Source: Candidatus Sumerlaeota bacterium
GTDB taxonomy: Bacteria; Sumerlaeota; Sumerlaeia; MWCT01; JAUWMI01
Length of the DNA: 64,000 bases
Direction: 5' to 3'
Assembly (NCBI GenBank): GCA_030613245.1
Contig: JAUWMI010000022.1
Location: 2,114-66,113, forward strand
Shown here: piece after piece, positions 1 through 64,000 of the stretch
Numbering within the stretch: position 1 is the stretch's first letter
Layout of the letters: every line of letters begins with the position of its first letter
Notes under the pieces: generated by a model
Database searches by the model: none
What the model saw: the letters and a program-made list of their open reading frames with translations, nothing else
Told to the model about the DNA's origin: nothing
Position numbers and translations under genes: made by a program

Positions 1-1138
1 TCAGATCCAGGAATTGCAGTCCCCGGTTGGTGTACTTCTTCGCAATACTTACCACCAGCCTGAGGTTAGCCTCGACCACCTTCATTTTTGCTTCGTGCGC
101 TTCTTTTTCGCCCTTATTAATGGCGATGACGATATCGCGCAATTCATCGTACGTGTTACCAGCCTCTTTCTCGAGCCGCTTAATCAGGTGCTGGGCATTG
201 CGTACTTGCTTGTCCATCTTGATAAAGTCGTCCAGATTGAACCCAAACTTCCTTTGAAGGGCACGTGCCTCAGGACTGTTCTTCCTGGTGCGTTTTACGA
301 TCCGCCTTAGCTCTTCCTCGCTCAACATAGTCTTTAGAATGATTTCGCGGATTTCACGATTTGCTTCGTCGAGCTTGATGAAAATCGTGCGGATCTTATT
401 AGCGATCTGTTCGATGATGCTGAAATTCAGATCAACTTTGAGGAGGTGCTGGTAAATCTGTGCCCGTTTCTCCGTGATGTCCTTGACGATCTTCTCTCGT
501 TGCTTCTGTGATAATGTCGGGTCTTCCAACACATCCAACTGCTTGAGCACCTCGTTGTAGAGATTGAGAATGATATCGAGGTTTTCCAGGACGAACTTCA
601 CCATTCGGTTTCGCTCGTCAATGTCATTTTCATCCACATTTGCCCGGAGGATGTCATTCAGATTAAAAGCTCCGCTTTCGATACGTGCGTAGATTTTCTT
701 TAGTTCGCCAGCGGTAGCACTGGCACGCGAAATGGCTTCCGTGATCTCGTGGCGCCCTTTTTCAATCTGCTTGGCAAGCGCAACTTCCTCTTCGCGCGTC
801 AACAATGGCACCTTGCCCATTTCCATTAGGTAGAGCCGTACGGGATCATCAATACGGGAACTCTCGGCCGCGGTCGTAGTAGTTTCCTCTTGTATCGCCA
901 CCATTCCCGCACTGATGTCTTGGCCTTCTCGCTCGGTCGCTTCCACCGCACCCTTTAAATCTTTCTCGTCGTAGACGCCAATATGCAGCTCTTCCAGCTC
1001 TTCCAGAAGGTTTTCCATATCTGCCGACGTAATATTATCCGGAAGATTCTGGTTGATCTCTTCGTACGTTAAATGCCCTTTTTCCTTACCAAGGTTAATC
1101 AGACGCTCAAATTCAGAGAACTTTGTACTGCTTTTCAT
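1..1138 (-). CDS. rpoD: RNA polymerase sigma-70 factor (3' end outside window)
   Basis: Not in ORF track (open at edge). Manual translation from ATG 1138: MKSSTKFSEFERLINLGKEKGHLTYEEIN...IDDPVRLYLMEMGKVPLLTREEEVALAKQIE (regions 1.1/1.2); directly downstream of dnaG. Confidence 0.95.
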   Translation of the reverse strand, partial: MKSSTKFSEFERLINLGKEKGHLTYEEINQNLPDNITSADMENLLEELEELHIGVYDEKDLKGAVEATEREGQDISAGMVAIQEETTTTAAESSRIDDPVRLYLMEMGKVPLLTREEEVALAKQIEKGRHEITEAISRASATAGELKKIYARIESGAFNLNDILRANVDENDIDERNRMVKFVLENLDIILNLYNEVLKQLDVLEDPTLSQKQREKIVKDITEKRAQIYQHLLKVDLNFSIIEQIANKIRTIFIKLDEANREIREIILKTMLSEEELRRIVKRTRKNSPEARALQRKFGFNLDDFIKMDKQVRNAQHLIKRLEKEAGNTYDELRDIVIAINKGEKEAHEAKMKVVEANLRLVVSIAKKYTNRGLQFLDL

Positions 1139-1385
1139 AGCCAATCGTCCCACGCTCCTTTTCTGGTTTATCTTTTGTTTGTATTAGTATTTATGTTCTT
1201 AGATTCTTAGACTGGCAGTGCCGCCTATCGGTTGGCATGCGCTACGTTCACTTTCGTGCTCTGATGTTTTGCCAACAAACCGCGGGACAGCAATACTCTT
1301 TTGTCCCCGCGCCATTAATCCTGACTCACTTTTCCCAACTGAAGTTTGCTTCGCCAATAATGCTGCTCGCTCAGTATGTGAAGCC

Positions 1386-3308
1386 CTATAGGCCTAGCTG
1401 ATCCTTAAGCTGTTTCACAATTCTCTGAGAGTCGCTATGCATGGAAACCAGAAGGGGAAGAATTTGATCCTGATTTCCTTGAGTATAGGACTGCTGGATT
1501 TCTTCAGACAATCGTGCAGTCTTAGCCTTTTCAAACCTAAGCCGCAAGCGAAGTATAATTTCCTCGAGAATACTCGGGTAATCCTCAATGGCTTCGTCCC
1601 ACAGTGCAACCTCGCGCAGAAACGCAGCCTCTTCTTCATCTTCACAGCGATCTAGTAAATCAGCCAGCAGGCCTTGCGCGCTGTCCGTCTGGCAAACATA
1701 ATCGCCGGAAAGGAGCAACCTGACCCACTTCTTTACGCGCGCATCAAATATCCACTCGGGATCGAAGTCCGTACAGAAGCTCTGGCGCGTGTCAGTCTTG
1801 ACCGATGCCTCTCCGAGCTCTTTCAGCTGATCGCGAACATCTGTATGCTCGACCAGGATTCGCAATAATCCTTTTTCAGCCGAGTGAAGCTGATCTAATC
1901 GCTTCTCCTGAATCCCCTGTGCCAGTTTATCTGTGGCGTTCCGTACGGAAGTTGTGGCCCCAACCCCAACATCTTTCAAATACATATTAATGAGATGTTC
2001 ATGGATACCGAGAAATTCCGCCAGCCGATGAACGTAGTTCTGCAGATAGATGGGATTGCCAACACTTCTTAGCAGTGGTCGCACCAGGTCAATTGCCTTT
2101 ACCTTGCCTTCCACGCCATCCACGCTGGCGAGATCATATTTTGCAGCCGCTGCAGATAGAAAGAACTGGAGAAAATCCTCTTTTGCGTCAAGCAGCGCGG
2201 CAAAGGCCTCTTTGCCGCTTGTGCGCAAAAAACTGTCCGGATCCTCGCCTTGCGGAAGTGTAACCACAAAAATCTGAAAATCACGCTTCAGTAATACTTC
2301 GCATCCGCGAAGCATGGCATTCTGGCCTGCTTCATCCCCATCGTACAGGAAGAAGACATCAGAGCAGTAGCGCTTCAGCAATCGTGCCTGAGGCTCTGTC
2401 AGTGCGGTGCCCAGCGTGGCGACTGCATTTGCAAATCCAAACTGGTGTGCCGTGATGACATCGGTGTAGCCTTCGAGCAGCAGGGCACTCTGCGTCTGTT
2501 TCAGCGCGTCTTTTGCCCGATGCAGGCCGTACAGCACCTGTCCCTTCTTGTAGATGTGCGTCTCGGGTGAATTGATGTACTTTGGCTCACTGTCATCAAG
2601 CACACGCCCGCCGAACCCTACACAGCGCTCAAGAGCGTCGAATATGGGAAAAATCAGCCGGTCGCGAAACCTGTCGTAGTATCCTCGTGTCTCCCCCTCG
2701 GCAGCAGCCATGCGACCGTCTGTATGAACGGGTTCGCGCTGGCTGCGGATTATCAGCCCTGCGTCTTCCAGTGCCTTCTCCGAGTAGCCTTTCTGCTTGG
2801 CTAGCCTAAGGAAGTTCTTCCATCCCGCGGGAGCATAGCCGATCTGAAAATCATGAAAGACCTTATCGCCTATTCCGCGTCTCTTGAGATATTCGCGCGC
2901 TTTCCTACCTCTGGATTCCTTTAGTTGTGCTGCGAAAAACTCCGCCGCGAGCGTATGGATTTCGTACAAAATGGTTCTATGCTGATCCAGCTCCGCATCG
3001 TACGAGCTCACTGCAAATCGGGGAACCGCCAGCCCGAGCTTCTTGGCAAGGATCTCCAGCGCGTCCTTAAATCCCACCTTCTCATACTGGCGGACAAAGC
3101 CAATGACGTCTCCCCCCACATTACACCCAAAGCAGTGGAATATTTGCTTGGCAGGGCTAACCATGAAGGATGGGGTTTTCTCTTGATGAAACGGGCACAA
3201 GGCCTTGTAATTGGCGCCGCCTTTCTTCAATGTCAGGTAGGAGCCAATAATATCTACTATACTGGCAGTCTCTCTAACCTTATCGGCAAACTCTTTCAGA
3301 CTCGCCAT
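1386..3308 (-). CDS. dnaG: DNA primase
   Basis: CPFHQEKTPSF..CFGC zinc finger, YDRFRDRLIFPI, KYINSPET, EGYTD, YDGDEAG TOPRIM; probable start ATG 3308. Confidence 0.97.
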   Translation of the reverse strand: MASLKEFADKVRETASIVDIIGSYLTLKKGGANYKALCPFHQEKTPSFMVSPAKQIFHCFGCNVGGDVIGFVRQYEKVGFKDALEILAKKLGLAVPRFAVSSYDAELDQHRTILYEIHTLAAEFFAAQLKESRGRKAREYLKRRGIGDKVFHDFQIGYAPAGWKNFLRLAKQKGYSEKALEDAGLIIRSQREPVHTDGRMAAAEGETRGYYDRFRDRLIFPIFDALERCVGFGGRVLDDSEPKYINSPETHIYKKGQVLYGLHRAKDALKQTQSALLLEGYTDVITAHQFGFANAVATLGTALTEPQARLLKRYCSDVFFLYDGDEAGQNAMLRGCEVLLKRDFQIFVVTLPQGEDPDSFLRTSGKEAFAALLDAKEDFLQFFLSAAAAKYDLASVDGVEGKVKAIDLVRPLLRSVGNPIYLQNYVHRLAEFLGIHEHLINMYLKDVGVGATTSVRNATDKLAQGIQEKRLDQLHSAEKGLLRILVEHTDVRDQLKELGEASVKTDTRQSFCTDFDPEWIFDARVKKWVRLLLSGDYVCQTDSAQGLLADLLDRCEDEEEAAFLREVALWDEAIEDYPSILEEIILRLRLRFEKAKTARLSEEIQQSYTQGNQDQILPLLVSMHSDSQRIVKQLKDQLGL

Positions 3309-3359
3309 AAAAAATTTTGGCCTTGTTCGCACCCTGTTATTTTAGAAGATCAATTAAGT

Positions 3360-3388
3360 ATTATAAGACAATATCCAGATTTTGTCAA
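3360..3388 (-). promoter_or_regulatory. sigma70 promoter for dnaG-rpoD
   Basis: Minus strand TTGACA-N17-TATAAT, perfect consensus, about 50 nt upstream of the dnaG start. Confidence 0.85.
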
Positions 3389-3525
3389 GCCCCGCAAGAC
3401 GAAAATTTTCTATAAAAGAGGAACGAGCTATATCACTATTACTACGTAACTTACGACGTCTCACAATGATACTTGATCCAAAAAAGCTTTCAGAGATAGA
3501 AGAAGAGAATCGTCCATTTTGTAGA

Positions 3526-4299
3526 TTAGTTAGCCTCCAGTCGAACTGGAACCCCCCTGGCTTTCAAGTATTCCTTGACATCGCGGACCGTAACTTCCCT
3601 GAAATGAAATATTGACGCCGCCAATACCGCGTCAGCTTTCCCTTCCGTTAGTGCCTGGTAGAGATGCTCCATATTCCCTGCTCCACCGGAGGCTATTACC
3701 GGAATGCTGACGGCTTCTGCGATCTTCCGCGTAAGCTCGAGATCGTAGCCTTCCTTGGTTCCGTCAGCATCAATGCTGGTGGGAAGGAGCTCCCCAGCTC
3801 CGAATGTTTCAACTCGCCTGACCCACTCAATGACGTCCATGCCGGTCGGTGTGCGCCCTCCATTAATAAAGACCTCGTAGCCTGACGGCGTTTTACTGGT
3901 TTTTTGGGCATCCACAGCGACTATGATGGCTGACTGGCCAAATTCCTTCGACGCCTGCCGGACGAACTCGGGGTTCTTGACTGCCGCTGTGTTGATTGAA
4001 ACCTTTGATGCACCCGCGTTGACCAGCTTGCTAATATCGTCAAGCTCCGAAATGCCACCGCCAACGGCCAGTGGCACGCTAATCGCCTTAACTGTACGTT
4101 TCACCAGATCAATCATGGTTTTGCGACCTTCGACAGTGGCCATGATGTCTAGAAAGGCGATCTCATCTGCCCCTTCCCGACTGTAAAGAGCTCCCGCTTC
4201 AACAGGATCAGCCGTATCACGCAGATTCACAAAATGTACGCCCTTTACCACGCGTCCCTCTTTAATGTCTAAACAGGGAATGATTCTCTTGTACTTCAT
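3526..4299 (-). CDS. hisF: Imidazole glycerol phosphate synthase cyclase subunit
   Basis: [47 protein letters not shown]. Confidence 0.97.
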
Positions 4300-4350
4300 G
4301 ATTTAATCATCCTCTCTCCGGTTCTCAAGTTTTGGGTAGCTTCGTGTCAA

Positions 4351-4920
4351 TTATTTCTTCGCTTTTTGTTTCTTCAGGCGTTTTTTGCCGTAGAACTCGT
4401 TGCGCAAAATGGCCATGACATAGAAATCAAAGTACCGGTCGTTCTGGTACATGGCCTGCCGCAGGAGCCCTTCTCTGCGAAAGCCCACCTTTTCGTAAGC
4501 CTTTATACCTCGGCTATTGTGTGCTGTTACATGTAGTTGAATCCGATTGAGATTCAGCACGTTAAATCCGTACTCAACCATCAGTTGGGTAACCTCAGAG
4601 CCATAGCCTTTACCCCATTCACTCGGCTCAGTAATTATGATTGAATATATTGCTACGCGGCTCGCCAGATCCACGCGATGGAACGCGGCAATCCCGATCG
4701 ACTTGTCGGTCTTTTTGACCACGATGGTGAAAGGGATGAAATCCTTCTGCTTATAGAGACTTTTGATCATCTCCTCTTGCTGAATAAGATTAATGGGGAA
4801 GATCGTAAAGAACGTCAACCTGACCTCTGGACTATTCATGCACTGGCAATAGATCATGGCGTCTTTTAATTCTACAGGCCGAAGGTACACGGCCTTGCCA
4901 ACGATAAATTCGTTCTCCAT
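4351..4920 (-). CDS. RimJ/RimL-family GNAT N-acetyltransferase
   Basis: WGKGYGSE motif A; NSRGIKAYEKVGFRREG; strong RBS GAGGAG. Confidence 0.88.
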   Translation of the reverse strand: MENEFIVGKAVYLRPVELKDAMIYCQCMNSPEVRLTFFTIFPINLIQQEEMIKSLYKQKDFIPFTIVVKKTDKSIGIAAFHRVDLASRVAIYSIIITEPSEWGKGYGSEVTQLMVEYGFNVLNLNRIQLHVTAHNSRGIKAYEKVGFRREGLLRQAMYQNDRYFDFYVMAILRNEFYGKKRLKKQKAKK

Positions 4921-5246
4921 CTCCTCACTCCTTTGCTAGCAGAATTTGCATACGCCGCTATTACCAGAAGCGATCCCTGGCGAAGCTGCCAGCGTGGGTT
5001 AACCGATTTGCTCACGGCAAAATACGTGCAAGTTCGAATGGGGATTTGATACCCTAGCCGCTGAGCCTTTGCAACGGTTATTATTCGAACTTATTGACGG
5101 AATCTCATGGCCCTTGTTTGCAACCAGAGAAAGTCCGTTATCCAGGGTGTCAGTGCACGGTCCTCTCAAACGCTACAGGTTGTCCGAATGCATGCTTGAC
5201 CAGATTTTTATTGTCTTTTGCAAGCCGGTATTTTATAGGAAAGGCT

Positions 5247-6065
5247 ATGAAAATTCGTTGTCCCCAGTGCGGAAGCGATAACACAATTGATCAGAAGGAT
5301 GTCATCTACATCCAATGTGCCTTTTGTGGGTCATCGCTCTATTTCGCTCGCGGACAGGCGGTGAAGCACTACTTCCTCGTTCCCAACATCCCTCCCAAAA
5401 CGGTGCCTGGCCTGCTCCAGACCTGGTGCAAGGAGCAGGAGATCCATGGTAAACTCGACATAACGCAGCTGGAGCGTGTGTACGTTCCGGTGTGGAAGAT
5501 AACGTTCAACGACGGTACGAGTCGGGTGGTCAGTGCATCACTTCAATATTTTAGCGGTCTGAGCGACCTGGGAATTCCTTCGGGCAGTTTGCGCTATTTT
5601 GAGCCTCATCTGCTTCAGGAGGAGCAGGTTCTGGACGTAGATATAGACCTTGAGCCCGTGCTGGCCCGGATAGATCAAAGATCGGATATGATCAGCCGGA
5701 ATGTCCAGGATGTTTTTCAGGTGCCGGTTGAGGAGAAAGGGCAAGACAGTGATACAGAGACCGACATCCGAGAAGCAATCCTGTTTCATCTTCCATTTTA
5801 CATGATTGATTACACGTATAATGGCACGCCGTATACAGTAACGATGGAGGCAGCCACTGGCCGGTTTATTGCCTCAGAGACACCCCCGTCGTTTAAGGAT
5901 ATCCGTACTATGACGTATGGCTTGATTACAGTGGCCTCGCTATTGGTGTTTGTGGTTGAAGGTTTGCTGATACCCGATTTCTGGCTCGCTGTAGCCGTTG
6001 GAGGATGCACGTTCCTGGGATTTTATCTTCCGGTCACGATCTATCATACGTTGCAGCAGCGCTAA
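5247..6065 (+). CDS. Zn-ribbon membrane protein (YdjG-like) 1
   Basis: Probable start ATG 5247; CPQC..CAFC, YVPVW and HLPFY motifs, two C-terminal hydrophobic helices. Confidence 0.7.
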   Translation: MKIRCPQCGSDNTIDQKDVIYIQCAFCGSSLYFARGQAVKHYFLVPNIPPKTVPGLLQTWCKEQEIHGKLDITQLERVYVPVWKITFNDGTSRVVSASLQYFSGLSDLGIPSGSLRYFEPHLLQEEQVLDVDIDLEPVLARIDQRSDMISRNVQDVFQVPVEEKGQDSDTETDIREAILFHLPFYMIDYTYNGTPYTVTMEAATGRFIASETPPSFKDIRTMTYGLITVASLLVFVVEGLLIPDFWLAVAVGGCTFLGFYLPVTIYHTLQQR

Positions 6066-6126
6066 CACAGCCACAACCGGAGGCCTGGGCTGAATTCTTA
6101 ACGTAGGGAATTACTCATAGAGAACA

Positions 6127-7299
6127 ATGCGTGTAGAAGCTTCAGATGAACGTAATGCACTAACGGTGCTCAGCTGCAGCTCATGCGGGGGCGCTCTGGA
6201 TTTTGGCCGCGGCTCGCATATTGCTCGCTGTTCCTACTGCAGTACCGCGCATCTTGTTATTGATCCAACCGGTGTGTTGCAATTTTACTATCCCGCGCTC
6301 CAGACCCAGCAAGATGCACTACGCTGCATCTATGCAAAGGTTTTTCTTGATTCCGATGTCAACCAAGGGGTGAGCAAAAAGGCAGTGGTCCGGGATATTC
6401 AGCTTCTCTACGTGCCGTTTGTTGAATATCGCGCGAAACTAGTAATGAAAAAGCTGAAGAGAGGCGTTGTCGAGGATCCATATCGGCTTCACCAGATTAC
6501 GAATTTCAGAGAAGATACAGAGGTGCGCTACGAGCGCTACGCACGCTACGAAGTCGGCTGCGACTTCAAGGAGATTCTCAACATTCCGATTGGCTGGGTG
6601 CGCGAGTTTGGCGAGTCGATTGACCAGCTCCGCGAGCCCGATCCTCAGCACCGCGTGTGTCTCTACCCGTATGACATCCAGAAGATGCAGCAGCAAGGAC
6701 TGGTCTTTAACCTCAACAAGTCGCTCACACACTATATTGCTCAGTTCAAGAAGATCGAGCGCGATTTCGCTGATCATGATACGATCATATTCGATAAAAA
6801 TATGCGGGTGCTCTATTATCCCCTGTGGCGGGTGGTGTATGAGCACCGCGGGGATCTCTACACGGTCTATGCGGACGGTTTGCGTCCGACAATTATCCGG
6901 GCCAGTGCGCCGGAACGCCAGCGCTCACCAGTCTTCTCACTGCTTCTGGCAACGTTTCTGCTTGGGCTTGCAATATCACAGACGATCCATCACAGCCATG
7001 TATTGCTCAGGTGGATGGAGCAAGGAGTGGTGAATCCAATATATCGCTGGATGCTCGTTGGCACTTGTTTGCTCGGTTTTCTTGGATTCATTACCCTGCT
7101 CGGCTTTCTCTCGGTGGCATGGACTCAGTTTCGCTACACAGGAAAGGTGGTCTTTGAACGTACTCAGAAGCAGATTATCCGTATCAATAAACCTCCTCAG
7201 ACGTTTTTGGAACGCGTGGTGGATGTTGCAATTGACATTTTTGGGAAGATTCTGGATCTCATTGTGAAGATCCAACAGAGACGCTTTCGATATTGGTGA
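6127..7299 (+). CDS. Zn-ribbon membrane protein (YdjG-like) 2
   Basis: CSSC..CSYC, LYVPF and YYPLW motifs, two hydrophobic helices near the C-terminus. Confidence 0.7.
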   Translation: MRVEASDERNALTVLSCSSCGGALDFGRGSHIARCSYCSTAHLVIDPTGVLQFYYPALQTQQDALRCIYAKVFLDSDVNQGVSKKAVVRDIQLLYVPFVEYRAKLVMKKLKRGVVEDPYRLHQITNFREDTEVRYERYARYEVGCDFKEILNIPIGWVREFGESIDQLREPDPQHRVCLYPYDIQKMQQQGLVFNLNKSLTHYIAQFKKIERDFADHDTIIFDKNMRVLYYPLWRVVYEHRGDLYTVYADGLRPTIIRASAPERQRSPVFSLLLATFLLGLAISQTIHHSHVLLRWMEQGVVNPIYRWMLVGTCLLGFLGFITLLGFLSVAWTQFRYTGKVVFERTQKQIIRINKPPQTFLERVVDVAIDIFGKILDLIVKIQQRRFRYW

Positions 7300-7432
7300 G
7301 TCAATAGTTGTCGCTGGATTGCTTGATTCCCGACAGGGGCCGTTTTCGCCAGCAGAAAATGAGGTAATAGAATTTGCATGAAAGAACCATTGGGCTTAGA
7401 CTCTGATTATTTCTAAATCCAGGGAAAGGCTT

Positions 7433-8044
7433 ATGCCACAGGCTGACGCCCAAGCTGGCTTACAGGTTATTCCGCTCAAGTGTCCTCGGTGTAAGACGCA
7501 GCTTAATGCTGAGGATCGAGACGTTGTATACTATTGCGCTCAATGCCGTGAGGGATTTGAGCTGGCGGGGAATAAATTCTTTCCTGTACAGGTGCGGTTT
7601 GCGCTTCCCCAGTGTTCCCGGCAAGGCACGCCTGTCTACCTTCCGCTGTGGTGCTTCAGTGTTGCGCCAGAGTTCCAGAGTAAGAACCGGTTCAAATTGA
7701 CGCGAATTAATCAGTTCGGCTTCGCGTTCCGGAAGGTCTATGTTGAGGGGTTCTCAAGACAGGCAACCAGTTTGCGATTGGACATTGGCCTTCTCTATAC
7801 CAATGCACAGCTCGAGTTCGAAACTGTTCAATACAATACGTTACGAGGGTGCAGTCGCTATCGCAAAGATGCGCTGCAATTTGCCAAGATTATTGTGCTC
7901 GCCCTTATTGATCAAAAGGTGGACATTACGGGGGTGGACGTTCAGCTGAACGTACAAGATTGGAATCTTGTCGGGTTTCCGTTCTACAAGGAGGGAATTG
8001 CCTACTACGACGGTATACTCGGCAAGAAGTTCTATATTGATTGA
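7433..8044 (+). CDS. Zn-ribbon soluble protein 3
   Basis: CPRC..CAQC, VYLPLW and GFPFY motifs; no obvious TM helix. Confidence 0.7.
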   Translation: MPQADAQAGLQVIPLKCPRCKTQLNAEDRDVVYYCAQCREGFELAGNKFFPVQVRFALPQCSRQGTPVYLPLWCFSVAPEFQSKNRFKLTRINQFGFAFRKVYVEGFSRQATSLRLDIGLLYTNAQLEFETVQYNTLRGCSRYRKDALQFAKIIVLALIDQKVDITGVDVQLNVQDWNLVGFPFYKEGIAYYDGILGKKFYID

Positions 8045-8181
8045 GCAGTCGGGGAGTTTTCTATAACGCCGACTGCTCATCCTGAGGAGCGAAGCGACGA
8101 AGGATCTCTATAATGGTTTGACAGGAGATCCCTCGTTTCGCTCGGGATGAGGGGTCGGAGGTAAAACTCCCCGACCCCTCA
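8042..8181. repeat. Compound palindromic REP/BIME-like element
   Basis: Three abutting hairpins: TGAGCAGTCGG..CCGACTGCTCA; TCATCCTGAG..GAAGGATCTC..GAGATCCCTCG..CTCGGGATGA; TGAGGGGTCGG..CCGACCCCTCA. The middle unit is related to 60461-60571. Confidence 0.75.
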
Positions 8182-8381
8182 TATTGATTGATACTGTAAG
8201 CGCGGCTTAGCCAGACGTCATTCGCCGCAATGATTGCTCTTGTTACGGCCATCCGGCGATTTGCCGATGGCGGGATGCACATCGGTTCGATCTGTCTATC
8301 TATAGGATTTGGAGCGCATAGCAAAAAGCAATATCGAACCACGACGACACGACGTGGACAGGTCTTAGGCGCATTAGCAAT

Positions 8382-9722
8382 TCAAACCGTAGGGGCGATC
8401 CGGCGGGTCGCCCTCGCTTCCTTCAGCCGTTGAGCCACAAGATGAAAAGTAGTTGCGCGCGTGATTTGCACGCGCAGCCGGTCGCCAGGCTGTAGAGCAT
8501 TCTTCTCCCTGAGCTCCGCTCCATCATCCTTGTCTTGAGGAATGACTACTGGCTTGTACGCAGTATTGCGCGCCAGCCAGCTTCCAGCCTTGCGTTGCTC
8601 GCTTATCAAGACCTCACCTTCCCAGCCAACCCAACTGAGATTACTAGCCAGCGCAAGGTCTTTTACGAGCTCAGTGAGACGGCGCGAACGCTGCGCCACG
8701 ATCTTTGCCGGCACTGGAGGGAGAGCGGCAGCCTCAGTTCCCGGACGTGGGCTGAATCGCGAGCGGTTGATCGTCGCAGGCTTGACCTTTCGCAGCAGTG
8801 CCAGAGTTTGCTCGAAATCCTGATCCGTCTCTCCCGGGAATCCCACAATCACGTCGGTTGCAATTGTGCCGCGCGGAAACGCCTGGCGAAACTGCTGGCA
8901 GATGTCATGGAAGTCTGCAACCCGATAAGCCCGATACATTGCCCGCAGCATGCGATCGCTGCCTGATTGCACGGGAACGTGGAGGAATTTGTACATCCTG
9001 TCGCTTTGGAAGATCTGAAGCAGCTCGGGAAGAACGTGCTGGATGTGATTTGGATTTGCCATACCAAGGCGTATGAAAAATTGTCCGGGCAGGGTGACGA
9101 GCCGGCGTAGCAGCTTGGTGATATTAGTTCCAATGTCCTGTCCATACGCGCCAGTGTCTTGCGCTGTAAGCCAGAATTCCTTTACCCCGTCTTGCAAGGC
9201 GCAGCGCGCCTGCTGCACTATTTCGTCCTCGGGATAAGAGACCAGTTCGCCCCGCGCAAGCCTCGTCTGGCAATATGCACATCGTCCCAGGCAGCCTTTA
9301 CAGATAGGCAGGATTTCGACGACAGAGTTGCGCCGGAGCTTCGGGAGATTGAGACGCTTATTGTCGCCGCCGTCAAGGTGCTGAAACCGCTTTCCGGTCA
9401 GAGTAGCGGTCACCGCCTCAGCAATCTGGCTAATGTTGTCGGTCCCAATACATGAATGGCGATTCAAAAGCGCCGAGTGCCGGTAGGCCTTTGGGATACA
9501 CCCGGCAACAACAAGCGGTCTTGCGGCAAGTTCCCGCAAGCGCTTTTCAAAATTTCGAAACGTCCCGTCCTTGACTGTGCAGGAATTCAGCACAACAATA
9601 TCCGCATGCTCCGGATTGCCGACAATGCGGTAGCCCGCCTGGCTGAGCAGACCAGCCATCAGCTCGCCATCAGCAACATTCAGGCTGCATCCATAGGTTT
9701 CGATGTAGACGCTTTGTGACAT
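8382..9722 (-). CDS. mtaB: tRNA t6A37 methylthiotransferase, archaeal/eukaryotic (e-MtaB/CDKAL1) type
   Basis: UPF0004 (ETYGCSLN, NSCTVK, AGCIP), radical SAM GCLGRCAYCQTRLARGELVSYP, WLTAQDTGAYGQDIG, RLGMANP, C-terminal TRAM. Confidence 0.8.
   Translation of the reverse strand: MSQSVYIETYGCSLNVADGELMAGLLSQAGYRIVGNPEHADIVVLNSCTVKDGTFRNFEKRLRELAARPLVVAGCIPKAYRHSALLNRHSCIGTDNISQIAEAVTATLTGKRFQHLDGGDNKRLNLPKLRRNSVVEILPICKGCLGRCAYCQTRLARGELVSYPEDEIVQQARCALQDGVKEFWLTAQDTGAYGQDIGTNITKLLRRLVTLPGQFFIRLGMANPNHIQHVLPELLQIFQSDRMYKFLHVPVQSGSDRMLRAMYRAYRVADFHDICQQFRQAFPRGTIATDVIVGFPGETDQDFEQTLALLRKVKPATINRSRFSPRPGTEAAALPPVPAKIVAQRSRRLTELVKDLALASNLSWVGWEGEVLISEQRKAGSWLARNTAYKPVVIPQDKDDGAELREKNALQPGDRLRVQITRATTFHLVAQRLKEARATRRIAPTV
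8389..8414 (+). repeat. GTAG-type REP overlapping the mtaB 3' end
   Basis: GTAGGGGCGATCCGGCGGGTCGCCCT palindrome; encodes RATRRIAPT on the minus strand. Confidence 0.7.
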
Positions 9723-9740
9723 TAGTGAAGGGAAAGAAGA

Positions 9741-11288
9741 TTATGGAATCTGCTTGATGTGAGACAGAAATTCATCCGCAGGCGTAAAGCCATTAATGGT
9801 AAACTCACTCAACAGCTTGCCGCTTGGGCTGAAAAAGGCAATTGTTGGGATTACCGCCACGCTGTATTTTTCAGTCAGCCGTGTGCCTTCTTCTGTGCTT
9901 TCCGTGAGATCCACACGAATGCTCACGAAGCGCCCGAGCTGACTGATCACGCGCGGGTCTGTGAATGTCTCACGGTCCATTTTCACACAGGGAAGACACC
10001 AATCAGCGTAAAAGTCAATCATGATCGGCTTCTGCGCTTGCCTGGCCAGGGCGAGGCCTTCGGGTTCCGAGGTTATCCATTGGATTTCCTTCGGTGCTGC
10101 TGGTTCTGGAGATGGCGTTTCACCTGCATCAACCTGAACTGCTGCTGGCGGGCCAGCTTCTGGGCTGACGGATGCGTGTTGCACTTGCAGTGTATCAAAG
10201 AGCAGGGCCACACCAGCTACAAGAAACACAATTCCAAATGCCTTGTGCAACTTGTCAAGGCCTGTGCTGTCCCGTGCCAGAGTCGCAAATGCACCCGTGA
10301 ACACACCAAGCAGAATGAGGCTTACTGCAACCAAAAGGAGATAGATAAACGGCTGTTGATACAATACGAAGCTAAGATAGTAAAATGCGACACCTAACAG
10401 GAGCAGGCCGAAAAACTTCTTCACCTCGTCCATCCACACTCCGGCTTTAGGCAATGCCCCAAGAAAGTTCGGAAATGTTCCAATGGCAATGAAAAGAAGA
10501 CCCATCCCGATTGCGAAGGTGAAGAACATGATAAACCCATGCGCGGGATTCTGCGTCGCGCTGACGTAGAGCAGCAGGCTTGCCAGCACAGGACTGCTGC
10601 AGGGCGAGGCCACGATGCCGGCAACAATACCTAATACGAACACCCCGACTAGCCCTTTTTTCTTTTTGCCTGCGAGTTTCGACGACACAACTGATGGAAC
10701 AGCTATATCGTACAGGCCGAACATACTCAGCGCCATGGCCGTAAAGATCAGCACGATGGCGAGCAGAACAGTTTTGCTTTGCATCAGTGCGCCGAATAGC
10801 GAACCGGTCAGCGCTGCCGCGACTCCGAGCGACGAGTACGTTATCACGATGCCAAGAACAAACACGGATGATAGCAGGAGCCCTTTGAGCGGTTTTCCCT
10901 CTCCCCTTGCGCCAATGAGACCAAGCGTAATAGGGATCATCGGATAAACGCAGGGCGTAAAGCTGAGCAAAATTCCTGCAATAAAGATCCCCACCAGTGT
11001 AAGAAGCAGTCCTTTTTCTTGTATCTGCTGGGCAATGGACAGCTTCGCGATTGTTGCACTCTGCGAATTCATGGCCGCATCGCCCGACGAAGCTCTCCCC
11101 TCTTGCTGGCTCACGACACCACCGGGGTTATTCGTCTGCAAGACGCTCCCCTCCTGCGCCCCTGCCTGAAGCGTTAGGTCAGGCCACATAAAAATCATCC
11201 AGCCTGCCACCGCAATTACTAACGCAATGAGGATTCGTTTTTTCATCACTGCTGGTACCTTTCTGTCCATTGATCCTCGCACGTTCAT
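9741..11288 (-). CDS. dsbD: Thiol:disulfide interchange protein DsbD (CcdA TM domain + thioredoxin)
   Basis: SFTPCVYPMIP, ASPCSSP, LPKAGVWMDEVK, DFYADWCLPC; N-terminal Ig-like domain appears absent; start uncertain. Confidence 0.88.
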   Translation of the reverse strand: MNVRGSMDRKVPAVMKKRILIALVIAVAGWMIFMWPDLTLQAGAQEGSVLQTNNPGGVVSQQEGRASSGDAAMNSQSATIAKLSIAQQIQEKGLLLTLVGIFIAGILLSFTPCVYPMIPITLGLIGARGEGKPLKGLLLSSVFVLGIVITYSSLGVAAALTGSLFGALMQSKTVLLAIVLIFTAMALSMFGLYDIAVPSVVSSKLAGKKKKGLVGVFVLGIVAGIVASPCSSPVLASLLLYVSATQNPAHGFIMFFTFAIGMGLLFIAIGTFPNFLGALPKAGVWMDEVKKFFGLLLLGVAFYYLSFVLYQQPFIYLLLVAVSLILLGVFTGAFATLARDSTGLDKLHKAFGIVFLVAGVALLFDTLQVQHASVSPEAGPPAAVQVDAGETPSPEPAAPKEIQWITSEPEGLALARQAQKPIMIDFYADWCLPCVKMDRETFTDPRVISQLGRFVSIRVDLTESTEEGTRLTEKYSVAVIPTIAFFSPSGKLLSEFTINGFTPADEFLSHIKQIP

Positions 11289-11432
11289 AAATACTCATTA
11301 CAAGAAGCGCGAGGTAAACTCAGTAAGCAAGATTACATCTAGCATGTGTGATTGTGCCTTGCCATGCAAAACTGTATGTGAACCCCGCGCCGAATTGCAA
11401 GCCAGGAAACGCCGGGCGGTTTCCAATGCAAA

Positions 11433-11510
11433 TGGCGTCCCCAATGGGATTCGAACCCATGTTGCAGGATCGAAAATCCTGTGTCCTAGGCCTGACTAGA
11501 CGATGGGGAC
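11433..11510 (-). tRNA. tRNA-Glu(TTC)
   Basis: GTCCCCATCGTCTAGTCAGGCCTAGGACACAGGA-TTTTCGA-TCCTGCAACATGGGTTCGAATCCCATTGGGGACGCCA; CCA encoded. Confidence 0.95.
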
Positions 11511-11524
11511 GCCGGGCAAAAACT

Positions 11525-11566
11525 TGGTGAGCGTGGCAGGAGTCGAACCTGCGACCAACGGCTTAA
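11525..11566 (-). repeat. att direct repeat 1: original tRNA-Lys 3' half with CCA
   Basis: 40 bp (11527-11566) identical to the tRNA-Lys 3' half (17015-17054), completed by CCA; lies 14 bp upstream of tRNA-Glu. Confidence 0.92.
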
Positions 11567-12017
11567 GATTCTTACAAATACATTAAAGCACCATCAGATG
11601 AACTAAGGAATAATGGCAAAAGTGGCTTCCAAAAATCAAGGGGAAAATGCACCTTGGCTTTACAATCGTGAAGTTGGAGCTGACCATTATGGTGTTTTAG
11701 AAATAGAAAGTGATAAAAGCCTGAGCGGGATTATGAGGATTACAGCTTATCAAGCAAGGTAAACATATGTTTAATGTTTGAGCCCTTCAAATAGTTTTTG
11801 AAATCCCATTTTATTTGCATAGCAATGACTTTAGCCAAATTTGGTGTCCATATTTTTTCTTGTTCGCCCAAATATCTAGTCACCTTGAGTACGAAAGAGC
11901 CACTCAATCCTGGTGCTCGTGGTAACTTAATCTTGGACCCGCTAGAAGTTTCTATATTTTCTAGTTCCATAGGGTACGCGCAGTAGAGGAAATCTTTATC
12001 TGAAGGCTTTTTGCTAT
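11527..12017. repeat. 491-bp duplicated block, copy A
   Basis: Colinear, diverged copy of 13644-14134 (att + spacer + 3' part of the protease gene). Confidence 0.9.
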
Positions 12018-12486
12018 ATGGAATGGTGTGATAGCTCATCGGCATATTGTAAACACCATTCTCTCTTTCATCCTTAAGCTGTGACGGATATCCGCAAACC
12101 ACTAGATTTGTATTGTCGAAGGAATACGCGCTGAAATCATCAATCAACTCGAAATCTTTAAATTCGTACGCAGCGGGCAACTCGCACTCACCGATAACCT
12201 CTATAATGCCTATGTCAGTTTCATCATCAGTAAAAGCTGCATAGCGGAGCTGTTTATCATAGATTCTCTTATTTTTCTGAAGAATTATATAGCGGCCGCT
12301 TTGCATCTGAAAAAACTCGTCCGCCACGTGCCTACAGGTCGCAATGAATACACGACCATCATACCTGAGAAGGTTTCCTGTCCCGATTGCACGTACATAA
12401 CAGCTTCTTGACTTCACCCACAGATTAAGCGCGTGTCGTGTTTGTCTATCGAGTTGGACTTGTTTGTCAGGCAAATCTTTGCCCAT
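11740..12486 (-). CDS. Trypsin-like serine protease domain protein
   Basis: GTG, TCRHV (His), DIGII (Asp), GLSGS (Ser) in chymotrypsin-fold order; no signal peptide. Confidence 0.6.
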   Translation of the reverse strand: MGKDLPDKQVQLDRQTRHALNLWVKSRSCYVRAIGTGNLLRYDGRVFIATCRHVADEFFQMQSGRYIILQKNKRIYDKQLRYAAFTDDETDIGIIEVIGECELPAAYEFKDFELIDDFSAYSFDNTNLVVCGYPSQLKDERENGVYNMPMSYHTIPYSKKPSDKDFLYCAYPMELENIETSSGSKIKLPRAPGLSGSFVLKVTRYLGEQEKIWTPNLAKVIAMQIKWDFKNYLKGSNIKHMFTLLDKL

Positions 12487-12514
12487 ATCATTGCCGTTAA
12501 TGGCTAGTATTTAT

Positions 12515-12545
12515 GCCGAACTGATTATACGGTCCAGTATAAGAC
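12515..12545 (-). other. attI-like site 3
   Basis: Minus strand GTCTTATACTGGACCGTATAATCA-GTTCGGC, 28 nt before ATG 12486; resembles the palindrome at 16568-16594. Confidence 0.4.
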
Positions 12546-12626
12546 CTTAAGAGCGCCAGTTGTGTGCCTACACTTGTGGGCGCTAGTGTGCCCATTTCTC
12601 ATCTGTTCCATGTTTTGTTTCATTCA

Positions 12627-12731
12627 GTCCCAACGATTTCTGCATACGTACTACAACAATCGTGGCAAGAGTTGTATGGCAAAATCAAGGGAAAACGCAC
12701 CTTGCCTTTGCAGTGCAGGTGTCGATTAGGA
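12627..12731 (-). other. attC-like imperfect inverted repeat
   Basis: Minus strand TCCTAATCGACACCTGCA...TGCAGAAATCGTTGGGAC, about 20 nt after the stop of 12751-13479. Confidence 0.45.
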
Positions 12732-12750
12732 GCGATTTATTAGGTGAGAA

Positions 12751-13479
12751 TTAGTACCGACTGCGGACCTCTCCTAGATTCTTGCTGAGCTTTTCTACAT
12801 CTCCCCAATACCCAGTGTTAAAAAACTTATGAATCTTCATCGAGGCATCCACTAGTAGAGCTGCGGTTGGGTCGATATAGGCAAGGTAACTTGCTAGCGG
12901 CTCTTCTTTGTAATAGATGATGGAGAAGTCATTGCCATGTATTTCTGTATGCCTATCTACCAGAGCCTGAATGTTGCAATGTACATAGTTGCTCACGTAA
13001 CTGTAGAATGACCTATATTCGTCCGCCATTCCAGCACGGTCAAAACGCTCATAGACATTTAGAGGGACGTATCCTTTATCCTTAAGTTTTGCGAGTTGTG
13101 TTTCATGCCTCTTTATTTCCGCGTCGAGGTCCTCCAGCTGCGATAGGTCCTTAAGATACGGGTTTGGCTTGTTCTTGGCTTCTTTGAGAATCTTTATCCA
13201 TTGGTATTCGAAGATAGCCTCCATGTGGTAGCCATAATCTGCTTTGGCATGGAGGTTCTTCAGCTCAACATACGCTTCAAGTATTGAGCGGAAAATGGGA
13301 GGCACGCCAGTTCCGAGGTTGCGTTCAATTAATCTGATGAGGCATCCACTAAGCTCAATCAAGGTTCCATATAGCCCTACCAAATAGAGCTGCCGAGGAT
13401 GCTTATGGTCAAGCCGAATATTTTGTGAGAGCCGGATGCATTCATCATGCAGGTTCTTGAGATATCTAAAAATCTCCAT
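12751..13479 (-). CDS. DUF5677-like (HEPN-like) hypothetical protein
   Basis: RSILE...YSYVSNYVH motif pair; helical; typical island/cassette cargo. Confidence 0.55.
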   Translation of the reverse strand: MEIFRYLKNLHDECIRLSQNIRLDHKHPRQLYLVGLYGTLIELSGCLIRLIERNLGTGVPPIFRSILEAYVELKNLHAKADYGYHMEAIFEYQWIKILKEAKNKPNPYLKDLSQLEDLDAEIKRHETQLAKLKDKGYVPLNVYERFDRAGMADEYRSFYSYVSNYVHCNIQALVDRHTEIHGNDFSIIYYKEEPLASYLAYIDPTAALLVDASMKIHKFFNTGYWGDVEKLSKNLGEVRSRY

Positions 13480-13506
13480 TTTTGCGTTCTTGTGCGTAAT
13501 TTTTCT

Positions 13507-13518
13507 GTCTAACTACTG
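13507..13518 (-). other. attI-like core site 2
   Basis: Minus strand CAGTAGTTAGAC, identical 12-mer to 16424-16435; 27 nt before ATG 13479. Confidence 0.5.
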
Positions 13519-13643
13519 CTTATCTCGCGCGTCCAAAACGCGTCCAAACCTTGTATCAAACCATCCGTTTTTGTCCTATTTGACCGAGACAATGCAAGAA
13601 ATTAGTTGCTATATATGTCATTGAAACTATTGAAATTGCGCTA

Positions 13644-13685
13644 GTGAGCGTGGCAGGAGTCGAACCTGCGACCAACGGCTTAAAA
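13644..13685 (-). repeat. att direct repeat 2 (tRNA-Lys 3' half, no CCA)
   Basis: 42 bp identical to 17015-17056. Confidence 0.92.
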
Positions 13686-13856
13686 TTCTTATAAACAAAT
13701 TAAAGCACCATCAGATGAACTAAGAAATAATGCCAAGAGTGGCTTACAGAAATCAAGAGGAAAATGCAGATTGGCTTTGCAGTCCTGAAGTTGGAGGTGA
13801 CTATTACATTGTTCTAGAAATAGAAAGTGATAAAAGCCTGAGCGGGATTATGAGGA

Positions 13857-14134
13857 TTACAGCTTATCAAGCAAGGCAAACATCAGTTTAATGTTTGAGG
13901 ACCTTAGAAAGTTTGCCTCATCCCATTCTATTTGCATAGCAATGACTTTAGCCAAATCTGGTGTCCAAATTTTCTTCTGCTTGCCGGCAAATTTAGGCAC
14001 CTTGAGTACAAAAGAGCCGCTCAAGCCTAGTGCTGGTGGCAGCTTAATCTTGGACCTGTTAGCAGTATCTATATTTTCTAGTTCCATAGGGTATGCGTAG
14101 TGCAGGAAATTTTCATCTGAAGGCTTTTTGCTAT
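13857..14134 (-). pseudogene. 5'-truncated paralog of the 11740-12486 protease
   Basis: SKKPSDENFLHYAYPMELENI...GLSGSFVLKV...ALLDKL matches the C-terminal about 90 aa; His/Asp part missing; fused to a half attC. Confidence 0.85.
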
Positions 14135-14157
14135 CAGGTGCAGTGAAATGTTGGAGC
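14135..14157 (-). other. Half attC (R'' and start of L'')
   Basis: Minus strand GCTCCAAC-ATTTCACTGCACCTG, 8 nt after the stop at 14166; GCTCCAAC is complementary to the cassette-start GTTGGAG (15298-15304). Confidence 0.7.
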
Positions 14158-14165
14158 AAATACGT

Positions 14166-15293
14166 TCATTGACTGCATCCTCTAAGATCAATTAGCCATG
14201 TGCCTGTTACTTTTTCACCTCTTGTAAGAAAATATCTGTCAAATAAATTGATAGTTGGGTCACAATGAGAAGTGATCAGTTCTAGGACAGTGCCAATCGA
14301 GGGGAGCTTTGAATTGTCGAAGCATGTAATCTTACCGTATTCGTCGCCAAACCAGTCATACTTCAATCCGGAATTTTCAGGAACGATAACTTGTGGCTTT
14401 CCACCATCTTGGTAGAGTGCCTTTAGTCCTGCGTCTACAGTCACAAAACTTTCGTGGTTGACACTAATAACCGTTGTGAGCAGTCGTAAGGCTGGGCCAA
14501 ATGATTCAAATCGCGTACCCTTATCATCTGACTCGATTTCAAGATACTCTGTGTCCATGCACACATACGATCCGACCTGAAGCTCCGATACCTCGGGAAC
14601 AGCGAGATCAATATCAAACGTTCCTGTACCTGAAGCGCTAAAGATCGTGCAGGTTGGTACGGAGGTGTTCAAATCGCGGAAAACATGAACAGCTTCCTGC
14701 AGGCACTGATGAGAAGTGTGCTTTCTCTTCTCATAAGAACGAATGTGTTGGACATGACCTGCGTATGCCTGAATTCCCTGAAGACGCAGGTTTGGACAGG
14801 AAACAATTTGCTCTGCCAAAGCTAGTGCATCGGACGGCCTCGCTCCAGTCCGATGCATGCCGACATCCACATCAAGGAGCACGCCCATGGACATTCTTCT
14901 GGCACGTAGCGCCGTGTCGAGTAAAGCAATATTGCCGGGGTGATCCACAACGACCATCAGGGAAGAAGCCGTTGTTAGCAGATTGATGAGTTTTTCTACT
15001 TTACTTGGTGTTACAACCGGCCCGGTGATGAGGATATTTTCAAGCCCTGCTTTTACCAATGCCTCAGCTTCAGAGACTTTTGCGGCACAAACACCGATTG
15101 CCCCAACCTCAATTTGCCTCTGGGCTAGGGCCGAGCACTTGTGCGTCTTGACATGGGGACGGATATTTTTGCCGGCATGCTCAACAACAGCTTGCATCTT
15201 CTTAAGGTTTCGCTCAAGGACGTCCACATCCAGAACCAAACAAGGTGTTTCAAGGTCAGATTTGTATTTCTCTGTAGTAGTCATCTGATTCAT
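14166..15293 (-). CDS. DSD1-family PLP-dependent enzyme (D-threonine aldolase / D-serine dehydratase-like), gene cassette
   Basis: RPHVKTHK (PLP lysine), GMHRTG, QAYAGH, ELQVGSY, SHCDPTINL; true start 15293 or 15284, since the ORF-track extension runs through the attC. Confidence 0.88.
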   Translation of the reverse strand: MNQMTTTEKYKSDLETPCLVLDVDVLERNLKKMQAVVEHAGKNIRPHVKTHKCSALAQRQIEVGAIGVCAAKVSEAEALVKAGLENILITGPVVTPSKVEKLINLLTTASSLMVVVDHPGNIALLDTALRARRMSMGVLLDVDVGMHRTGARPSDALALAEQIVSCPNLRLQGIQAYAGHVQHIRSYEKRKHTSHQCLQEAVHVFRDLNTSVPTCTIFSASGTGTFDIDLAVPEVSELQVGSYVCMDTEYLEIESDDKGTRFESFGPALRLLTTVISVNHESFVTVDAGLKALYQDGGKPQVIVPENSGLKYDWFGDEYGKITCFDNSKLPSIGTVLELITSHCDPTINLFDRYFLTRGEKVTGTWLIDLRGCSQ

Positions 15294-15297
15294 CAAC

Positions 15298-15357
15298 CTC
15301 CAACGGCGCTCTTCAGCCGTGGCGTCCTCGCCGTCGGCTGGAAGAGTTGGTTGGGGC
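15298..15357 (-). other. attC site (60 bp)
   Basis: GCCCCAAC-CAA-CTCTTCCAGCCG-ACGGCGAGGACGCCA-CGGCTGAAGAG-CGCC-GTTGGAG: R'', L''/L' with an extrahelical base, R'. Confidence 0.88.
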
Positions 15358-15365
15358 ATCCCCGT

Positions 15366-15869
15366 TCATTTCATATTCTTCTCGATCGTGTCCCATTTGT
15401 CCCGGTATGGGCGCAGCGTCTTTTCCGCAATGGCCGAGTGCAGGGAATCCCACCGCTGGGGGCGGACTCCATCATGCCTTTGTAGGAATGCGATGTGTCC
15501 TTTGATCAGCAAGTCGCGCAGTCTCTGCCATGTGAGAATGTAGAACCGATCTTGTCCGTCCTCCTCAATCTTGACGAACGTCACGATAAGCCGTCGCACC
15601 GGACAAGACCTTGGTTTCCCGACGACCTGACGTTTGCCGTCGAACGCGATGTCACAGAACTGCCGGATGTCGCCGAACTGCCAAGATGCACCCCGGCTGG
15701 CCTTGACTTGGACGGAGACGTGTCTGCCGGTTTCGTCGGACGCGATGATGTCGTAATGAGGGACGTTGCCGGTGAACGTGGTAGCGATCAGCCCGCGGCG
15801 CGAGAGCTCCGCCGCGACGAGGTACTCACCGGTTTGCCCGACAAGCTTGTTGCTGCGTCCTGTTCCCAT
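15366..15869 (-). CDS. PD-(D/E)XK nuclease-fold protein, gene cassette
   Basis: GEYLVAAELSRRG..YDIIA..VQVKAS; cassette start GTTGGGGC (15881-15888) is the exact complement of its attC R'' GCCCCAAC. Confidence 0.75.
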   Translation of the reverse strand: MGTGRSNKLVGQTGEYLVAAELSRRGLIATTFTGNVPHYDIIASDETGRHVSVQVKASRGASWQFGDIRQFCDIAFDGKRQVVGKPRSCPVRRLIVTFVKIEEDGQDRFYILTWQRLRDLLIKGHIAFLQRHDGVRPQRWDSLHSAIAEKTLRPYRDKWDTIEKNMK

Positions 15870-15902
15870 TATCTCGTCGTGCCCCAACGACCCGCGCAGA
15901 AA

Positions 15903-16346
15903 TCAGCGGGCTCGCTTATACAGCCGGCGATCCTTGCTGATCTGCAGAGGCCAGCGCCGCGCCCTGTAGGGTCGAATCAACAGCCTGCCGCCCACATCCT
16001 TCCGGTACTTCTTGGGGATGGGTTGTTTCTCCATTACCACGCGGCAGACCTGGTTGTCGTTCTCGATTAGCCGCTGTTTGGCGCGCGCCGATTTCGGGCC
16101 CCCAAAACGTCCCTGTAGAGCATCCAGGATGTCCTTGAGCCGGTTGTCAATATCATGAATGGCGATGCGCTTCCCCTTCTTAAGGTAAAGGAGTACGACA
16201 ACCTCAAGCTTGTCATCGGGGCCAAAGCGAGATCCCGCTTTGGCCTGGGCACCCAGGACACTGGCCAGGATCCTCTTTCGCCACCGCCTCCGATTCTTCT
16301 CGTAGGTCGGGATGTTCGCGGTGAGAGTTCGGCGAGTCTTTGCCAT
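15903..16346 (-). CDS. RusA-like Holliday-junction resolvase fold protein, first cassette
   Basis: DIDNRLKDILDALQG...IENDNQV RusA signature; GAGG RBS; follows the attI core. Confidence 0.7.
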   Translation of the reverse strand: MAKTRRTLTANIPTYEKNRRRWRKRILASVLGAQAKAGSRFGPDDKLEVVVLLYLKKGKRIAIHDIDNRLKDILDALQGRFGGPKSARAKQRLIENDNQVCRVVMEKQPIPKKYRKDVGGRLLIRPYRARRWPLQISKDRRLYKRAR

Positions 16347-16423
16347 TCACGGACCTCATGAGGCAACTGGCGCATCAAACTCAACGGGTGGTCTACTCAG
16401 GTAACACCGTTGCTCTTCGCGCG

Positions 16424-16460
16424 GTCTAACTACTGTATATATAGTTCTGTATAAAACCAT
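16424..16460 (-). other. Putative attI site
   Basis: Minus strand GTTTTATACAGAACTATATATACAGTA-GTTAGAC (GTTRRRY), about 180 bp downstream of the IntI remnant and at the head of the array. Confidence 0.65.
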
Positions 16461-16610
16461 ATAGACAGCGGTTTGCTTCTGTATAACACTCAATAATGCA
16501 TGCGATCTTACTTTGCATAAGTCTCTTATATTAAGCTCCATATGCATAAATTCCCCTTGAAGCTCCTGCGTCTTATACAGTCTGCATAAGACGCATTCTC
16601 ACAGGGCCTT

Positions 16611-16678
16611 TCAGAGCAAGTCCACCGGACTTCGTACCCCTTTTCTCCACCATTCAAAACGTGTGTATAAATCATAGT
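16611..16678 (-). pseudogene. intI: Integron integrase C-terminal remnant
   Basis: TMIYTHVLNGG then, after a 1-nt frameshift, KGVRSPVDLL*; matches the IntI terminus TTMIYTHVLNRGGxGVRSPLD. Confidence 0.82.
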
Positions 16679-17014
16679 GAATTTAGCACCCTTATCCATA
16701 TATCCTAATCCCAAAGGTGCTATCAAGCTTTTTTCTTCTTTTGGAATCGGGGCGAGAGCATTCCATAGTGCTTTCCTCCTTTGACTATTTCGATCTGGCT
16801 AGTCAGTTGCCAGCAAACGATGTAAGAGTCTTTAAGCCGCGTGCTTAGCCCTAGCAATATTCAAAACAAGGCTAGATGAAAGTAAATAGAGTGCTAAATT
16901 CGCTAGCTCAATGAGGGGATCTTCGCATGGCAAGCAGGCAAGATTCTGGATTTGCAATTATGAGAAGTCTACATGAGACGAAAGCACCGGATTGGTATAA
17001 TTAAAAATAAAAAA

Positions 17015-17088
17015 GTGAGCGTGGCAGGAGTCGAACCTGCGACCAACGGCTTAAAAGGCCGCTGCTCTACCGACTGAGCTACACGCCC
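17015..17088 (-). tRNA. tRNA-Lys(TTT), CCA not fully encoded
   Basis: GGGCGTGTAGCTCAGTCGGTAGAGCAGCGGC-CTTTTAA-GCCGTTGGTCGCAGGTTCGACTCCTGCCACGCTCAC, then a T run. Confidence 0.95.
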
Positions 17089-17179
17089 AAACTTGCCCGC
17101 CTGCGGCGGACTTGTCCGCCTCAGGCGGAGTGGACTATTTCGTTTGTACATCCCCCCCTATCCCGTAAAACAGAAAGGA

Positions 17180-17209
17180 ATGATACGCAGCCCCTGTCTG
17201 GGTTGTCAA
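17180..17209 (-). promoter_or_regulatory. Putative sigma70 promoter of tRNA-Lys
   Basis: TTGACA-N18-TATCAT. Confidence 0.55.
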
Positions 17210-17506
17210 ATCTTTTTCAAGGCGCAACTATTCTTCTGCTCCTTAGGTTGGAAGCGTTCTTGGTGACAATTAAAAATGGCGAAAATTTTCCGCAACTATT
17301 CGTCATTTGTTTTTTCTTCTTTTTGCCATTCTTCTTTTGCGCTGCAACGAGTTTTTTCACACAGATTGAGCAACGGGGATGCCTTTTCTCGGCCACTGGT
17401 TCTGTCTTTTAATGTGGTGCCTGAGCTGAGTGCGCTAAAAGATTGGTTCTTGGAATTTCATGGTGGGGGGGGTAATAGTATTTATTTGGTGATCACGTTA
17501 TCAGTT

Positions 17507-17573
17507 GTAGAGGCGGGGTTACCCCGCCCTGGGGCGAGGTTTATCCGCCTCAGGAGGGAGACCTCGCCCCTAC
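17507..17573. repeat. GTAG REP doublet
   Basis: GTAGAGGCGGGGTTACCCCGCCCT + GGGGCGAGGT..ACCTCGCCCCTAC with nested TCCGCCTCAGG (also near 17115-17129). Confidence 0.7.
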
Positions 17574-17778
17574 AAAGTCATGTCGCAAACCCTATATGCA
17601 TTCTTAAATAGTGCCTAAAGGCCGACAGTTTTACTGACAGATGGTCCACTACAGATTGCGAAGAGCTAAAAGATTCACGTTGACAAATTACACGAGTCTC
17701 TCCATTTTCTGCTATGTGGAGTTTTGCAAAACCCTTCCTGGACATTGATCATAAGGTAATTTCAAGGAGGTTGTTGTC

Positions 17779-19503
17779 ATGAGCTGTATGTATCATGATG
17801 GTGTAAGGCTGTACTGGCGGAGCGTATGGGCACTGCTGTTTGTTTTTATGACCTTCCTCGGCGTCGCTCGCGCGGCTGACTCTCCCTGGCTGTACGGGAT
17901 TTACTGGTATGGCGATACAGGAGCCAGCGACGTTGAGGATATGTCCGAAGGAAAGCCGATCTACGTGCTGGACCAAGTGCTCCCATACGGCAAGCACATG
18001 GACGATCCGGCTACGGAGTATGTCGAGGAGCAGGCATGGTGGCGTGCGGCGAATCTCTACAACTACGTTGCTGCCAAAGGGCACACCTTAATTGTTCGTC
18101 TGCAACCGAGCTGGGATCGCAGCATCCCGCGCCCTGGAGATCCGTACACAACCACAACCTTTGCACAGGATTGCAAAGATTCCGCTGAGCTGTTGAAAAA
18201 CTACGTGCATATCTGGCATCTTGGCAATGAGATCAACGTGTACGAGGAGGCAAGTAACTACGTGTACGCCCCGGCGTATTACGCAGAAGCGTATAAGCTC
18301 GTGCACGAGAAGATACACGAAGTTACAAGCCCACTCGGGCCGCAGCTGCTCTTGTTGTGCCCGATGTCTCCAGGCATTGCAGAGGGCATAAGGCATACGG
18401 ACGCCTGGGAGTGCCTGTACGAACTGCTGCAGCACCTGACGCCAGAGGAAGTTGATGGATTCACCCTGAATTCTTATGCTGCACCATCGAGTGATGTGTC
18501 TGCTGCGCTCGAGGGATTTGTAAATGGCTATCGCGAGCAGCTGATGGTGATCGATGGGGAGGGTTTTGGCGCCAAGCCGGTCTACATCACCGAGTGGAAC
18601 AAACAGATTCCTATTGCAGGAGGCGAGTCTGTAGCCGCGCAATTTCTCTACCAGGCTTTCGCCAGGATGCACCAGTGGAACCAGACGCCTGGAAATCACA
18701 ATATTATCGCTGCCTGCTGGTTCGTTTATCCGACGAATCCGCAGTGGAATAATTACTCCCTCCTCTACTATAAGACCCCAACTGGCACGCCTGATACAGA
18801 CGTGTGGAAGGCTTATGAATACGCAACCACGCAGAATTATCCGGCTGGTCAGGTGGGAGGCGGTGCCGCACCTCTGGCAAACGCGCTTTACTGGGAAGAT
18901 GAATTTGACGGTAGCAGTCTGGATACCGCTGAGCCGATGCCTGACTGGACAGTTACAACCGGAAGCGGTGGCAGTGTTACCGTGGAAGATGGGCAGCTCG
19001 TACTGAAAGGTAACGGTTTAACCGGGGCATATAGCGGTATTGTGACTGCAGGGTACGTGTACAAGGATTTCACGCTTCTTGCGCGAGTAGAATTCACTGA
19101 TCCGACTTCTCTTCATCCGACTCTGGCACAGGCAAATACGGAAGTGCGTTTTCGTGAGGGCTCGCGCGGTTATTCGCTGACTCTGGATGCGCAGCAGGAC
19201 AAGATCTCCCTGCGCCGCGTAAATGCGTGGACTACCATTCTTGAGCAGCCGGTAAGTATTGCACAGGGTGATCAGTTTGACATTCGCGTGCACGCAGAAG
19301 AGGCGCAACTTGCTATCAGTGTGACCCGCACAGCCACGGGCGAGCAGGTAGTTGACTGGTCTATCGCCAATAATCAATACCACTGGGGATGGATTCGTCT
19401 GAATGCTTATACGATTCAGGAGGTGCGTTACGATTACGTTCGCGTTGGAGGGCCGAATTACCTGGGCCCGTCCCTGACGCGCGGGTGGCACTTGTATTAT
19501 TAG
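17779..19503 (+). CDS. Secreted clan GH-A-like glycoside hydrolase + beta-sandwich domain
   Basis: Signal peptide (VARA/AD), WHLGNEIN and VYITEWN catalytic-Glu motifs, beta-rich C-terminal domain, terminal TRGWHLYY. Confidence 0.65.
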   Translation: MSCMYHDGVRLYWRSVWALLFVFMTFLGVARAADSPWLYGIYWYGDTGASDVEDMSEGKPIYVLDQVLPYGKHMDDPATEYVEEQAWWRAANLYNYVAAKGHTLIVRLQPSWDRSIPRPGDPYTTTTFAQDCKDSAELLKNYVHIWHLGNEINVYEEASNYVYAPAYYAEAYKLVHEKIHEVTSPLGPQLLLLCPMSPGIAEGIRHTDAWECLYELLQHLTPEEVDGFTLNSYAAPSSDVSAALEGFVNGYREQLMVIDGEGFGAKPVYITEWNKQIPIAGGESVAAQFLYQAFARMHQWNQTPGNHNIIAACWFVYPTNPQWNNYSLLYYKTPTGTPDTDVWKAYEYATTQNYPAGQVGGGAAPLANALYWEDEFDGSSLDTAEPMPDWTVTTGSGGSVTVEDGQLVLKGNGLTGAYSGIVTAGYVYKDFTLLARVEFTDPTSLHPTLAQANTEVRFREGSRGYSLTLDAQQDKISLRRVNAWTTILEQPVSIAQGDQFDIRVHAEEAQLAISVTRTATGEQVVDWSIANNQYHWGWIRLNAYTIQEVRYDYVRVGGPNYLGPSLTRGWHLYY

Positions 19504-19572
19504 GCCACGTGGCCGGCGCATCTGTTTCCTCTCCTGTATTTAAACTACAGACTGTTCTTCTTGGCATACCTC

Positions 19573-20397
19573 ATGTATGATTACGTCACACAGGGCATAT
19601 ACATTGCCGTAGTCTTTTGCGTCCTAATCATTGCAGTTATCAACTACTATCAACACCATCGCTACACGCGTCGCGCTCGCCGATTGGGAACTGTAATTTA
19701 TGTTGCTCTGTTTGCAGCGGCTTGCGGTGTATGGGCACTAGGACTTCTCTCCGCCCTCCCCATGAAGATCCTCCGGGTGTCGTTTCTGAATATTTCTTTT
19801 CATGTTATTCTTGTCCTCTATCTTGTTCCCGCGGGTCTGTATTGGGCCTGGCGCAATAGGGTACGGGGAATGCCGCTGGTGCGCGCATGCGCTCGGAGGA
19901 AGCGAGGGCAGCCCTTGCCCACACCGCAGCGTGCCTACCCGTGGAAATGGGTGCTTCTGGCTGGCGTTCTGGTTAACCTTTACACGTATGGCATTTTTGC
20001 GCTGTTTAGGCCGGGCGTGACAGAAAACTTCAGATTATCATTTCTCAAGCCTGAGTTTGATACCCTTTCCTTTCTCATCCTGGTTTTAATTATAAGTACA
20101 GCGGCTCCATTCTACGAAGAGGTGATTTTCCGTCTGGCTTTTCAGAATCTCGTTGCCATCTTTCTGCGCAAGCGTGGCATTTCGACCTCCTGGGCCATTG
20201 TGCTGAGTGCAGGTGTTTGGACATTGGGCCACACCGGGCTGGTAGTGCCTGTTGGTGTGAAGGAATTGCAGATATTTGGCGTGGGTCTTGTACTGGGCAA
20301 GGTAATGGAAAAGGCAGGATTAGAAGGATGTATAGCGGTTCACCTGATGCTAAATCTTTGCGCCATATTATACGCACCGACAGTCGTTAGCCTTTAG
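19573..20397 (+). CDS. CPBP (Abi/type II CAAX) intramembrane metalloprotease
   Basis: Multi-TM; EEVIFR, WTLGH, HLMLN motifs. Confidence 0.85.
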   Translation: MYDYVTQGIYIAVVFCVLIIAVINYYQHHRYTRRARRLGTVIYVALFAAACGVWALGLLSALPMKILRVSFLNISFHVILVLYLVPAGLYWAWRNRVRGMPLVRACARRKRGQPLPTPQRAYPWKWVLLAGVLVNLYTYGIFALFRPGVTENFRLSFLKPEFDTLSFLILVLIISTAAPFYEEVIFRLAFQNLVAIFLRKRGISTSWAIVLSAGVWTLGHTGLVVPVGVKELQIFGVGLVLGKVMEKAGLEGCIAVHLMLNLCAILYAPTVVSL

Positions 20398-20467
20398 ATC
20401 TGGCAATTGCGTAAATCAACTAGAACACTACTATAGCCTCCCTCCCAACCCCATTCCTATATTGATT

Positions 20468-20495
20468 GCAGGGGCGTTCAATTGAACGCCCCTAC
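20468..20495. repeat. REP palindrome
   Basis: GCAGGGGCGTTCAATTGAACGCCCCTAC; near-identical to 26573-26599. Confidence 0.75.
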
Positions 20496-20633
20496 TTTTG
20501 AGGATCGAAAATGGCCATGCCAGGTGCTTTATTACTGTAACTATTTCACATTCAGCGAGCGTGAAATTGGGGAGTTTGAGAGTTTCGGCGGGAACGAGAA
20601 GGGCACCTATGAATCACTTCACCCGGAGTAGAT

Positions 20634-22067
20634 TCAAGGAGTGAAGTTAAAATTTAGCGTGATGACCTGACCTGCGGGGACGTATGAGGTTTTGGTTATC
20701 GGTGAATGGCCATATGCGTTTACTGTGACTGTGTAATTGGCCGGCGTGAGGCGAGTGAACCCGTAGAATCCAGTGCCATCGGCGGCGAGGGATTTCTGGA
20801 CAGGCCCGGTAAGAGTCACCAGAGCGCCATCCACTGGTACGCTACCATTGCTCACAGTGCCGCAGAGAATCCCCTCGGTCGGTGCAGAGAGCCATGGTGC
20901 GGAGGGCACAGCAGCCGGGCTAGAGAAGATCTGATTCTTCACCGCCTGGAAGAAATCGTCTTGAGGCTGGCCATCTTTATTCGTTGTGGCGTAGCTGAAA
21001 ATAATCGTGCCGTCAACACTTGGATGATTTTGGGCAACGCTTAACTGAGTGATAGAATCAGGAATGGAATGGAGATAGGCAGCCTGGCCGATCAGGCAAT
21101 GGTGGCCATACTTGGCACTGGCCGCAAAGTCCATCCAGAGGCGGTAGTCCGCTGCCTGATCCGTATCATATTCGCGCTTGTAGTTCATGAGGCAATTCAT
21201 ATCCAGAATGCCTTCCTCCATCCACCCACGCCAATCCTGATAAACCCGCACATAGGGACTTGACTGGGTGAAATCGCCTGGATACGTACCCCATTGAATT
21301 GTTGCTGCCGACACTTTGACATGCGGCTTGATAGCCTTGATGCGGATGTAGGTCTTACGAACCAGGGCGGTCACCTGGTTTCGCCGAAACTGGCACCAAT
21401 CGGAATCGTCTGATGATGGAGTGCCGCTACGACCATACAGCGAGTTAAATCGGTTGACGCTGATCGAATTGTAGCCCCAATCCCGGTCAGGGTAGCGGAT
21501 GTAGTCATAGTGAATCCCATCCACGTCGTATTTCTTCACTACTTCCACTGCAACGTTTACCGTGTAGTCAATTACGTCAGGAACCCCAGGGTCCAGGAAC
21601 CTGCTGGAGTAGTGGAACGTGCTGCCGCTCGAGTTTCGGCACACCCATTCGGGGTGTAGGGAGAGGATGTGGGCCGGTGGAATCGTCGTAGAGATAGCAA
21701 CCCGGTAGGCAACTAGCCAGGCGTGGACTTCAATGTACGGCTTACCATTGGAGGTATCATGAGCTTGCGCGATCAGGTCAGCCAGGGAATCGTAGTCAGG
21801 CGGCGACACTTCGGGAGCTTTCGGCTCAATGTCAGAATCATGAAACGCCTCGGCGGTTTTTCGATTCTCAATGAAGATTGCATTATAATTGTAAGTTCGG
21901 GCGCGTTGTACGAGGAGGGCCGTCTCGGAGGCATTCATGAACCCGGCGTGAAATGCGTCAACCCACATGCCCCGGTACTCGGCCTGGGCATACGCAGTAT
22001 CTGCCACGAATACCGCGATGCTCGTGAGCATAAGTCCGAGAACACAACCCAAGTGAACTCTGGTCAT
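20634..22067 (-). CDS. GHL10/YddW(DigH)-like glycoside hydrolase with C-terminal carboxypeptidase-regulatory-like domain
   Basis: EYRGMWVD, IEVHAW, LDPGVPDV, DGIHYDYIRYP, YQDWRGW; start ATG 22067 after AGGAGA; signal peptide. Confidence 0.82.
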   Translation of the reverse strand: MTRVHLGCVLGLMLTSIAVFVADTAYAQAEYRGMWVDAFHAGFMNASETALLVQRARTYNYNAIFIENRKTAEAFHDSDIEPKAPEVSPPDYDSLADLIAQAHDTSNGKPYIEVHAWLVAYRVAISTTIPPAHILSLHPEWVCRNSSGSTFHYSSRFLDPGVPDVIDYTVNVAVEVVKKYDVDGIHYDYIRYPDRDWGYNSISVNRFNSLYGRSGTPSSDDSDWCQFRRNQVTALVRKTYIRIKAIKPHVKVSAATIQWGTYPGDFTQSSPYVRVYQDWRGWMEEGILDMNCLMNYKREYDTDQAADYRLWMDFAASAKYGHHCLIGQAAYLHSIPDSITQLSVAQNHPSVDGTIIFSYATTNKDGQPQDDFFQAVKNQIFSSPAAVPSAPWLSAPTEGILCGTVSNGSVPVDGALVTLTGPVQKSLAADGTGFYGFTRLTPANYTVTVNAYGHSPITKTSYVPAGQVITLNFNFTP

Positions 22068-22110
22068 TCTCCTAATCCAGCAGAAGAGATAACCCGAAAG
22101 GCACAGCCCG

Positions 22111-23208
22111 CTATGGAACAGTGTCAGGTGATGGCGTGAGAACCGGTAGCGAAGGAGAAGAGGCCTCAGCGGCGTCCCGCAGACGAATCGTTTCATTTAT
22201 GCGAAATCGGGCACTGGCTTCCAGCTGGGTCTGTGGATAGGTCGCTTCAATCTTCTGGAACCATTCGATCGCTTTATCGTATTCGCGATTCTGTTGGTAA
22301 ATCCCTCCGATTTCAAATAAGGCTTCGGGAACCCTTGAAGAATGCGGGAAATCATTAATGATACGATTGAGTTCCACGAGTGCCTTATCGGGTTCTGCGC
22401 GCAACAAGTAAGCTCGGCCCAGTTGATAGATCAGGTCCACCTTTGCTTCGGTCTCCAAGGTTTCATCAATCACGACTTTGAACTCTTTGATGCTCTGTTC
22501 ATACAGCTCCTCTGCTTTACTATCCTCGCCTTTCTTCTCCGTGAAAAAGGCAATACCATAAAGGAGCACTGGCCTGAGATTTGTATCGGGATGCCTATCC
22601 AAAAACTGTTCATACACGGAAATGGCTTCGTCATATTGCTCATTTTTGGAATAAGTGGCTGTGAGTCTCTCCATGGTTGCACTCAGGGCATCTTGATCGG
22701 TCTCATGCTCGAGGATGTACCGGTAGATGTCACGAGCCTTATCAAGCAGATCGCGAGATTCATATAACCCGGCAAGCCTTAGCTGCAGCGACCGATAGAA
22801 AGGCGAATCTTCTGGTATTTTGCTCATTGCGTTCAGCACAACGGTGGTGCCAGCGTCGTGCCTTCCTTCAATGACGTACGTCGTCAGGGAGTTCTCTAGT
22901 GCTTCCTGAGCTTTGGCATTGCTCAATCCGAGCTTTTCAATCACGACGTTAAGATGTTTCCGGCATTGCTCCAGGTCGCGACTCCAATAATAGCAGTCCG
23001 CCAGCAGCAAGTGCGCATCCAATGCCACTGGATCGTCAGGATAATCTCTAATAACCTTCTTGGCCTTGATGATCGCATCAAGTGGTTCTTGTTTCTCCAG
23101 CGCCAATTGGGCTTGGTACAGTTTGTCTTCAGGACTCTTCTTCGTACAGGAAATGAAGAAGGCGGCTAGGATGCTCACCACCAAAAGCAGGGCTGCGTAT
23201 CGGTTCAT
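22111..23208 (-). CDS. TPR-repeat lipoprotein
   Basis: Lipobox FISC; repeated TPRs (YDEAISVYEQFLDRHPDT, EALFEIGGIY). Confidence 0.8.
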   Translation of the reverse strand: MNRYAALLLVVSILAAFFISCTKKSPEDKLYQAQLALEKQEPLDAIIKAKKVIRDYPDDPVALDAHLLLADCYYWSRDLEQCRKHLNVVIEKLGLSNAKAQEALENSLTTYVIEGRHDAGTTVVLNAMSKIPEDSPFYRSLQLRLAGLYESRDLLDKARDIYRYILEHETDQDALSATMERLTATYSKNEQYDEAISVYEQFLDRHPDTNLRPVLLYGIAFFTEKKGEDSKAEELYEQSIKEFKVVIDETLETEAKVDLIYQLGRAYLLRAEPDKALVELNRIINDFPHSSRVPEALFEIGGIYQQNREYDKAIEWFQKIEATYPQTQLEASARFRINETIRLRDAAEASSPSLPVLTPSPDTVP

Positions 23209-23463
23209 TGCAGTCCATCTCCTTTGCTTGAGTTAATAATGCGAGTAAAATACGGGCTTTACTACCTATTTATTGCAAATATGTCAAAGAAAATATTGCC
23301 GTTTCACCTTATCGCTTCCTTTATAATCCCATGAATTGGATTTAAAAGCCATTAACCGCATATGAACGCGGATATAACAACAGGGTATATTTTTCAGAGA
23401 AAATGCGTATCACATACCGTATTGCGTTTCGAAAAAAAATATCACCTGGAATGCCTGATGGAT

Positions 23464-24918
23464 CTACTCCGATCTTCCTGGCGACTTCAGTGTTGTAGTG
23501 AGCAGAGCGATCCCTTCTATAAAGAGGGTTTTCAACTCGTAGAGGCTCTTCACGCCAAGCAGTCGCCGGATGATAAACCCTGGACGTAAGTGAAACGTGC
23601 GAATGGCCTTGTTACGCAGTTGCCAGAGCTTCTCCCGGGATAATTGTGGAGTCTCGTAAACAGGAAATGAAATGGAATTATCAAGCGTTGTTACATCCGA
23701 ACTGACCAGCCCATCATGTAAGGCCTTTTGGCGGAATTGTGTGCCCATGCGGGGCATGGCAACGTTAAAGGAGGCAAATTCGGGCTTCAGCTCAAGGGCA
23801 AGCCTGATGGTGGCGTTTATATTCTCCTCTGTGTCGCCAGGTAAACCAAGGATAAAATGAGCGAGGATGCGAATGCCTAACTTCTTGCACATTGCCACAG
23901 TGTGCTCAACCTGCTCGCGGGTAAAGGGCTTTGAGTATTGGCCTAATAGCTTCTCGTCCGCAGTTTCAATGCCGAGTTGAAGTGTATGACATCCGGCGAG
24001 CTTCATCAGGGTCAATAATTCCTCATCCAGGACATTAACGCGCGACAGGCAAACCCAGGTGAATCGCAGCCGTTCGTCAAGCATCCGATTCAGGAGACGC
24101 CGCGTGCGTTCCTTGTTTGCGCCGAACGTAAGATCTTTGAACCAGAGCTCTTTAATTCCAAGCGATTTAAGATAATACATCTCTTCTATCACATTATCAA
24201 TGTTGCGGAACTTAAACCCCAGCTCGCCGCCAATGCAGTAGTCGCATCGGAACGGACATCCGTAGTCGGTCAGAATACCTGCATAAGGAATCCTGCGGCC
24301 GTGCGGAATGCGATAGCGCTCGTACGGAAACAGATCGTAGCGCGGTGGTGGCAGTGAAAATTCTCCGCGCGGAAACTCCCGGGTTCCCGGCACAATAGCG
24401 CCTGAGTGCGCCCGATAGCTGAGCGCCGCAAACGGCCGCTCCTCGCCGTTGAGAAAATCAACTACCTCAGAAGACGTGAAGTCGAGTATCACTGCGTGCA
24501 AATACGGATGTTCCTCCAGAAACTTCTTATCCTCGGCGAAAAGGATATCACCATTACCAATAAACGTGTAGCGATTTGGATGCGTCTGGGTGAGCTGACG
24601 CAGGAGGTCAAAATCCTCCACCCAGGAGACTGCACCCGTCAGAAACACAATGATTTCGCATCCTGAAGCCTCAATCTGCTTCAGTGTTTCCTGCGGTGTG
24701 AGGCGGTCGGCAATCGCATCAATAACGCAAAGATCAAAGTGCGGATTTAGAATGCCGCTGAGTACAATGAGATCATAAGGTCCCCAGTAGTAGTGTGCCT
24801 TTGAGGTGTGACTGCAATAGTAGTCGCGCATATAAATGTTTTTACCCGGCGGGTTCAGCAGCAAAATTTTTAGCCGTGCGTTCGACATCATTTGCAGTAT
24901 GTTTCCATTGAAATACAC
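23464..24918 (-). CDS. B12-binding radical SAM protein
   Basis: LLLNPP N-terminal domain; YGCPFRCDYC; LGIETA; HFILGLPGDT; start may be 24891. Confidence 0.85.
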   Translation of the reverse strand: MYFNGNILQMMSNARLKILLLNPPGKNIYMRDYYCSHTSKAHYYWGPYDLIVLSGILNPHFDLCVIDAIADRLTPQETLKQIEASGCEIIVFLTGAVSWVEDFDLLRQLTQTHPNRYTFIGNGDILFAEDKKFLEEHPYLHAVILDFTSSEVVDFLNGEERPFAALSYRAHSGAIVPGTREFPRGEFSLPPPRYDLFPYERYRIPHGRRIPYAGILTDYGCPFRCDYCIGGELGFKFRNIDNVIEEMYYLKSLGIKELWFKDLTFGANKERTRRLLNRMLDERLRFTWVCLSRVNVLDEELLTLMKLAGCHTLQLGIETADEKLLGQYSKPFTREQVEHTVAMCKKLGIRILAHFILGLPGDTEENINATIRLALELKPEFASFNVAMPRMGTQFRQKALHDGLVSSDVTTLDNSISFPVYETPQLSREKLWQLRNKAIRTFHLRPGFIIRRLLGVKSLYELKTLFIEGIALLTTTLKSPGRSE

Positions 24919-24945
24919 ATTGCGCCTTGGCCGTAAGGCACAAGG

Positions 24946-26367
24946 CTATTGATTCTGGATGAGGTCTTTCAATTGAATCAGACCATATTTCACGTAGTTA
25001 TACAGCATTCTTGGCGATCGGGCCCGTAGGATTGTCTTCCATATCACCTTTGGCCTGAGATAGAATCGGCGCATTGCAATGCGTCGCCACCTGCGCAGCT
25101 CCTCCAGACTCATGGTGAGGGTCGCCATGGCTGGCTGCGAATATGCCGCCGTTGGGATCTCGCCTGGTCGGAGCAAACCTTCTTTTACGGCCATCTCGTA
25201 TAGTTCAGTCCCCGGGAATGGATACACATAGAATATTTCGAGAAAATCCGGGTCGAGCTGCTTTGCGAATGTGATATCCTCCTGAAGTATGTCCGGAGTA
25301 TCCCAGGGCAGGCCGAATAGCAAATAGATGCTCGACAGAATGCCGGCTTCGCGCGTCAGTTGCATTGCGCGGTACGCGTCTTCCAGTGTGGCGCGCTTGT
25401 TCATCTTTTCCAGGATCTCTCGGTTGCCCGTTTCCACACCATAAGCGATCAACCAGCAGTGAGCCTTTTTCATCCACGCCAGCATTTCCTCGTCAATGGT
25501 ATCCACCCGGCTGTTACAGACCCATTCGATATCGAGCCCTCTGTTCAGAATCTCCTGACAGAGTTCAATAACCCAGGCTTTGTCGGTCGTAAAGAGGTCC
25601 GAGCGAAAGAGAAAGTTACGAATGTGGTAACGCTCAAGGCATTCCTCCATCTCGGCGACGATATTTCCTACCGAGCGAATGCGATTTTTCCGTCCTGCAA
25701 CCTGCGTGGCCAGACAGAAAATGCAATCATAGGGACACCCGCGATTTGTGATAATCGTGGTTTGTGGCTCGCCAGTGTCAGGGCGAACATAGAGTTCGTT
25801 CCGCGCCAGATGACGCGATGGAAATGGTAAGGTATCCAGGTCGTCAATAAAGGGTCGCGGCGGGTTCCGTACGATCTCTCCCCTGCTATTGCGGTACGTA
25901 AGCCCCAGGATTTCCTCCCTGGGTTTTCCTCCACCGAGTTCTCGGCACGTTTCTTCATATTCGCCGCGAAGTACTATGTCGAGCACAGGATGCTGGTCAA
26001 GCGTGGAAACGTCGAGCGCATTAAAGTGCGCGCCCTTGGCAATAGTCACAATGTTCGTGTTAACCTGTTTGGCGACTTCAGCGGCGCGAAGGTCCTGCTC
26101 TAGCGACGGCGTGGTAATGCTCAGCACAAGAAAATCCGGCGCATAAGATTTGAGCTCAGCCTCCAGCTCGCTCCACCCAAACTGCTCGCCCGGATAATCC
26201 ACAATCCGACACTCGCATCCTGCGTGTTCGAATTCGGCGGCTGCATACATGAGGTCAATGGGAGGACGAAGGGAAACGGTCTTGAGATCTTCGATTGGGG
26301 TCTGGCAGCGATCCTCGCGGATGTACAATCCCGTAGGTGGGACTATTAGCAGCACCTTAGGTGTCAT
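24946..26367 (-). CDS. B12-binding radical SAM protein (HpnJ-like)
   Basis: IREDRCQ, PPIDLMY, KGAH, RGEYEE, RGCPYDCIFC, YGVETG, PFPGTELY. Confidence 0.87.
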   Translation of the reverse strand: MTPKVLLIVPPTGLYIREDRCQTPIEDLKTVSLRPPIDLMYAAAEFEHAGCECRIVDYPGEQFGWSELEAELKSYAPDFLVLSITTPSLEQDLRAAEVAKQVNTNIVTIAKGAHFNALDVSTLDQHPVLDIVLRGEYEETCRELGGGKPREEILGLTYRNSRGEIVRNPPRPFIDDLDTLPFPSRHLARNELYVRPDTGEPQTTIITNRGCPYDCIFCLATQVAGRKNRIRSVGNIVAEMEECLERYHIRNFLFRSDLFTTDKAWVIELCQEILNRGLDIEWVCNSRVDTIDEEMLAWMKKAHCWLIAYGVETGNREILEKMNKRATLEDAYRAMQLTREAGILSSIYLLFGLPWDTPDILQEDITFAKQLDPDFLEIFYVYPFPGTELYEMAVKEGLLRPGEIPTAAYSQPAMATLTMSLEELRRWRRIAMRRFYLRPKVIWKTILRARSPRMLYNYVKYGLIQLKDLIQNQ

Positions 26368-26539
26368 AGGTGTACTTCAAAAGTTCTCTAAAATCATACG
26401 TTTCATTCCAGATATATTATCGGAGCGTATTGAACCATTGGGGTACAGTCAAGCGTTTATTCACCAAGGAGCGTTGCGTAATGGCTGCTTCTTGCTCGTG
26501 AGCAGTCGGAGCAAAAACAGGAGTATGTTTCGTCTCATA

Positions 26540-26660
26540 GAATTATGATTCTTGGGATTCCATTCATCAATTGTAGGGGCGTTTAATTAAACGCCCCTAA
26601 AAGGCCAAAAATTTTGCCCCCAAATAGTCCGCTACAGATTCCGAAGAACCAGAATTATTC
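26540..26660. repeat. MITE-like element containing a REP
   Basis: Imperfect terminal IR (AATTATGATTCTTGGGATTC / GATTCCGAAGAACCAGAATT) around GTAGGGGCGTTTAATTAAACGCCCCTA. Confidence 0.5.
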
Positions 26661-26668
26661 CGGGTTTA

Positions 26669-28087
26669 TTAATCAATGATCCTGAGCCGTTTGAATTGCC
26701 CGACGTCCTGATACCACGCTGCAGTGGGATTTGGCTTCGTATGCAGATAATCCGCTGCCTGGAGGCCCATGTAAATTGAATGATCCATGTTATTATGATG
26801 AAAGAGGCCCTGGCGACCGATCGTCATGAGGCCGGGGAATTGCTGGAAGAACTGCCAGAGACATCCCAGGCGAGTGCTGTATTCAAGGTCGTAGAGCGGA
26901 TATGCGTGCTGAATAGAGAAGACAGAAGTTGCGACAACGTCCTCGATTCGATACCGGCCGGTTTGAGCAATTTGGCCAGATACCTTCGCGGCCAGCTCAT
27001 CCGAAGGCATGGTCCAGATCTTGTCTCCCTCGTAGCACGTCACCTCGGCACAAAGCATGGCTTTGTCCGCTGGGCCAAGCGACGGATCGAAATTCTTCGT
27101 TTCATAGGCCCGGTTGACCAGCATGTCTGGCTCCGGGAAGTAGAGCCAGCTATTAGGACTGATCTGGGACTTTCCAACCACAATGAAGACCAGCCGCATG
27201 GCAATATATTTAAAATCACGGAGCAGACCCCTGATACTCTCATCAGGATGATGTTGCACAAGCATTCCGGCAAGCTCGGTAACCGGGATGGAGGAGATGC
27301 AGAACTCCCCTTCCGCGTGGCGTTCCTGACCATTGGCTTGGTATGTCACGCGGCAGCCGTTTGCTCGATCATGATCAACGTGTGTGACAGTTGCGGACGT
27401 CCGGATTTGCCCTACATTGGCACGCACAAGCTCTGCCAGCCGCTCAGGCAGCTTTGCAATCCCCCCTTTCACGTAGGTGAACGTCTTGAGCGTTGTGGAA
27501 GAGTTATCGCGCTTGCCTGATACAATTTCTTTAGCGAGTGTGAGCAGTCCACCAGCCGAGACTCTCACGCTGACGATATCAGCCGAGAGTTGGCGCGGGT
27601 CGATTCCCCAGACTTTTTTCGTATAGGGCAGAATCATTGCTTGATAAAGGGCTGGCCCGAAGGCCTTTCGCATGGCTGTGTCGTAATTATGGTAATGAGA
27701 TTTCTTCCCGCCTCCGCGTACCCGTTCGAATAAATAGCTCAGCATGAAACGGCTCAACGCGATTGGCCCAAGATGGCGCAGCAGCTCCAATGGCGAAATG
27801 GGGTACGCCAGGTATCGTCCGCGAAAATACATCTGACTCTTTCGCACGACGGTCAGGAGATGATCGCCGAGGAGCTCGTCGAGAAAGTCGCGAATCTCGG
27901 GCAGTTCGGTATGAAAGCGATGCGGGCCCAGGTCGGTCACAATGTCCTGGATCTGAAGACTTCGAGCGAGGCCGCCAACCTCGCTTTCTTTCTCCAGCAC
28001 CAGCACGTCGTACTCCCCGAGCCTCGTGAGACGATAGGCTGCTGCGAGTCCTGCAAGACCAGCACCAAGGATAATAACGCGCTTCAC
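26669..28087 (-). CDS. FAD-dependent oxidoreductase (protoporphyrinogen oxidase / UDP-galactopyranose mutase-like)
   Basis: GAGLAG, VGGLARS, DLGPHRF, WLYFPE, HAYPLY, GRQGLFHHNNMDHS. Confidence 0.85.
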   Translation of the reverse strand: MKRVIILGAGLAGLAAAYRLTRLGEYDVLVLEKESEVGGLARSLQIQDIVTDLGPHRFHTELPEIRDFLDELLGDHLLTVVRKSQMYFRGRYLAYPISPLELLRHLGPIALSRFMLSYLFERVRGGGKKSHYHNYDTAMRKAFGPALYQAMILPYTKKVWGIDPRQLSADIVSVRVSAGGLLTLAKEIVSGKRDNSSTTLKTFTYVKGGIAKLPERLAELVRANVGQIRTSATVTHVDHDRANGCRVTYQANGQERHAEGEFCISSIPVTELAGMLVQHHPDESIRGLLRDFKYIAMRLVFIVVGKSQISPNSWLYFPEPDMLVNRAYETKNFDPSLGPADKAMLCAEVTCYEGDKIWTMPSDELAAKVSGQIAQTGRYRIEDVVATSVFSIQHAYPLYDLEYSTRLGCLWQFFQQFPGLMTIGRQGLFHHNNMDHSIYMGLQAADYLHTKPNPTAAWYQDVGQFKRLRIID

Positions 28088-28119
28088 TATATCAATTCCA
28101 CCTGTGGGTTAATGGCGAG

Positions 28120-28800
28120 TTAGCGAAAGAAGCGGTATTTGAACAGCACATATACGGCGATAAGGAAGTCGCGCCAGCCGATCTTCTTGCCTTCTTCCAC
28201 GGACCGGGCTGTAAACGTGACCGGCACCTCAATAATCCGTTCGCCCTGGCGCATAACTTTTGCGGTTACCTCAGGACAGAATTCAAATCGGCGACACGTG
28301 AGGTGAAGTCCCTGAACCACCTCACGGCGGAAGGCTTTGTAGGCCGTGGCTTCGTCGGTGATTCTCTGGCCGTAGAGAATAGTGACGAGGAAGGCCAGGA
28401 ATTTGTTTGCCACGTAGTTTGCCAAACGCATGCGTTTCACTTCGCCAAGGAATCGCGATCCGTAGGCCACCCGCGTTCGGCCGTCCACAATTGGCTGAAT
28501 CACCGCAGGAATCTCTTTGGGATTATACTCCAGATCTGCGTCCTGGATAATGACAATATCGCCGGTCGCGTGTTTGAGGCCTGTGCGGATTGATGCACCC
28601 TTTCCCCGGTTTTCTGTATGGGTAATTACGAGCGTATCGGGCTTCAATGCTTCCTTTTTCAGAATCTCGGCCGTGCCATCAGTGGAACAATCGTCCACCA
28701 AAATGAGCTCCTTCTCGATGGGTAAGGCGCGAACCCGCTTAAGAACTGTTTCAATCAGATCTGCCTCGTTATAGATAGGAATAATGAACGAAAGTTTCAT
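28120..28800 (-). CDS. GT2 polyprenol-phosphate glycosyltransferase-like
   Basis: IIPIYNE, DDCSTDGT, NRGKG, QDADLEY, YGSRF; start ATG 28800. Confidence 0.9.
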   Translation of the reverse strand: MKLSFIIPIYNEADLIETVLKRVRALPIEKELILVDDCSTDGTAEILKKEALKPDTLVITHTENRGKGASIRTGLKHATGDIVIIQDADLEYNPKEIPAVIQPIVDGRTRVAYGSRFLGEVKRMRLANYVANKFLAFLVTILYGQRITDEATAYKAFRREVVQGLHLTCRRFEFCPEVTAKVMRQGERIIEVPVTFTARSVEEGKKIGWRDFLIAVYVLFKYRFFR

Positions 28801-29105
28801 CGCGGGGAGTCTGTGGCCTTTACGTGGGTCTCGGCAGTGCCCGGGTTGTTCCTCTTGTCTTTCAAATTGCAAACAATGACAGGCACGACATGACGCCTGT
28901 TGTCAGCGCCGTGATACCATTTCTGGTTATGCAATATGGGCGCAGTACAATGGAAAAGCCTCAGGCGCACCTTCGTAAGATTCAAGCAACCGGCTTTTTG
29001 AATTTCAACTGATAGTGGAGGGGCTGAGATTTGTCAATTGCTTTTGTCGTAGGGTAAGGGCTAGTTTTGTCATTGAGCATTTTCTTGGTAGGGAATGAAA
29101 AATCA

Positions 29106-29190
29106 CGGGCATGTTGAAAATGCGCCTGGTGCGTGATGCCCGTGCCACTGCTACTATTTTTGGTGGAACGGGCATCCTGCCCGTTGGCAT
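29106..29190. repeat. GTGG-type REP doublet
   Basis: CGGGCAT..ATGCCCGTGCCAC and GGTGGAACGGGCATCCTGCCCGTT. Confidence 0.6.
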
Positions 29191-29226
29191 CCGGCTGAAT
29201 CCTTTAGAGAAGGAACGTTTTCTGCG

Positions 29227-29676
29227 CTATGACTCCTTCAGATTCACTTTAATCTTCTTGGGCAACGCCACCTCGGCTTTCGGCATCTTGATCTCAAGGA
29301 CCCCTTTCTTATAGTTGGCCTTTATCTCCTTTTCTTTGACCTCAACAGGCAGAGGGATGGAGCGGTAGAAAGAGCCGTGGCTGCATTCCATAATGTGGTA
29401 GTTTTTCTTCTTCTCTTCTTTCTTGAACTTCTTCTTGCCCTGAATGATCAGATTGTTGCCCGAGAGTTCAACGTCAATATCCTCAGGATTCATGCCGGGT
29501 AATTCGGCTTTGACGATAATATCTTTGTCCGTCTCTTCGAGATCCACGACCGGGGCTATCAGATCGGCAGCTTCTTTACCTTTACCGCGGCCAAAGAAAC
29601 TATCGAAGAGGCGATCCATCTCCTTGCGCAAATCGGCCAATGGCCCGAAAATTGGCTTCCATGGCAATCGTTCCAT
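29227..29676 (-). CDS. Small heat shock protein Hsp20
   Basis: PVVDLEET..AELPG..GSFYRSIPLP..ANYKKGVLEI, C-terminal IKV. Confidence 0.93.
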   Translation of the reverse strand: MERLPWKPIFGPLADLRKEMDRLFDSFFGRGKGKEAADLIAPVVDLEETDKDIIVKAELPGMNPEDIDVELSGNNLIIQGKKKFKKEEKKKNYHIMECSHGSFYRSIPLPVEVKEKEIKANYKKGVLEIKMPKAEVALPKKIKVNLKES

Positions 29677-29817
29677 TTCCTCAGCCCCCTTTTTGACTGG
29701 AATGCTTTATCGAATGCTACTTAATTCTTAACGCCTGAATCGTTTTGACTATTGTACGGCCAAAGCTGATTCAGCTAATGTTTCCAGGCTCTGTACAGAA
29801 CTCCTGTTTATCATAAT

Positions 29818-29907
29818 TGGCGGAGAGGGAGGGATTCGAACCCTCGGGGCAGTTCCCCACCCACACGCTCTCCAGGCGTGCTCCTTCAACCACTCGGACA
29901 CCTCTCC
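29818..29907 (-). tRNA. tRNA-Ser(GGA)
   Basis: GGAGAGGTGTCCGAGTGGTTGAAGGAGCACGC-CTGGAGA-GCGTG, long variable arm, GGTTCGAATCC, CCA. Confidence 0.95.
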
Positions 29908-30051
29908 GCGCGATTCTCCAAAAAGCCCAAAATCGAAATACCTGCAATCGGCTTTTCTTATTATTGATTCCAATTTTTATTGAAAGGTTAGCATTGGCTG
30001 CGTATTTTTCAACTGTTTTCTTATGCTGTCTTCACCTTATTATGAATAAAT

Positions 30052-30237
30052 ATTGCCACAGAGACACAGAGGCACAGAGATTTTCAAAGATTTCAATCAC
30101 TTCGCCTGCTAAAGACATGTATTGACAACTTTTTGCTTTGCCCAATAGAATCCCTTGTAGATTTCTTATCAACCTGCCGATACTATTAATGGCGTGCTTG
30201 GATTTAATGCTCTGTGCCTCTGTGCCTCTGTGGCAAT
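30052..30237. repeat. MITE-like element with 28-bp terminal inverted repeats
   Basis: ATTGCCACAGAGACACAGAGGCACAGAG ... CTCTGTGCCTCTGTGCCTCTGTGGCAAT (1 mismatch). Confidence 0.8.
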
Positions 30238-30313
30238 CTTTAATGAACCTCAGGCTCATTGATCAAAATACGCCATAAGGCGATATCGTAATAAAGAGAT
30301 TTTCTGCTCCGCA

Positions 30314-31429
30314 ATGAACATTGCACTCGACATTCGTATGATCAACTATTCAGGGATCGGAACGTACGTTCGTGGGCTCCTGGAGGGCTTTTCAGCGCTT
30401 GCGGATGAAGATGTGAGCCTCTATTTGCTTGGCAATGAGCCGCAAGTACCTCGTGTTCCATCAAAGCTGTGCTGCGAGTATCGCTGCCTTTCACTGCCGA
30501 TTTACAGTTTTCGCGAACATCTCTTCTATCCGCGCACCGTGCCGCAGGTCGTATGTCTCCACCACCCACATTACCATTGTCCAGTATCTTATCGGGGCCG
30601 GCTAGTTGTGACGATTCACGATTTGAACCATTTTCTCTTTCCCGAGTACTTACCCACACATTTGCACCATATCGTGGCCAAGTGGATTCTGAAGCGTTCA
30701 ATCCGTCGTGCAAGCAGAATCATTACGGTTTCTGAGTATATTAAGGGCCAATTGGTGGAATATCTTCACACTGAGGCAGAGAAGATTGATGTAATCCCTA
30801 ACGCAGTGAGCGAAGAGCTCAGACCATGCGACGATCAGGAGCGTGTTGTCCAGTTTCAGAAAAAGCATCAGCTGCCAGCTCAGTATTTGCTCACCGTGGG
30901 GATCAACAAGCCGCATAAGAATTATGAATTTTTGCTGCGGGTGATGGCCCACTGCTGGCAGAGCAAGGCGGTCGAGCTCCCGCTTGTGTTTTGTGGTATT
31001 TCGGAGCGGAGCAGGGCGAATCTTGTAGCAACTATTGAATCGCTGAATATAGGGCCGCGTGTGATCTTTCTGCCGTATGTTGCTCACCCTGAGCTGGCGC
31101 TGGTATATGCAGGGGCAACGGCTCTGGTTTTTCCGTCGTTGTACGAAGGGTTTGGTTTGCCGCTGCTTGAGGCCATGAAGATGGGTGTTCCTATTGCCGC
31201 ATCAAAACGACCACCCATGCCTGAGGTTGCAGGCGATGCAGCGGTTTGGTTTGACCCAACCGACATGGATGAGGCAGGGGCAGCAATTCAGCGTGTGGTC
31301 GGCGACCAGACGTTGCGCATGTCGCTCATCAAACAGGGCCGCGAGCGGGCTCAGACGTTTAGCTGGGAGAAAAGTGCCCGCGCAACTCTGGATGTCTATA
31401 AACACATTCAAAACACGAGTGGCGTATAA
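30314..31429 (+). CDS. GT4 glycosyltransferase (MtfB-like)
   Basis: SGIGTY, TIHD, PHKN, PSLYEGFGLPLLEAM. Confidence 0.92.
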   Translation: MNIALDIRMINYSGIGTYVRGLLEGFSALADEDVSLYLLGNEPQVPRVPSKLCCEYRCLSLPIYSFREHLFYPRTVPQVVCLHHPHYHCPVSYRGRLVVTIHDLNHFLFPEYLPTHLHHIVAKWILKRSIRRASRIITVSEYIKGQLVEYLHTEAEKIDVIPNAVSEELRPCDDQERVVQFQKKHQLPAQYLLTVGINKPHKNYEFLLRVMAHCWQSKAVELPLVFCGISERSRANLVATIESLNIGPRVIFLPYVAHPELALVYAGATALVFPSLYEGFGLPLLEAMKMGVPIAASKRPPMPEVAGDAAVWFDPTDMDEAGAAIQRVVGDQTLRMSLIKQGRERAQTFSWEKSARATLDVYKHIQNTSGV

Positions 31430-32529
31430 TGAGAGTAGCACTTGTTCACGACTGGCTCAATGCAATGCGCGGTGGCGAGAAGATTCTGGAGCTCTTGTGT
31501 GAGCTCTTTCCAGAGGCCGAAATTTTTACATTGTTCTACGAGCCGGACAACGTTTCGGCCTTAATTGCGTCCAAGCCAGTGCACGCATCTCCACTTCAGC
31601 GGTTTCCGTGGGCGCGCAAAGCATATCGTCATTACTTGCCGCTTTACCCTTGGGCGATTGAGCGCTTCCGGCTGCAGGGATTTGACCTGGTAATCTCAAC
31701 AAGCCACTGTGCGGCAAAGGGCATCCGGGTTCCGCCGCCAGCCCGCCACGTGTGTTACTGTCTGACGCCCATGCGCTACATTTGGGATTTGTTTGATGTC
31801 TATTTTCCGCGCCACGGACCGCGGCCATTGAGCTCGCTGGCTATGCGGCTAATGGTCAAGCGCCTGAGGCGGTGGGACGTGGCGACTGCTCAGAGAGTAG
31901 ATTTTTTTATTGCAATTTCCGAGTACATTGCTAAAAAGATTTCCAGGTACTACGGGCAGAGCGCAGCCGTTATCTATCCGCCGGTTGATACGGAGTTTTT
32001 CACACCGGGCAGTGTAAAGAAGTCCAGACAGTATCTTATCGTTTCAGCCTTGGTTCCGTACAAACGCACTGAAATTGCTATTGCAGCTTTTAATAAACTC
32101 GGGCTTCCTCTGGTGATTGTTGGGGAAGGCCCTGAGGCGCGGCGACTGCACGCAATCGCGAAGAAGAATATTACATTCCTGGGGTGGGTTAAAAACGAGT
32201 GGCTGCGGCAGCTTTATCGCGAGAGTCAGGCGCTTATATTCCCGGGCGAGGAAGATTTCGGCTTAGTGCCCGTTGAGGCGCAAGCGTGTGGGATACCGGT
32301 GATTGCTTATAAGAAGGGCGGAGTCCTGGAGAGCGTTGTGGATAGCATTACGGGTTGTTTTTTTGAGCCACAAACTGCGGATGCACTCCGAGAAGCTGTA
32401 GAGCGGTTTGACCCGATCCGCTACGAGACCGCGACTGTCCGGAAGAATGCAGAGCAATTCTCAAAGCAACGCTGCGCCGAGCAGCTGCGCGAATTTGTTG
32501 CATTGAAAATGGCGGAGAAGAATGGCTAG
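31429..32529 (+). CDS. GT4 glycosyltransferase (WbaZ-like)
   Basis: ALVHDWL..RGGEK, TPMRYIWD, EEDFGLVPVEAQACG. Confidence 0.92.
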   Translation: MRVALVHDWLNAMRGGEKILELLCELFPEAEIFTLFYEPDNVSALIASKPVHASPLQRFPWARKAYRHYLPLYPWAIERFRLQGFDLVISTSHCAAKGIRVPPPARHVCYCLTPMRYIWDLFDVYFPRHGPRPLSSLAMRLMVKRLRRWDVATAQRVDFFIAISEYIAKKISRYYGQSAAVIYPPVDTEFFTPGSVKKSRQYLIVSALVPYKRTEIAIAAFNKLGLPLVIVGEGPEARRLHAIAKKNITFLGWVKNEWLRQLYRESQALIFPGEEDFGLVPVEAQACGIPVIAYKKGGVLESVVDSITGCFFEPQTADALREAVERFDPIRYETATVRKNAEQFSKQRCAEQLREFVALKMAEKNG

Positions 32530-33919
32530 ACGAGACCATAACATGAATATTCTGGGGGCAATTGTGTTAACGGATTTTGCTGCTACTGCTATTGCACTGA
32601 TCGTAGCTTACTTCTTCCGATTCCATGCCAATATTATTCCGGTGACCAAGGGTTACTGCCCAGAGGACTACCTGCGGCTCCTGCCGTTTGCCGTGATCCT
32701 CTGGATGGTATCATTGTATTTTGTTCACATGTATAGGCCTGAGTCACGGGTGTTTAACATGCGCGTGTTCGTGAAGATTGTTAAGGGCTCGCTGCTTGCT
32801 ATCGTTCTGGTGATCGCCGGGAACTTCTTTGTTCGAGAGGCGGAATATGCACGAGTGCTCTTTCCCATTGCTTTGGTGTTTAGCATTGTCAGCCTGACTA
32901 CCAGCCGCTTTGCTGTCGAACGATTCCTTATGTATCTACGCCGTAAGCACGGGATTGGCATTTCGCGGGTTATCATTGTGGGTGCTGGCCAGGTGGCCCA
33001 CGGAATTGGCGACAAAATATGCCAGTATCCTCAGTACGGATTTTCGCTGCAAGGTTATGTGTCCGACAAACCCGAGGACGTAGGGCAAACGATCGGTTCG
33101 GTGAAGGTGATTGGCACAACCGACGAGTTGAGTGATCTCGTGAAGCGCTACAATGTTGATCAGGTGCTTGTAGCTCAGCCAGGGCTTGTACGGGATCGTA
33201 TTCTGACGATGATTGACGAATGCGAGCGCGAATTTGTTGAACTCAAGGTTGTTCCTGATCTGCTTGAGATAGTGGCAAGCGAAATAAACGTTGAGGAAAT
33301 TCACGGCATCCCCTTTTTCAGCATAAAGGCCACTCCGCTGCAAGGCTGGAATTTGATTCTGAAGCGAGTGTTTGACGTAGCTGTTTCGGCTTTCTTGCTG
33401 GTGGTAATGTCTCCTGTTATTCTGTTTATTTCGATTCTGGTCAAGCGCGACTCGGCTGGCCCCGCCTTTTACAAGCAGGAGCGCATTGGCCTGGACGGGA
33501 AACGGTTTTTGCTCGTTAAATTTCGGACGATGATTTACGATGCCGAGCGCGAGACTGGCCCGGTCTGGGCAAAACACAACGACTTGCGTATTACATGTAT
33601 TGGCAAGTGGCTGCGAGCCTATGATCTGGATGAATTGCCTCAGCTCATTAACGTCTTGCACGGTGATATGAGCCTGGTAGGGCCGCGACCTGAACGTCCC
33701 TTCTTTGTCGAGCAGTTCAAGGAACAGCTCCCTCGCTATATGGCTCGCCATAATGTTAAGTCTGGCATCACCGGGTGGGCACAGGTGAATGGCTATCGAC
33801 AGAATAGTTCAATCACCCAGCGCCTGAAGTACGATCTCTTTTACGTTAAGAATTGGACGCTGTGGTTCGACATCAAAATCATTCTAATGACCCTGTTGAA
33901 GAAAAAGGTTATAGAGTAG
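32522..33919 (+). CDS. Undecaprenyl-phosphate glucose phosphotransferase (WcaJ/CpsE family)
   Basis: KRVFD, KFRTM, LDELPQLINVLHGDMSLVGPRPERP, GITGWAQVNG. Confidence 0.92.
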   Translation: MARRDHNMNILGAIVLTDFAATAIALIVAYFFRFHANIIPVTKGYCPEDYLRLLPFAVILWMVSLYFVHMYRPESRVFNMRVFVKIVKGSLLAIVLVIAGNFFVREAEYARVLFPIALVFSIVSLTTSRFAVERFLMYLRRKHGIGISRVIIVGAGQVAHGIGDKICQYPQYGFSLQGYVSDKPEDVGQTIGSVKVIGTTDELSDLVKRYNVDQVLVAQPGLVRDRILTMIDECEREFVELKVVPDLLEIVASEINVEEIHGIPFFSIKATPLQGWNLILKRVFDVAVSAFLLVVMSPVILFISILVKRDSAGPAFYKQERIGLDGKRFLLVKFRTMIYDAERETGPVWAKHNDLRITCIGKWLRAYDLDELPQLINVLHGDMSLVGPRPERPFFVEQFKEQLPRYMARHNVKSGITGWAQVNGYRQNSSITQRLKYDLFYVKNWTLWFDIKIILMTLLKKKVIE

Positions 33920-34047
33920 GAAACACGAAGTCTTTTCTACCGTGGACTAGTCTTCACTCATTTATACCTTTGCTATAAACCAAATGATACAGCTTACATC
34001 GGCGTGTTTTTCCAGGTCGAGAAAAGCTTGCCATTGAGGTCTTGCCA

Positions 34048-34764
34048 ATGAAACGGCTGCAGTCGAAAGTAGCGCTGGTAACAGGGGCAAGCAAAGGGAT
34101 TGGTTTTGCCATTGCTCGCAGCTTTGCCGAAGAGGGCTGTGGCGTTATGTTATGTGCCCGAACAGAGCAATCTCTGCGCGATGTCGCGAAGACCCTGCAG
34201 TCGCTGGGTTCACCGATAGATTTTCTTGCGGCAGACGTCTCTGTTCCGGCTGATGTTGACCGTCTGGTCGAATCAACGCTGAAGCAATTTGGCCACATAG
34301 ACATTCTGGTAAACAACGCGGGTATCGGCATATTTAAAGGGGTTGATCAGCTTTCGGACGAGGAATGGAATCAGACGCTGTCAATTAATCTCACCGGGCC
34401 GTTCTATCTTATGCGGGCTTGCTTGCCCCTGATGAAAAAGCAGCGCAGCGGACACATTATCAACATTTCATCACTAGCCGGGCAAAATCCCTTCGCTGGA
34501 GGGTCTGCCTACTGTGCCTCAAAATTTGGCCTGAACGGCCTGACCGAATGCGTCATGCTTGAGGCTCGATCTCATAATATTAAAGTCACGCTTGTATGCC
34601 CGGGCTCAGTCAATACCACCTTTGCTGGCGGCCACAAGGAAAATCTCTCATGGAAAGTTGTACCGGAAGACATTGGCAGGTTATGTGTAGAGATTGTTTT
34701 GCTCTCCGGTCCTACCCTGGTCTCGAAATACGAAGTTCGTCCTGTCAGTCCGCCGAAAAAGTAG
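34048..34764 (+). CDS. SDR family oxidoreductase
   Basis: TGASKGIG, NNAG, YCASK. Confidence 0.92.
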   Translation: MKRLQSKVALVTGASKGIGFAIARSFAEEGCGVMLCARTEQSLRDVAKTLQSLGSPIDFLAADVSVPADVDRLVESTLKQFGHIDILVNNAGIGIFKGVDQLSDEEWNQTLSINLTGPFYLMRACLPLMKKQRSGHIINISSLAGQNPFAGGSAYCASKFGLNGLTECVMLEARSHNIKVTLVCPGSVNTTFAGGHKENLSWKVVPEDIGRLCVEIVLLSGPTLVSKYEVRPVSPPKK

Positions 34765-34892
34765 GACATTTGCTGGTCTTGCGCCTACGGTTAAGCGAAT
34801 CCACCGGCAACAACTTGTGTGGTAGCGTGTAACGAGGAGTGTAGGAACATGAATCAACCTAGGCGCCAGAGAGGTAAAACCGAAGAATGGAA

Positions 34893-35429
34893 TCAGAGGG
34901 TTTCAACGGTGATGAAATCATTCGTATGTACGCAAATAGAGGCAGCGATTTTAATAGACTGTGTTGCAATCTCCTGGGCACTCAGCTTCGTATACTGGGT
35001 AAGGGCTCGAGCAGCAGCCAGGGCATAACCTCCCCCCGAACCAATCGCCGCGAGATTATCATCCGGCTCGATTACGTCGCCATTACCCGAAAGAACAAGA
35101 ATACTTTCCTTATTGGCCGCGACCAAGAGCGCCTCCAGACGACGGAGGTACTTATCGGTGCGCCAATCCTTTGCCAGCTCAACCGCGGCTCGTCCCAGAT
35201 TCCCGCTATACTGTTCGAGCTTTGCCTCTAGCTTCTCAAAGAGTGCAAGGGCGTCTGCCGCTGCTCCTGCAAATCCTGCGATAATGGTATCATTATATAG
35301 GCGTCGCACCTTTCGCGCTTTGCTCTTCAATATTTCCGACTGGTGAGACACCATTCCGTCACCAGCCACGGCAACCTGATCGCCATGTTTTACCACAATT
35401 ATGGTTGTTCCCTTTATGCTGGCGGGCAT
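34893..35429 (-). CDS. hslV: ATP-dependent protease subunit HslV
   Basis: GTTI N-terminal Thr, [23 protein letters not shown]; start ATG 35429. Confidence 0.95.
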
Positions 35430-35593
35430 CTTCTGCTTTCTCCTACGCAGGCACTCGGACTGAATCACTCTGGCCTATGGCGACCGAGCCCCTGCTCTAG
35501 TTCTCAGTTAGCATCAATTTTCTCAAGCATAGTATTGTCAAATTGAAGAGAGAGATGTAATGGACGCAGCCTTTAGGCTCGCGCGACCCTCTG

Positions 35594-37957
35594 TTATTCG
35601 TCGGCCTGCATAATCTGAACATAGTCGCACTCGGTGCGATAGCATTTTATAATGCGCCGATTATTTCGCTGCTTCTGAAGCAAAAAGGGACTGTGGCACT
35701 TTGGGCATTCTTGGCTCAAAGGCATTTCCCACAGGATAAACTTGCATTGGGGATAGCAGTTACAGGCATAAAACGTCTTTCCCTTTTTTGACTGGCGCTC
35801 AATCAGCTCGCCAGAACAATTGGGCGCCGGGCAGGCAATGCCCAGGGTCAAAGGCTTAGAATTACGACACTTCGGGTAGCCCGGACACGCCAGGAAACGC
35901 CCTTTCTTGCCGACTTTGATGACCATCCGACGGCCACACTTCTCGCAAAGCGTGTCGGTCTCTTCACTCTGGACAATCCGGATTTCTCCATTCTTATCGC
36001 TGACGTATTCCTTTGTGTTACGGCACTCGGGGTAGTTTGGACATGCCAGAAATCGTCCCTTCTTTCCCCAGCGAATAATCATATTCGCACCGCACTTTTC
36101 ACATTTAATCTCCGTTGCTGTGAATTCCTGCTTGAGATTTCGCATAGAATAACGGGCTTCATCGAGGCGTTGCCGGAAGAGTCGGTAGAAGTTCTCCAAC
36201 AACTCGGCCCAGTTGACGCTCCCTTCCTCGACCTTGTCCAGCTGGTCTTCCATGATGGCTGTGAATTTGACATCCATCACCTCAGGAAAGCTCTTAATCA
36301 GAATATCCGTGACCAGGGTGCCCAGCTCTGTGGGCTTGAATAAACCCGATTCTCGAAGAACGTATTCCTTTTCTTGAATAATGCTGACAATGCTGGCGTA
36401 AGTGGAGGGCCGGCCGATTCCCCGGCGCTCAAGCTCCTTGATGAGCGAGCTTTGGGTGAATCGCGGAGGAGGCTTGGTGAAGTTTTGCTTTGGCTTGAGG
36501 CCAATGAGGCGCAGCTGTTCGCCCTCCGCTACTGGGGGAAGGCGTCTTTTCTCCTCCTTTTCGGACGACTCCGCTGACGCTTGCTCATCTGTTCCCTCTT
36601 CGTAAACCGTAAGGAACCCGGGGAATTCGAGAATCCTTTCTGTTTTTGAGAAGATGTACTTCTTCTTTACCTTGACATCAATCTCCGTCTGATCATATAC
36701 CGCAGGGCTCATTTGAGATGCCACGAACCGATTCCAGATCAGCTGATAAAGGGGATAGAGATCCTCATCGAGATGCACCTTCACAACCTCGGGAGGGAAG
36801 TCCATGGAAGTTGGCCGAATAGCCTCGTGGGCATCCTGAGCAGATCTTTTGCTCTTATATATATTTGGCGATGTGGGCAGATGCTCTTTGGAGTATGTCT
36901 TTTCAATGTATGCCCTGACGTGTTTGAGTGCCTCCTCAGACACCCGCATCGAGTCGGTGCGCATGTAGGTAATGAGCCCAATAGCACCCAGATCTCCGAG
37001 TTCTACCCCATTATAGAGCCGCTGGGCCAGGAACATGGTTCTTTTGGCCGACAAGCGCAGCTTGCGTGCGGCCTCCTGTTGAAGTGTGCTGGTGATAAAT
37101 GGGGGTGCAGGATTAATCTCTACCTTTTTCCGCTCTACCTCAGTAACGACAAATGGCTCACCCTCTATATCGCTAATGATTGCCTGAGCATTTGCTTCCG
37201 TGACAATGTTCGCTTTCTTCTTGTCAATCGTAGTAATGTTCACTTTCTTCTTGTCAATCGTAGTAAGGCGCAGATTGAATTGTGGAGGTTGTGCTGCTTC
37301 AACTAGGGCGTCAATTGTCCAGTATTCTTGCGGAACAAAGGTGGTGATTTCCCGCTCGCGATCGCAAATGAGCCGTACAGCAACTGATTGAACCCTACCT
37401 GCGCTCAAACCCCGGCGCACGTTTTTCCACAGCAAGGGACTTATTTGGTAGCCAACCAACCGATCGAGCACGCGTCGGGCTTGCTGTGCCTCGAAGAGAT
37501 CGCGGTTCAAGGATCCAGGGTTCTCAATTGCTCTAAGGACAGAGGCTTTAGTAATTTCATGAAAAATCGCACGGTAAATATTCTGATCCTTGTTTTTGAG
37601 CTCTTCTGCGATATGCCATGCAATTGCTTCCCCCTCACGATCTGGATCCGGGGCAAGGTAGATCTTGTCAGCTTTGCGGGCCGCTTGGACGATATGAGCG
37701 ATGATCTTTTCTTTGTTCTTAATAATCTCGTACTGAGGCTCAAATCCTTTGTCGATGTCAACGCCCAGTCGGCTCGTGGGAAGATCCTTGACATGACCAA
37801 TCGAGGCTTTAACGATAAAGTCGCTACCAAGGTACTTTTTGATCGTGCGAGCTTTTGCGGGCGACTCGACAATCACCAGCGATTTTTTTCTGTTTCGCAC
37901 AGCCGTACGGGTAGTGCTGTTCTTTCTTTTTACTCTTTTTTTAGTGTCTTGCTTCAT
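35594..37957 (-). CDS. topA: DNA topoisomerase I
   Basis: IVESPAK, DPDREGE, SAGRVQS, ITYMRTD, C-terminal Zn ribbons. Confidence 0.97.
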   Translation of the reverse strand: MKQDTKKRVKRKNSTTRTAVRNRKKSLVIVESPAKARTIKKYLGSDFIVKASIGHVKDLPTSRLGVDIDKGFEPQYEIIKNKEKIIAHIVQAARKADKIYLAPDPDREGEAIAWHIAEELKNKDQNIYRAIFHEITKASVLRAIENPGSLNRDLFEAQQARRVLDRLVGYQISPLLWKNVRRGLSAGRVQSVAVRLICDREREITTFVPQEYWTIDALVEAAQPPQFNLRLTTIDKKKVNITTIDKKKANIVTEANAQAIISDIEGEPFVVTEVERKKVEINPAPPFITSTLQQEAARKLRLSAKRTMFLAQRLYNGVELGDLGAIGLITYMRTDSMRVSEEALKHVRAYIEKTYSKEHLPTSPNIYKSKRSAQDAHEAIRPTSMDFPPEVVKVHLDEDLYPLYQLIWNRFVASQMSPAVYDQTEIDVKVKKKYIFSKTERILEFPGFLTVYEEGTDEQASAESSEKEEKRRLPPVAEGEQLRLIGLKPKQNFTKPPPRFTQSSLIKELERRGIGRPSTYASIVSIIQEKEYVLRESGLFKPTELGTLVTDILIKSFPEVMDVKFTAIMEDQLDKVEEGSVNWAELLENFYRLFRQRLDEARYSMRNLKQEFTATEIKCEKCGANMIIRWGKKGRFLACPNYPECRNTKEYVSDKNGEIRIVQSEETDTLCEKCGRRMVIKVGKKGRFLACPGYPKCRNSKPLTLGIACPAPNCSGELIERQSKKGKTFYACNCYPQCKFILWEMPLSQECPKCHSPFLLQKQRNNRRIIKCYRTECDYVQIMQADE
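37205..37264. repeat. 30-bp in-frame tandem duplication in topA
   Basis: AATGTTC(G/A)CTTTCTTCTTGTCAATCGTAGT x2 = TTIDKKKVNI/TTIDKKKANI. Confidence 0.9.
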
Positions 37958-38032
37958 GCCAAAGATTTCTCGTCCCCCTTAAAAGCAAGTATATAGCAGA
38001 ATTCGTAAAAATCCAAATTTTTACACTCTATT

Positions 38033-39166
38033 TCATACTTTTGCCGTGAAGACCTTTCCCGGCAACTGACGAACCAGCCCTTGCATTTCCAGCTTTAGCA
38101 AAATTGTAGACAGCAAGCCTACTCGTTGTCTCTGCGGTACCCTATCGTAGAGAGGCAAGAGACTTTCGAACGAGAGCGGTTCGCCTTGGATGAGCGAGTA
38201 GACGTAGCGCTCCTCCACTGAGAGGCGTGTTTCCGGCTTGGCTTCTATGCGCGCCTCAGGCTCTTCTTCCTTGAGCAGACCCCTCAGAAGAAAGTGCAAG
38301 TCTTCCAGAATATCGTCACCCGACTGAACAAGCTTTGCTCCGGCCTGGATCAGTGCGTTTGTGCCCTGGCTGTTGCGCCGCGTAATATCGCCAGGGACAG
38401 CGTAGACCGCGCGATTCTCCTCCAGCGCACATTGTGCTGTGATCAGAGCGCCGCTCTTGCGTGACGCTTCGACAATCAGTGTCCCCAAACTGAGACTGGC
38501 AATTACCGCATTACGTTCGGGAAAGTTGCCTTTGTTCGGCGGAGTCTCCATAGGATAAGTCGAAATAACCGCCCCATGCTTGGTTATAGCGTTCATCAGT
38601 CGGCGATTTTCCGCCGGGTAGCAACGGGCCAGGCCACTACCTAAAACGGCGATGGTTCGCGCCCCGTTTTCCAGCGCTGCCTCATGCGCAATCCCATCAA
38701 TGCCTTTAGCCATGCCACTGACAATGATAAAGCCCACTTCCGCCAGCCGTTTGCAAATGTCCTTGCACACACTTTTCCCGTACTGTGTGTTAATCCGTGA
38801 GCCAACTACCGAAATCGCAAAACGATCCTGATGATTAAGTGTCCCTTTAACATAAAGCAGCGGTGGCGGCAAGGAACCATTCTTGAGGTTCATGGGGTAG
38901 TGATCGTCATAATAGCAGACGAGCTGCACACTATGCTCTTCAATCAGCTCGAGCTCGTGCTCGAGATGCACGCTGCCCTCATGCCCAACTACATTGCGGG
39001 CAGTAATCGCATCCATACCCGGAACAGCTACCAGCTCTTCGTACCCGGCTTGGAGCACCTGCTGAGGAGTCCCTAACTGTTCAATCAGCGCGAACAACCG
39101 CCTTGGGGTCATACCCGGCACGAAGCTCAATGTTAACCATGCAATCTGGCTGCTGCTATGGGCCAT
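38033..39166 (-). CDS. dprA: DNA processing protein DprA
   Basis: VVGSR, SGMAKGIDG, FPERN, SGALITA, YAVPG. Confidence 0.95.
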   Translation of the reverse strand: MAHSSSQIAWLTLSFVPGMTPRRLFALIEQLGTPQQVLQAGYEELVAVPGMDAITARNVVGHEGSVHLEHELELIEEHSVQLVCYYDDHYPMNLKNGSLPPPLLYVKGTLNHQDRFAISVVGSRINTQYGKSVCKDICKRLAEVGFIIVSGMAKGIDGIAHEAALENGARTIAVLGSGLARCYPAENRRLMNAITKHGAVISTYPMETPPNKGNFPERNAVIASLSLGTLIVEASRKSGALITAQCALEENRAVYAVPGDITRRNSQGTNALIQAGAKLVQSGDDILEDLHFLLRGLLKEEEPEARIEAKPETRLSVEERYVYSLIQGEPLSFESLLPLYDRVPQRQRVGLLSTILLKLEMQGLVRQLPGKVFTAKV

Positions 39167-39575
39167 CGGCGTTGAACAACCTCTCCCCTGGCACCCCAGA
39201 CCCGAGCTACTCGAGCAGCCGTTTCCGTCCAGTTGCTACATAAGAATACTAGGCGCCACGCATTAACTAATGCTCACCGGCCTGGCGTGCTTCTTATCAG
39301 GCACTGCCGAACCATCTTCTTATATTCCAAGGCTGACTCTGCATGATGAGGTCAGCAAACAAAAAAAACGTCCTGTCCTCCGAAGGAACCGGATATATCT
39401 CGTCAGATACAGGAGAGGAGATATTGGCTATTGAGACGGGAAAACGCAACTTCACAAAATACCTTGGCGTATGTAAAAGCGGAGTCGGGGTACCATGCCG
39501 AAAATCTTTTTCCGATCCGAATTAGCTCGGTCTCAGCTCGCCAGAAAGATTACCTTTCTCCCCAGGAGACCTGTC

Positions 39576-40601
39576 CTAAAGCGCCTTGAATACCTCGGAT
39601 TTGATCCGCTGTTGTGAATCCTTGTTTGAAGAGCGTAAAAAGACCAGTATATTAATCTTGCAAAATACGGTTGTCAGGTACGGGGTCCCGGTTGGGTCAT
39701 TTTTTGCCTCCGGGGGGAGAAGTCCGATCCACTTCTGGTACTTGGCAAGGACATTCTCAGCGTCTCCAGACATCTGGAACAGGAATATGTGGGCTTGTAT
39801 TGACTCATTTCTGATCCTGAATATGCGGAATTCAAACTCATTGCTGCTCATAAGGTCGTTCCTAATGTTGAGGAGAGGATCGCTATAGATCATATCCACA
39901 ATTTCTTTACGAGTATACTCGCCTGTTGTCCCTCTCGCAATGCCCGGAATTTCTACCTCGTCCAATTTGAAGTCCTCAAGGCGATCCCAAGGGATATTAC
40001 TATTGATATGTTGTCGGTAGAAATCCTGAAATGAGTAGTAAAGCTTTTTGGTATACTTATAGTTTTTAAGATTATGATAATCATAAATGCCGAATGCCGG
40101 GATGCCCCAGATGACAAACAAAACGCCAATGGCTATGAGCACGAGCCTCATATAAATACTTTTAACAGCGGCCACTGCAAAGGTGACTAGTTTCTTCTGG
40201 AAGCCTGACATTGCATACTGGAAGCCACTGACGGTCGCTAGCTTGTCCTTCTTTTCTTCCAGATAACCGATGGTTTCGTTCAGCAGGAGGTATGACTCGT
40301 GCCATTCAATTTCGATCTTTTTGATCTCGGCAATGCTTAGCTTGTTGATGTGTCGCAAGGTGATGCACCGCGCGACGATACTCAAGACATTCTGGCCGAT
40401 ATTTTGATCATGCGTGAGTGCTTCCATGAAGGCGTCGTGCAGCATAGCGATGTTGCTCTTATTTTCGAGGAACGTGGCTTCTTTGTCGGGGGTGACGTCG
40501 GTTCCTTTGACGCCGATGGCAAAGAAGTCGTGGAATTTCCGCCATGCCGCAGCGAGGCTTCTGCAATCTTCAAGCTGTTTCTCTACCTTCAGGTCAATCA
40601 T
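39576..40601 (-). CDS. Hypothetical membrane-anchored protein
   Basis: 341-aa ORF with a helical N-terminal domain and a central hydrophobic helix; no motif recognised. Confidence 0.7.
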   Translation of the reverse strand: MIDLKVEKQLEDCRSLAAAWRKFHDFFAIGVKGTDVTPDKEATFLENKSNIAMLHDAFMEALTHDQNIGQNVLSIVARCITLRHINKLSIAEIKKIEIEWHESYLLLNETIGYLEEKKDKLATVSGFQYAMSGFQKKLVTFAVAAVKSIYMRLVLIAIGVLFVIWGIPAFGIYDYHNLKNYKYTKKLYYSFQDFYRQHINSNIPWDRLEDFKLDEVEIPGIARGTTGEYTRKEIVDMIYSDPLLNIRNDLMSSNEFEFRIFRIRNESIQAHIFLFQMSGDAENVLAKYQKWIGLLPPEAKNDPTGTPYLTTVFCKINILVFLRSSNKDSQQRIKSEVFKAL

Positions 40602-40777
40602 AGCTTCTTAGAGGAATGCCAGTTTGCGAAAAAGCACCGCACATCTTGTGTTTCTCAAGGTGCGCAGACGCCATAATTTCCTCGACGCACTCTGTTGTCA
40701 AGAGCGTCCCGCATATCCTTGCAATACTTGGCCTGCTTAACACGCAGGGTCTTCACCTAAGGGGATGCTGGCCTGTG

Positions 40778-41995
40778 CTACTGGGACACCATTTCCACCA
40801 TTTTGAACAAGGGCATGAACATTGAGATGACGATGAAGCCAACTACTACGCCAAGAAACACAATCAGGAGAGGTTCTATCATGGACGTAAGGCCAGCCAC
40901 TGACGCATTAACCTGATCTTCGTAAAAATCGGCAATCTTTGTCAACATACTTTCTAACGCGCCTGTCCGTTCGCCAACGTCAATCATGCGCGTTACCATG
41001 GGCGGAAACACCTGCGACTCGACTAAAGGTTTCGTGATACTGTCCCCGCCCTGAATACTCGTTCGAGTGCGATACAGGGCCTCTTCAATCACAGCGTTGC
41101 CCGAAGTCTTTGCGACGATTTCAAGTGCATAGAGAATATTTACGCCTGCCCGGATAAGGGTGCCCAGCGTACGGGTGAATTTGGCAATAGCTGCCTTGAG
41201 TATCAGCGGTCCAAATATTGGAAGCTTTAATTTGACTGCATCAATCTTCGCTCGACCCGTCTTGGTCTTCCCCCATTGCCACAGCCCTATGCAGCAACCT
41301 CCGAGAATCAGGCCTACTACTAGCCAGTTCTCCTTGACTAAATTGCTTAATCCGACGGTAATTCGCGTCGGGAGCGGAAGCTCTCCACCGAGATCTATGA
41401 AAATGTTCTCGAACACAGGGACAACTTTGACCAGCAAGAAGGTAGTTATGAGCAGGGCAACACTGGAGACTACCGCTGGATACATAGTCGCCGACTTAAT
41501 CTTGCGTTGGATCGAAACCAGTTTCTCCAAGTAAAGGGCCACCTGATCCAAAATAGTATCCAGCATACCGCTCGCTTCTCCCGCTTTTATCATACTGATA
41601 AAGAAGGGGTTGAAAACCTTTGGGTGCTTTTGAATGGCTTCGGTCAATGACGAGCCGCCCTCGATATCCCGTTCAATCTCTCGCAGGATATCTCTGAACA
41701 CCTTCTTTTCCACCTGTTCGGCAAGGATGTTAATTACCTCAATCAGGGGAAGGCCTGCGCGAATCATGGTTGCCATCTGTCGGCTGAAAATGACGAGGTC
41801 GTCAAGCTTTACCCGACCGCGGCGCCCAGCTTTCTTGCGCGCGACCTGTGCCCCAGCGCTTGCTTGTTGGATAGTCGTGGGTATTAGGCCTTGGTCGCGG
41901 AGCATCTTGACCACCGCCGACTGAGTCGAGGCTTCTGTTGAACCGGTGACTGTTTTCCCCTGAGGACTTCGGGCAACATACTGATAGAATGGCAT
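40778..41995 (-). CDS. pilC: Type IV pilus / T2SS platform protein
   Basis: FSRQMATMIRAGLP, AGEASGMLD, VGERTGALE, MIEP. Confidence 0.93.
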   Translation of the reverse strand: MPFYQYVARSPQGKTVTGSTEASTQSAVVKMLRDQGLIPTTIQQASAGAQVARKKAGRRGRVKLDDLVIFSRQMATMIRAGLPLIEVINILAEQVEKKVFRDILREIERDIEGGSSLTEAIQKHPKVFNPFFISMIKAGEASGMLDTILDQVALYLEKLVSIQRKIKSATMYPAVVSSVALLITTFLLVKVVPVFENIFIDLGGELPLPTRITVGLSNLVKENWLVVGLILGGCCIGLWQWGKTKTGRAKIDAVKLKLPIFGPLILKAAIAKFTRTLGTLIRAGVNILYALEIVAKTSGNAVIEEALYRTRTSIQGGDSITKPLVESQVFPPMVTRMIDVGERTGALESMLTKIADFYEDQVNASVAGLTSMIEPLLIVFLGVVVGFIVISMFMPLFKMVEMVSQ

Positions 41996-42019
41996 CAGAT
42001 CCTCCTGTAAACGTTAAAC

Positions 42020-43738
42020 TTAATCCGCAACAGTAGAAGCGAGAACTTCTTCTGGCGTCGTTAGGCCTTCAAGCACCTTTTTCGTGCCGGATTGACGTAA
42101 TGTTTCCATACCCTCTTCTATCGCCACTTTCTTCATATTGGTAGAAGAGATACCTTCTATTATCAGGTCACGCATTCTGTCTGAGACCACCATTACCTCA
42201 TAGAGTGCGATGCGGCCTTTGTAGCCGGTCATGCGGCACCGGTCGCATCCGATCCCCTTGTATATCTTGATCTCTTTGGAGTCCTGAATTTTCAGAGCCG
42301 TCATGAGGTCTGCGGAGAGCTTATAGACCTCTTTACAGTTTTCGCAAATGCGTCGTACCAGGCGCTGAGCCACTACCATGTTGATTGATGCCGTGACCAG
42401 AAACGGCTCGACCCCCATGTTTGTCAAGCGGTTGATACTGCTGGGAGCATCGTTGGTGTGGAGCGTACTGAGCACCAGATGGCCTGTGAGTGCGGCCTTG
42501 ACTGCAATTTCCGCAGTTTCGAGATCCCGCACCTCGCCAACCATGATAATGTCAGGATCCTGACGAAGGAAAGAGCGGAGTCCCTCGGCAAAGGTCAGGC
42601 CGATTTCAGGCTTTGCCTGGACTTGATTGATTCCCTTTATCTGATATTCAATTGGGTCTTCAACGGTAATGATGTTCTTGCGCGGATCGTTGATGGTGGT
42701 AAGAGCAGAATAGAGGGTAGTTGATTTTCCGCTTCCTGTTGGCCCGGTGACCAGCATCATTCCCCACGGCTGCCGGATTTGCTCTTCAAACTTCTTCAAA
42801 GCATCTGGCTCAAATCCCAGATCTGAAAGGCCTAAACTCAAGATGCTCTGGTCCAGAATACGCATAACCACCTTCTCTCCGAACGCGGTCGGACAGACTG
42901 ACACCCGGAAATCGATTGGCCGATTCTGTATCCGTACCTTAAAGCGTCCGTCCTGTGGAAGGCGCCGCTCAGCAATGTCCAGCTCAGAAAGTATTTTAAT
43001 GCGCGAGATAATTGCGTTCTGGAACTTTTTTGGAGGCGATGTCATTTCCTGGAGCACGCCATCAATCCGGTAGCGCAACCGAAGGCTCTTTTCGTACGGC
43101 TCGACGTGAATATCACTTGCCTTGGCCTTAATGGCTTCTGAAATGATCAGATTTACCAGCTGGATTACCGGTGCATCATTAACCTCCACCGCCAGGTCGG
43201 CATCATCTTCTTCTTCGATCTCGTCCTCTTCTTTGATAATCTCCATCTCCTGGTCGGTAATATCCTTCAGCATCTCCTCGAAGTTGTCCTCTTCCCGGGA
43301 ATAATAACGACTAATCGCTTCGGCGATATCGGATTCAAAACTGATTACCGGAATGATTTGACATTTCGTTAGGAGCCGAAGTTCGTCGAGCAGGTAGATG
43401 TTTGATGGATCCGAAAGGGCGATAGTCAGCGTGTCGCCTGTTTTATCAACTGGGACAATTTTATATTTCCTGACAATTGACTCCGGGATACTTTCAAGCA
43501 CCTGGCGGTCAATTTCATAGTGTGCAAGCGTAATAAAAGGAACGTTTAGCTGCTTGCCAAGTGCTGCAGCCATCTCCCATTCTGAGGCTAAACCGAGCTC
43601 CACCAGAATGTGGCCCAAACTGATGCCGCTTTCCTCTTGTTTTTCAAGTGCGCCCTCGAGATCTTCCTGCGTGATGATAGAATCCTTCACCAGCATCTCG
43701 CCCAGTTTGCGTTCCATCGCTGTCGGCATCACAACCAC
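42020..43738 (-). CDS. pilB: Type IV pilus assembly ATPase
   Basis: ASDIHVEP, GPTGSGKSTT, LRQDPD, STLHTND, CxxC..CxxC; N-terminal KLGEMLV domain. Confidence 0.93.
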   Translation of the reverse strand: MVVMPTAMERKLGEMLVKDSIITQEDLEGALEKQEESGISLGHILVELGLASEWEMAAALGKQLNVPFITLAHYEIDRQVLESIPESIVRKYKIVPVDKTGDTLTIALSDPSNIYLLDELRLLTKCQIIPVISFESDIAEAISRYYSREEDNFEEMLKDITDQEMEIIKEEDEIEEEDDADLAVEVNDAPVIQLVNLIISEAIKAKASDIHVEPYEKSLRLRYRIDGVLQEMTSPPKKFQNAIISRIKILSELDIAERRLPQDGRFKVRIQNRPIDFRVSVCPTAFGEKVVMRILDQSILSLGLSDLGFEPDALKKFEEQIRQPWGMMLVTGPTGSGKSTTLYSALTTINDPRKNIITVEDPIEYQIKGINQVQAKPEIGLTFAEGLRSFLRQDPDIIMVGEVRDLETAEIAVKAALTGHLVLSTLHTNDAPSSINRLTNMGVEPFLVTASINMVVAQRLVRRICENCKEVYKLSADLMTALKIQDSKEIKIYKGIGCDRCRMTGYKGRIALYEVMVVSDRMRDLIIEGISSTNMKKVAIEEGMETLRQSGTKKVLEGLTTPEEVLASTVAD

Positions 43739-43999
43739 TCCAACAAAAAATTGATCATCAGCCTAAGAATCAGACAATTTATCTATAATACAGGTATATT
43801 AGATATTGCAGTTTTGCTCGGGTGTCAATTCAAAAGATGGTAACAAAGTATTCCATCTTCACGCTATGGTCTATCACTGCCTTCAACAGCGAGATCCTCA
43901 TTTCCTTGGGGTTACGATCAGAAATCCCACACTGGAGATGAAATTAATCGTCAGGATCGGCCTTTCGCAATGGGCTTTGGTGCCAATGCCCCGAGGTGC

Positions 44000-45256
44000 C
44001 TATTCACGGGTGTGCCCGGAACCAAAGACGATGAATTTTGACGTCGTGAGCTCCTTAAGGCCCATGGGCCCGCGGGCATGCAGCTTATCTGTACTAATGC
44101 CAACCTCGCAGCCCATACCAAATTCACCACCATCGCTAAATCTGGTCGAGGCATTGACGAACACACATGCCGAATCAACCTGGTTGAGAAAGGCCATGGC
44201 ACTGTTGTGGTCCTGCGTAATAATAGCATCTGTGTGATGCGAGCCATAAGTATTGATGAATGTAATGGCCGCCTCAGTGCTTTCGATAGTTTTAACCGAG
44301 AGAATAAGAGCGAGATACTCGGTAATCCAATCCTCTTGTGTGGCTTGCTTGAGCTGAGGGAAATGTGCGCGCACCTGTTCACAAGCCCGAATTTCCACAC
44401 CTGCTTTTTCCAAAGCCGGAATCAGAACGGGCAGCAGCTTATCGGCGACCTGCTGATGGATCAAGAGCGACTCTACAGCGTTGCACACTCCAGGGCGTTG
44501 CGTCTTGGCGTTCAGAATGATGCGGTTGGCCATTGTCACGTCGGCCGATGCATCAATGTAGATGTAGCAATTGCCATCGTAATGCTTGATCACCGGAATG
44601 GTAGAGTTCTTGACCACTGTTTCGATTAATGCGCGTCCTCCTCGAGGAATAATCAGATCAATGTATTCGTTCAGCCTGAGCATTTCGCTTACTACTTCGC
44701 GCTCTGTTACGGGAACGAGTTGAATAGCTCCCCCAGGGAGTCCGGTGCGGGTGCCAGCCTCTGCAATGACATCGGCAATCTTGCGGTTCGAATTAATGGC
44801 CTCCGAGCCCCCGCGCAGAATTACGACATTTCCTGATTTTACACACAGAGAGGCGGCATCCGACGTGACATTGGGACGCGATTCGTAAATGAAACCAATT
44901 ACCCCGATGGGAACTCGCATGCGTCCAACCCTCAGGCCGTTGGGGCGGGTACGCATATCGTAGATCTCCCCTACCGGGTCGTCCAGAGCCGCAACCTGGC
45001 GAATTGAGTCTGCCATGGCCTGGATGCGTTTCTCATTGAGAAGCAGCCGATCAAGCAATGCTGCTGATCTTCCCTGGGCTTTCCCCTTCTCAAGATCCTG
45101 TTGATTTGTTGCCTGCAGCTCTGCCTGGTTATCCTGGAGTGCATCTGCCATGGCGAGCAAAGCCCTATTCTTCACCTTTGGCTCTAGCGCTGCAAGAATC
45201 GCGGCTGCGGCTTTTGCGTTCTTCGCCAACTCGAGGATCAACTCGCGCGGCTTCAT
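44000..45256 (-). CDS. proA: Gamma-glutamyl phosphate reductase
   Basis: IYESRPNVT, CNAVESLL, NASTRFSDG, KLHARGPMG. Confidence 0.97.
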   Translation of the reverse strand: MKPRELILELAKNAKAAAAILAALEPKVKNRALLAMADALQDNQAELQATNQQDLEKGKAQGRSAALLDRLLLNEKRIQAMADSIRQVAALDDPVGEIYDMRTRPNGLRVGRMRVPIGVIGFIYESRPNVTSDAASLCVKSGNVVILRGGSEAINSNRKIADVIAEAGTRTGLPGGAIQLVPVTEREVVSEMLRLNEYIDLIIPRGGRALIETVVKNSTIPVIKHYDGNCYIYIDASADVTMANRIILNAKTQRPGVCNAVESLLIHQQVADKLLPVLIPALEKAGVEIRACEQVRAHFPQLKQATQEDWITEYLALILSVKTIESTEAAITFINTYGSHHTDAIITQDHNSAMAFLNQVDSACVFVNASTRFSDGGEFGMGCEVGISTDKLHARGPMGLKELTTSKFIVFGSGHTRE

Positions 45257-45273
45257 TTGCTTCTCCTTCTTGC

Positions 45274-47479
<2,206 letters not shown>

Positions 47480-47612
47480 TTATTGTGCATTCGGATCCGG
47501 TACGGTCATGCCTAAGCACGCATTACAAAAAACTACCCCCTCATCTGGTGTCACATCGCAAACCACTCGCAAATCTATGCCATACATGGCAATGCGTACC
47601 GGAGAGGAGGAG

Positions 47613-47882
47613 CTAGTTAGTTGTGGAAGGTGCTATTATGTTAATAATACGTTTCTTGCCATTCTGACGGCGGACAAATTTGACTATTCCGCTTATCTTG
47701 GCAAAGAGCGTATCGTCTTTGCCCTGGCCGACGTTTTGACCAGGAAAAAATCGAGTGCCTCGCTGGCGTACCAGAATTGTTCCACCGGTCACCATCTGAC
47801 CGTCAGAAGATTTCACACCCAGTCGCTGCGAGTGGCTATCACGTCCGTTTCTTGAACTGCCTACGCCTTTCTTGTGTGCCAT
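47613..47882 (-). CDS. rpmA: 50S ribosomal protein L27
   Basis: [16 protein letters not shown]; start ATG 47882. Confidence 0.97.
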
Positions 47883-47954
47883 ATTTCTTACGCCTCCCGT
47901 AAAACGCTGCGTCAGGCAACGTGCTGCCCGCGTGCCATGGCTTGTCGGCAATGT

Positions 47955-48299
47955 CTAGGCTTCCTGCGCTGCTTTCTGGCGAGCCTGACGCAACTTGATT
48001 TTGTCAATCGTAATTTCAGTGAAATCTTGCCGATGCCCTCGTCGCTTCTCGTATCCCTTACGCCGCTTATAGGTATAGACGAGAATCTTTCGTCCACGGC
48101 CGTGTCGCACAATGGTGCCTTCGATCTTGGCATTGGCCACTTTGGGGTTTCCAATAAGGACGTCATTGTCCTTCTTCACCATCAACACGGTATTCAGCGT
48201 TACCTTGCTTCCAACATCACCGGGGATCTTCTCAATACGAAGCCTCTCCCCTTCCTTGATGCGGTATTGTTTTCCGCCGGTCTGAACAATAGCGTACAT
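47955..48299 (-). CDS. rplU: 50S ribosomal protein L21
   Basis: MYAIVQTGGKQY..RGHRQ. Confidence 0.97.
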   Translation of the reverse strand: MYAIVQTGGKQYRIKEGERLRIEKIPGDVGSKVTLNTVLMVKKDNDVLIGNPKVANAKIEGTIVRHGRGRKILVYTYKRRKGYEKRRGHRQDFTEITIDKIKLRQARQKAAQEA

Positions 48300-48397
48300 T
48301 CCGTAGGAGCCTCCACACGATTCGCGTATTCAAAAATAAAAAAGCGCTAGCACATTCTGGTACTTGTCCAACAAATCGGGTTCTAGTTAAAATCAAA

Positions 48398-50191
48398 TTA
48401 CTTCAGATTGTCAACAATTGTTTTAATATAGAGCTCGCGCAGCTGGCCCTCGTCCACATCCGATGGCGCTCCGGTTAGCGGGCACAGCCCACTCTGGGTC
48501 TTTGGAAATGGGATCACTTCGCGAATGGATTGTTCTCCCAATAGAATCATAAGAATCCGATCAAAGCCAAATGCGATGCCGCCGTGCGGCGGTGCCCCAA
48601 AACTCAGTGCTTCAAGCAGAAAACCGAACCTCCTCTGGGATTCTTCGGGCGATATGCCAATTGCGCCAAAAACCTTTTCCTGCACGTCTCGGCGGTGAAT
48701 TCTGATGCTTCCTCCGCCAATTTCTTCACCATTCAATACCAGATCGTACGCAAGGGCGCGAGCCTTTCCAGGCGCCGTTTCCAGTAAGGAAATGTCCTCG
48801 GGAACCGGCGAGGTGAACGGGTGATGCATGGCCGCGAAACGTCTCTCCTTTTCGTCCCATTCAAGCATTGGGAAATCGACAATCCAGACAAATGTCACCT
48901 TCTTTGGATCAATAAGCGACAACTCTTTGCCAAGTCTGAGTCGTAAGCTGTCTAGAGCAGCGCAGACTACCTTTTCACTATCAGCGATGAAGAGAAGGAG
49001 GTCGTTCGGCTTTGCCTTCATCCGATCGGTGAGCGCCTTGAGTGTGTCAGAGGTAAAGAATTTTGCGATCGGTGAGCTCAATCCCTCAGTGGTCACCCGA
49101 AACCATGCAAGCCCTTTTGCCCCGTAGGTGCCAACAAAAGAAGTGAGATCATCCAGCTGCTTACGGCTGAATTTGCTCTCGCCCGGTACGCAAATCCCCC
49201 GGATAACACCTCCAGCCTTACTTACTTCGCTAAAAATTCGAAATTCGCAGCCATGCTGGACAACGTCAGTTGCATCTTCAATTGTCATCCCGAAGCGTAT
49301 GTCTGGCTTGTCTGTTCCATATTTCAGCATTGCCTCCGAGTAGGGAAGCCGGGCAAAAGGTACTGAAATGGCAATATCGCAAATCTCGCGATAAATAGTC
49401 TGCATCATCCCTTCAATTACAGCAAAGAGTTCATCCGGTTGGATGAATGACATTTCAATGTCGATCTGGGTGAACTCCGGCTGTCGGTTGGCGCGGAAGT
49501 CTTCGTCACGGAAACAGCGTGCAATCTGGTAGTATTTGTCGTAGCACGCGACCATGAGGAGCTGCTTGAAGAGCTGCGGCGATTGTGGCAGGGCATAGAA
49601 CTGCCCGGGACTCAGCCGGCTTGGTACCAGAAAATCGCGAGCTCCTTCCGGGGTACTCTTAGTCAAAATGGGGGTTTCAATCTCAATAAATCCCCCGGCG
49701 TTCAAGTAGTTTCGGACAACGCTGTAGAGCTTCGCGCGAGTCCGAATATTGCGCTGCATCTCCTCGCGCCGCAAATCCAGATAGCGATAGCGCAGCCGAA
49801 TCTCCTCATTGATAGTTGTATACTCGTCGAGCCGAAAAGGCAGTGGCGCAGCCGTGTTTAGCAACTCGAAAATACTCACACGGACTTCGATCTCGCCTGT
49901 AGCAATATTGGGATTCACGGTTCCTTCGGGACGAGCAGTAACGCTACCTTCAACAGCCAGCACACCCTCATTGCGCAAAGCATGTGCCTTATTAAAATCC
50001 TCGCGACTCATGGTTTCCGGATTCAGAACCACCTGACAAAGTCCCGTGCGATCTCGCAGGTCAATGAAAATTAAGCCCCCATGGTCGCGACGGCGATGTA
50101 TCCAGCCTTTCAGGACAACCACTTCTCCGATATTATCAGACCGCAGCTCGCCGCAGTAATACGTACGTCTTTTCGTTGCCAGTTCACCCAC
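48398..50191 (-). CDS. aspS: Aspartate-tRNA ligase (probably non-discriminating)
   Basis: RRRDHGG, PEGARDFLVP, LPQSPQ, HHPFT, PPHGG. Confidence 0.96.
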   Translation of the reverse strand: MGELATKRRTYYCGELRSDNIGEVVVLKGWIHRRRDHGGLIFIDLRDRTGLCQVVLNPETMSREDFNKAHALRNEGVLAVEGSVTARPEGTVNPNIATGEIEVRVSIFELLNTAAPLPFRLDEYTTINEEIRLRYRYLDLRREEMQRNIRTRAKLYSVVRNYLNAGGFIEIETPILTKSTPEGARDFLVPSRLSPGQFYALPQSPQLFKQLLMVACYDKYYQIARCFRDEDFRANRQPEFTQIDIEMSFIQPDELFAVIEGMMQTIYREICDIAISVPFARLPYSEAMLKYGTDKPDIRFGMTIEDATDVVQHGCEFRIFSEVSKAGGVIRGICVPGESKFSRKQLDDLTSFVGTYGAKGLAWFRVTTEGLSSPIAKFFTSDTLKALTDRMKAKPNDLLLFIADSEKVVCAALDSLRLRLGKELSLIDPKKVTFVWIVDFPMLEWDEKERRFAAMHHPFTSPVPEDISLLETAPGKARALAYDLVLNGEEIGGGSIRIHRRDVQEKVFGAIGISPEESQRRFGFLLEALSFGAPPHGGIAFGFDRILMILLGEQSIREVIPFPKTQSGLCPLTGAPSDVDEGQLRELYIKTIVDNLK

Positions 50192-50266
50192 GTTGTGTTT
50201 GCTCCTCCTTCTTTCCTGGTGCTTTTTGAATCAGCAATTTGCGCAAGAAAGCCACTACGTCTCGCT

Positions 50267-51535
50267 CTATTTCGCCGAGCCCTGGAGAAAGGCTTCGCAC
50301 TCCTTTATTGTCATGGTTTGCTGCTTCCCAGACTGTAGGCACTTTACAATTACCTGCTGCTGGTCCAGTTCATGCTTCCCGATGATAACGACGTGTTGAG
50401 CCCCTGCCTTGTCAGCTGCCCGCAGTCCGCTTTTCAGGCTGCGCAGGATGCCATCAAATCGGGTGCGAACCGTGTTGTGCCGCGCGAGGTCAGCCAGCCG
50501 ACCCGCCAGCGCCAGGGCTTCTTCATCAATGGCTAGGATGAACACCATGACGTCTTGTTCTGCTGGAACAGCAATATGTTGCTTCTGCATCGCGACGATA
50601 ATGCGCTCAATGCCGAAACTGACTCCAACCGCCGGTGTTGGCGGCCCCCCGAGCTCTTCGATCAAATTGTCGTAGCGTCCTCCGCCCAAAACAGCATCCT
50701 GCGCTCCAAGGCCGCTGAGGCTGGTCTCGAAAACAGTTCTCGTGTAATAGTCAAAACCGCGAACCAGATTTCTGGAAACGGTGACATTAACCTGAAAATC
50801 CCTGAGGAAATTGACAAGGGTGCTAAAGTGATGCTCACAGTCTTTGCACATAAAATCAGACATATCAGGCGCATGCATCAGTTCCGCCTTGCAGTCCATT
50901 TGCTTACAATCGAAAACTCGTAAGGGATTAACCTCAGCACGATGCTGGCAGTCTGCACACAGCTTCTGCTGGCGTTGACGCAAAAAGCCTTTCAGTGCCA
51001 CATTGTACTTTGGCCGACATGTCTCGCAGCCTATGGTATTGATGGTTGTCGTAACGTTCTGGAAGCCAATGCCTTTTAGGAAATGATTTGACAATGAAAT
51101 CACTTCTGCATCAGCCGTTGGCTCGGCAACGCCGAAGAACTCCACGCCGAATTGCGTAAATTGCCGCTGGCGCCCGTACTGGGGCCGCTCGTAGCGAAAC
51201 ATCGGCCCAATATAGAAAAGCTTCACGGCCTGGTTGCTTTTCAGCAGATTGTGCTCAATCACAGCTCGCACTACAGGTGCAGTCCCTTCTGGCCGAAGCG
51301 TAAGACTTCTCCCCTTGCGGTCTGCAAAACTATACATCTCCTTTGATACAATGTCTGTCGAAGCTCCAATGCCTCGGACAAAGAGATCGGTAGCTTCAAA
51401 TATTGGCGTGCGAATTTCGCCATAATCGTATGCTGCAAATATCTTGCGCGCCGTGCGCTCGAGGAATTCGAAGCATGAGGCCTCGTTGGGAAGAATGTCT
51501 CTAGTACCTCTCTGGGCTTTGAGTTCCATCCGCAT
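50267..51535 (-). CDS. hisS: Histidine-tRNA ligase
   Basis: RGTRD, LRPEGT, MFRYERPQ, LVRGFDYY, GGGRYD; start about 51529-51544. Confidence 0.96.
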   Translation of the reverse strand: MRMELKAQRGTRDILPNEASCFEFLERTARKIFAAYDYGEIRTPIFEATDLFVRGIGASTDIVSKEMYSFADRKGRSLTLRPEGTAPVVRAVIEHNLLKSNQAVKLFYIGPMFRYERPQYGRQRQFTQFGVEFFGVAEPTADAEVISLSNHFLKGIGFQNVTTTINTIGCETCRPKYNVALKGFLRQRQQKLCADCQHRAEVNPLRVFDCKQMDCKAELMHAPDMSDFMCKDCEHHFSTLVNFLRDFQVNVTVSRNLVRGFDYYTRTVFETSLSGLGAQDAVLGGGRYDNLIEELGGPPTPAVGVSFGIERIIVAMQKQHIAVPAEQDVMVFILAIDEEALALAGRLADLARHNTVRTRFDGILRSLKSGLRAADKAGAQHVVIIGKHELDQQQVIVKCLQSGKQQTMTIKECEAFLQGSAK

Positions 51536-51668
51536 TTTCCCCATTATTGCCCACGCGCGCGTGCTTGGCTTGCGTGCGATCGCTGCGATCCTGCTGACTC
51601 TCTCATGATTGCTAGAAATTGATTTTCTGAAGATTTCCCTCTCAGCGGCTTGCCGCACTTTGAAACCT

Positions 51669-53288
51669 TCAGCTTGACCCTTTGTCCGTCTTACGGCGTT
51701 TGAATCGGCGCTCTTCATTCTTAAGCAGTGTATATTCCACACTGTCTACAATTGCGCGCCAGCTTGCCTCAATAATATTTTCTGATACGCCGACAGTGCC
51801 CCATTCATTCTTCCCATCAGAGGTTTCGATCAGGACCCGCACCTTAGCAGCAGTTCCTTCTTTAGGGTCAATCACGCGCACTTTGAAATCGGACAATTGA
51901 ATGTTGCGCAATTCTGGATAGCTTTCACTCAGGGCCTTGCGTAGTGCGCGATCCAGAGCATTTACCGGGCCGTCGCCATCAGAGGCCGTGTGCTTGAGCT
52001 CACCGTTGATTAGAAGCTTAATCGTGGCTTCAGTTAAACAAGGCTCCTTCGGGCCACGTTTTTCGATAATCACCCGAAATCCCTGTAGATCGAAAAACGT
52101 TTTATGCTTACCCAGCGCCTTCTTTAGCAGCACTTCAAACGAGCCTTCGGCCGCCTCGAACTGATAGCCTTCATCTTCCATCTCTTTAATATCGGCCAAC
52201 AATCCGCGCGTTTCCTCGCTCGCAGTGGACAGATCAATGCCTAACTCCTCGGCTTTTGACTGAATGTTGCTCTTGCCGGAAAGTTCCGATACCAGAATGT
52301 GCCGCTTATTGCCGACGAGCTCCGGCTTGATGTGCTCGTACGTTTGTGGATTGCGAAGTACCGCACTAACATGCACCCCACCCTTGTGGGAGAACACGTA
52401 GCGGCCAACGTAAGGATGGCGCGGATTTGGAATCAGGTTGGCCACTTCATTGACAAAATGCGAGACCTCGGTCAGTTTACGTAGCTGCACCCGCGGGATG
52501 CAGCGTTTCTTGTATTTGAGAACCAGGCTCGGAATGATTTGAATCAGGTCAGCATTTCCGCAACGCTCGCCAAAGCCGTTGATTGTACCCTGCACGTGGT
52601 TTGCTCCATAATTAATCGCAATCAGGGAGTTCGACACAGCCAGGCCGGCATCGTTGTGGGCGTGGATACCCAGCGGGCTCCCTATCACTCGTTGCACCTG
52701 CTCCATTATGGTGGGAATCTCGGTAGACATGGTGCCGCCATTAGTATCGCACAGAACAATGGTATCAGCGCCTGCCTCAGCAGCCACTAGAATTGTTTTC
52801 AGCGCGTAGTCAGGATTGCTCTTGTAACCATCAAAAAAATGTTCCGCGTCATAAATCACTTCCTTGCCCTTGCTTTTCAGATAGGCAATAGAGTCGTGAA
52901 TAATATTTACATTTTCGTCGAGCGAGATGCGAAGGGCATCGCGCACGTGCAGATCCCAGGTTTTGCCAAAGATCGTGACCACAGGGGTGTCTGCCTCAAT
53001 GAGGGCGGCAATATTGGAGTCAAGGGACGCTTTGGATTTTGCACGACAGGTACTCCCGAACGCCGAGAGGCGCGCCTTCTTGAGTTCTACTACCTTCATA
53101 CGGTGGAAGAACCGAATGGCTTTGGGATTCGATCCAGGCCAGCCCCCTTCTATGTAATCCAGGCCAAATTCGTCCAGCTTCTGGGCTATACGAATCTTGT
53201 CCTGCAGCGAAAATGAAATCCCTTCGCTTTGTTCGCCATCGCGCAACGTTGTGTCATACAGGTAGATGTCTTTTTTCATGACTGCCAA
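51669..53288 (-). CDS. cimA: Citramalate synthase
   Basis: DTTLRDGEQ, GGWPGSNPK, YDAEHFFDG, HKGGVH, WGTVGVSENII. Confidence 0.9.
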   Translation of the reverse strand: MAVMKKDIYLYDTTLRDGEQSEGISFSLQDKIRIAQKLDEFGLDYIEGGWPGSNPKAIRFFHRMKVVELKKARLSAFGSTCRAKSKASLDSNIAALIEADTPVVTIFGKTWDLHVRDALRISLDENVNIIHDSIAYLKSKGKEVIYDAEHFFDGYKSNPDYALKTILVAAEAGADTIVLCDTNGGTMSTEIPTIMEQVQRVIGSPLGIHAHNDAGLAVSNSLIAINYGANHVQGTINGFGERCGNADLIQIIPSLVLKYKKRCIPRVQLRKLTEVSHFVNEVANLIPNPRHPYVGRYVFSHKGGVHVSAVLRNPQTYEHIKPELVGNKRHILVSELSGKSNIQSKAEELGIDLSTASEETRGLLADIKEMEDEGYQFEAAEGSFEVLLKKALGKHKTFFDLQGFRVIIEKRGPKEPCLTEATIKLLINGELKHTASDGDGPVNALDRALRKALSESYPELRNIQLSDFKVRVIDPKEGTAAKVRVLIETSDGKNEWGTVGVSENIIEASWRAIVDSVEYTLLKNEERRFKRRKTDKGSS

Positions 53289-53404
53289 TCCTCCCTATTC
53301 CCGCTGGCCGGTACTGTATGTATCATAGCGTATTTCATTAAAATCTCAGACGATCTCCGCTGGTTGGTCTGGTGAATCTACCGTGGGTGCTGAAGAAAGC
53401 CAGC

Positions 53405-53857
53405 TCATTTTTTCAGGAGGGCTTTCAATTCGTCGGAGAACTCACTGACGTCCCGGAACTGTCGGTAAACTGAGGCAAATCGTACGTAGGCGACCTCGTC
53501 GAGATCCTTCAATCGTTTCAAGATCATTTCGCCGATTTTCAGGGAGCTGACTTCTTTATCCATCTCATTATAGAGGGTTTTTTCGACGAAGTTCACGATT
53601 TTCTCGATGTCCTGAAGCGCCACAGGACGTTTCTCGCACGCCTTACGAATCCCATTCAGAATTTTCTGTGGGTCAAAGGTCTCGCGTTTGCCGTCCCGCT
53701 TGATTACCATTAGCGGGATCTTTTCAATAACTTCAAATGTGGTGAAACGTCGGCGACAACTCAGACATTCGCGTCGGCGACGAACTGATTCCCCATTCTG
53801 GCACAGCCGGGAGTTGACGACTTTATCCTTCACGTTACCGCAGTAAGGACATTGCAT
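53405..53857 (-). CDS. nrdR: Transcriptional repressor NrdR
   Basis: CPYC..RRRREC..RFTTFE, ATP cone, AYVRFASVY. Confidence 0.97.
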
Positions 53858-53991
53858 ATGGTACCTCTCTCTGTGCTGTTGAGCTTTATGATCTCCTCTA
53901 AACGAACAAATACGCCGGGGATGTAAGACGACCTGCGCCTAAGCGCTTTATTGTCATTTAACATCAATGAAGAAAGATACAGCAGTACATC

Positions 53992-54324
53992 TTAGCCACT
54001 ATGCTTCTCTATTGCGCTTTTCAGCACCTCTTTTGGCACTGCACCTACAATGCGCTCCTTAACCTCGCCGCCTTTGACAAGGATGACAGTTGGAATGCTC
54101 TGAATGCTGAAATGTATTGCTGTCTTCTGATTTTCGTCAACATTCAGCTTTCCCACTTTCAGTTTGCCCTGGTATTCGTTGGCCAGCTCCTCGATGATCG
54201 GTCCTACGCGCAGACACGGACCGCACCATGGTGCCCAAAAATCAATTAATACCGGTAACTCGCTTTTGACCACCTCGGCCTCAAAGTTATCGTCGGTAAA
54301 TAACACAATATTTTCGCCCGCCAT
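53992..54324 (-). CDS. trxA: Thioredoxin
   Basis: DFWAPWCGPC; start ATG 54324 after GGAGG. Confidence 0.95.
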   Translation of the reverse strand: MAGENIVLFTDDNFEAEVVKSELPVLIDFWAPWCGPCLRVGPIIEELANEYQGKLKVGKLNVDENQKTAIHFSIQSIPTVILVKGGEVKERIVGAVPKEVLKSAIEKHSG

Positions 54325-54445
54325 TTTTTCCTCCAGCCAGAAGTTCAAAGAATGTCTAGGTAACTGTAATAATTCTGGTCGTCAAGTCAAGTTAAATAAC
54401 AGCAAATTCTCTTGTTAAGGAAAATCTATGAGCGGGAAACAAGTC

Positions 54446-55186
54446 TCACAGGGTCTCAATCGCTGATATTGCTTCCTCTAACCTTATTCTGCCGCTGTAT
54501 AATGCCTTTCCTACAATTACTCCTGTTATGTTAGGACGCTTCAGACGTCCGATCGCCAACACATCATCAATGCTGCTGATTCCGCCCGAAGCAATGACGC
54601 TGCACTGAACTTGCTGGGCCAGGGTGTCAATGCCGGCGAGGTTGGGGCCAGTGAGCATTCCATCGCACTTTATATCAGTATAAATAATGGTAGAGACTCC
54701 TGAAGAGGCAACTCTGCCGGCGAAGCTAACTGCGTCATCGGCCTCCAGTTCCTGCCAGCCTTTTACCGCTACCTTCCCTTCTCGCGCGTCAATGCCCACT
54801 GCAATTTTCTCTCCGTATTGGGCGACTAAAGTACGCAAGAACTCAGGAGATTCGTATGCTTTAGTTCCCAGCACGACACGATCAATACCTAAATGGAGCA
54901 CCTTGGCGACATGCTCCAGATCGCGAAGCCCGCCGCCAAATTGTATGCGCACCTGCACGTTCTGGCGAATCTTTTTCACCACATCAAGATTCTGTGGCGT
55001 GCCCTGAAACGCCCCATCAAGGTCTACAATGTGGATTATTTCTGCTCCTGCCGCCTCCCAACGCCTTGCAATTTCCACCGGGTCGTTGGAGTAGATGGTC
55101 TTTTGTGTCTTCTGGCCCTGTATTAATCTGACACAATTGCCAGCCATAAGGTCAATGGCTGGGATGACCGTAAGGCCTTTTGCCAT
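54446..55186 (-). CDS. hisA: ProFAR isomerase
   Basis: IPAIDL..CVRL, HIVDLDGA, GGGLR, TDIKCDG. Confidence 0.96.
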   Translation of the reverse strand: MAKGLTVIPAIDLMAGNCVRLIQGQKTQKTIYSNDPVEIARRWEAAGAEIIHIVDLDGAFQGTPQNLDVVKKIRQNVQVRIQFGGGLRDLEHVAKVLHLGIDRVVLGTKAYESPEFLRTLVAQYGEKIAVGIDAREGKVAVKGWQELEADDAVSFAGRVASSGVSTIIYTDIKCDGMLTGPNLAGIDTLAQQVQCSVIASGGISSIDDVLAIGRLKRPNITGVIVGKALYSGRIRLEEAISAIETL

Positions 55187-55622
55187 ACCAGATCCTTTGT
55201 AAGGTTGTAAAATGTAAGGATTTATAGCACATTCGGGACAATGTCAAACCCTTTTTTTTGGACGTCCCAAAAGGCAACTGAATGAAGAGTTTTTCCTCGT
55301 GGTGCTAATGTGCGTTGTGACAGTTGAAGAACACCTTGTTCCAATAGCATGGGATGCACAAAGCCGCAACAGCGCCTTTCGTCAGTGAAAAAAGTGGATG
55401 AAGCTCCTGGCGAGAAAAGGTTGAAAACTGCGCCATTCTGGTTAGAGTATAAAAACAGTTGACTTATGGAACGCAAAAAGTTTTACTCGGATAGTTCATC
55501 TATAAAGAGTTAGCGCTTGTAAAGCGCGACATTCTCTAGGATCCGGATTGATTTGCCCTAATGGCTGCTTGCTTTAAGTTTTGCAGTAGTCGAATTACGC
55601 CTAATCAGAGGTCATCAGGCTC

Positions 55623-57044
55623 TTGAACGCCTCGGTCTCCCGATTGCTCCATAAGCTCCTCCTCGTTCACGTGGCGCTCCTACTGTTTTTAACGCCACTT
55701 TTCCTTTTGCCTCGTCTGGCGACATACAATCCTGTTATTGATTCCAAGAAGCTGATTGCATTATTTCTCCTGTGCTCCTTTTTTCTTTTCTATTGCATCC
55801 GTATTCTGGTTGTGGGCGTTCCGCGCTTTCAGGTGACGCTGGTGAACGTATCGGTAGGACTGTTGCTAGTGTCTGTGATAATTGCATGTGTGGCGTCAGG
55901 AAACGTGATCTATTGCTTTCAAGAGGCGTTGATTTCCATCTTCCTGCTGGGATTGTTCTTTGTACTTCAACCGCTCCTGACAGGACATCGGGAGATTAAT
56001 AAGTTGCAACTGGTAGCGATACTGGCTGCCGTCCTCGTCAGCATATACGGCTTGCTTCAGTATTTCAATCTGAACGTGCTAGCCAGCGTGTTTCCCTACG
56101 TGCGTCCGAGCAAAGAGAGCCGGAACTTTATCTTATCAACCATCGGCAATCCTGAGTACCTGGGCGGCTACCTGGCGCCATTTGCCGTTATGTTGATTCC
56201 GCAGCTGCTGGCGCATCGCAAAGTAATGGCCCGCTTCATCAGGGCTCTAGCGTTTGTCCTGTTTGCATTCGTAATGCTTCTGACGGGTGCGCGCGGCGCA
56301 TGGCTCGGGATGCTTGGCGGCGCTCTGTTTGTTGCATATTGGATAGTGCGCTGGAAGCCGTTGCGTATTTCGCTACGCGCTGGCTGGCTTTTTGTGATTT
56401 TAGGAGCGATAGTGGTTTTGCTGCTGGTTGTCTTTTCGTTTCCTAATCCAATTAATACGCGCGACGCACGGGTAATGGGTCGCTTCAAGGAGCTGACTGA
56501 TCCGAGATCAGAATCCATCAAACAGCGCATTCTGTTTTATGCAATCTGTGCTGAGATGATTGGCGACCGTCCGATTGTGGGTTTTGGAGAGGGCATGTTT
56601 CAGGTTAACTTCTACGAGTACGTGAAGCGGCTCGTTGAGAAAGATGAACGAGCGGGTATGACACTATTTGCGATTGATCTGGAAAACCGTGTGGCTGAAC
56701 ATGCGCATAATGATTATTTGCAATTTTGGGTCGAGCGTGGCAGCATTGGGCTTTTCCTCTTTGTCCTGTTGCTGCTGGCGTACTTTTTGGCGGTGAACGG
56801 TCAGCTGCGTACTGCTCATTGCGGCAGCGCGGTCTGGCTTCTTCAGCTGAGTCTGAGCGGCGCAATCGTCTGCCTGCTGATTAGCAGCACGTTTAGCTTT
56901 CCCCTGCATTTGCCTACTCGAGCGTCGCTCTTCTGGATTCTGCTTTGTATGAGTGTATGTTTAGCATTTCCGGCTTCTCGAAATGATGCTACAGGCAGGG
57001 ATGCCTGTGCTACTAATGTAGGGCCGCGAGGCGATGAGGCGTAG
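55623..57044 (+). CDS. O-antigen ligase family (Wzy_C) membrane protein
   Basis: Multi-TM; STIGNPEYLG, TGARGAW, HAHNDYLQ. Confidence 0.85.
   Translation: MNASVSRLLHKLLLVHVALLLFLTPLFLLPRLATYNPVIDSKKLIALFLLCSFFLFYCIRILVVGVPRFQVTLVNVSVGLLLVSVIIACVASGNVIYCFQEALISIFLLGLFFVLQPLLTGHREINKLQLVAILAAVLVSIYGLLQYFNLNVLASVFPYVRPSKESRNFILSTIGNPEYLGGYLAPFAVMLIPQLLAHRKVMARFIRALAFVLFAFVMLLTGARGAWLGMLGGALFVAYWIVRWKPLRISLRAGWLFVILGAIVVLLLVVFSFPNPINTRDARVMGRFKELTDPRSESIKQRILFYAICAEMIGDRPIVGFGEGMFQVNFYEYVKRLVEKDERAGMTLFAIDLENRVAEHAHNDYLQFWVERGSIGLFLFVLLLLAYFLAVNGQLRTAHCGSAVWLLQLSLSGAIVCLLISSTFSFPLHLPTRASLFWILLCMSVCLAFPASRNDATGRDACATNVGPRGDEA
56988..57013. repeat. REP inside the ligase 3' end
   Basis: ACAGGCAGGGATGCCTGTGCTAC (GTAG on the minus strand), encoding TGRDACAT. 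Confidence 0.65.
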
Positions 57045-57046
57045 CT

Positions 57047-58198
57047 GTGAAAGTGCTTTTTCTTCTGAACGCTTATGAGGAAGACGGACCTGGATTGTTG
57101 ATCTTTTCAATTATTCAAGAAATGCAACGCTCTGGCGCAGTTGCATGTTCCACGGTGGCACTGTCGCGAGGAGGGCCGCTGCAAGAGCGATTTGACGCGC
57201 TCGGAGTGCCTACAGCCCTGGTGGGGATGAAAAGCGTTTGTGACATTGCAGCGATCGGGCGATTTATTCGGCATCTAAAACAGGAGCGCTGCAGCGTGCT
57301 TCATACAAACCTCATCCGGGCCGACCTGATTGGTCGGATGGCGGCCAAGCTGGCCGGGGTTCCAATTATCGTGACTACGGAGCACGGCATTCACACGTGG
57401 GATGTGAAAGGTCGGATTGTGAAATGGCTGGTGCGTTTTTTGTATCGTTTGACAACGCGGTTTACCGATCGAATTATTGCAGTCTCCGAGTTTGTAGCAC
57501 AGGATCTCAGGCGTAATGGCATTTCGGATGTGAAGATCACACGCATCTATAACGGGATTAATACTGATCCGTACCATCCGCTGCCGGAGGAGCAACGGCA
57601 TGAACTTAGCCCATACCTGGCAGACTGGGAGGTGCAGCATCTGGTCGGGGTTATAGGCAATATGGTGGCGCTGAAGGGACACGCCTGGTGTGTTCAGGCG
57701 ATTCCTGCGATTGTCGCGCAGCACCCTGACACGCTCTTTGTCTTCGTTGGCAAAGGACCGCTGCGTCAGGAGATCCAGCAAATGGTGAGCTCTCTTGGTC
57801 TTGAGAAGCATGTGCGGTTTACGGGGCATCTGTCGGCATTGTTGCCACGGCTTATGGGATCGCTTGACGTGTTGGTTCAGCCGAGTCTGGTAGAATCGTT
57901 CGGATTGGCAGTTGTGGAAGCTCAGGCATGTGGGGTGCCGGTAGTTGCCACAAGAGTAGGAGGATTGCCCGAGATTGTTGTTGATGGTGAAACCGGGTTT
58001 TTGGTAGCATCAGAAGATTCTGGGGCACTGGCAGACAAGGTCAATGTGCTCCTGAGCAAGCCTGTGCTTGCGCGAAGTATGGGTAGAAAGGGACGGGAGA
58101 AAGTCCTGGCCCAGTTTCAGATTCAGCAGACAGCCAGTGCCTATGCGGAGATTTATCGAAAGTTGGCTAGGGAAAAAGCCATAGACAGCGAATCATGA
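57047..58198 (+). CDS. GT4 glycosyltransferase
   Basis: TEHG, IYNG, ESFGLAVVEAQACG, VGGLPE. Confidence 0.92.
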   Translation: MKVLFLLNAYEEDGPGLLIFSIIQEMQRSGAVACSTVALSRGGPLQERFDALGVPTALVGMKSVCDIAAIGRFIRHLKQERCSVLHTNLIRADLIGRMAAKLAGVPIIVTTEHGIHTWDVKGRIVKWLVRFLYRLTTRFTDRIIAVSEFVAQDLRRNGISDVKITRIYNGINTDPYHPLPEEQRHELSPYLADWEVQHLVGVIGNMVALKGHAWCVQAIPAIVAQHPDTLFVFVGKGPLRQEIQQMVSSLGLEKHVRFTGHLSALLPRLMGSLDVLVQPSLVESFGLAVVEAQACGVPVVATRVGGLPEIVVDGETGFLVASEDSGALADKVNVLLSKPVLARSMGRKGREKVLAQFQIQQTASAYAEIYRKLAREKAIDSES

Positions 58199-58218
58199 AT
58201 GCCAGGGATACATAACTA

Positions 58219-59217
58219 GTGGCAGACTATCAGGTGCACAGCATTCAGGAGCGACATTATCGGCTGTGGGATGACTTTGTTGCTGCTTCGCCGCAGGGAT
58301 GTTTCTACCACACCAGCTGCTGGAAACAGATCATTGATACCGGGACAACGAATATCATGCGTTTGTACGGATGTTTCCTTGGTGGCACGCTTGTGGGCGG
58401 CTGCACACTGACTGAGAAAGTTCAGCTGGGCCGTCATGCAGCGGTAAACGCCTTGACTACGCCGTATGCCGGGTTTCTGCTGCCGCCTGCTTCGGGGACG
58501 AAGATTTCCGATCAAACCTCCCACGAGCACGCAATTATCTCTGCTTTGAGTCGCTTCCTCGAAGCACGGTTTCATCAGATTACGCTGTACAATTCGCCGG
58601 GACTGGCAGACGTGCGGCCGCTGACGCAGAGCGGCTGGAGCGCGGTGCCGTGTTATACGTATGTGCTGGATATCAGCGAGCCGAGGCGAGTGTGGGAACG
58701 TATGGACGGAAGCGTGCGACAGGCAATTAGGAAAGCCGTGAAACAGCAGTTTCATGTTGGGACGTCCACAGATGTGGATAGCTTTTATAGTCTTCTGGAC
58801 AAGACGCTTGGCAGGCGCCGCTTGCCAAATTTGATTCCCAGGCGCCTGCTTGATACATTGATGCACACCGACAGTCTGAAAGATCGTCGGCTCTTCCTCA
58901 CAGCGCAGCCCAAGAGCGGAGGGCTTGCGAGTGGCATTCTGGTGCTGTGGGATCAGACCACAGCCTACTACGCGCTTGCTGCCACTGATCCTGCTCTGTA
59001 CGGTAGCGGTGTCCACTCGCTCTTGATCTGGGAGCTGATTCAGCGTCTTTCACCGGTTGTTGGGATGCTGGATTTCGTTGGTGCGAATATTCCCAGTATT
59101 GCACGATTTAAAGAAGGGTTCAACCCGCAGCTCGAGACCCATTATTGTGTTGAGAAATGGCGATCCCTTCTATTGAAATGGAGCAAACGGCTGGTTCGTC
59201 GCCTCAGGGGTTACTGA
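58219..59217 (+). CDS. GNAT/FemAB-like acyltransferase
   Basis: WDDFV..FYH..W, RQAIRKA, DFVGANIPSIARFKEGF. Confidence 0.8.
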   Translation: MADYQVHSIQERHYRLWDDFVAASPQGCFYHTSCWKQIIDTGTTNIMRLYGCFLGGTLVGGCTLTEKVQLGRHAAVNALTTPYAGFLLPPASGTKISDQTSHEHAIISALSRFLEARFHQITLYNSPGLADVRPLTQSGWSAVPCYTYVLDISEPRRVWERMDGSVRQAIRKAVKQQFHVGTSTDVDSFYSLLDKTLGRRRLPNLIPRRLLDTLMHTDSLKDRRLFLTAQPKSGGLASGILVLWDQTTAYYALAATDPALYGSGVHSLLIWELIQRLSPVVGMLDFVGANIPSIARFKEGFNPQLETHYCVEKWRSLLLKWSKRLVRRLRGY

Positions 59218-59379
59218 GGTAGAAAAATTCCTAGCCATTCCCTGGTGCAATGGTGTATGAAGCTGCGCGCGATGTACGCCAAAGACCAGCAGTGATAAAC
59301 TGAGCACATTTTTCATGTGGGAGAAAGAATTCATCGTGCGTATTGTCTTGAGAATCTTTCTACAAATGAGGCTGCACTC

Positions 59380-60156
59380 ATGAAGATTCATCCGACGGCA
59401 ATCGTCAGCCCAAAGGCACAGCTGGATACGACAGTGGAAGTTGGTCCATACGCGATAATTGAGGAGAACATAAAGATCGGAGCGCGAACAACAGTAATGG
59501 CGCATGCTTACATTAGCGGATGGACGGAGATTGGCGAGGATAACCGAATTCACATCGGGGCCGTGATTGGTCATGTTCCGCAATACATTGCGTTCAAAGG
59601 CCAGAGGTCTTATGTCCGGATCGGCAACGGGAATACGATTCGCGAGTATGTGACGATTCACCGGTCAATTGAAGAGGAGCATGCTACGGTGATTGGTGAT
59701 CGGAACTTTCTCATGGCCATGAGCCATGTGGCGCATGACTGCGTATTGGGGAATGAAATAATACTTGCGAACTCAGTGTTGCTCGCCGGCCATGTAGCCA
59801 TTCAGGACAAGGTGATGATTTCAGGCAGTAGTGGGGTGCATCAGTATGTGCGGGTAGGAAGGATTGCCATGGTTTCCGGCCTGACGCGCGTGGTCAAAGA
59901 CGTTCCACCGTTCATGATAGTCGAGGGCGAATCCACGGTGCGCGGGTTGAATGTTATCGGGATGCGGCGTGCGAATATCTCCGCAGAGAATCGCGAGGCC
60001 GTGAAGCGCGCATATCGGCTTCTCTACCGGAGCGGCCTAAACTTACCGCATGCGCTGGAGGCCATTCAGGCGGAACCCATATGTGAGGAAGTCCGGCTGA
60101 TTGTCGAGTTCATACAGCAGTCGCAGCGGGGGATTTGCAAGCACTACGTGAAATAA
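59380..60156 (+). CDS. lpxA: UDP-N-acetylglucosamine O-acyltransferase
   Basis: IHPTAIV hexapeptide repeats, IREYVTIHR, HVAHDC, LAGHV, HQYVRVG, KDVPPF, GLNVIGMRR; start ATG 59380. Confidence 0.88.
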   Translation: MKIHPTAIVSPKAQLDTTVEVGPYAIIEENIKIGARTTVMAHAYISGWTEIGEDNRIHIGAVIGHVPQYIAFKGQRSYVRIGNGNTIREYVTIHRSIEEEHATVIGDRNFLMAMSHVAHDCVLGNEIILANSVLLAGHVAIQDKVMISGSSGVHQYVRVGRIAMVSGLTRVVKDVPPFMIVEGESTVRGLNVIGMRRANISAENREAVKRAYRLLYRSGLNLPHALEAIQAEPICEEVRLIVEFIQQSQRGICKHYVK

Positions 60157-60258
60157 CTGGACTTTAGAGCTTTTTCCAAGTGACTTGAGTGCGGTGAGGC
60201 TTTAATGGCGCTATATAAAGGGCATTAAGATACACGAATTTTGAACGATACCTTTATT

Positions 60259-60571
60259 GTAGGCCGCCTTGAGGCGGTCTCTACTTTGCACCCACCTTTC
60301 AAGGTGAACCTTCAGGTGGGGTGAAAGTGAAAGTTGGCTAAATAAGAACCACCAGGGTGGTTCACCCTGAAGGGTTCACTCTGAAGGGCGCTTTAGCGTC
60401 GCTTATCCACCCGCGGCTTTAGCCATTGAAATCTGAGCACTGAGAGCATATTCCAAAATTGTCATGCTGAACGGAATGAAGCATGTCCAGACGGCGAGAT
60501 ACTGAGCGAAACCGCAGTAGGCGGAGAGCGAAGAATCTTAATAATGAGATCCTTCACTTCGTTCAGGATGA
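60259..60571. repeat. Cluster of palindromic REP-like elements
   Basis: GTAGGCCGCCTTGAGGCGGTCTCTAC; GAACCACCAGGGTGGTTC; CCCGCGGCTTTAGCC; GTCATGCTGAACG...CTTCGTTCAGGATGAC. Confidence 0.65.
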
Positions 60572-60680
60572 CGGGTCAGAAACTCTCCGACCCGTCAAAT
60601 AAATGGGCAGCCAGGCAAAGCACGTTAGACCTTAGCACTGCAAGACCGGCAGATTCCGGCTGAAAGCCTAGTTCGAGGAC

Positions 60681-61673
60681 GTGCCCTTTTTCGATCCTGA
60701 CATGGAAGAAACTGAACAGACGCCGCTTGTTTCCGTCATTATAGTGAATTGGAATACGTATGCAGAGCTTCGACTGTGTCTTGAGGCCTTGCGCGGCCAG
60801 CAGGTAATTCCGCTTGAGATTATCGTGGTGGATAATAACTCTTCGAATGGTAGTGCCCGGAACTTGCCACATGAGTTTCCATCCGTCCGCTTGATTGCTA
60901 ATCGAGAGAATCTCGGCTTCGCAGAGGGATGCAATCAGGGCTTGAGCATTAGCCAGGGGCACTACATGCTCTTGCTTAACCCAGATACAGTTCCGAATCC
61001 CGATGCAATCAAGGCAATGGTTCGGTTCCTTGAGACGAATCAATCGGCTGGAGCTGTGGGGTGTCAACTCGTTTTGCCTGATGGCACGCCGCAGATTACC
61101 TATAGCGCGTTCCCGAATTTCTGGACCTACCTGGTGCTGCATTCGCTGGTGAGTCCGATGATAAGGAAAGTGCGAAGAATCGCACGTGTGGTACGCCAGC
61201 GGCTTGGCATTCGTGAACGCATGGCTGGGCCAAAGCGAGTTGGCTGGCTGATGGGGGCCTGCCTGATGGTACGGCGGCAGGTGGTTGATCAGGTAGGCTT
61301 GATGGACAGTGAGTTCTTCATGTATTGTGAAGATACGGATTGGTGCAAGCGCATGCACGACCACGGATGGCAGATTTTCTATCTTCCGTCGGCTTCGATT
61401 GTGCACTTGCATCAGCGCAGTAGCCGACAGCGGAAGTTTGCCACACTTGTCCAGCTCTATACATCGCTCCGCAGATACTATCTGAAGCAGAAGTCTGGTA
61501 ATGCTTTGCGAGGACTGACAGTGCTTGTGACCGTTGATATGATATCCCGTCTTGTGTTGTTAACACTCGCGAGAGTGGTCACGTTTGACCAGAGCGATGT
61601 GAATCGAGAGCGGCATCGCGCTGTGCGGGAAATCCTCCGGCGGTACTGGCTTCCACGGAGCTCAGAACCATGA
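60681..61673 (+). CDS. GT2 glycosyltransferase (WbbL/RfbF-like)
   Basis: VIIVNWN, NLGFAEGCNQG, LLNPDT, GACLMV, FMYCEDTDWC. Confidence 0.9.
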   Translation: MPFFDPDMEETEQTPLVSVIIVNWNTYAELRLCLEALRGQQVIPLEIIVVDNNSSNGSARNLPHEFPSVRLIANRENLGFAEGCNQGLSISQGHYMLLLNPDTVPNPDAIKAMVRFLETNQSAGAVGCQLVLPDGTPQITYSAFPNFWTYLVLHSLVSPMIRKVRRIARVVRQRLGIRERMAGPKRVGWLMGACLMVRRQVVDQVGLMDSEFFMYCEDTDWCKRMHDHGWQIFYLPSASIVHLHQRSSRQRKFATLVQLYTSLRRYYLKQKSGNALRGLTVLVTVDMISRLVLLTLARVVTFDQSDVNRERHRAVREILRRYWLPRSSEP

Positions 61674-62806
61674 AGATCGCACTGAATGCGCTTCAGGTAC
61701 GGGGTGCAAAAAGCGGAGTCGGCCAGCACATCGCCTGCCTCCTTGAGGCGCTACTGGAAATTGATTCGACCAATTCGTATTTGGTCTTTGCCAGCCACTA
61801 TAATTATTTTAACTACCAATTCTCCTCGCCACGCTATCAGCTCGAAATCTGGGGCAGCCGATCAAAAAGCAAGACAGTGCGGCTGCTCTATGAATATGCT
61901 TTTCTACCATGTGCGGTGAGGAAGAGTAAGGTGGATCTTTTTCACGGCCCGTCCAATCTGCTTCCCTTACGCAAAGTGGCGCCGTATGTTCTTACCATTC
62001 ACGATATGTCCTATTTTGTAGATCCAAAGCGTTATACGCGGACCAAAGTCATGTACTGGCACGCCGTGACGTATCGCAGTGCTAGACTGGCAGATTTCAT
62101 CATAACCGTCTCGGCGTATTCGAAGCAGGACATTTTGAAATATCTCGACTATCCTTCAGACAGAATTCGGGTGATCCCAAATGCGGCGCACCGGCGGTTT
62201 CGCCCAATTCGCGATCGGGTAGCGCTGGAGGAATTTCGAAACCGGTACCGGGTAACGCATCCGTATATCTTGAGTGTGGGTACGTTGGAGCCGGGCAAAA
62301 ATCTTGTCCGTGTGGTACGTGCATTTGCCCGGCTGCGCAGGGAAGGAGCTGGCGACTATCACCTGTTGCTCGTTGGCGATATAGGGTGGCTCTACCACGA
62401 AATTTTTGCTGAGGTACGGCGGCTTGGGTTGAAGGAGCAGGTACGCGCGCTAGGACATATCCCGGATGACGACCTCCCGCTGGCTTATAATTGTGCTGAG
62501 CTTCTTGTGTTTCCGTCGCTGAACGAAGGATTTGGCTTGCCGGTGCTGGAGGCCATGGCTTGTGGGGTGCCGGTGGTCACGTCAAATTGCTCGGCACTTC
62601 CTGAGGTTGCTGGTGATGCGGCCTGTCTGGTTGATCCCTACGACGAAGCAGCCATTGCCAGAGGTATGGAAAGTGTGCTTGGCGATGTGTCCAAACGCGA
62701 GGATCTGGTACAGAGAGGGCTAAAGCGGAGTACGGTGTTCAGCTGGAAGCGCACAGCTCGGGAAACTCTGGAAGTATATGAAGCAATTGCTCAAGAATGC
62801 CCATAG
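61670..62806 (+). CDS. GT4 glycosyltransferase (MtfB-like)
   Basis: SGVGQ, TIHD, GTLEPGKN, EGFGLPVLEAM. Confidence 0.92.
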   Translation: MKIALNALQVRGAKSGVGQHIACLLEALLEIDSTNSYLVFASHYNYFNYQFSSPRYQLEIWGSRSKSKTVRLLYEYAFLPCAVRKSKVDLFHGPSNLLPLRKVAPYVLTIHDMSYFVDPKRYTRTKVMYWHAVTYRSARLADFIITVSAYSKQDILKYLDYPSDRIRVIPNAAHRRFRPIRDRVALEEFRNRYRVTHPYILSVGTLEPGKNLVRVVRAFARLRREGAGDYHLLLVGDIGWLYHEIFAEVRRLGLKEQVRALGHIPDDDLPLAYNCAELLVFPSLNEGFGLPVLEAMACGVPVVTSNCSALPEVAGDAACLVDPYDEAAIARGMESVLGDVSKREDLVQRGLKRSTVFSWKRTARETLEVYEAIAQECP

Positions 62807-63086
62807 AATACAACGAAAACCTGTTTTTTTTGGTGAGTTCAGAAACCGGTAAAGTAGGCTCCGCAGCTGAAATAGTCAGTGGACGGGGTGCAAGAGCTGA
62901 TTTGTTCTGGGATCTGTTAGCAAGACTTTTTTTAAAAAATTAATTATCTTGACAGCTAGTTTGCATTAGCCAAAAGTTAATTTTTAGAAGGTGTAAAGAA
63001 GTTAGCTGTAAAAGCAAAACCATAAAATTAGCTTTAGAAATTGCGGACGTTCAGTACGTTAAGATCCATCCGAGACGTAGGCTAGA

Positions 63087-64000
63087 ATGAAAATTCACGA
63101 GTATCAGGCCAAAGCAATTCTCAAGTCATTCGGTGCACCGGTGCCCGATGGCCAGGTGGCAACGTCGGCGCGAGATGTGCGGAAGATCGCCGAGCGCATC
63201 GGCTTCCCTGCGGTTGTAAAGGCGCAAGTGCATGTGGGTGGTCGTGGCAAAGCGGGTGGCGTGAAATTGGCTAACAAGCTGGCTGAGCTTGAGGCAGCTG
63301 CCGATTCTATTCTTGGCATGTTGATCAAAGGAACAAAAGTCCACAAAATCCTGATTGAAACGGCAGCTAATATTGATCATGAGTACTACATTGGAATCGT
63401 CATTGATCGGGCCAGGAAAAATCCAGTTATGATGGTCAGTGCCGCAGGTGGCGTGGATATTGAAGAAGTTGCGGCCAAAACGCCGGAAAAGATTTTGAAA
63501 ATCTACATCAAGCGCCATCTCGGTATCCTGTCATTTCAAGTTCGCCAGGCGACATACTTCCTCGATCTGCCGCGCGGTACTGCAAAGTCATTTTCGCTTA
63601 TTACACAGGCCCTTTACGGCGCGTTTATGGCGAAGGACTGTTCACTGGCAGAGATAAATCCATTGGTGCTGACCAAAGATGGCGAGATGATGTGTTGCGA
63701 TGCAAAAATGAACTTCGATGATAACGCACTCTGGCGCCATCCTGACATCGAGGCCATGCGCGACGAAGAAGAAGAGGAGCCTCTGGAAACAGCTGCAAGA
63801 AAGAAGCGAGTGAGCTATGTGAAGCTTAATGGAAATATTGGCTGCATCGTGAATGGTGCAGGCCTGGCCATGACCACCATGGATATGGTGAAGCACTTTG
63901 GGGGCGAGCCAGCGAATTTCCTCGACATTGGCGGCGGCGCCAAGGCCGAGCAGGTGACCGAGGCGTTACGCATCGTTACCTCTGACCCAAATGTCAAAAC
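63087..64000 (+). CDS. sucC: Succinyl-CoA ligase beta subunit (3' end outside window)
   Basis: Manual translation: [49 protein letters not shown]. Confidence 0.96.

Follow-up and report, generated by a model that had tools for sequence, protein, structure and literature searches.

In the 64,000-nucleotide stretch of DNA analysed here (the window), positions 11525-17088 probably hold a decayed composite, in which tandem islands at a tRNA-Lys gene carry an inverted integron platform whose cassettes are still recombined by an integron integrase (IntI) acting in trans. A sequence-only reading of this region had named cassette variation at the GTT sites as its test, and such variation was found for the tRNA-proximal unit, where cassettes vary in a congener, in a metagenome and in a paralogue that share the dead intI gene. 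Contigs with C numbers belong to the same genome as the window (G000, assembled in 97 contigs), G001 and G002 are congeners, and X numbers denote metagenomes. The three genus genomes come from binning and are 93-96% complete. The host is an uncultured marine-sediment bacterium related to Candidatus Sumerlaeota. The features of the region are as follows.

11433-11510, minus strand: tRNA-Glu(ttc), the native neighbour (ARAGORN), 16 nt from the outermost tRNA-Lys half; G001 and G002 are arranged alike
11569-11739, minus strand: conserved right end of unit 1, with a 57-nt core at 11609-11666 (repeat families D3 and D5; G001 right end identical at 86/104 positions)
11740-12486, minus strand: 248-aa gene (ORF), the island's right-end gene
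12642-12754, minus strand: vestigial third copy of the right end, directly 3' of the DUF5677 gene (families D3 and D5)
12751-13479, minus strand: DUF5677 gene (Pfam PF18928, E 2.9e-21)
13507-13523, minus strand: likely junction remnant, ATAAGCAGTA/GTTAGAC (family D9), 15/17 identical to the unit 2 attI/cassette junction at 16424-16440
13527-13643, minus strand: left-end arm of unit 1, GGACGCG-TTTT-GGACGCG (BLAST, 76% over 70 nt to C86)
13686-14133, minus strand: right end of unit 2 and 3' fragment of a 248-aa gene paralogue, cut off at 14133/14134
14134-14156, minus strand: putative truncated attC of cassette 2 (R'' CTCCAAC at 14150-14156, 16 nt, then the deletion junction)
14134-15303, minus strand: cassette 2, with a D-amino-acid aldolase/dehydratase-like gene (Pfam Ala_racemase_N and D-ser_dehydrat)
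15298-15356, minus strand: canonical attC of cassette 1, 59 nt (model R1, 65.6 bits; model R2, 54.6 bits, E 2.9e-12)
15304-16429, minus strand: cassette 1, with two genes, RusA-like (15903-16346) and a 173-aa ORF (15366-15887)
16431-16662, minus strand: attI region and platform spacer, crossover after G16430 (86% to C52 8924-9151, 90% to G001)
16631-16839, minus strand: intI pseudogene in two blocks (about residues 163-190 and 315-338 of an intact IntI), co-oriented with the cassettes

Tandem genomic islands at tRNA genes arise through tyrosine integrases that cross over in the anticodon loop. Here ARAGORN placed the intact tRNA-Lys(ttt), the proximal att, at 17015-17088 (minus strand). The 3' half at 13644-13685 (minus strand), which forms the junction between the units, is identical to the intact gene at 42/42 positions, and that at 11527-11568 (minus strand), the distal att scar from anticodon loop to 3' end, matches at 40/40 positions by BLAST over 11527-11566 and runs for 42 nt in register. 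As the sequence-only reading had it, these exact copies delimit two units (spacing 2117 bp for unit 1 and 3371 bp for unit 2), whose right ends are homologous over 491 bp (11527-12017 and 13644-14134, 87%). The repeat starts inside the anticodon loop (TTAAGCC...), like classical tyrosine-integrase att sites. Likeness to tandem tRNA islands lies in the direct repeats of the tRNA 3' part, the intact tRNA at one end, the serial units and the deviant composition (GC 0.38-0.46 over 11600-14400 and 0.59-0.625 over 15400-16200, against 0.50-0.56 in the flanks). Unlike those islands, the units are very small (2.1 and 3.4 kb) and carry no integrase gene, and a dead integron integrase gene with attI occupies the usual place of the integrase.

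The integron parts proposed earlier are real, comprising a dead intI, an attI and a canonical attC. The recombinase trace had been described as a 22-codon IntI tail, and this tail is present: tblastn with the intact IntI of a relative (G010) placed residues 315-338 at 16631-16708 (minus strand; 61.5% over 26 positions, E 0.19). A second block, RLKDS...IEIVKGGKHYGML (about 16745-16839), was matched to about residues 163-190 by eye and by paralogue alignment, so the trace is larger, with about 60 codons in two blocks; about 160 N-terminal and about 115 internal codons are missing. The same deletion junction occurs in copies on C25, C49, C30, C37 and C65, and about 6-9 diverged copies of the dead platform are found in this genome, some of which, with the same deletion, adjoin other tRNAs or tRNA fragments (C49 at tRNA-Gly(ccc), C86 at 156 kb). 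G000 and G001 have the dead intI in common. The proposed search for an intact intI elsewhere found none in the genus assemblies: 0/9 TIGR02249 matches in this genome pass the cut-off, and G000, G001 and G002 give no match at E<=1e-30. Intact IntI occurs in 2/73 genomes of the class. An intact intI might just be missing from these assemblies, because all three genus genomes are incomplete bins, and mobile DNA is often lost from such bins.

GTTAGAC at 16424-16430 is the attI/cassette junction. Platform copies are identical at 88/97, 90/101, 91/98 and 91/100 positions up to the G and cannot be aligned past GTTNNNN, and cassette content differs precisely at G/TT (the slash marks the crossover) in three comparisons, with the C52 paralogue, the G001 orthologue and metagenome X2. 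In G001, the same tRNA-Lys and the same dead intI (1019 contiguous nt, 90%) are followed behind attI by two other cassettes, each with an attC (32.2 and 22.3 bits), and then by cassette 2, which is 98% identical between G000 and G001 behind different attC sites, against 90-93% for the flanks. Contigs of three other studies carry cassette 2 at about 99% identity. One contig of X2 runs from 15304 straight to 16435 over 4 intervening letters, reading attI(...ACGCAA)G/TTGGAG, and cassette 1 is exactly absent from it. On C52 a lipoprotein cassette comes first and the RusA cassette second, and the sequence past the shared attC diverges right after GTT. The distal cassette is common to the lineages and the lineage-specific cassettes adjoin attI, as would follow if cassettes were inserted at attI once the lineages had split. 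Such variation at GTT, with a shared dead intI and no intact intI, points to IntI in trans; no IntI source was found. Immediately left of the crossover, 5 nt read CAGTA in the window, against CGCAA, CGCAA and CGCAT in G001, X2 and C52, and the GTAG left of the window crossover is common to the attC/RusA junction on C52. This mismatch is not predicted by clean exchange at G/TT. Part of the array differences could come from homologous exchange among the many paralogous platforms.

The sequence-only reading had counted five genes behind GTT cores, most of them followed by an attC or attC-like hairpin. The words exist, but a junction was demonstrated for only two of them, GTTAGAC at 16424-16430 and GTTGGAG at 15298-15304, with a likely remnant at 13507; GTTGGGG (about 15880) lies inside a cassette, and GTTCGGC (about 12516) has no support. 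The RusA-like gene and the 173-aa ORF form a single cassette. The C52 paralogue lacks 491 bp (the 173-aa ORF) around this GTTGGGG, and the edges of the loss are short direct repeats, not G/TT. The R2 search and the folds reduced the attC sites to one intact and one truncated. The intact site shows R'' CCCCAAC, L''/L' CAGCCG/CGGCTG with one additional base on its 5' side, and R' GTTGGAG (15298-15304), and its DNA fold gave z -3.9 and -3.8. R2 is a covariance model built from 19 attC sites of this genome alone and may overlook attC sites that are long or atypical. Run without filters on the entire window, it gave 6 matches at E<=10, of which one had E<0.01 (15298-15356); no other match falls within 11525-17088. 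As a control, R2 found the aadA1 attC of In2 on plasmid R100 (L060 13475-13534) at 53.3 bits on the gene's strand, and in 50 kb of R100 the only other match was the opposite strand of this site. The unit right ends gave fold z-scores of +0.69 (unit 1) and +0.79, and that of unit 1, which also has no R2 match, was ruled out as an attC. The stretch 3' of the DUF5677 gene gave z -1.29, with 21/200 shuffles as good.

In cassette 1, the 173-aa ORF likely starts at the ATG at 15869, and the RusA-like gene is supported by Pfam RusA (E 3.3e-5) and by PHROGs. The cassette 2 protein scored 273 bits against NF045642, under the 690-bit cut-off. Its gene likely starts at ATG 15291-15293, where the GGAGG of R' would serve as ribosome-binding site; the start set by the ORF caller, 15359, was rejected, as it falls inside the preceding attC. 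Contig ends of X2, X3 and X5 fall at 15304 or 15298, the edge of this cassette. At its other end, R'' CTCCAAC is the exact complement of the cassette's own GTTGGAG, X2 and X5 contigs carry the cassette down to 14134 and then diverge, and the homology between the units also ends at 14134. We infer the truncated attC from these points, since the attC model found no match on the 14134-14156 fragment alone. No recognised resistance genes were found in the cassettes, and promoter-like sites were not enriched (7 found, 8.1 expected).

Unit 1 is different in content. Its 248-aa gene has no family match in Pfam, NCBIfam, PADLOC or PHROGs; by eye it shows putative His/Asp/Ser motifs that resemble those of a trypsin-type protease, and it is 81% identical to a protein in a Candidatus Sumerlaeota record. 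The 3' part of the gene and the right end are identical to G002 at 459/492 positions (93%), and the homology stops at the start codon. The vestigial right-end copy gave local alignment scores of 74 against unit 1 and 66 against unit 2, with shuffle maxima of 48 and 52. The DUF5677 gene has no DNA match in G001 or G002, and neither it nor the 248-aa gene is demonstrably a cassette. The 12-mer CAGTAGTTAGAC, common to the 13507 and 16424 junction words, occurs in 2 places only in the genome, and judging from its letters the 13507-13523 word is likely the remnant of a recombination junction, either from a truncated attI or from a truncated attC of which the 3' end is left. Unit 1 would once have had a full platform. 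The left arm of unit 1 recurs after tRNA-Gly(gcc) on C86, after tRNA-Gly(ccc) on C49 and after tRNA-Thr in G002, and before a tRNA-Gly fragment on C52; by itself the short motif shows no genome-wide enrichment (24 found, about 19 expected).

The sequence-only reading had taken each unit for a non-autonomous islet targeted to the tRNA, with its own attI, and moved and loaded in trans by both a tRNA-Lys integrase and IntI. We consider this unlikely. The exact att-like repeats at the unit boundaries, the left arm shared with islands at other tRNAs, the 15/17 match of the junction words and the dead platforms with the same deletion at other tRNAs, as the spread of an already dead module would give, all agree with it. 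So does the right end of unit 2, with 384/449 positions identical to unit 1 and 380/449 to G002 (85-86%), against 93% between unit 1 and G002, since two separate integrations are plausible when unit 1 is closer to G002 than to unit 2. However, the attI platform is present in one unit only, unit 1 having no attC and a 17-nt remnant of attI, and unit 2 lacks the left-arm motifs. The genome's 4 tyrosine recombinase genes yielded no cognate tRNA-Lys(ttt) integrase, and none adjoins such a site; the C67 integrase lies beside a tRNA-Lys(ctt) fragment whose anticodon arm differs. In four metagenomes neither a circle nor an empty-site joint was seen with adequate support, and a partial tRNA-Lys with the island right end stands beside tRNA-Glu, at the same site, in all three genus members (G000, G001, G002). 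In G001 the intact tRNA-Lys and platform lie on a separate contig from the tRNA-Glu site, and in G002 the left side is unassembled. The islands now appear to be immobile relics inherited within the genus. The alternative named earlier, two decayed larger islands, holds in part: the left arm and most of intI are gone from unit 2, whose second attC is fused to a truncated gene, and unit 1 has lost its platform save 17 nt.

It is also improbable that the integron is wholly static, long dead, with array differences that reflect ancestral variation, deletions and homologous recombination between paralogues. The lack of an intact intI in the three genus genomes would fit, as would the clear non-IntI deletions (the 491-bp loss on C52 and the fusion at 14133/14134), the duplicated platform and RusA cassette as substrates for homologous exchange, and the unexpected differences just left of G/TT. 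Against this stand whole-cassette presence and absence exactly at G/TT in three independent comparisons, the different first cassettes and common distal one of G000 and G001 behind the same dead intI, and the identity of cassette 2 across genomes and studies, which would fit a circulating cassette. The tandem order itself rests on this assembly and is unbridged by independent contigs among the matches listed, where X1 contigs break at the repeats (11514-11730, 13672-13847 and 15350-15890); with 97 contigs here, and only two tRNA-Lys half copies in G001, the units might be island variants of co-existing strains that binning and assembly joined in series via the repeats. We regard such an artefact as very improbable: X1 record 3 (12304-13672) reaches from unit 1 into the second tRNA half, X1 read depth is even (about 8-16) over both units, tandem tRNA-half repeats occur also at tRNA-Leu(taa) on C86, and short reads can tell the repeats apart because these are only 87% identical.

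In the composite that we favour, a classical tyrosine integrase would have integrated an island into tRNA-Lys(UUU), from anticodon loop to 3' end, and this island now persists as two tandem units that lack any integrase gene. The tRNA-proximal end of unit 2 carries the inverted platform, its intI killed by N-terminal loss and an internal deletion. Circular cassettes would enter at the attI crossover G16430/TT and leave through recombination of an attC with attI or with another attC. With the resident intI dead, IntI made elsewhere would be needed, and its source probably lies on a mobile element outside the binned assemblies. The array runs from attI through cassette 1 (RusA-like gene and 173-aa ORF, canonical attC) to cassette 2 (aldolase-like gene), whose putative attC was cut short by a deletion and so joined to an incomplete paralogue of the right-end gene.

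Cassettes and attC that lack a functional intI and lie next to an intI pseudogene resemble CALIN, which Cury et al. 2016 (PMC4889954) define as clusters of attC sites lacking an integron integrase, with intI pseudogenes near 15/279 CALIN and intI loss as one proposed origin. Compared with CALIN as described there, the window has one intact attC, attI is retained as the demonstrable site of cassette differences, and the same dead platform recurs in its diverged copies, at the tRNA-proximal end of an island. In the inverted ('reverse') integrons, e.g. of Treponema (PMC3607928, PMC4889954), intI and cassettes are co-oriented and attI lies downstream of the intI stop, as here; two relatives' intI loci (L040 and L043) have the same co-orientation. 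In contrast to these integrons, the platform sits in tRNA-bounded islands, on C52 in a phage-like element, and its intI is dead. In sequence and structure the aadA1 attC of a mobile integron is so alike that the model from this genome's sites recovers it, whereas the present host is an uncultured marine-sediment bacterium whose cassettes lack recognised resistance genes. This is an integron with a dead recombinase gene, and yet its cassettes differ between close relatives exactly at the recombination point.

The region is delimited by an intact tRNA-Lys gene and exact copies of its 3' half, and the features that carry the analysis are the following (window coordinates).

11433-11510, minus strand: tRNA-Glu (ARAGORN)
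11527-11568: exact copy of the tRNA-Lys 3' half, anticodon loop to 3' end (40/40)
13644-13685: exact copy of the same half (42/42)
15298-15356, minus strand: significant attC (model R2, 54.6 bits, E 2.9e-12)
16631-16708, minus strand: IntI tail, ...LGYMDKGAKFTMIYTHVLNGGEKGYE, aligning by tblastn to residues 315-338 of an intact IntI from the relative G010
about 16745-16839, minus strand: IntI block, RLKDS...IEIVKGGKHYGML, resembling the region near residues 163-190
17015-17088, minus strand: intact tRNA-Lys(ttt) (ARAGORN)

The tRNA-Lys halves are spaced 2117 and 3371 bp apart and bound a distal unit 1 and a tRNA-proximal unit 2, the outermost copy lying 16 nt from the tRNA-Glu gene. The distal ends of both units are homologous (87% across 491 bp), all six ORFs lie on the minus strand, which is the tRNA strand, and the GC content is 0.38-0.46 in 11600-14400 and 0.59-0.625 in 15400-16200, compared with 0.50-0.56 in the flanks. 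The exact tRNA halves, the homologous unit ends and the deviant GC therefore confirm the repeats that the sequence-only reading had described. Exact direct repeats of a target tRNA's 3' part, as here, are the classical signature of tyrosine-integrase integration into a tRNA gene. No integrase gene stands beside the repeats: there was no PF00589 match on C25, the contig of the window, and the genome under study (G000) holds only four such genes, on contigs C84, C52 (two) and C67. The possibility that IntI itself integrated into the tRNA at GTTGG was ruled out, as the repeat begins 8 nt upstream, in the anticodon loop. The 402-aa integrase of C67 found no support as a helper, its neighbouring fragment being tRNA-Lys(ctt) with a different anticodon arm. 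At C67 17139-17861, this tyrosine integrase is followed after about 155 nt by a 47-nt exact tRNA-Lys(ctt) 3' fragment and then GGGCAC repeats, an arrangement that may represent a tandem or attP-like junction.

The right end and the tRNA-Lys half beside tRNA-Glu are present in G000 and in the genus members G001 and G002, with only two tRNA-half copies in G001. Among the contigs of the metagenome runs we found no supported empty-site or circle joint. The joints from 11563 to 17023 (run X3, side 27) and from 13546 to 15302 (run X1, side 20) were left unused, because they were too short or could be explained by tRNAs of other organisms or by a paralogue on C52. Short G+C-rich palindromic repeats of the TTGTCCGCCTCAGGCGG family occupy 17093-17128 and 17505-17580; for the part at 17505-17540, G001 and G002 contain about 15 copies (91-94% identity), which makes it a REP- or MITE-like element.

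The two IntI-like blocks, which lie downstream of tRNA-Lys and share its strand, are what is left of an intI gene that lacks its N-terminal ~160 codons and ~115 internal codons; a tblastn search with the intact IntI recovered only residues 315-338 in the window. None of the nine TIGR02249 matches in G000 passed the 265-bit cut-off, neither G001 nor G002 gave an IntI match at E<=1e-30, and, across the class, 2 of 73 genomes have an intact IntI. The intI remnant, attI, cassettes and attC follow in that order, all on the minus strand, as in the inverted-integrase group. A metagenome scan for the IntI-tail word returned two loci, both without an attC match or a tRNA.

For the attC sites, we used two covariance models, R1 (alignment A1, six attC sites recognised in G000) and R2 (alignment A3, enlarged to 19 of the genome's own sites), which replaced a hand-written scanner (AAC...GTT, R pairing and fold energy) that gave 129 genome-wide candidates and missed known sites. 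R2 produced 22 matches at E<=1 spread over nine contigs of G000. As an outside control, it recovered the attC of aadA1 from plasmid R100 (53.3 bits, on the aadA1 strand), the sole other match in 50 kb of R100 being the opposite strand of the same site; therefore, the sites of G000 are bona fide attC of the common type. With filters off, R2 gave six matches at E<=10 over the 64-kb window. Only the site at 15298-15356 was significant, and there was no further match within 11525-17088. This site is an imperfect hairpin in which the R''/R' and L''/L' boxes are present and the L'' side has an extra base; its fold is much better than those of shuffles (z -3.8 and -3.9). The claim that attC follows most genes was thus not borne out. 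As candidate long attC, the right-end elements had no R1 or R2 match and folded no better than shuffles (z +0.69 and +0.79 for the unit right ends, and -0.42). The stretch behind the DUF5677 gene of unit 1 (12615-12745) has an R''/R'-like closing stem, but it was matched by neither model and its fold was marginal (z -1.29, with 21 of 200 shuffles as good), so that it was not taken as an attC. A CALIN is defined by at least two attC close together with no intI nearby, and the window holds one intact attC by the genome-trained model. A weak R2 match at 42006-42109 (14.9 bits, E 0.25), far outside the region, is probably due to chance.

The window array consists of attI (G16430/TTAGAC, the slash marking the junction here and below), a two-gene cassette 1 (a RusA-like gene, Pfam E 3.3e-5, and a 173-aa ORF), the attC and, after G15304/TTGGAGG, cassette 2, a gene with Ala_racemase_N and D-ser_dehydrat domains. 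The latter seems to have lost most of a second attC. Beyond the racemase-like gene's stop codon, CTCCAAC (14150-14156) complements the GTTGGAG of the same cassette exactly, and another 16 nt lead down to 14134. Contigs of runs X2 and X5 match the window down to 14134 and differ beyond, and the homology between the two units likewise ends there. From these coinciding ends we infer an attC cut by deletion and fused to the 3' portion of a gene paralogous to the 248-aa gene of unit 1; the model did not recognise it when 14134-14200 was searched alone.

Comparison of platform copies locates the attI. The 230 bp after the IntI tail (16436-16662) are 86% identical to C52 8924-9151, and 16426-17444 is 90% identical to contig C94 of G001 with no large gaps. 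In these comparisons the homology always ends at the G of GTT, with nothing alignable beyond GTTNNNN, and the 100 nt up to that G are identical among copies at 88/97, 90/101, 91/98 and 91/100 positions. On this alignment pattern, the platform is a predicted attI beside the intI remnant, with cassettes entering at G/TT.

Four arrangements differ from the window array (C52, G001, X2 and X3). The first cassette behind the same attI on C52 encodes a lipoprotein and has its own attC; next come GTTAGACCGCGC, a RusA cassette whose 173-aa ORF was deleted between short direct repeats, and the same attC as in the window, beyond which the two sequences part at GTT. G001 shares the tRNA-Lys and the dead intI, behind which stand GNAT and 156-aa cassettes, each with an attC (22.3 and 32.2 bits), and then G/TTGGAGG and a racemase-like cassette 98% identical to that of the window. 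An X2 contig (depth 12, shorter side 80 letters) joins 15304 to 16435 with TTGC between, so that the joint reads ...TATATACGCAAG/TTGGAGG, the exact absence of cassette 1. In X3, cassettes 1 and 2 lie on separate contigs that end or begin at 15304. G001, X2 and C52 thus each have another first cassette than the window, with the difference at G/TT. The shared cassette is distal and the lineage-specific cassettes are next to attI, which is the expectation for insertion at attI. Cassette 2 (14134-15304) is 98% identical to locus L053 of G001 (1501-2650), compared with 90-93% for the flanking chromosome, and differs by only ~10-12 letters in contigs of three other studies; it has the look of a currently circulating cassette.

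The 5 nt left of the attI crossover (16431-16435) read CAGTA in the window, CGCAA in G001 and X2, and CGCAT on C52, a difference that is not explained by simple G/TT exchange. The word GTAG/TTAGACCGCGC is common to the window attI junction and the attC/RusA junction of C52. For the 397-aa gene, the mechanically called ORF start (ATG 15359) falls within the preceding attC, and an in-frame ATG at 15291-15293 stands just after a GGAGG that is part of R' (GTTGGAGG); therefore, the recombination site may supply the ribosome-binding site. A sequence scan found 7 promoter-like sites (8.1 expected) and 2 terminator-like sites (5.3 expected), and no RNA data set was among the sequencing runs listed for the region.

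Unit 1 has a different make-up. After the second tRNA-half copy comes a left arm with GGACGCG-TTTT-GGACGCG, which also follows tRNA-Gly(gcc) on C86, tRNA-Gly(ccc) on C49 and tRNA-Thr in G002, and precedes a tRNA-Gly fragment on C52; by itself, the GGACG repeat motif shows no genome-wide enrichment (24 vs ~19 expected). In G002, locus L055 (C161, 1-1150) combines tRNA-Thr(tgt), the same left arm, a 145-aa ORF and a small excisionase-like ORF with a helix-turn-helix, and it probably preserves this island family's left end intact. The left arm of unit 1 runs directly into ATAAGCAGTA/GTTAGAC, a 15/17 match to the junction of unit 2, and the 12-mer common to both junctions occurs at these two genome sites only. 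Then follow a DUF5677 gene absent from G001 and G002 and a 113-nt vestige of the right-end element (alignment scores 74 and 66, shuffle maxima 48 and 52), which hints at a third unit boundary, now eroded; the 248-aa gene and the right end of unit 1 complete the unit. We found no evidence for the DUF5677 and 248-aa genes as cassettes. A scan of the genome contigs with the 248-aa protein returned one locus, that of the congener, and no intact parent island; PADLOC gave no match for five proteins of the region. In the 492 bp compared at the right ends, the identity of unit 1 to G002 is 93% (459/492) and that of unit 2 to both is 85-86%; therefore, the units are old paralogues or separate arrivals and not a recent duplication.

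Platforms with a dead intI carrying the same internal deletion occur on C25, C49, C30, C37 and C65, ~70-90% identical, with weaker copies on C86 and C19 and an N-terminal intI pseudogene on C10. G001 and G002 each give several matches to the platform or intI-remnant region. Three loci of G000 show the settings of these copies (contig coordinates).

C49 (L025), ~43900-48170: tRNA-Gly(ccc), left arm, dead intI, attI GTTCGGT, cassettes with attC
C86 (L036), 156100-157400: chimeric tRNA 3' fragment, degenerate intI remnant (weak match, by eye), two attC
C52 (L012), 1-10900: phage-like element with primase/helicase-like gene, terminase large subunit-like gene and 376-aa phage-type integrase

The dead intI of C49 is still one 109-aa open frame, with attC matches at 46887, 44444 and 43946. 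The tRNA fragment on C86 has a Gln-like anticodon arm and a Lys(ctt)-like acceptor, and the enclosing island (137443-159440), bounded by 60-nt tRNA-Leu(taa) repeats plus a further 88% copy, is a second case of tandem tRNA-bounded units. On C52, a 16-codon IntI tail begins within 10 nt of the integrase stop and is followed by attI, two cassettes, the GGACGCG-repeat arm and a 50-nt tRNA-Gly(gcc) 3' fragment, which places an integron platform within a prophage- or satellite-like element.

The dead intI is the same in G000 and G001, and therefore at least part of the cassette turnover postdates the death of intI. This points to IntI supplied in trans, although no donor was found in the binned assemblies, which often miss mobile DNA. 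We consider it fairly probable that a decayed inverted integron heads tandem integrase-less tRNA-Lys islands, in which IntI acting in trans would turn over the cassettes and the islands themselves would now be sedentary. Of the sequence-only reading, the tRNA repeats stood and attC after most genes did not; the observation is partly confirmed and its interpretation partly supported. A bolder account, which we regard as unlikely, makes the dead-intI/attI platform a long-lived, multi-copy, non-autonomous docking module that rides tRNA-targeting islands and phage-like elements and is loaded by rare IntI-bearing community elements. The common intI deletion in diverged copies is compatible with it, as is the position of several copies directly after tRNA genes or fragments or within a phage-like element. 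If true, it would mean a population-level split between many integrase-less platforms and few integrase donors.

Tandem tRNA islands are known, and integrons have mostly been studied with an intact intI, integrase-less arrays being common and usually regarded as dead ends. PMC4889954 describes integrase-less attC clusters, with intI pseudogenes near 15 of 279, as well as inverted integrons, and PMC3607928 describes chromosomal integron loss in Treponema. Unlike in these systems, attI is kept here beside a dead intI with cassettes that differ between species, the same dead platform exists in many diverged copies, and it sits within a phage-like element and at the tRNA-proximal ends of islands. 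A literature search for Sumerlaeota with integron found three papers, which use each word 1-5 times and have neither of them in the title or abstract. Our results document canonical aadA1-like attC and inverted integron platforms in the candidate phylum Candidatus Sumerlaeota, physically linked to tRNA-targeting islands and a phage-like element. The orthologous platform of two species has the same dead intI and different first cassettes with boundaries exactly at G/TT, and one cassette recurs, 98-99% identical, in several data sets from marine sediments and cold seeps, the kinds of metagenome to which the runs holding the region belong. If the supply of IntI in trans is confirmed, integrase-less platforms would be live gene-capture sites, and surveys that require intI would undercount them.
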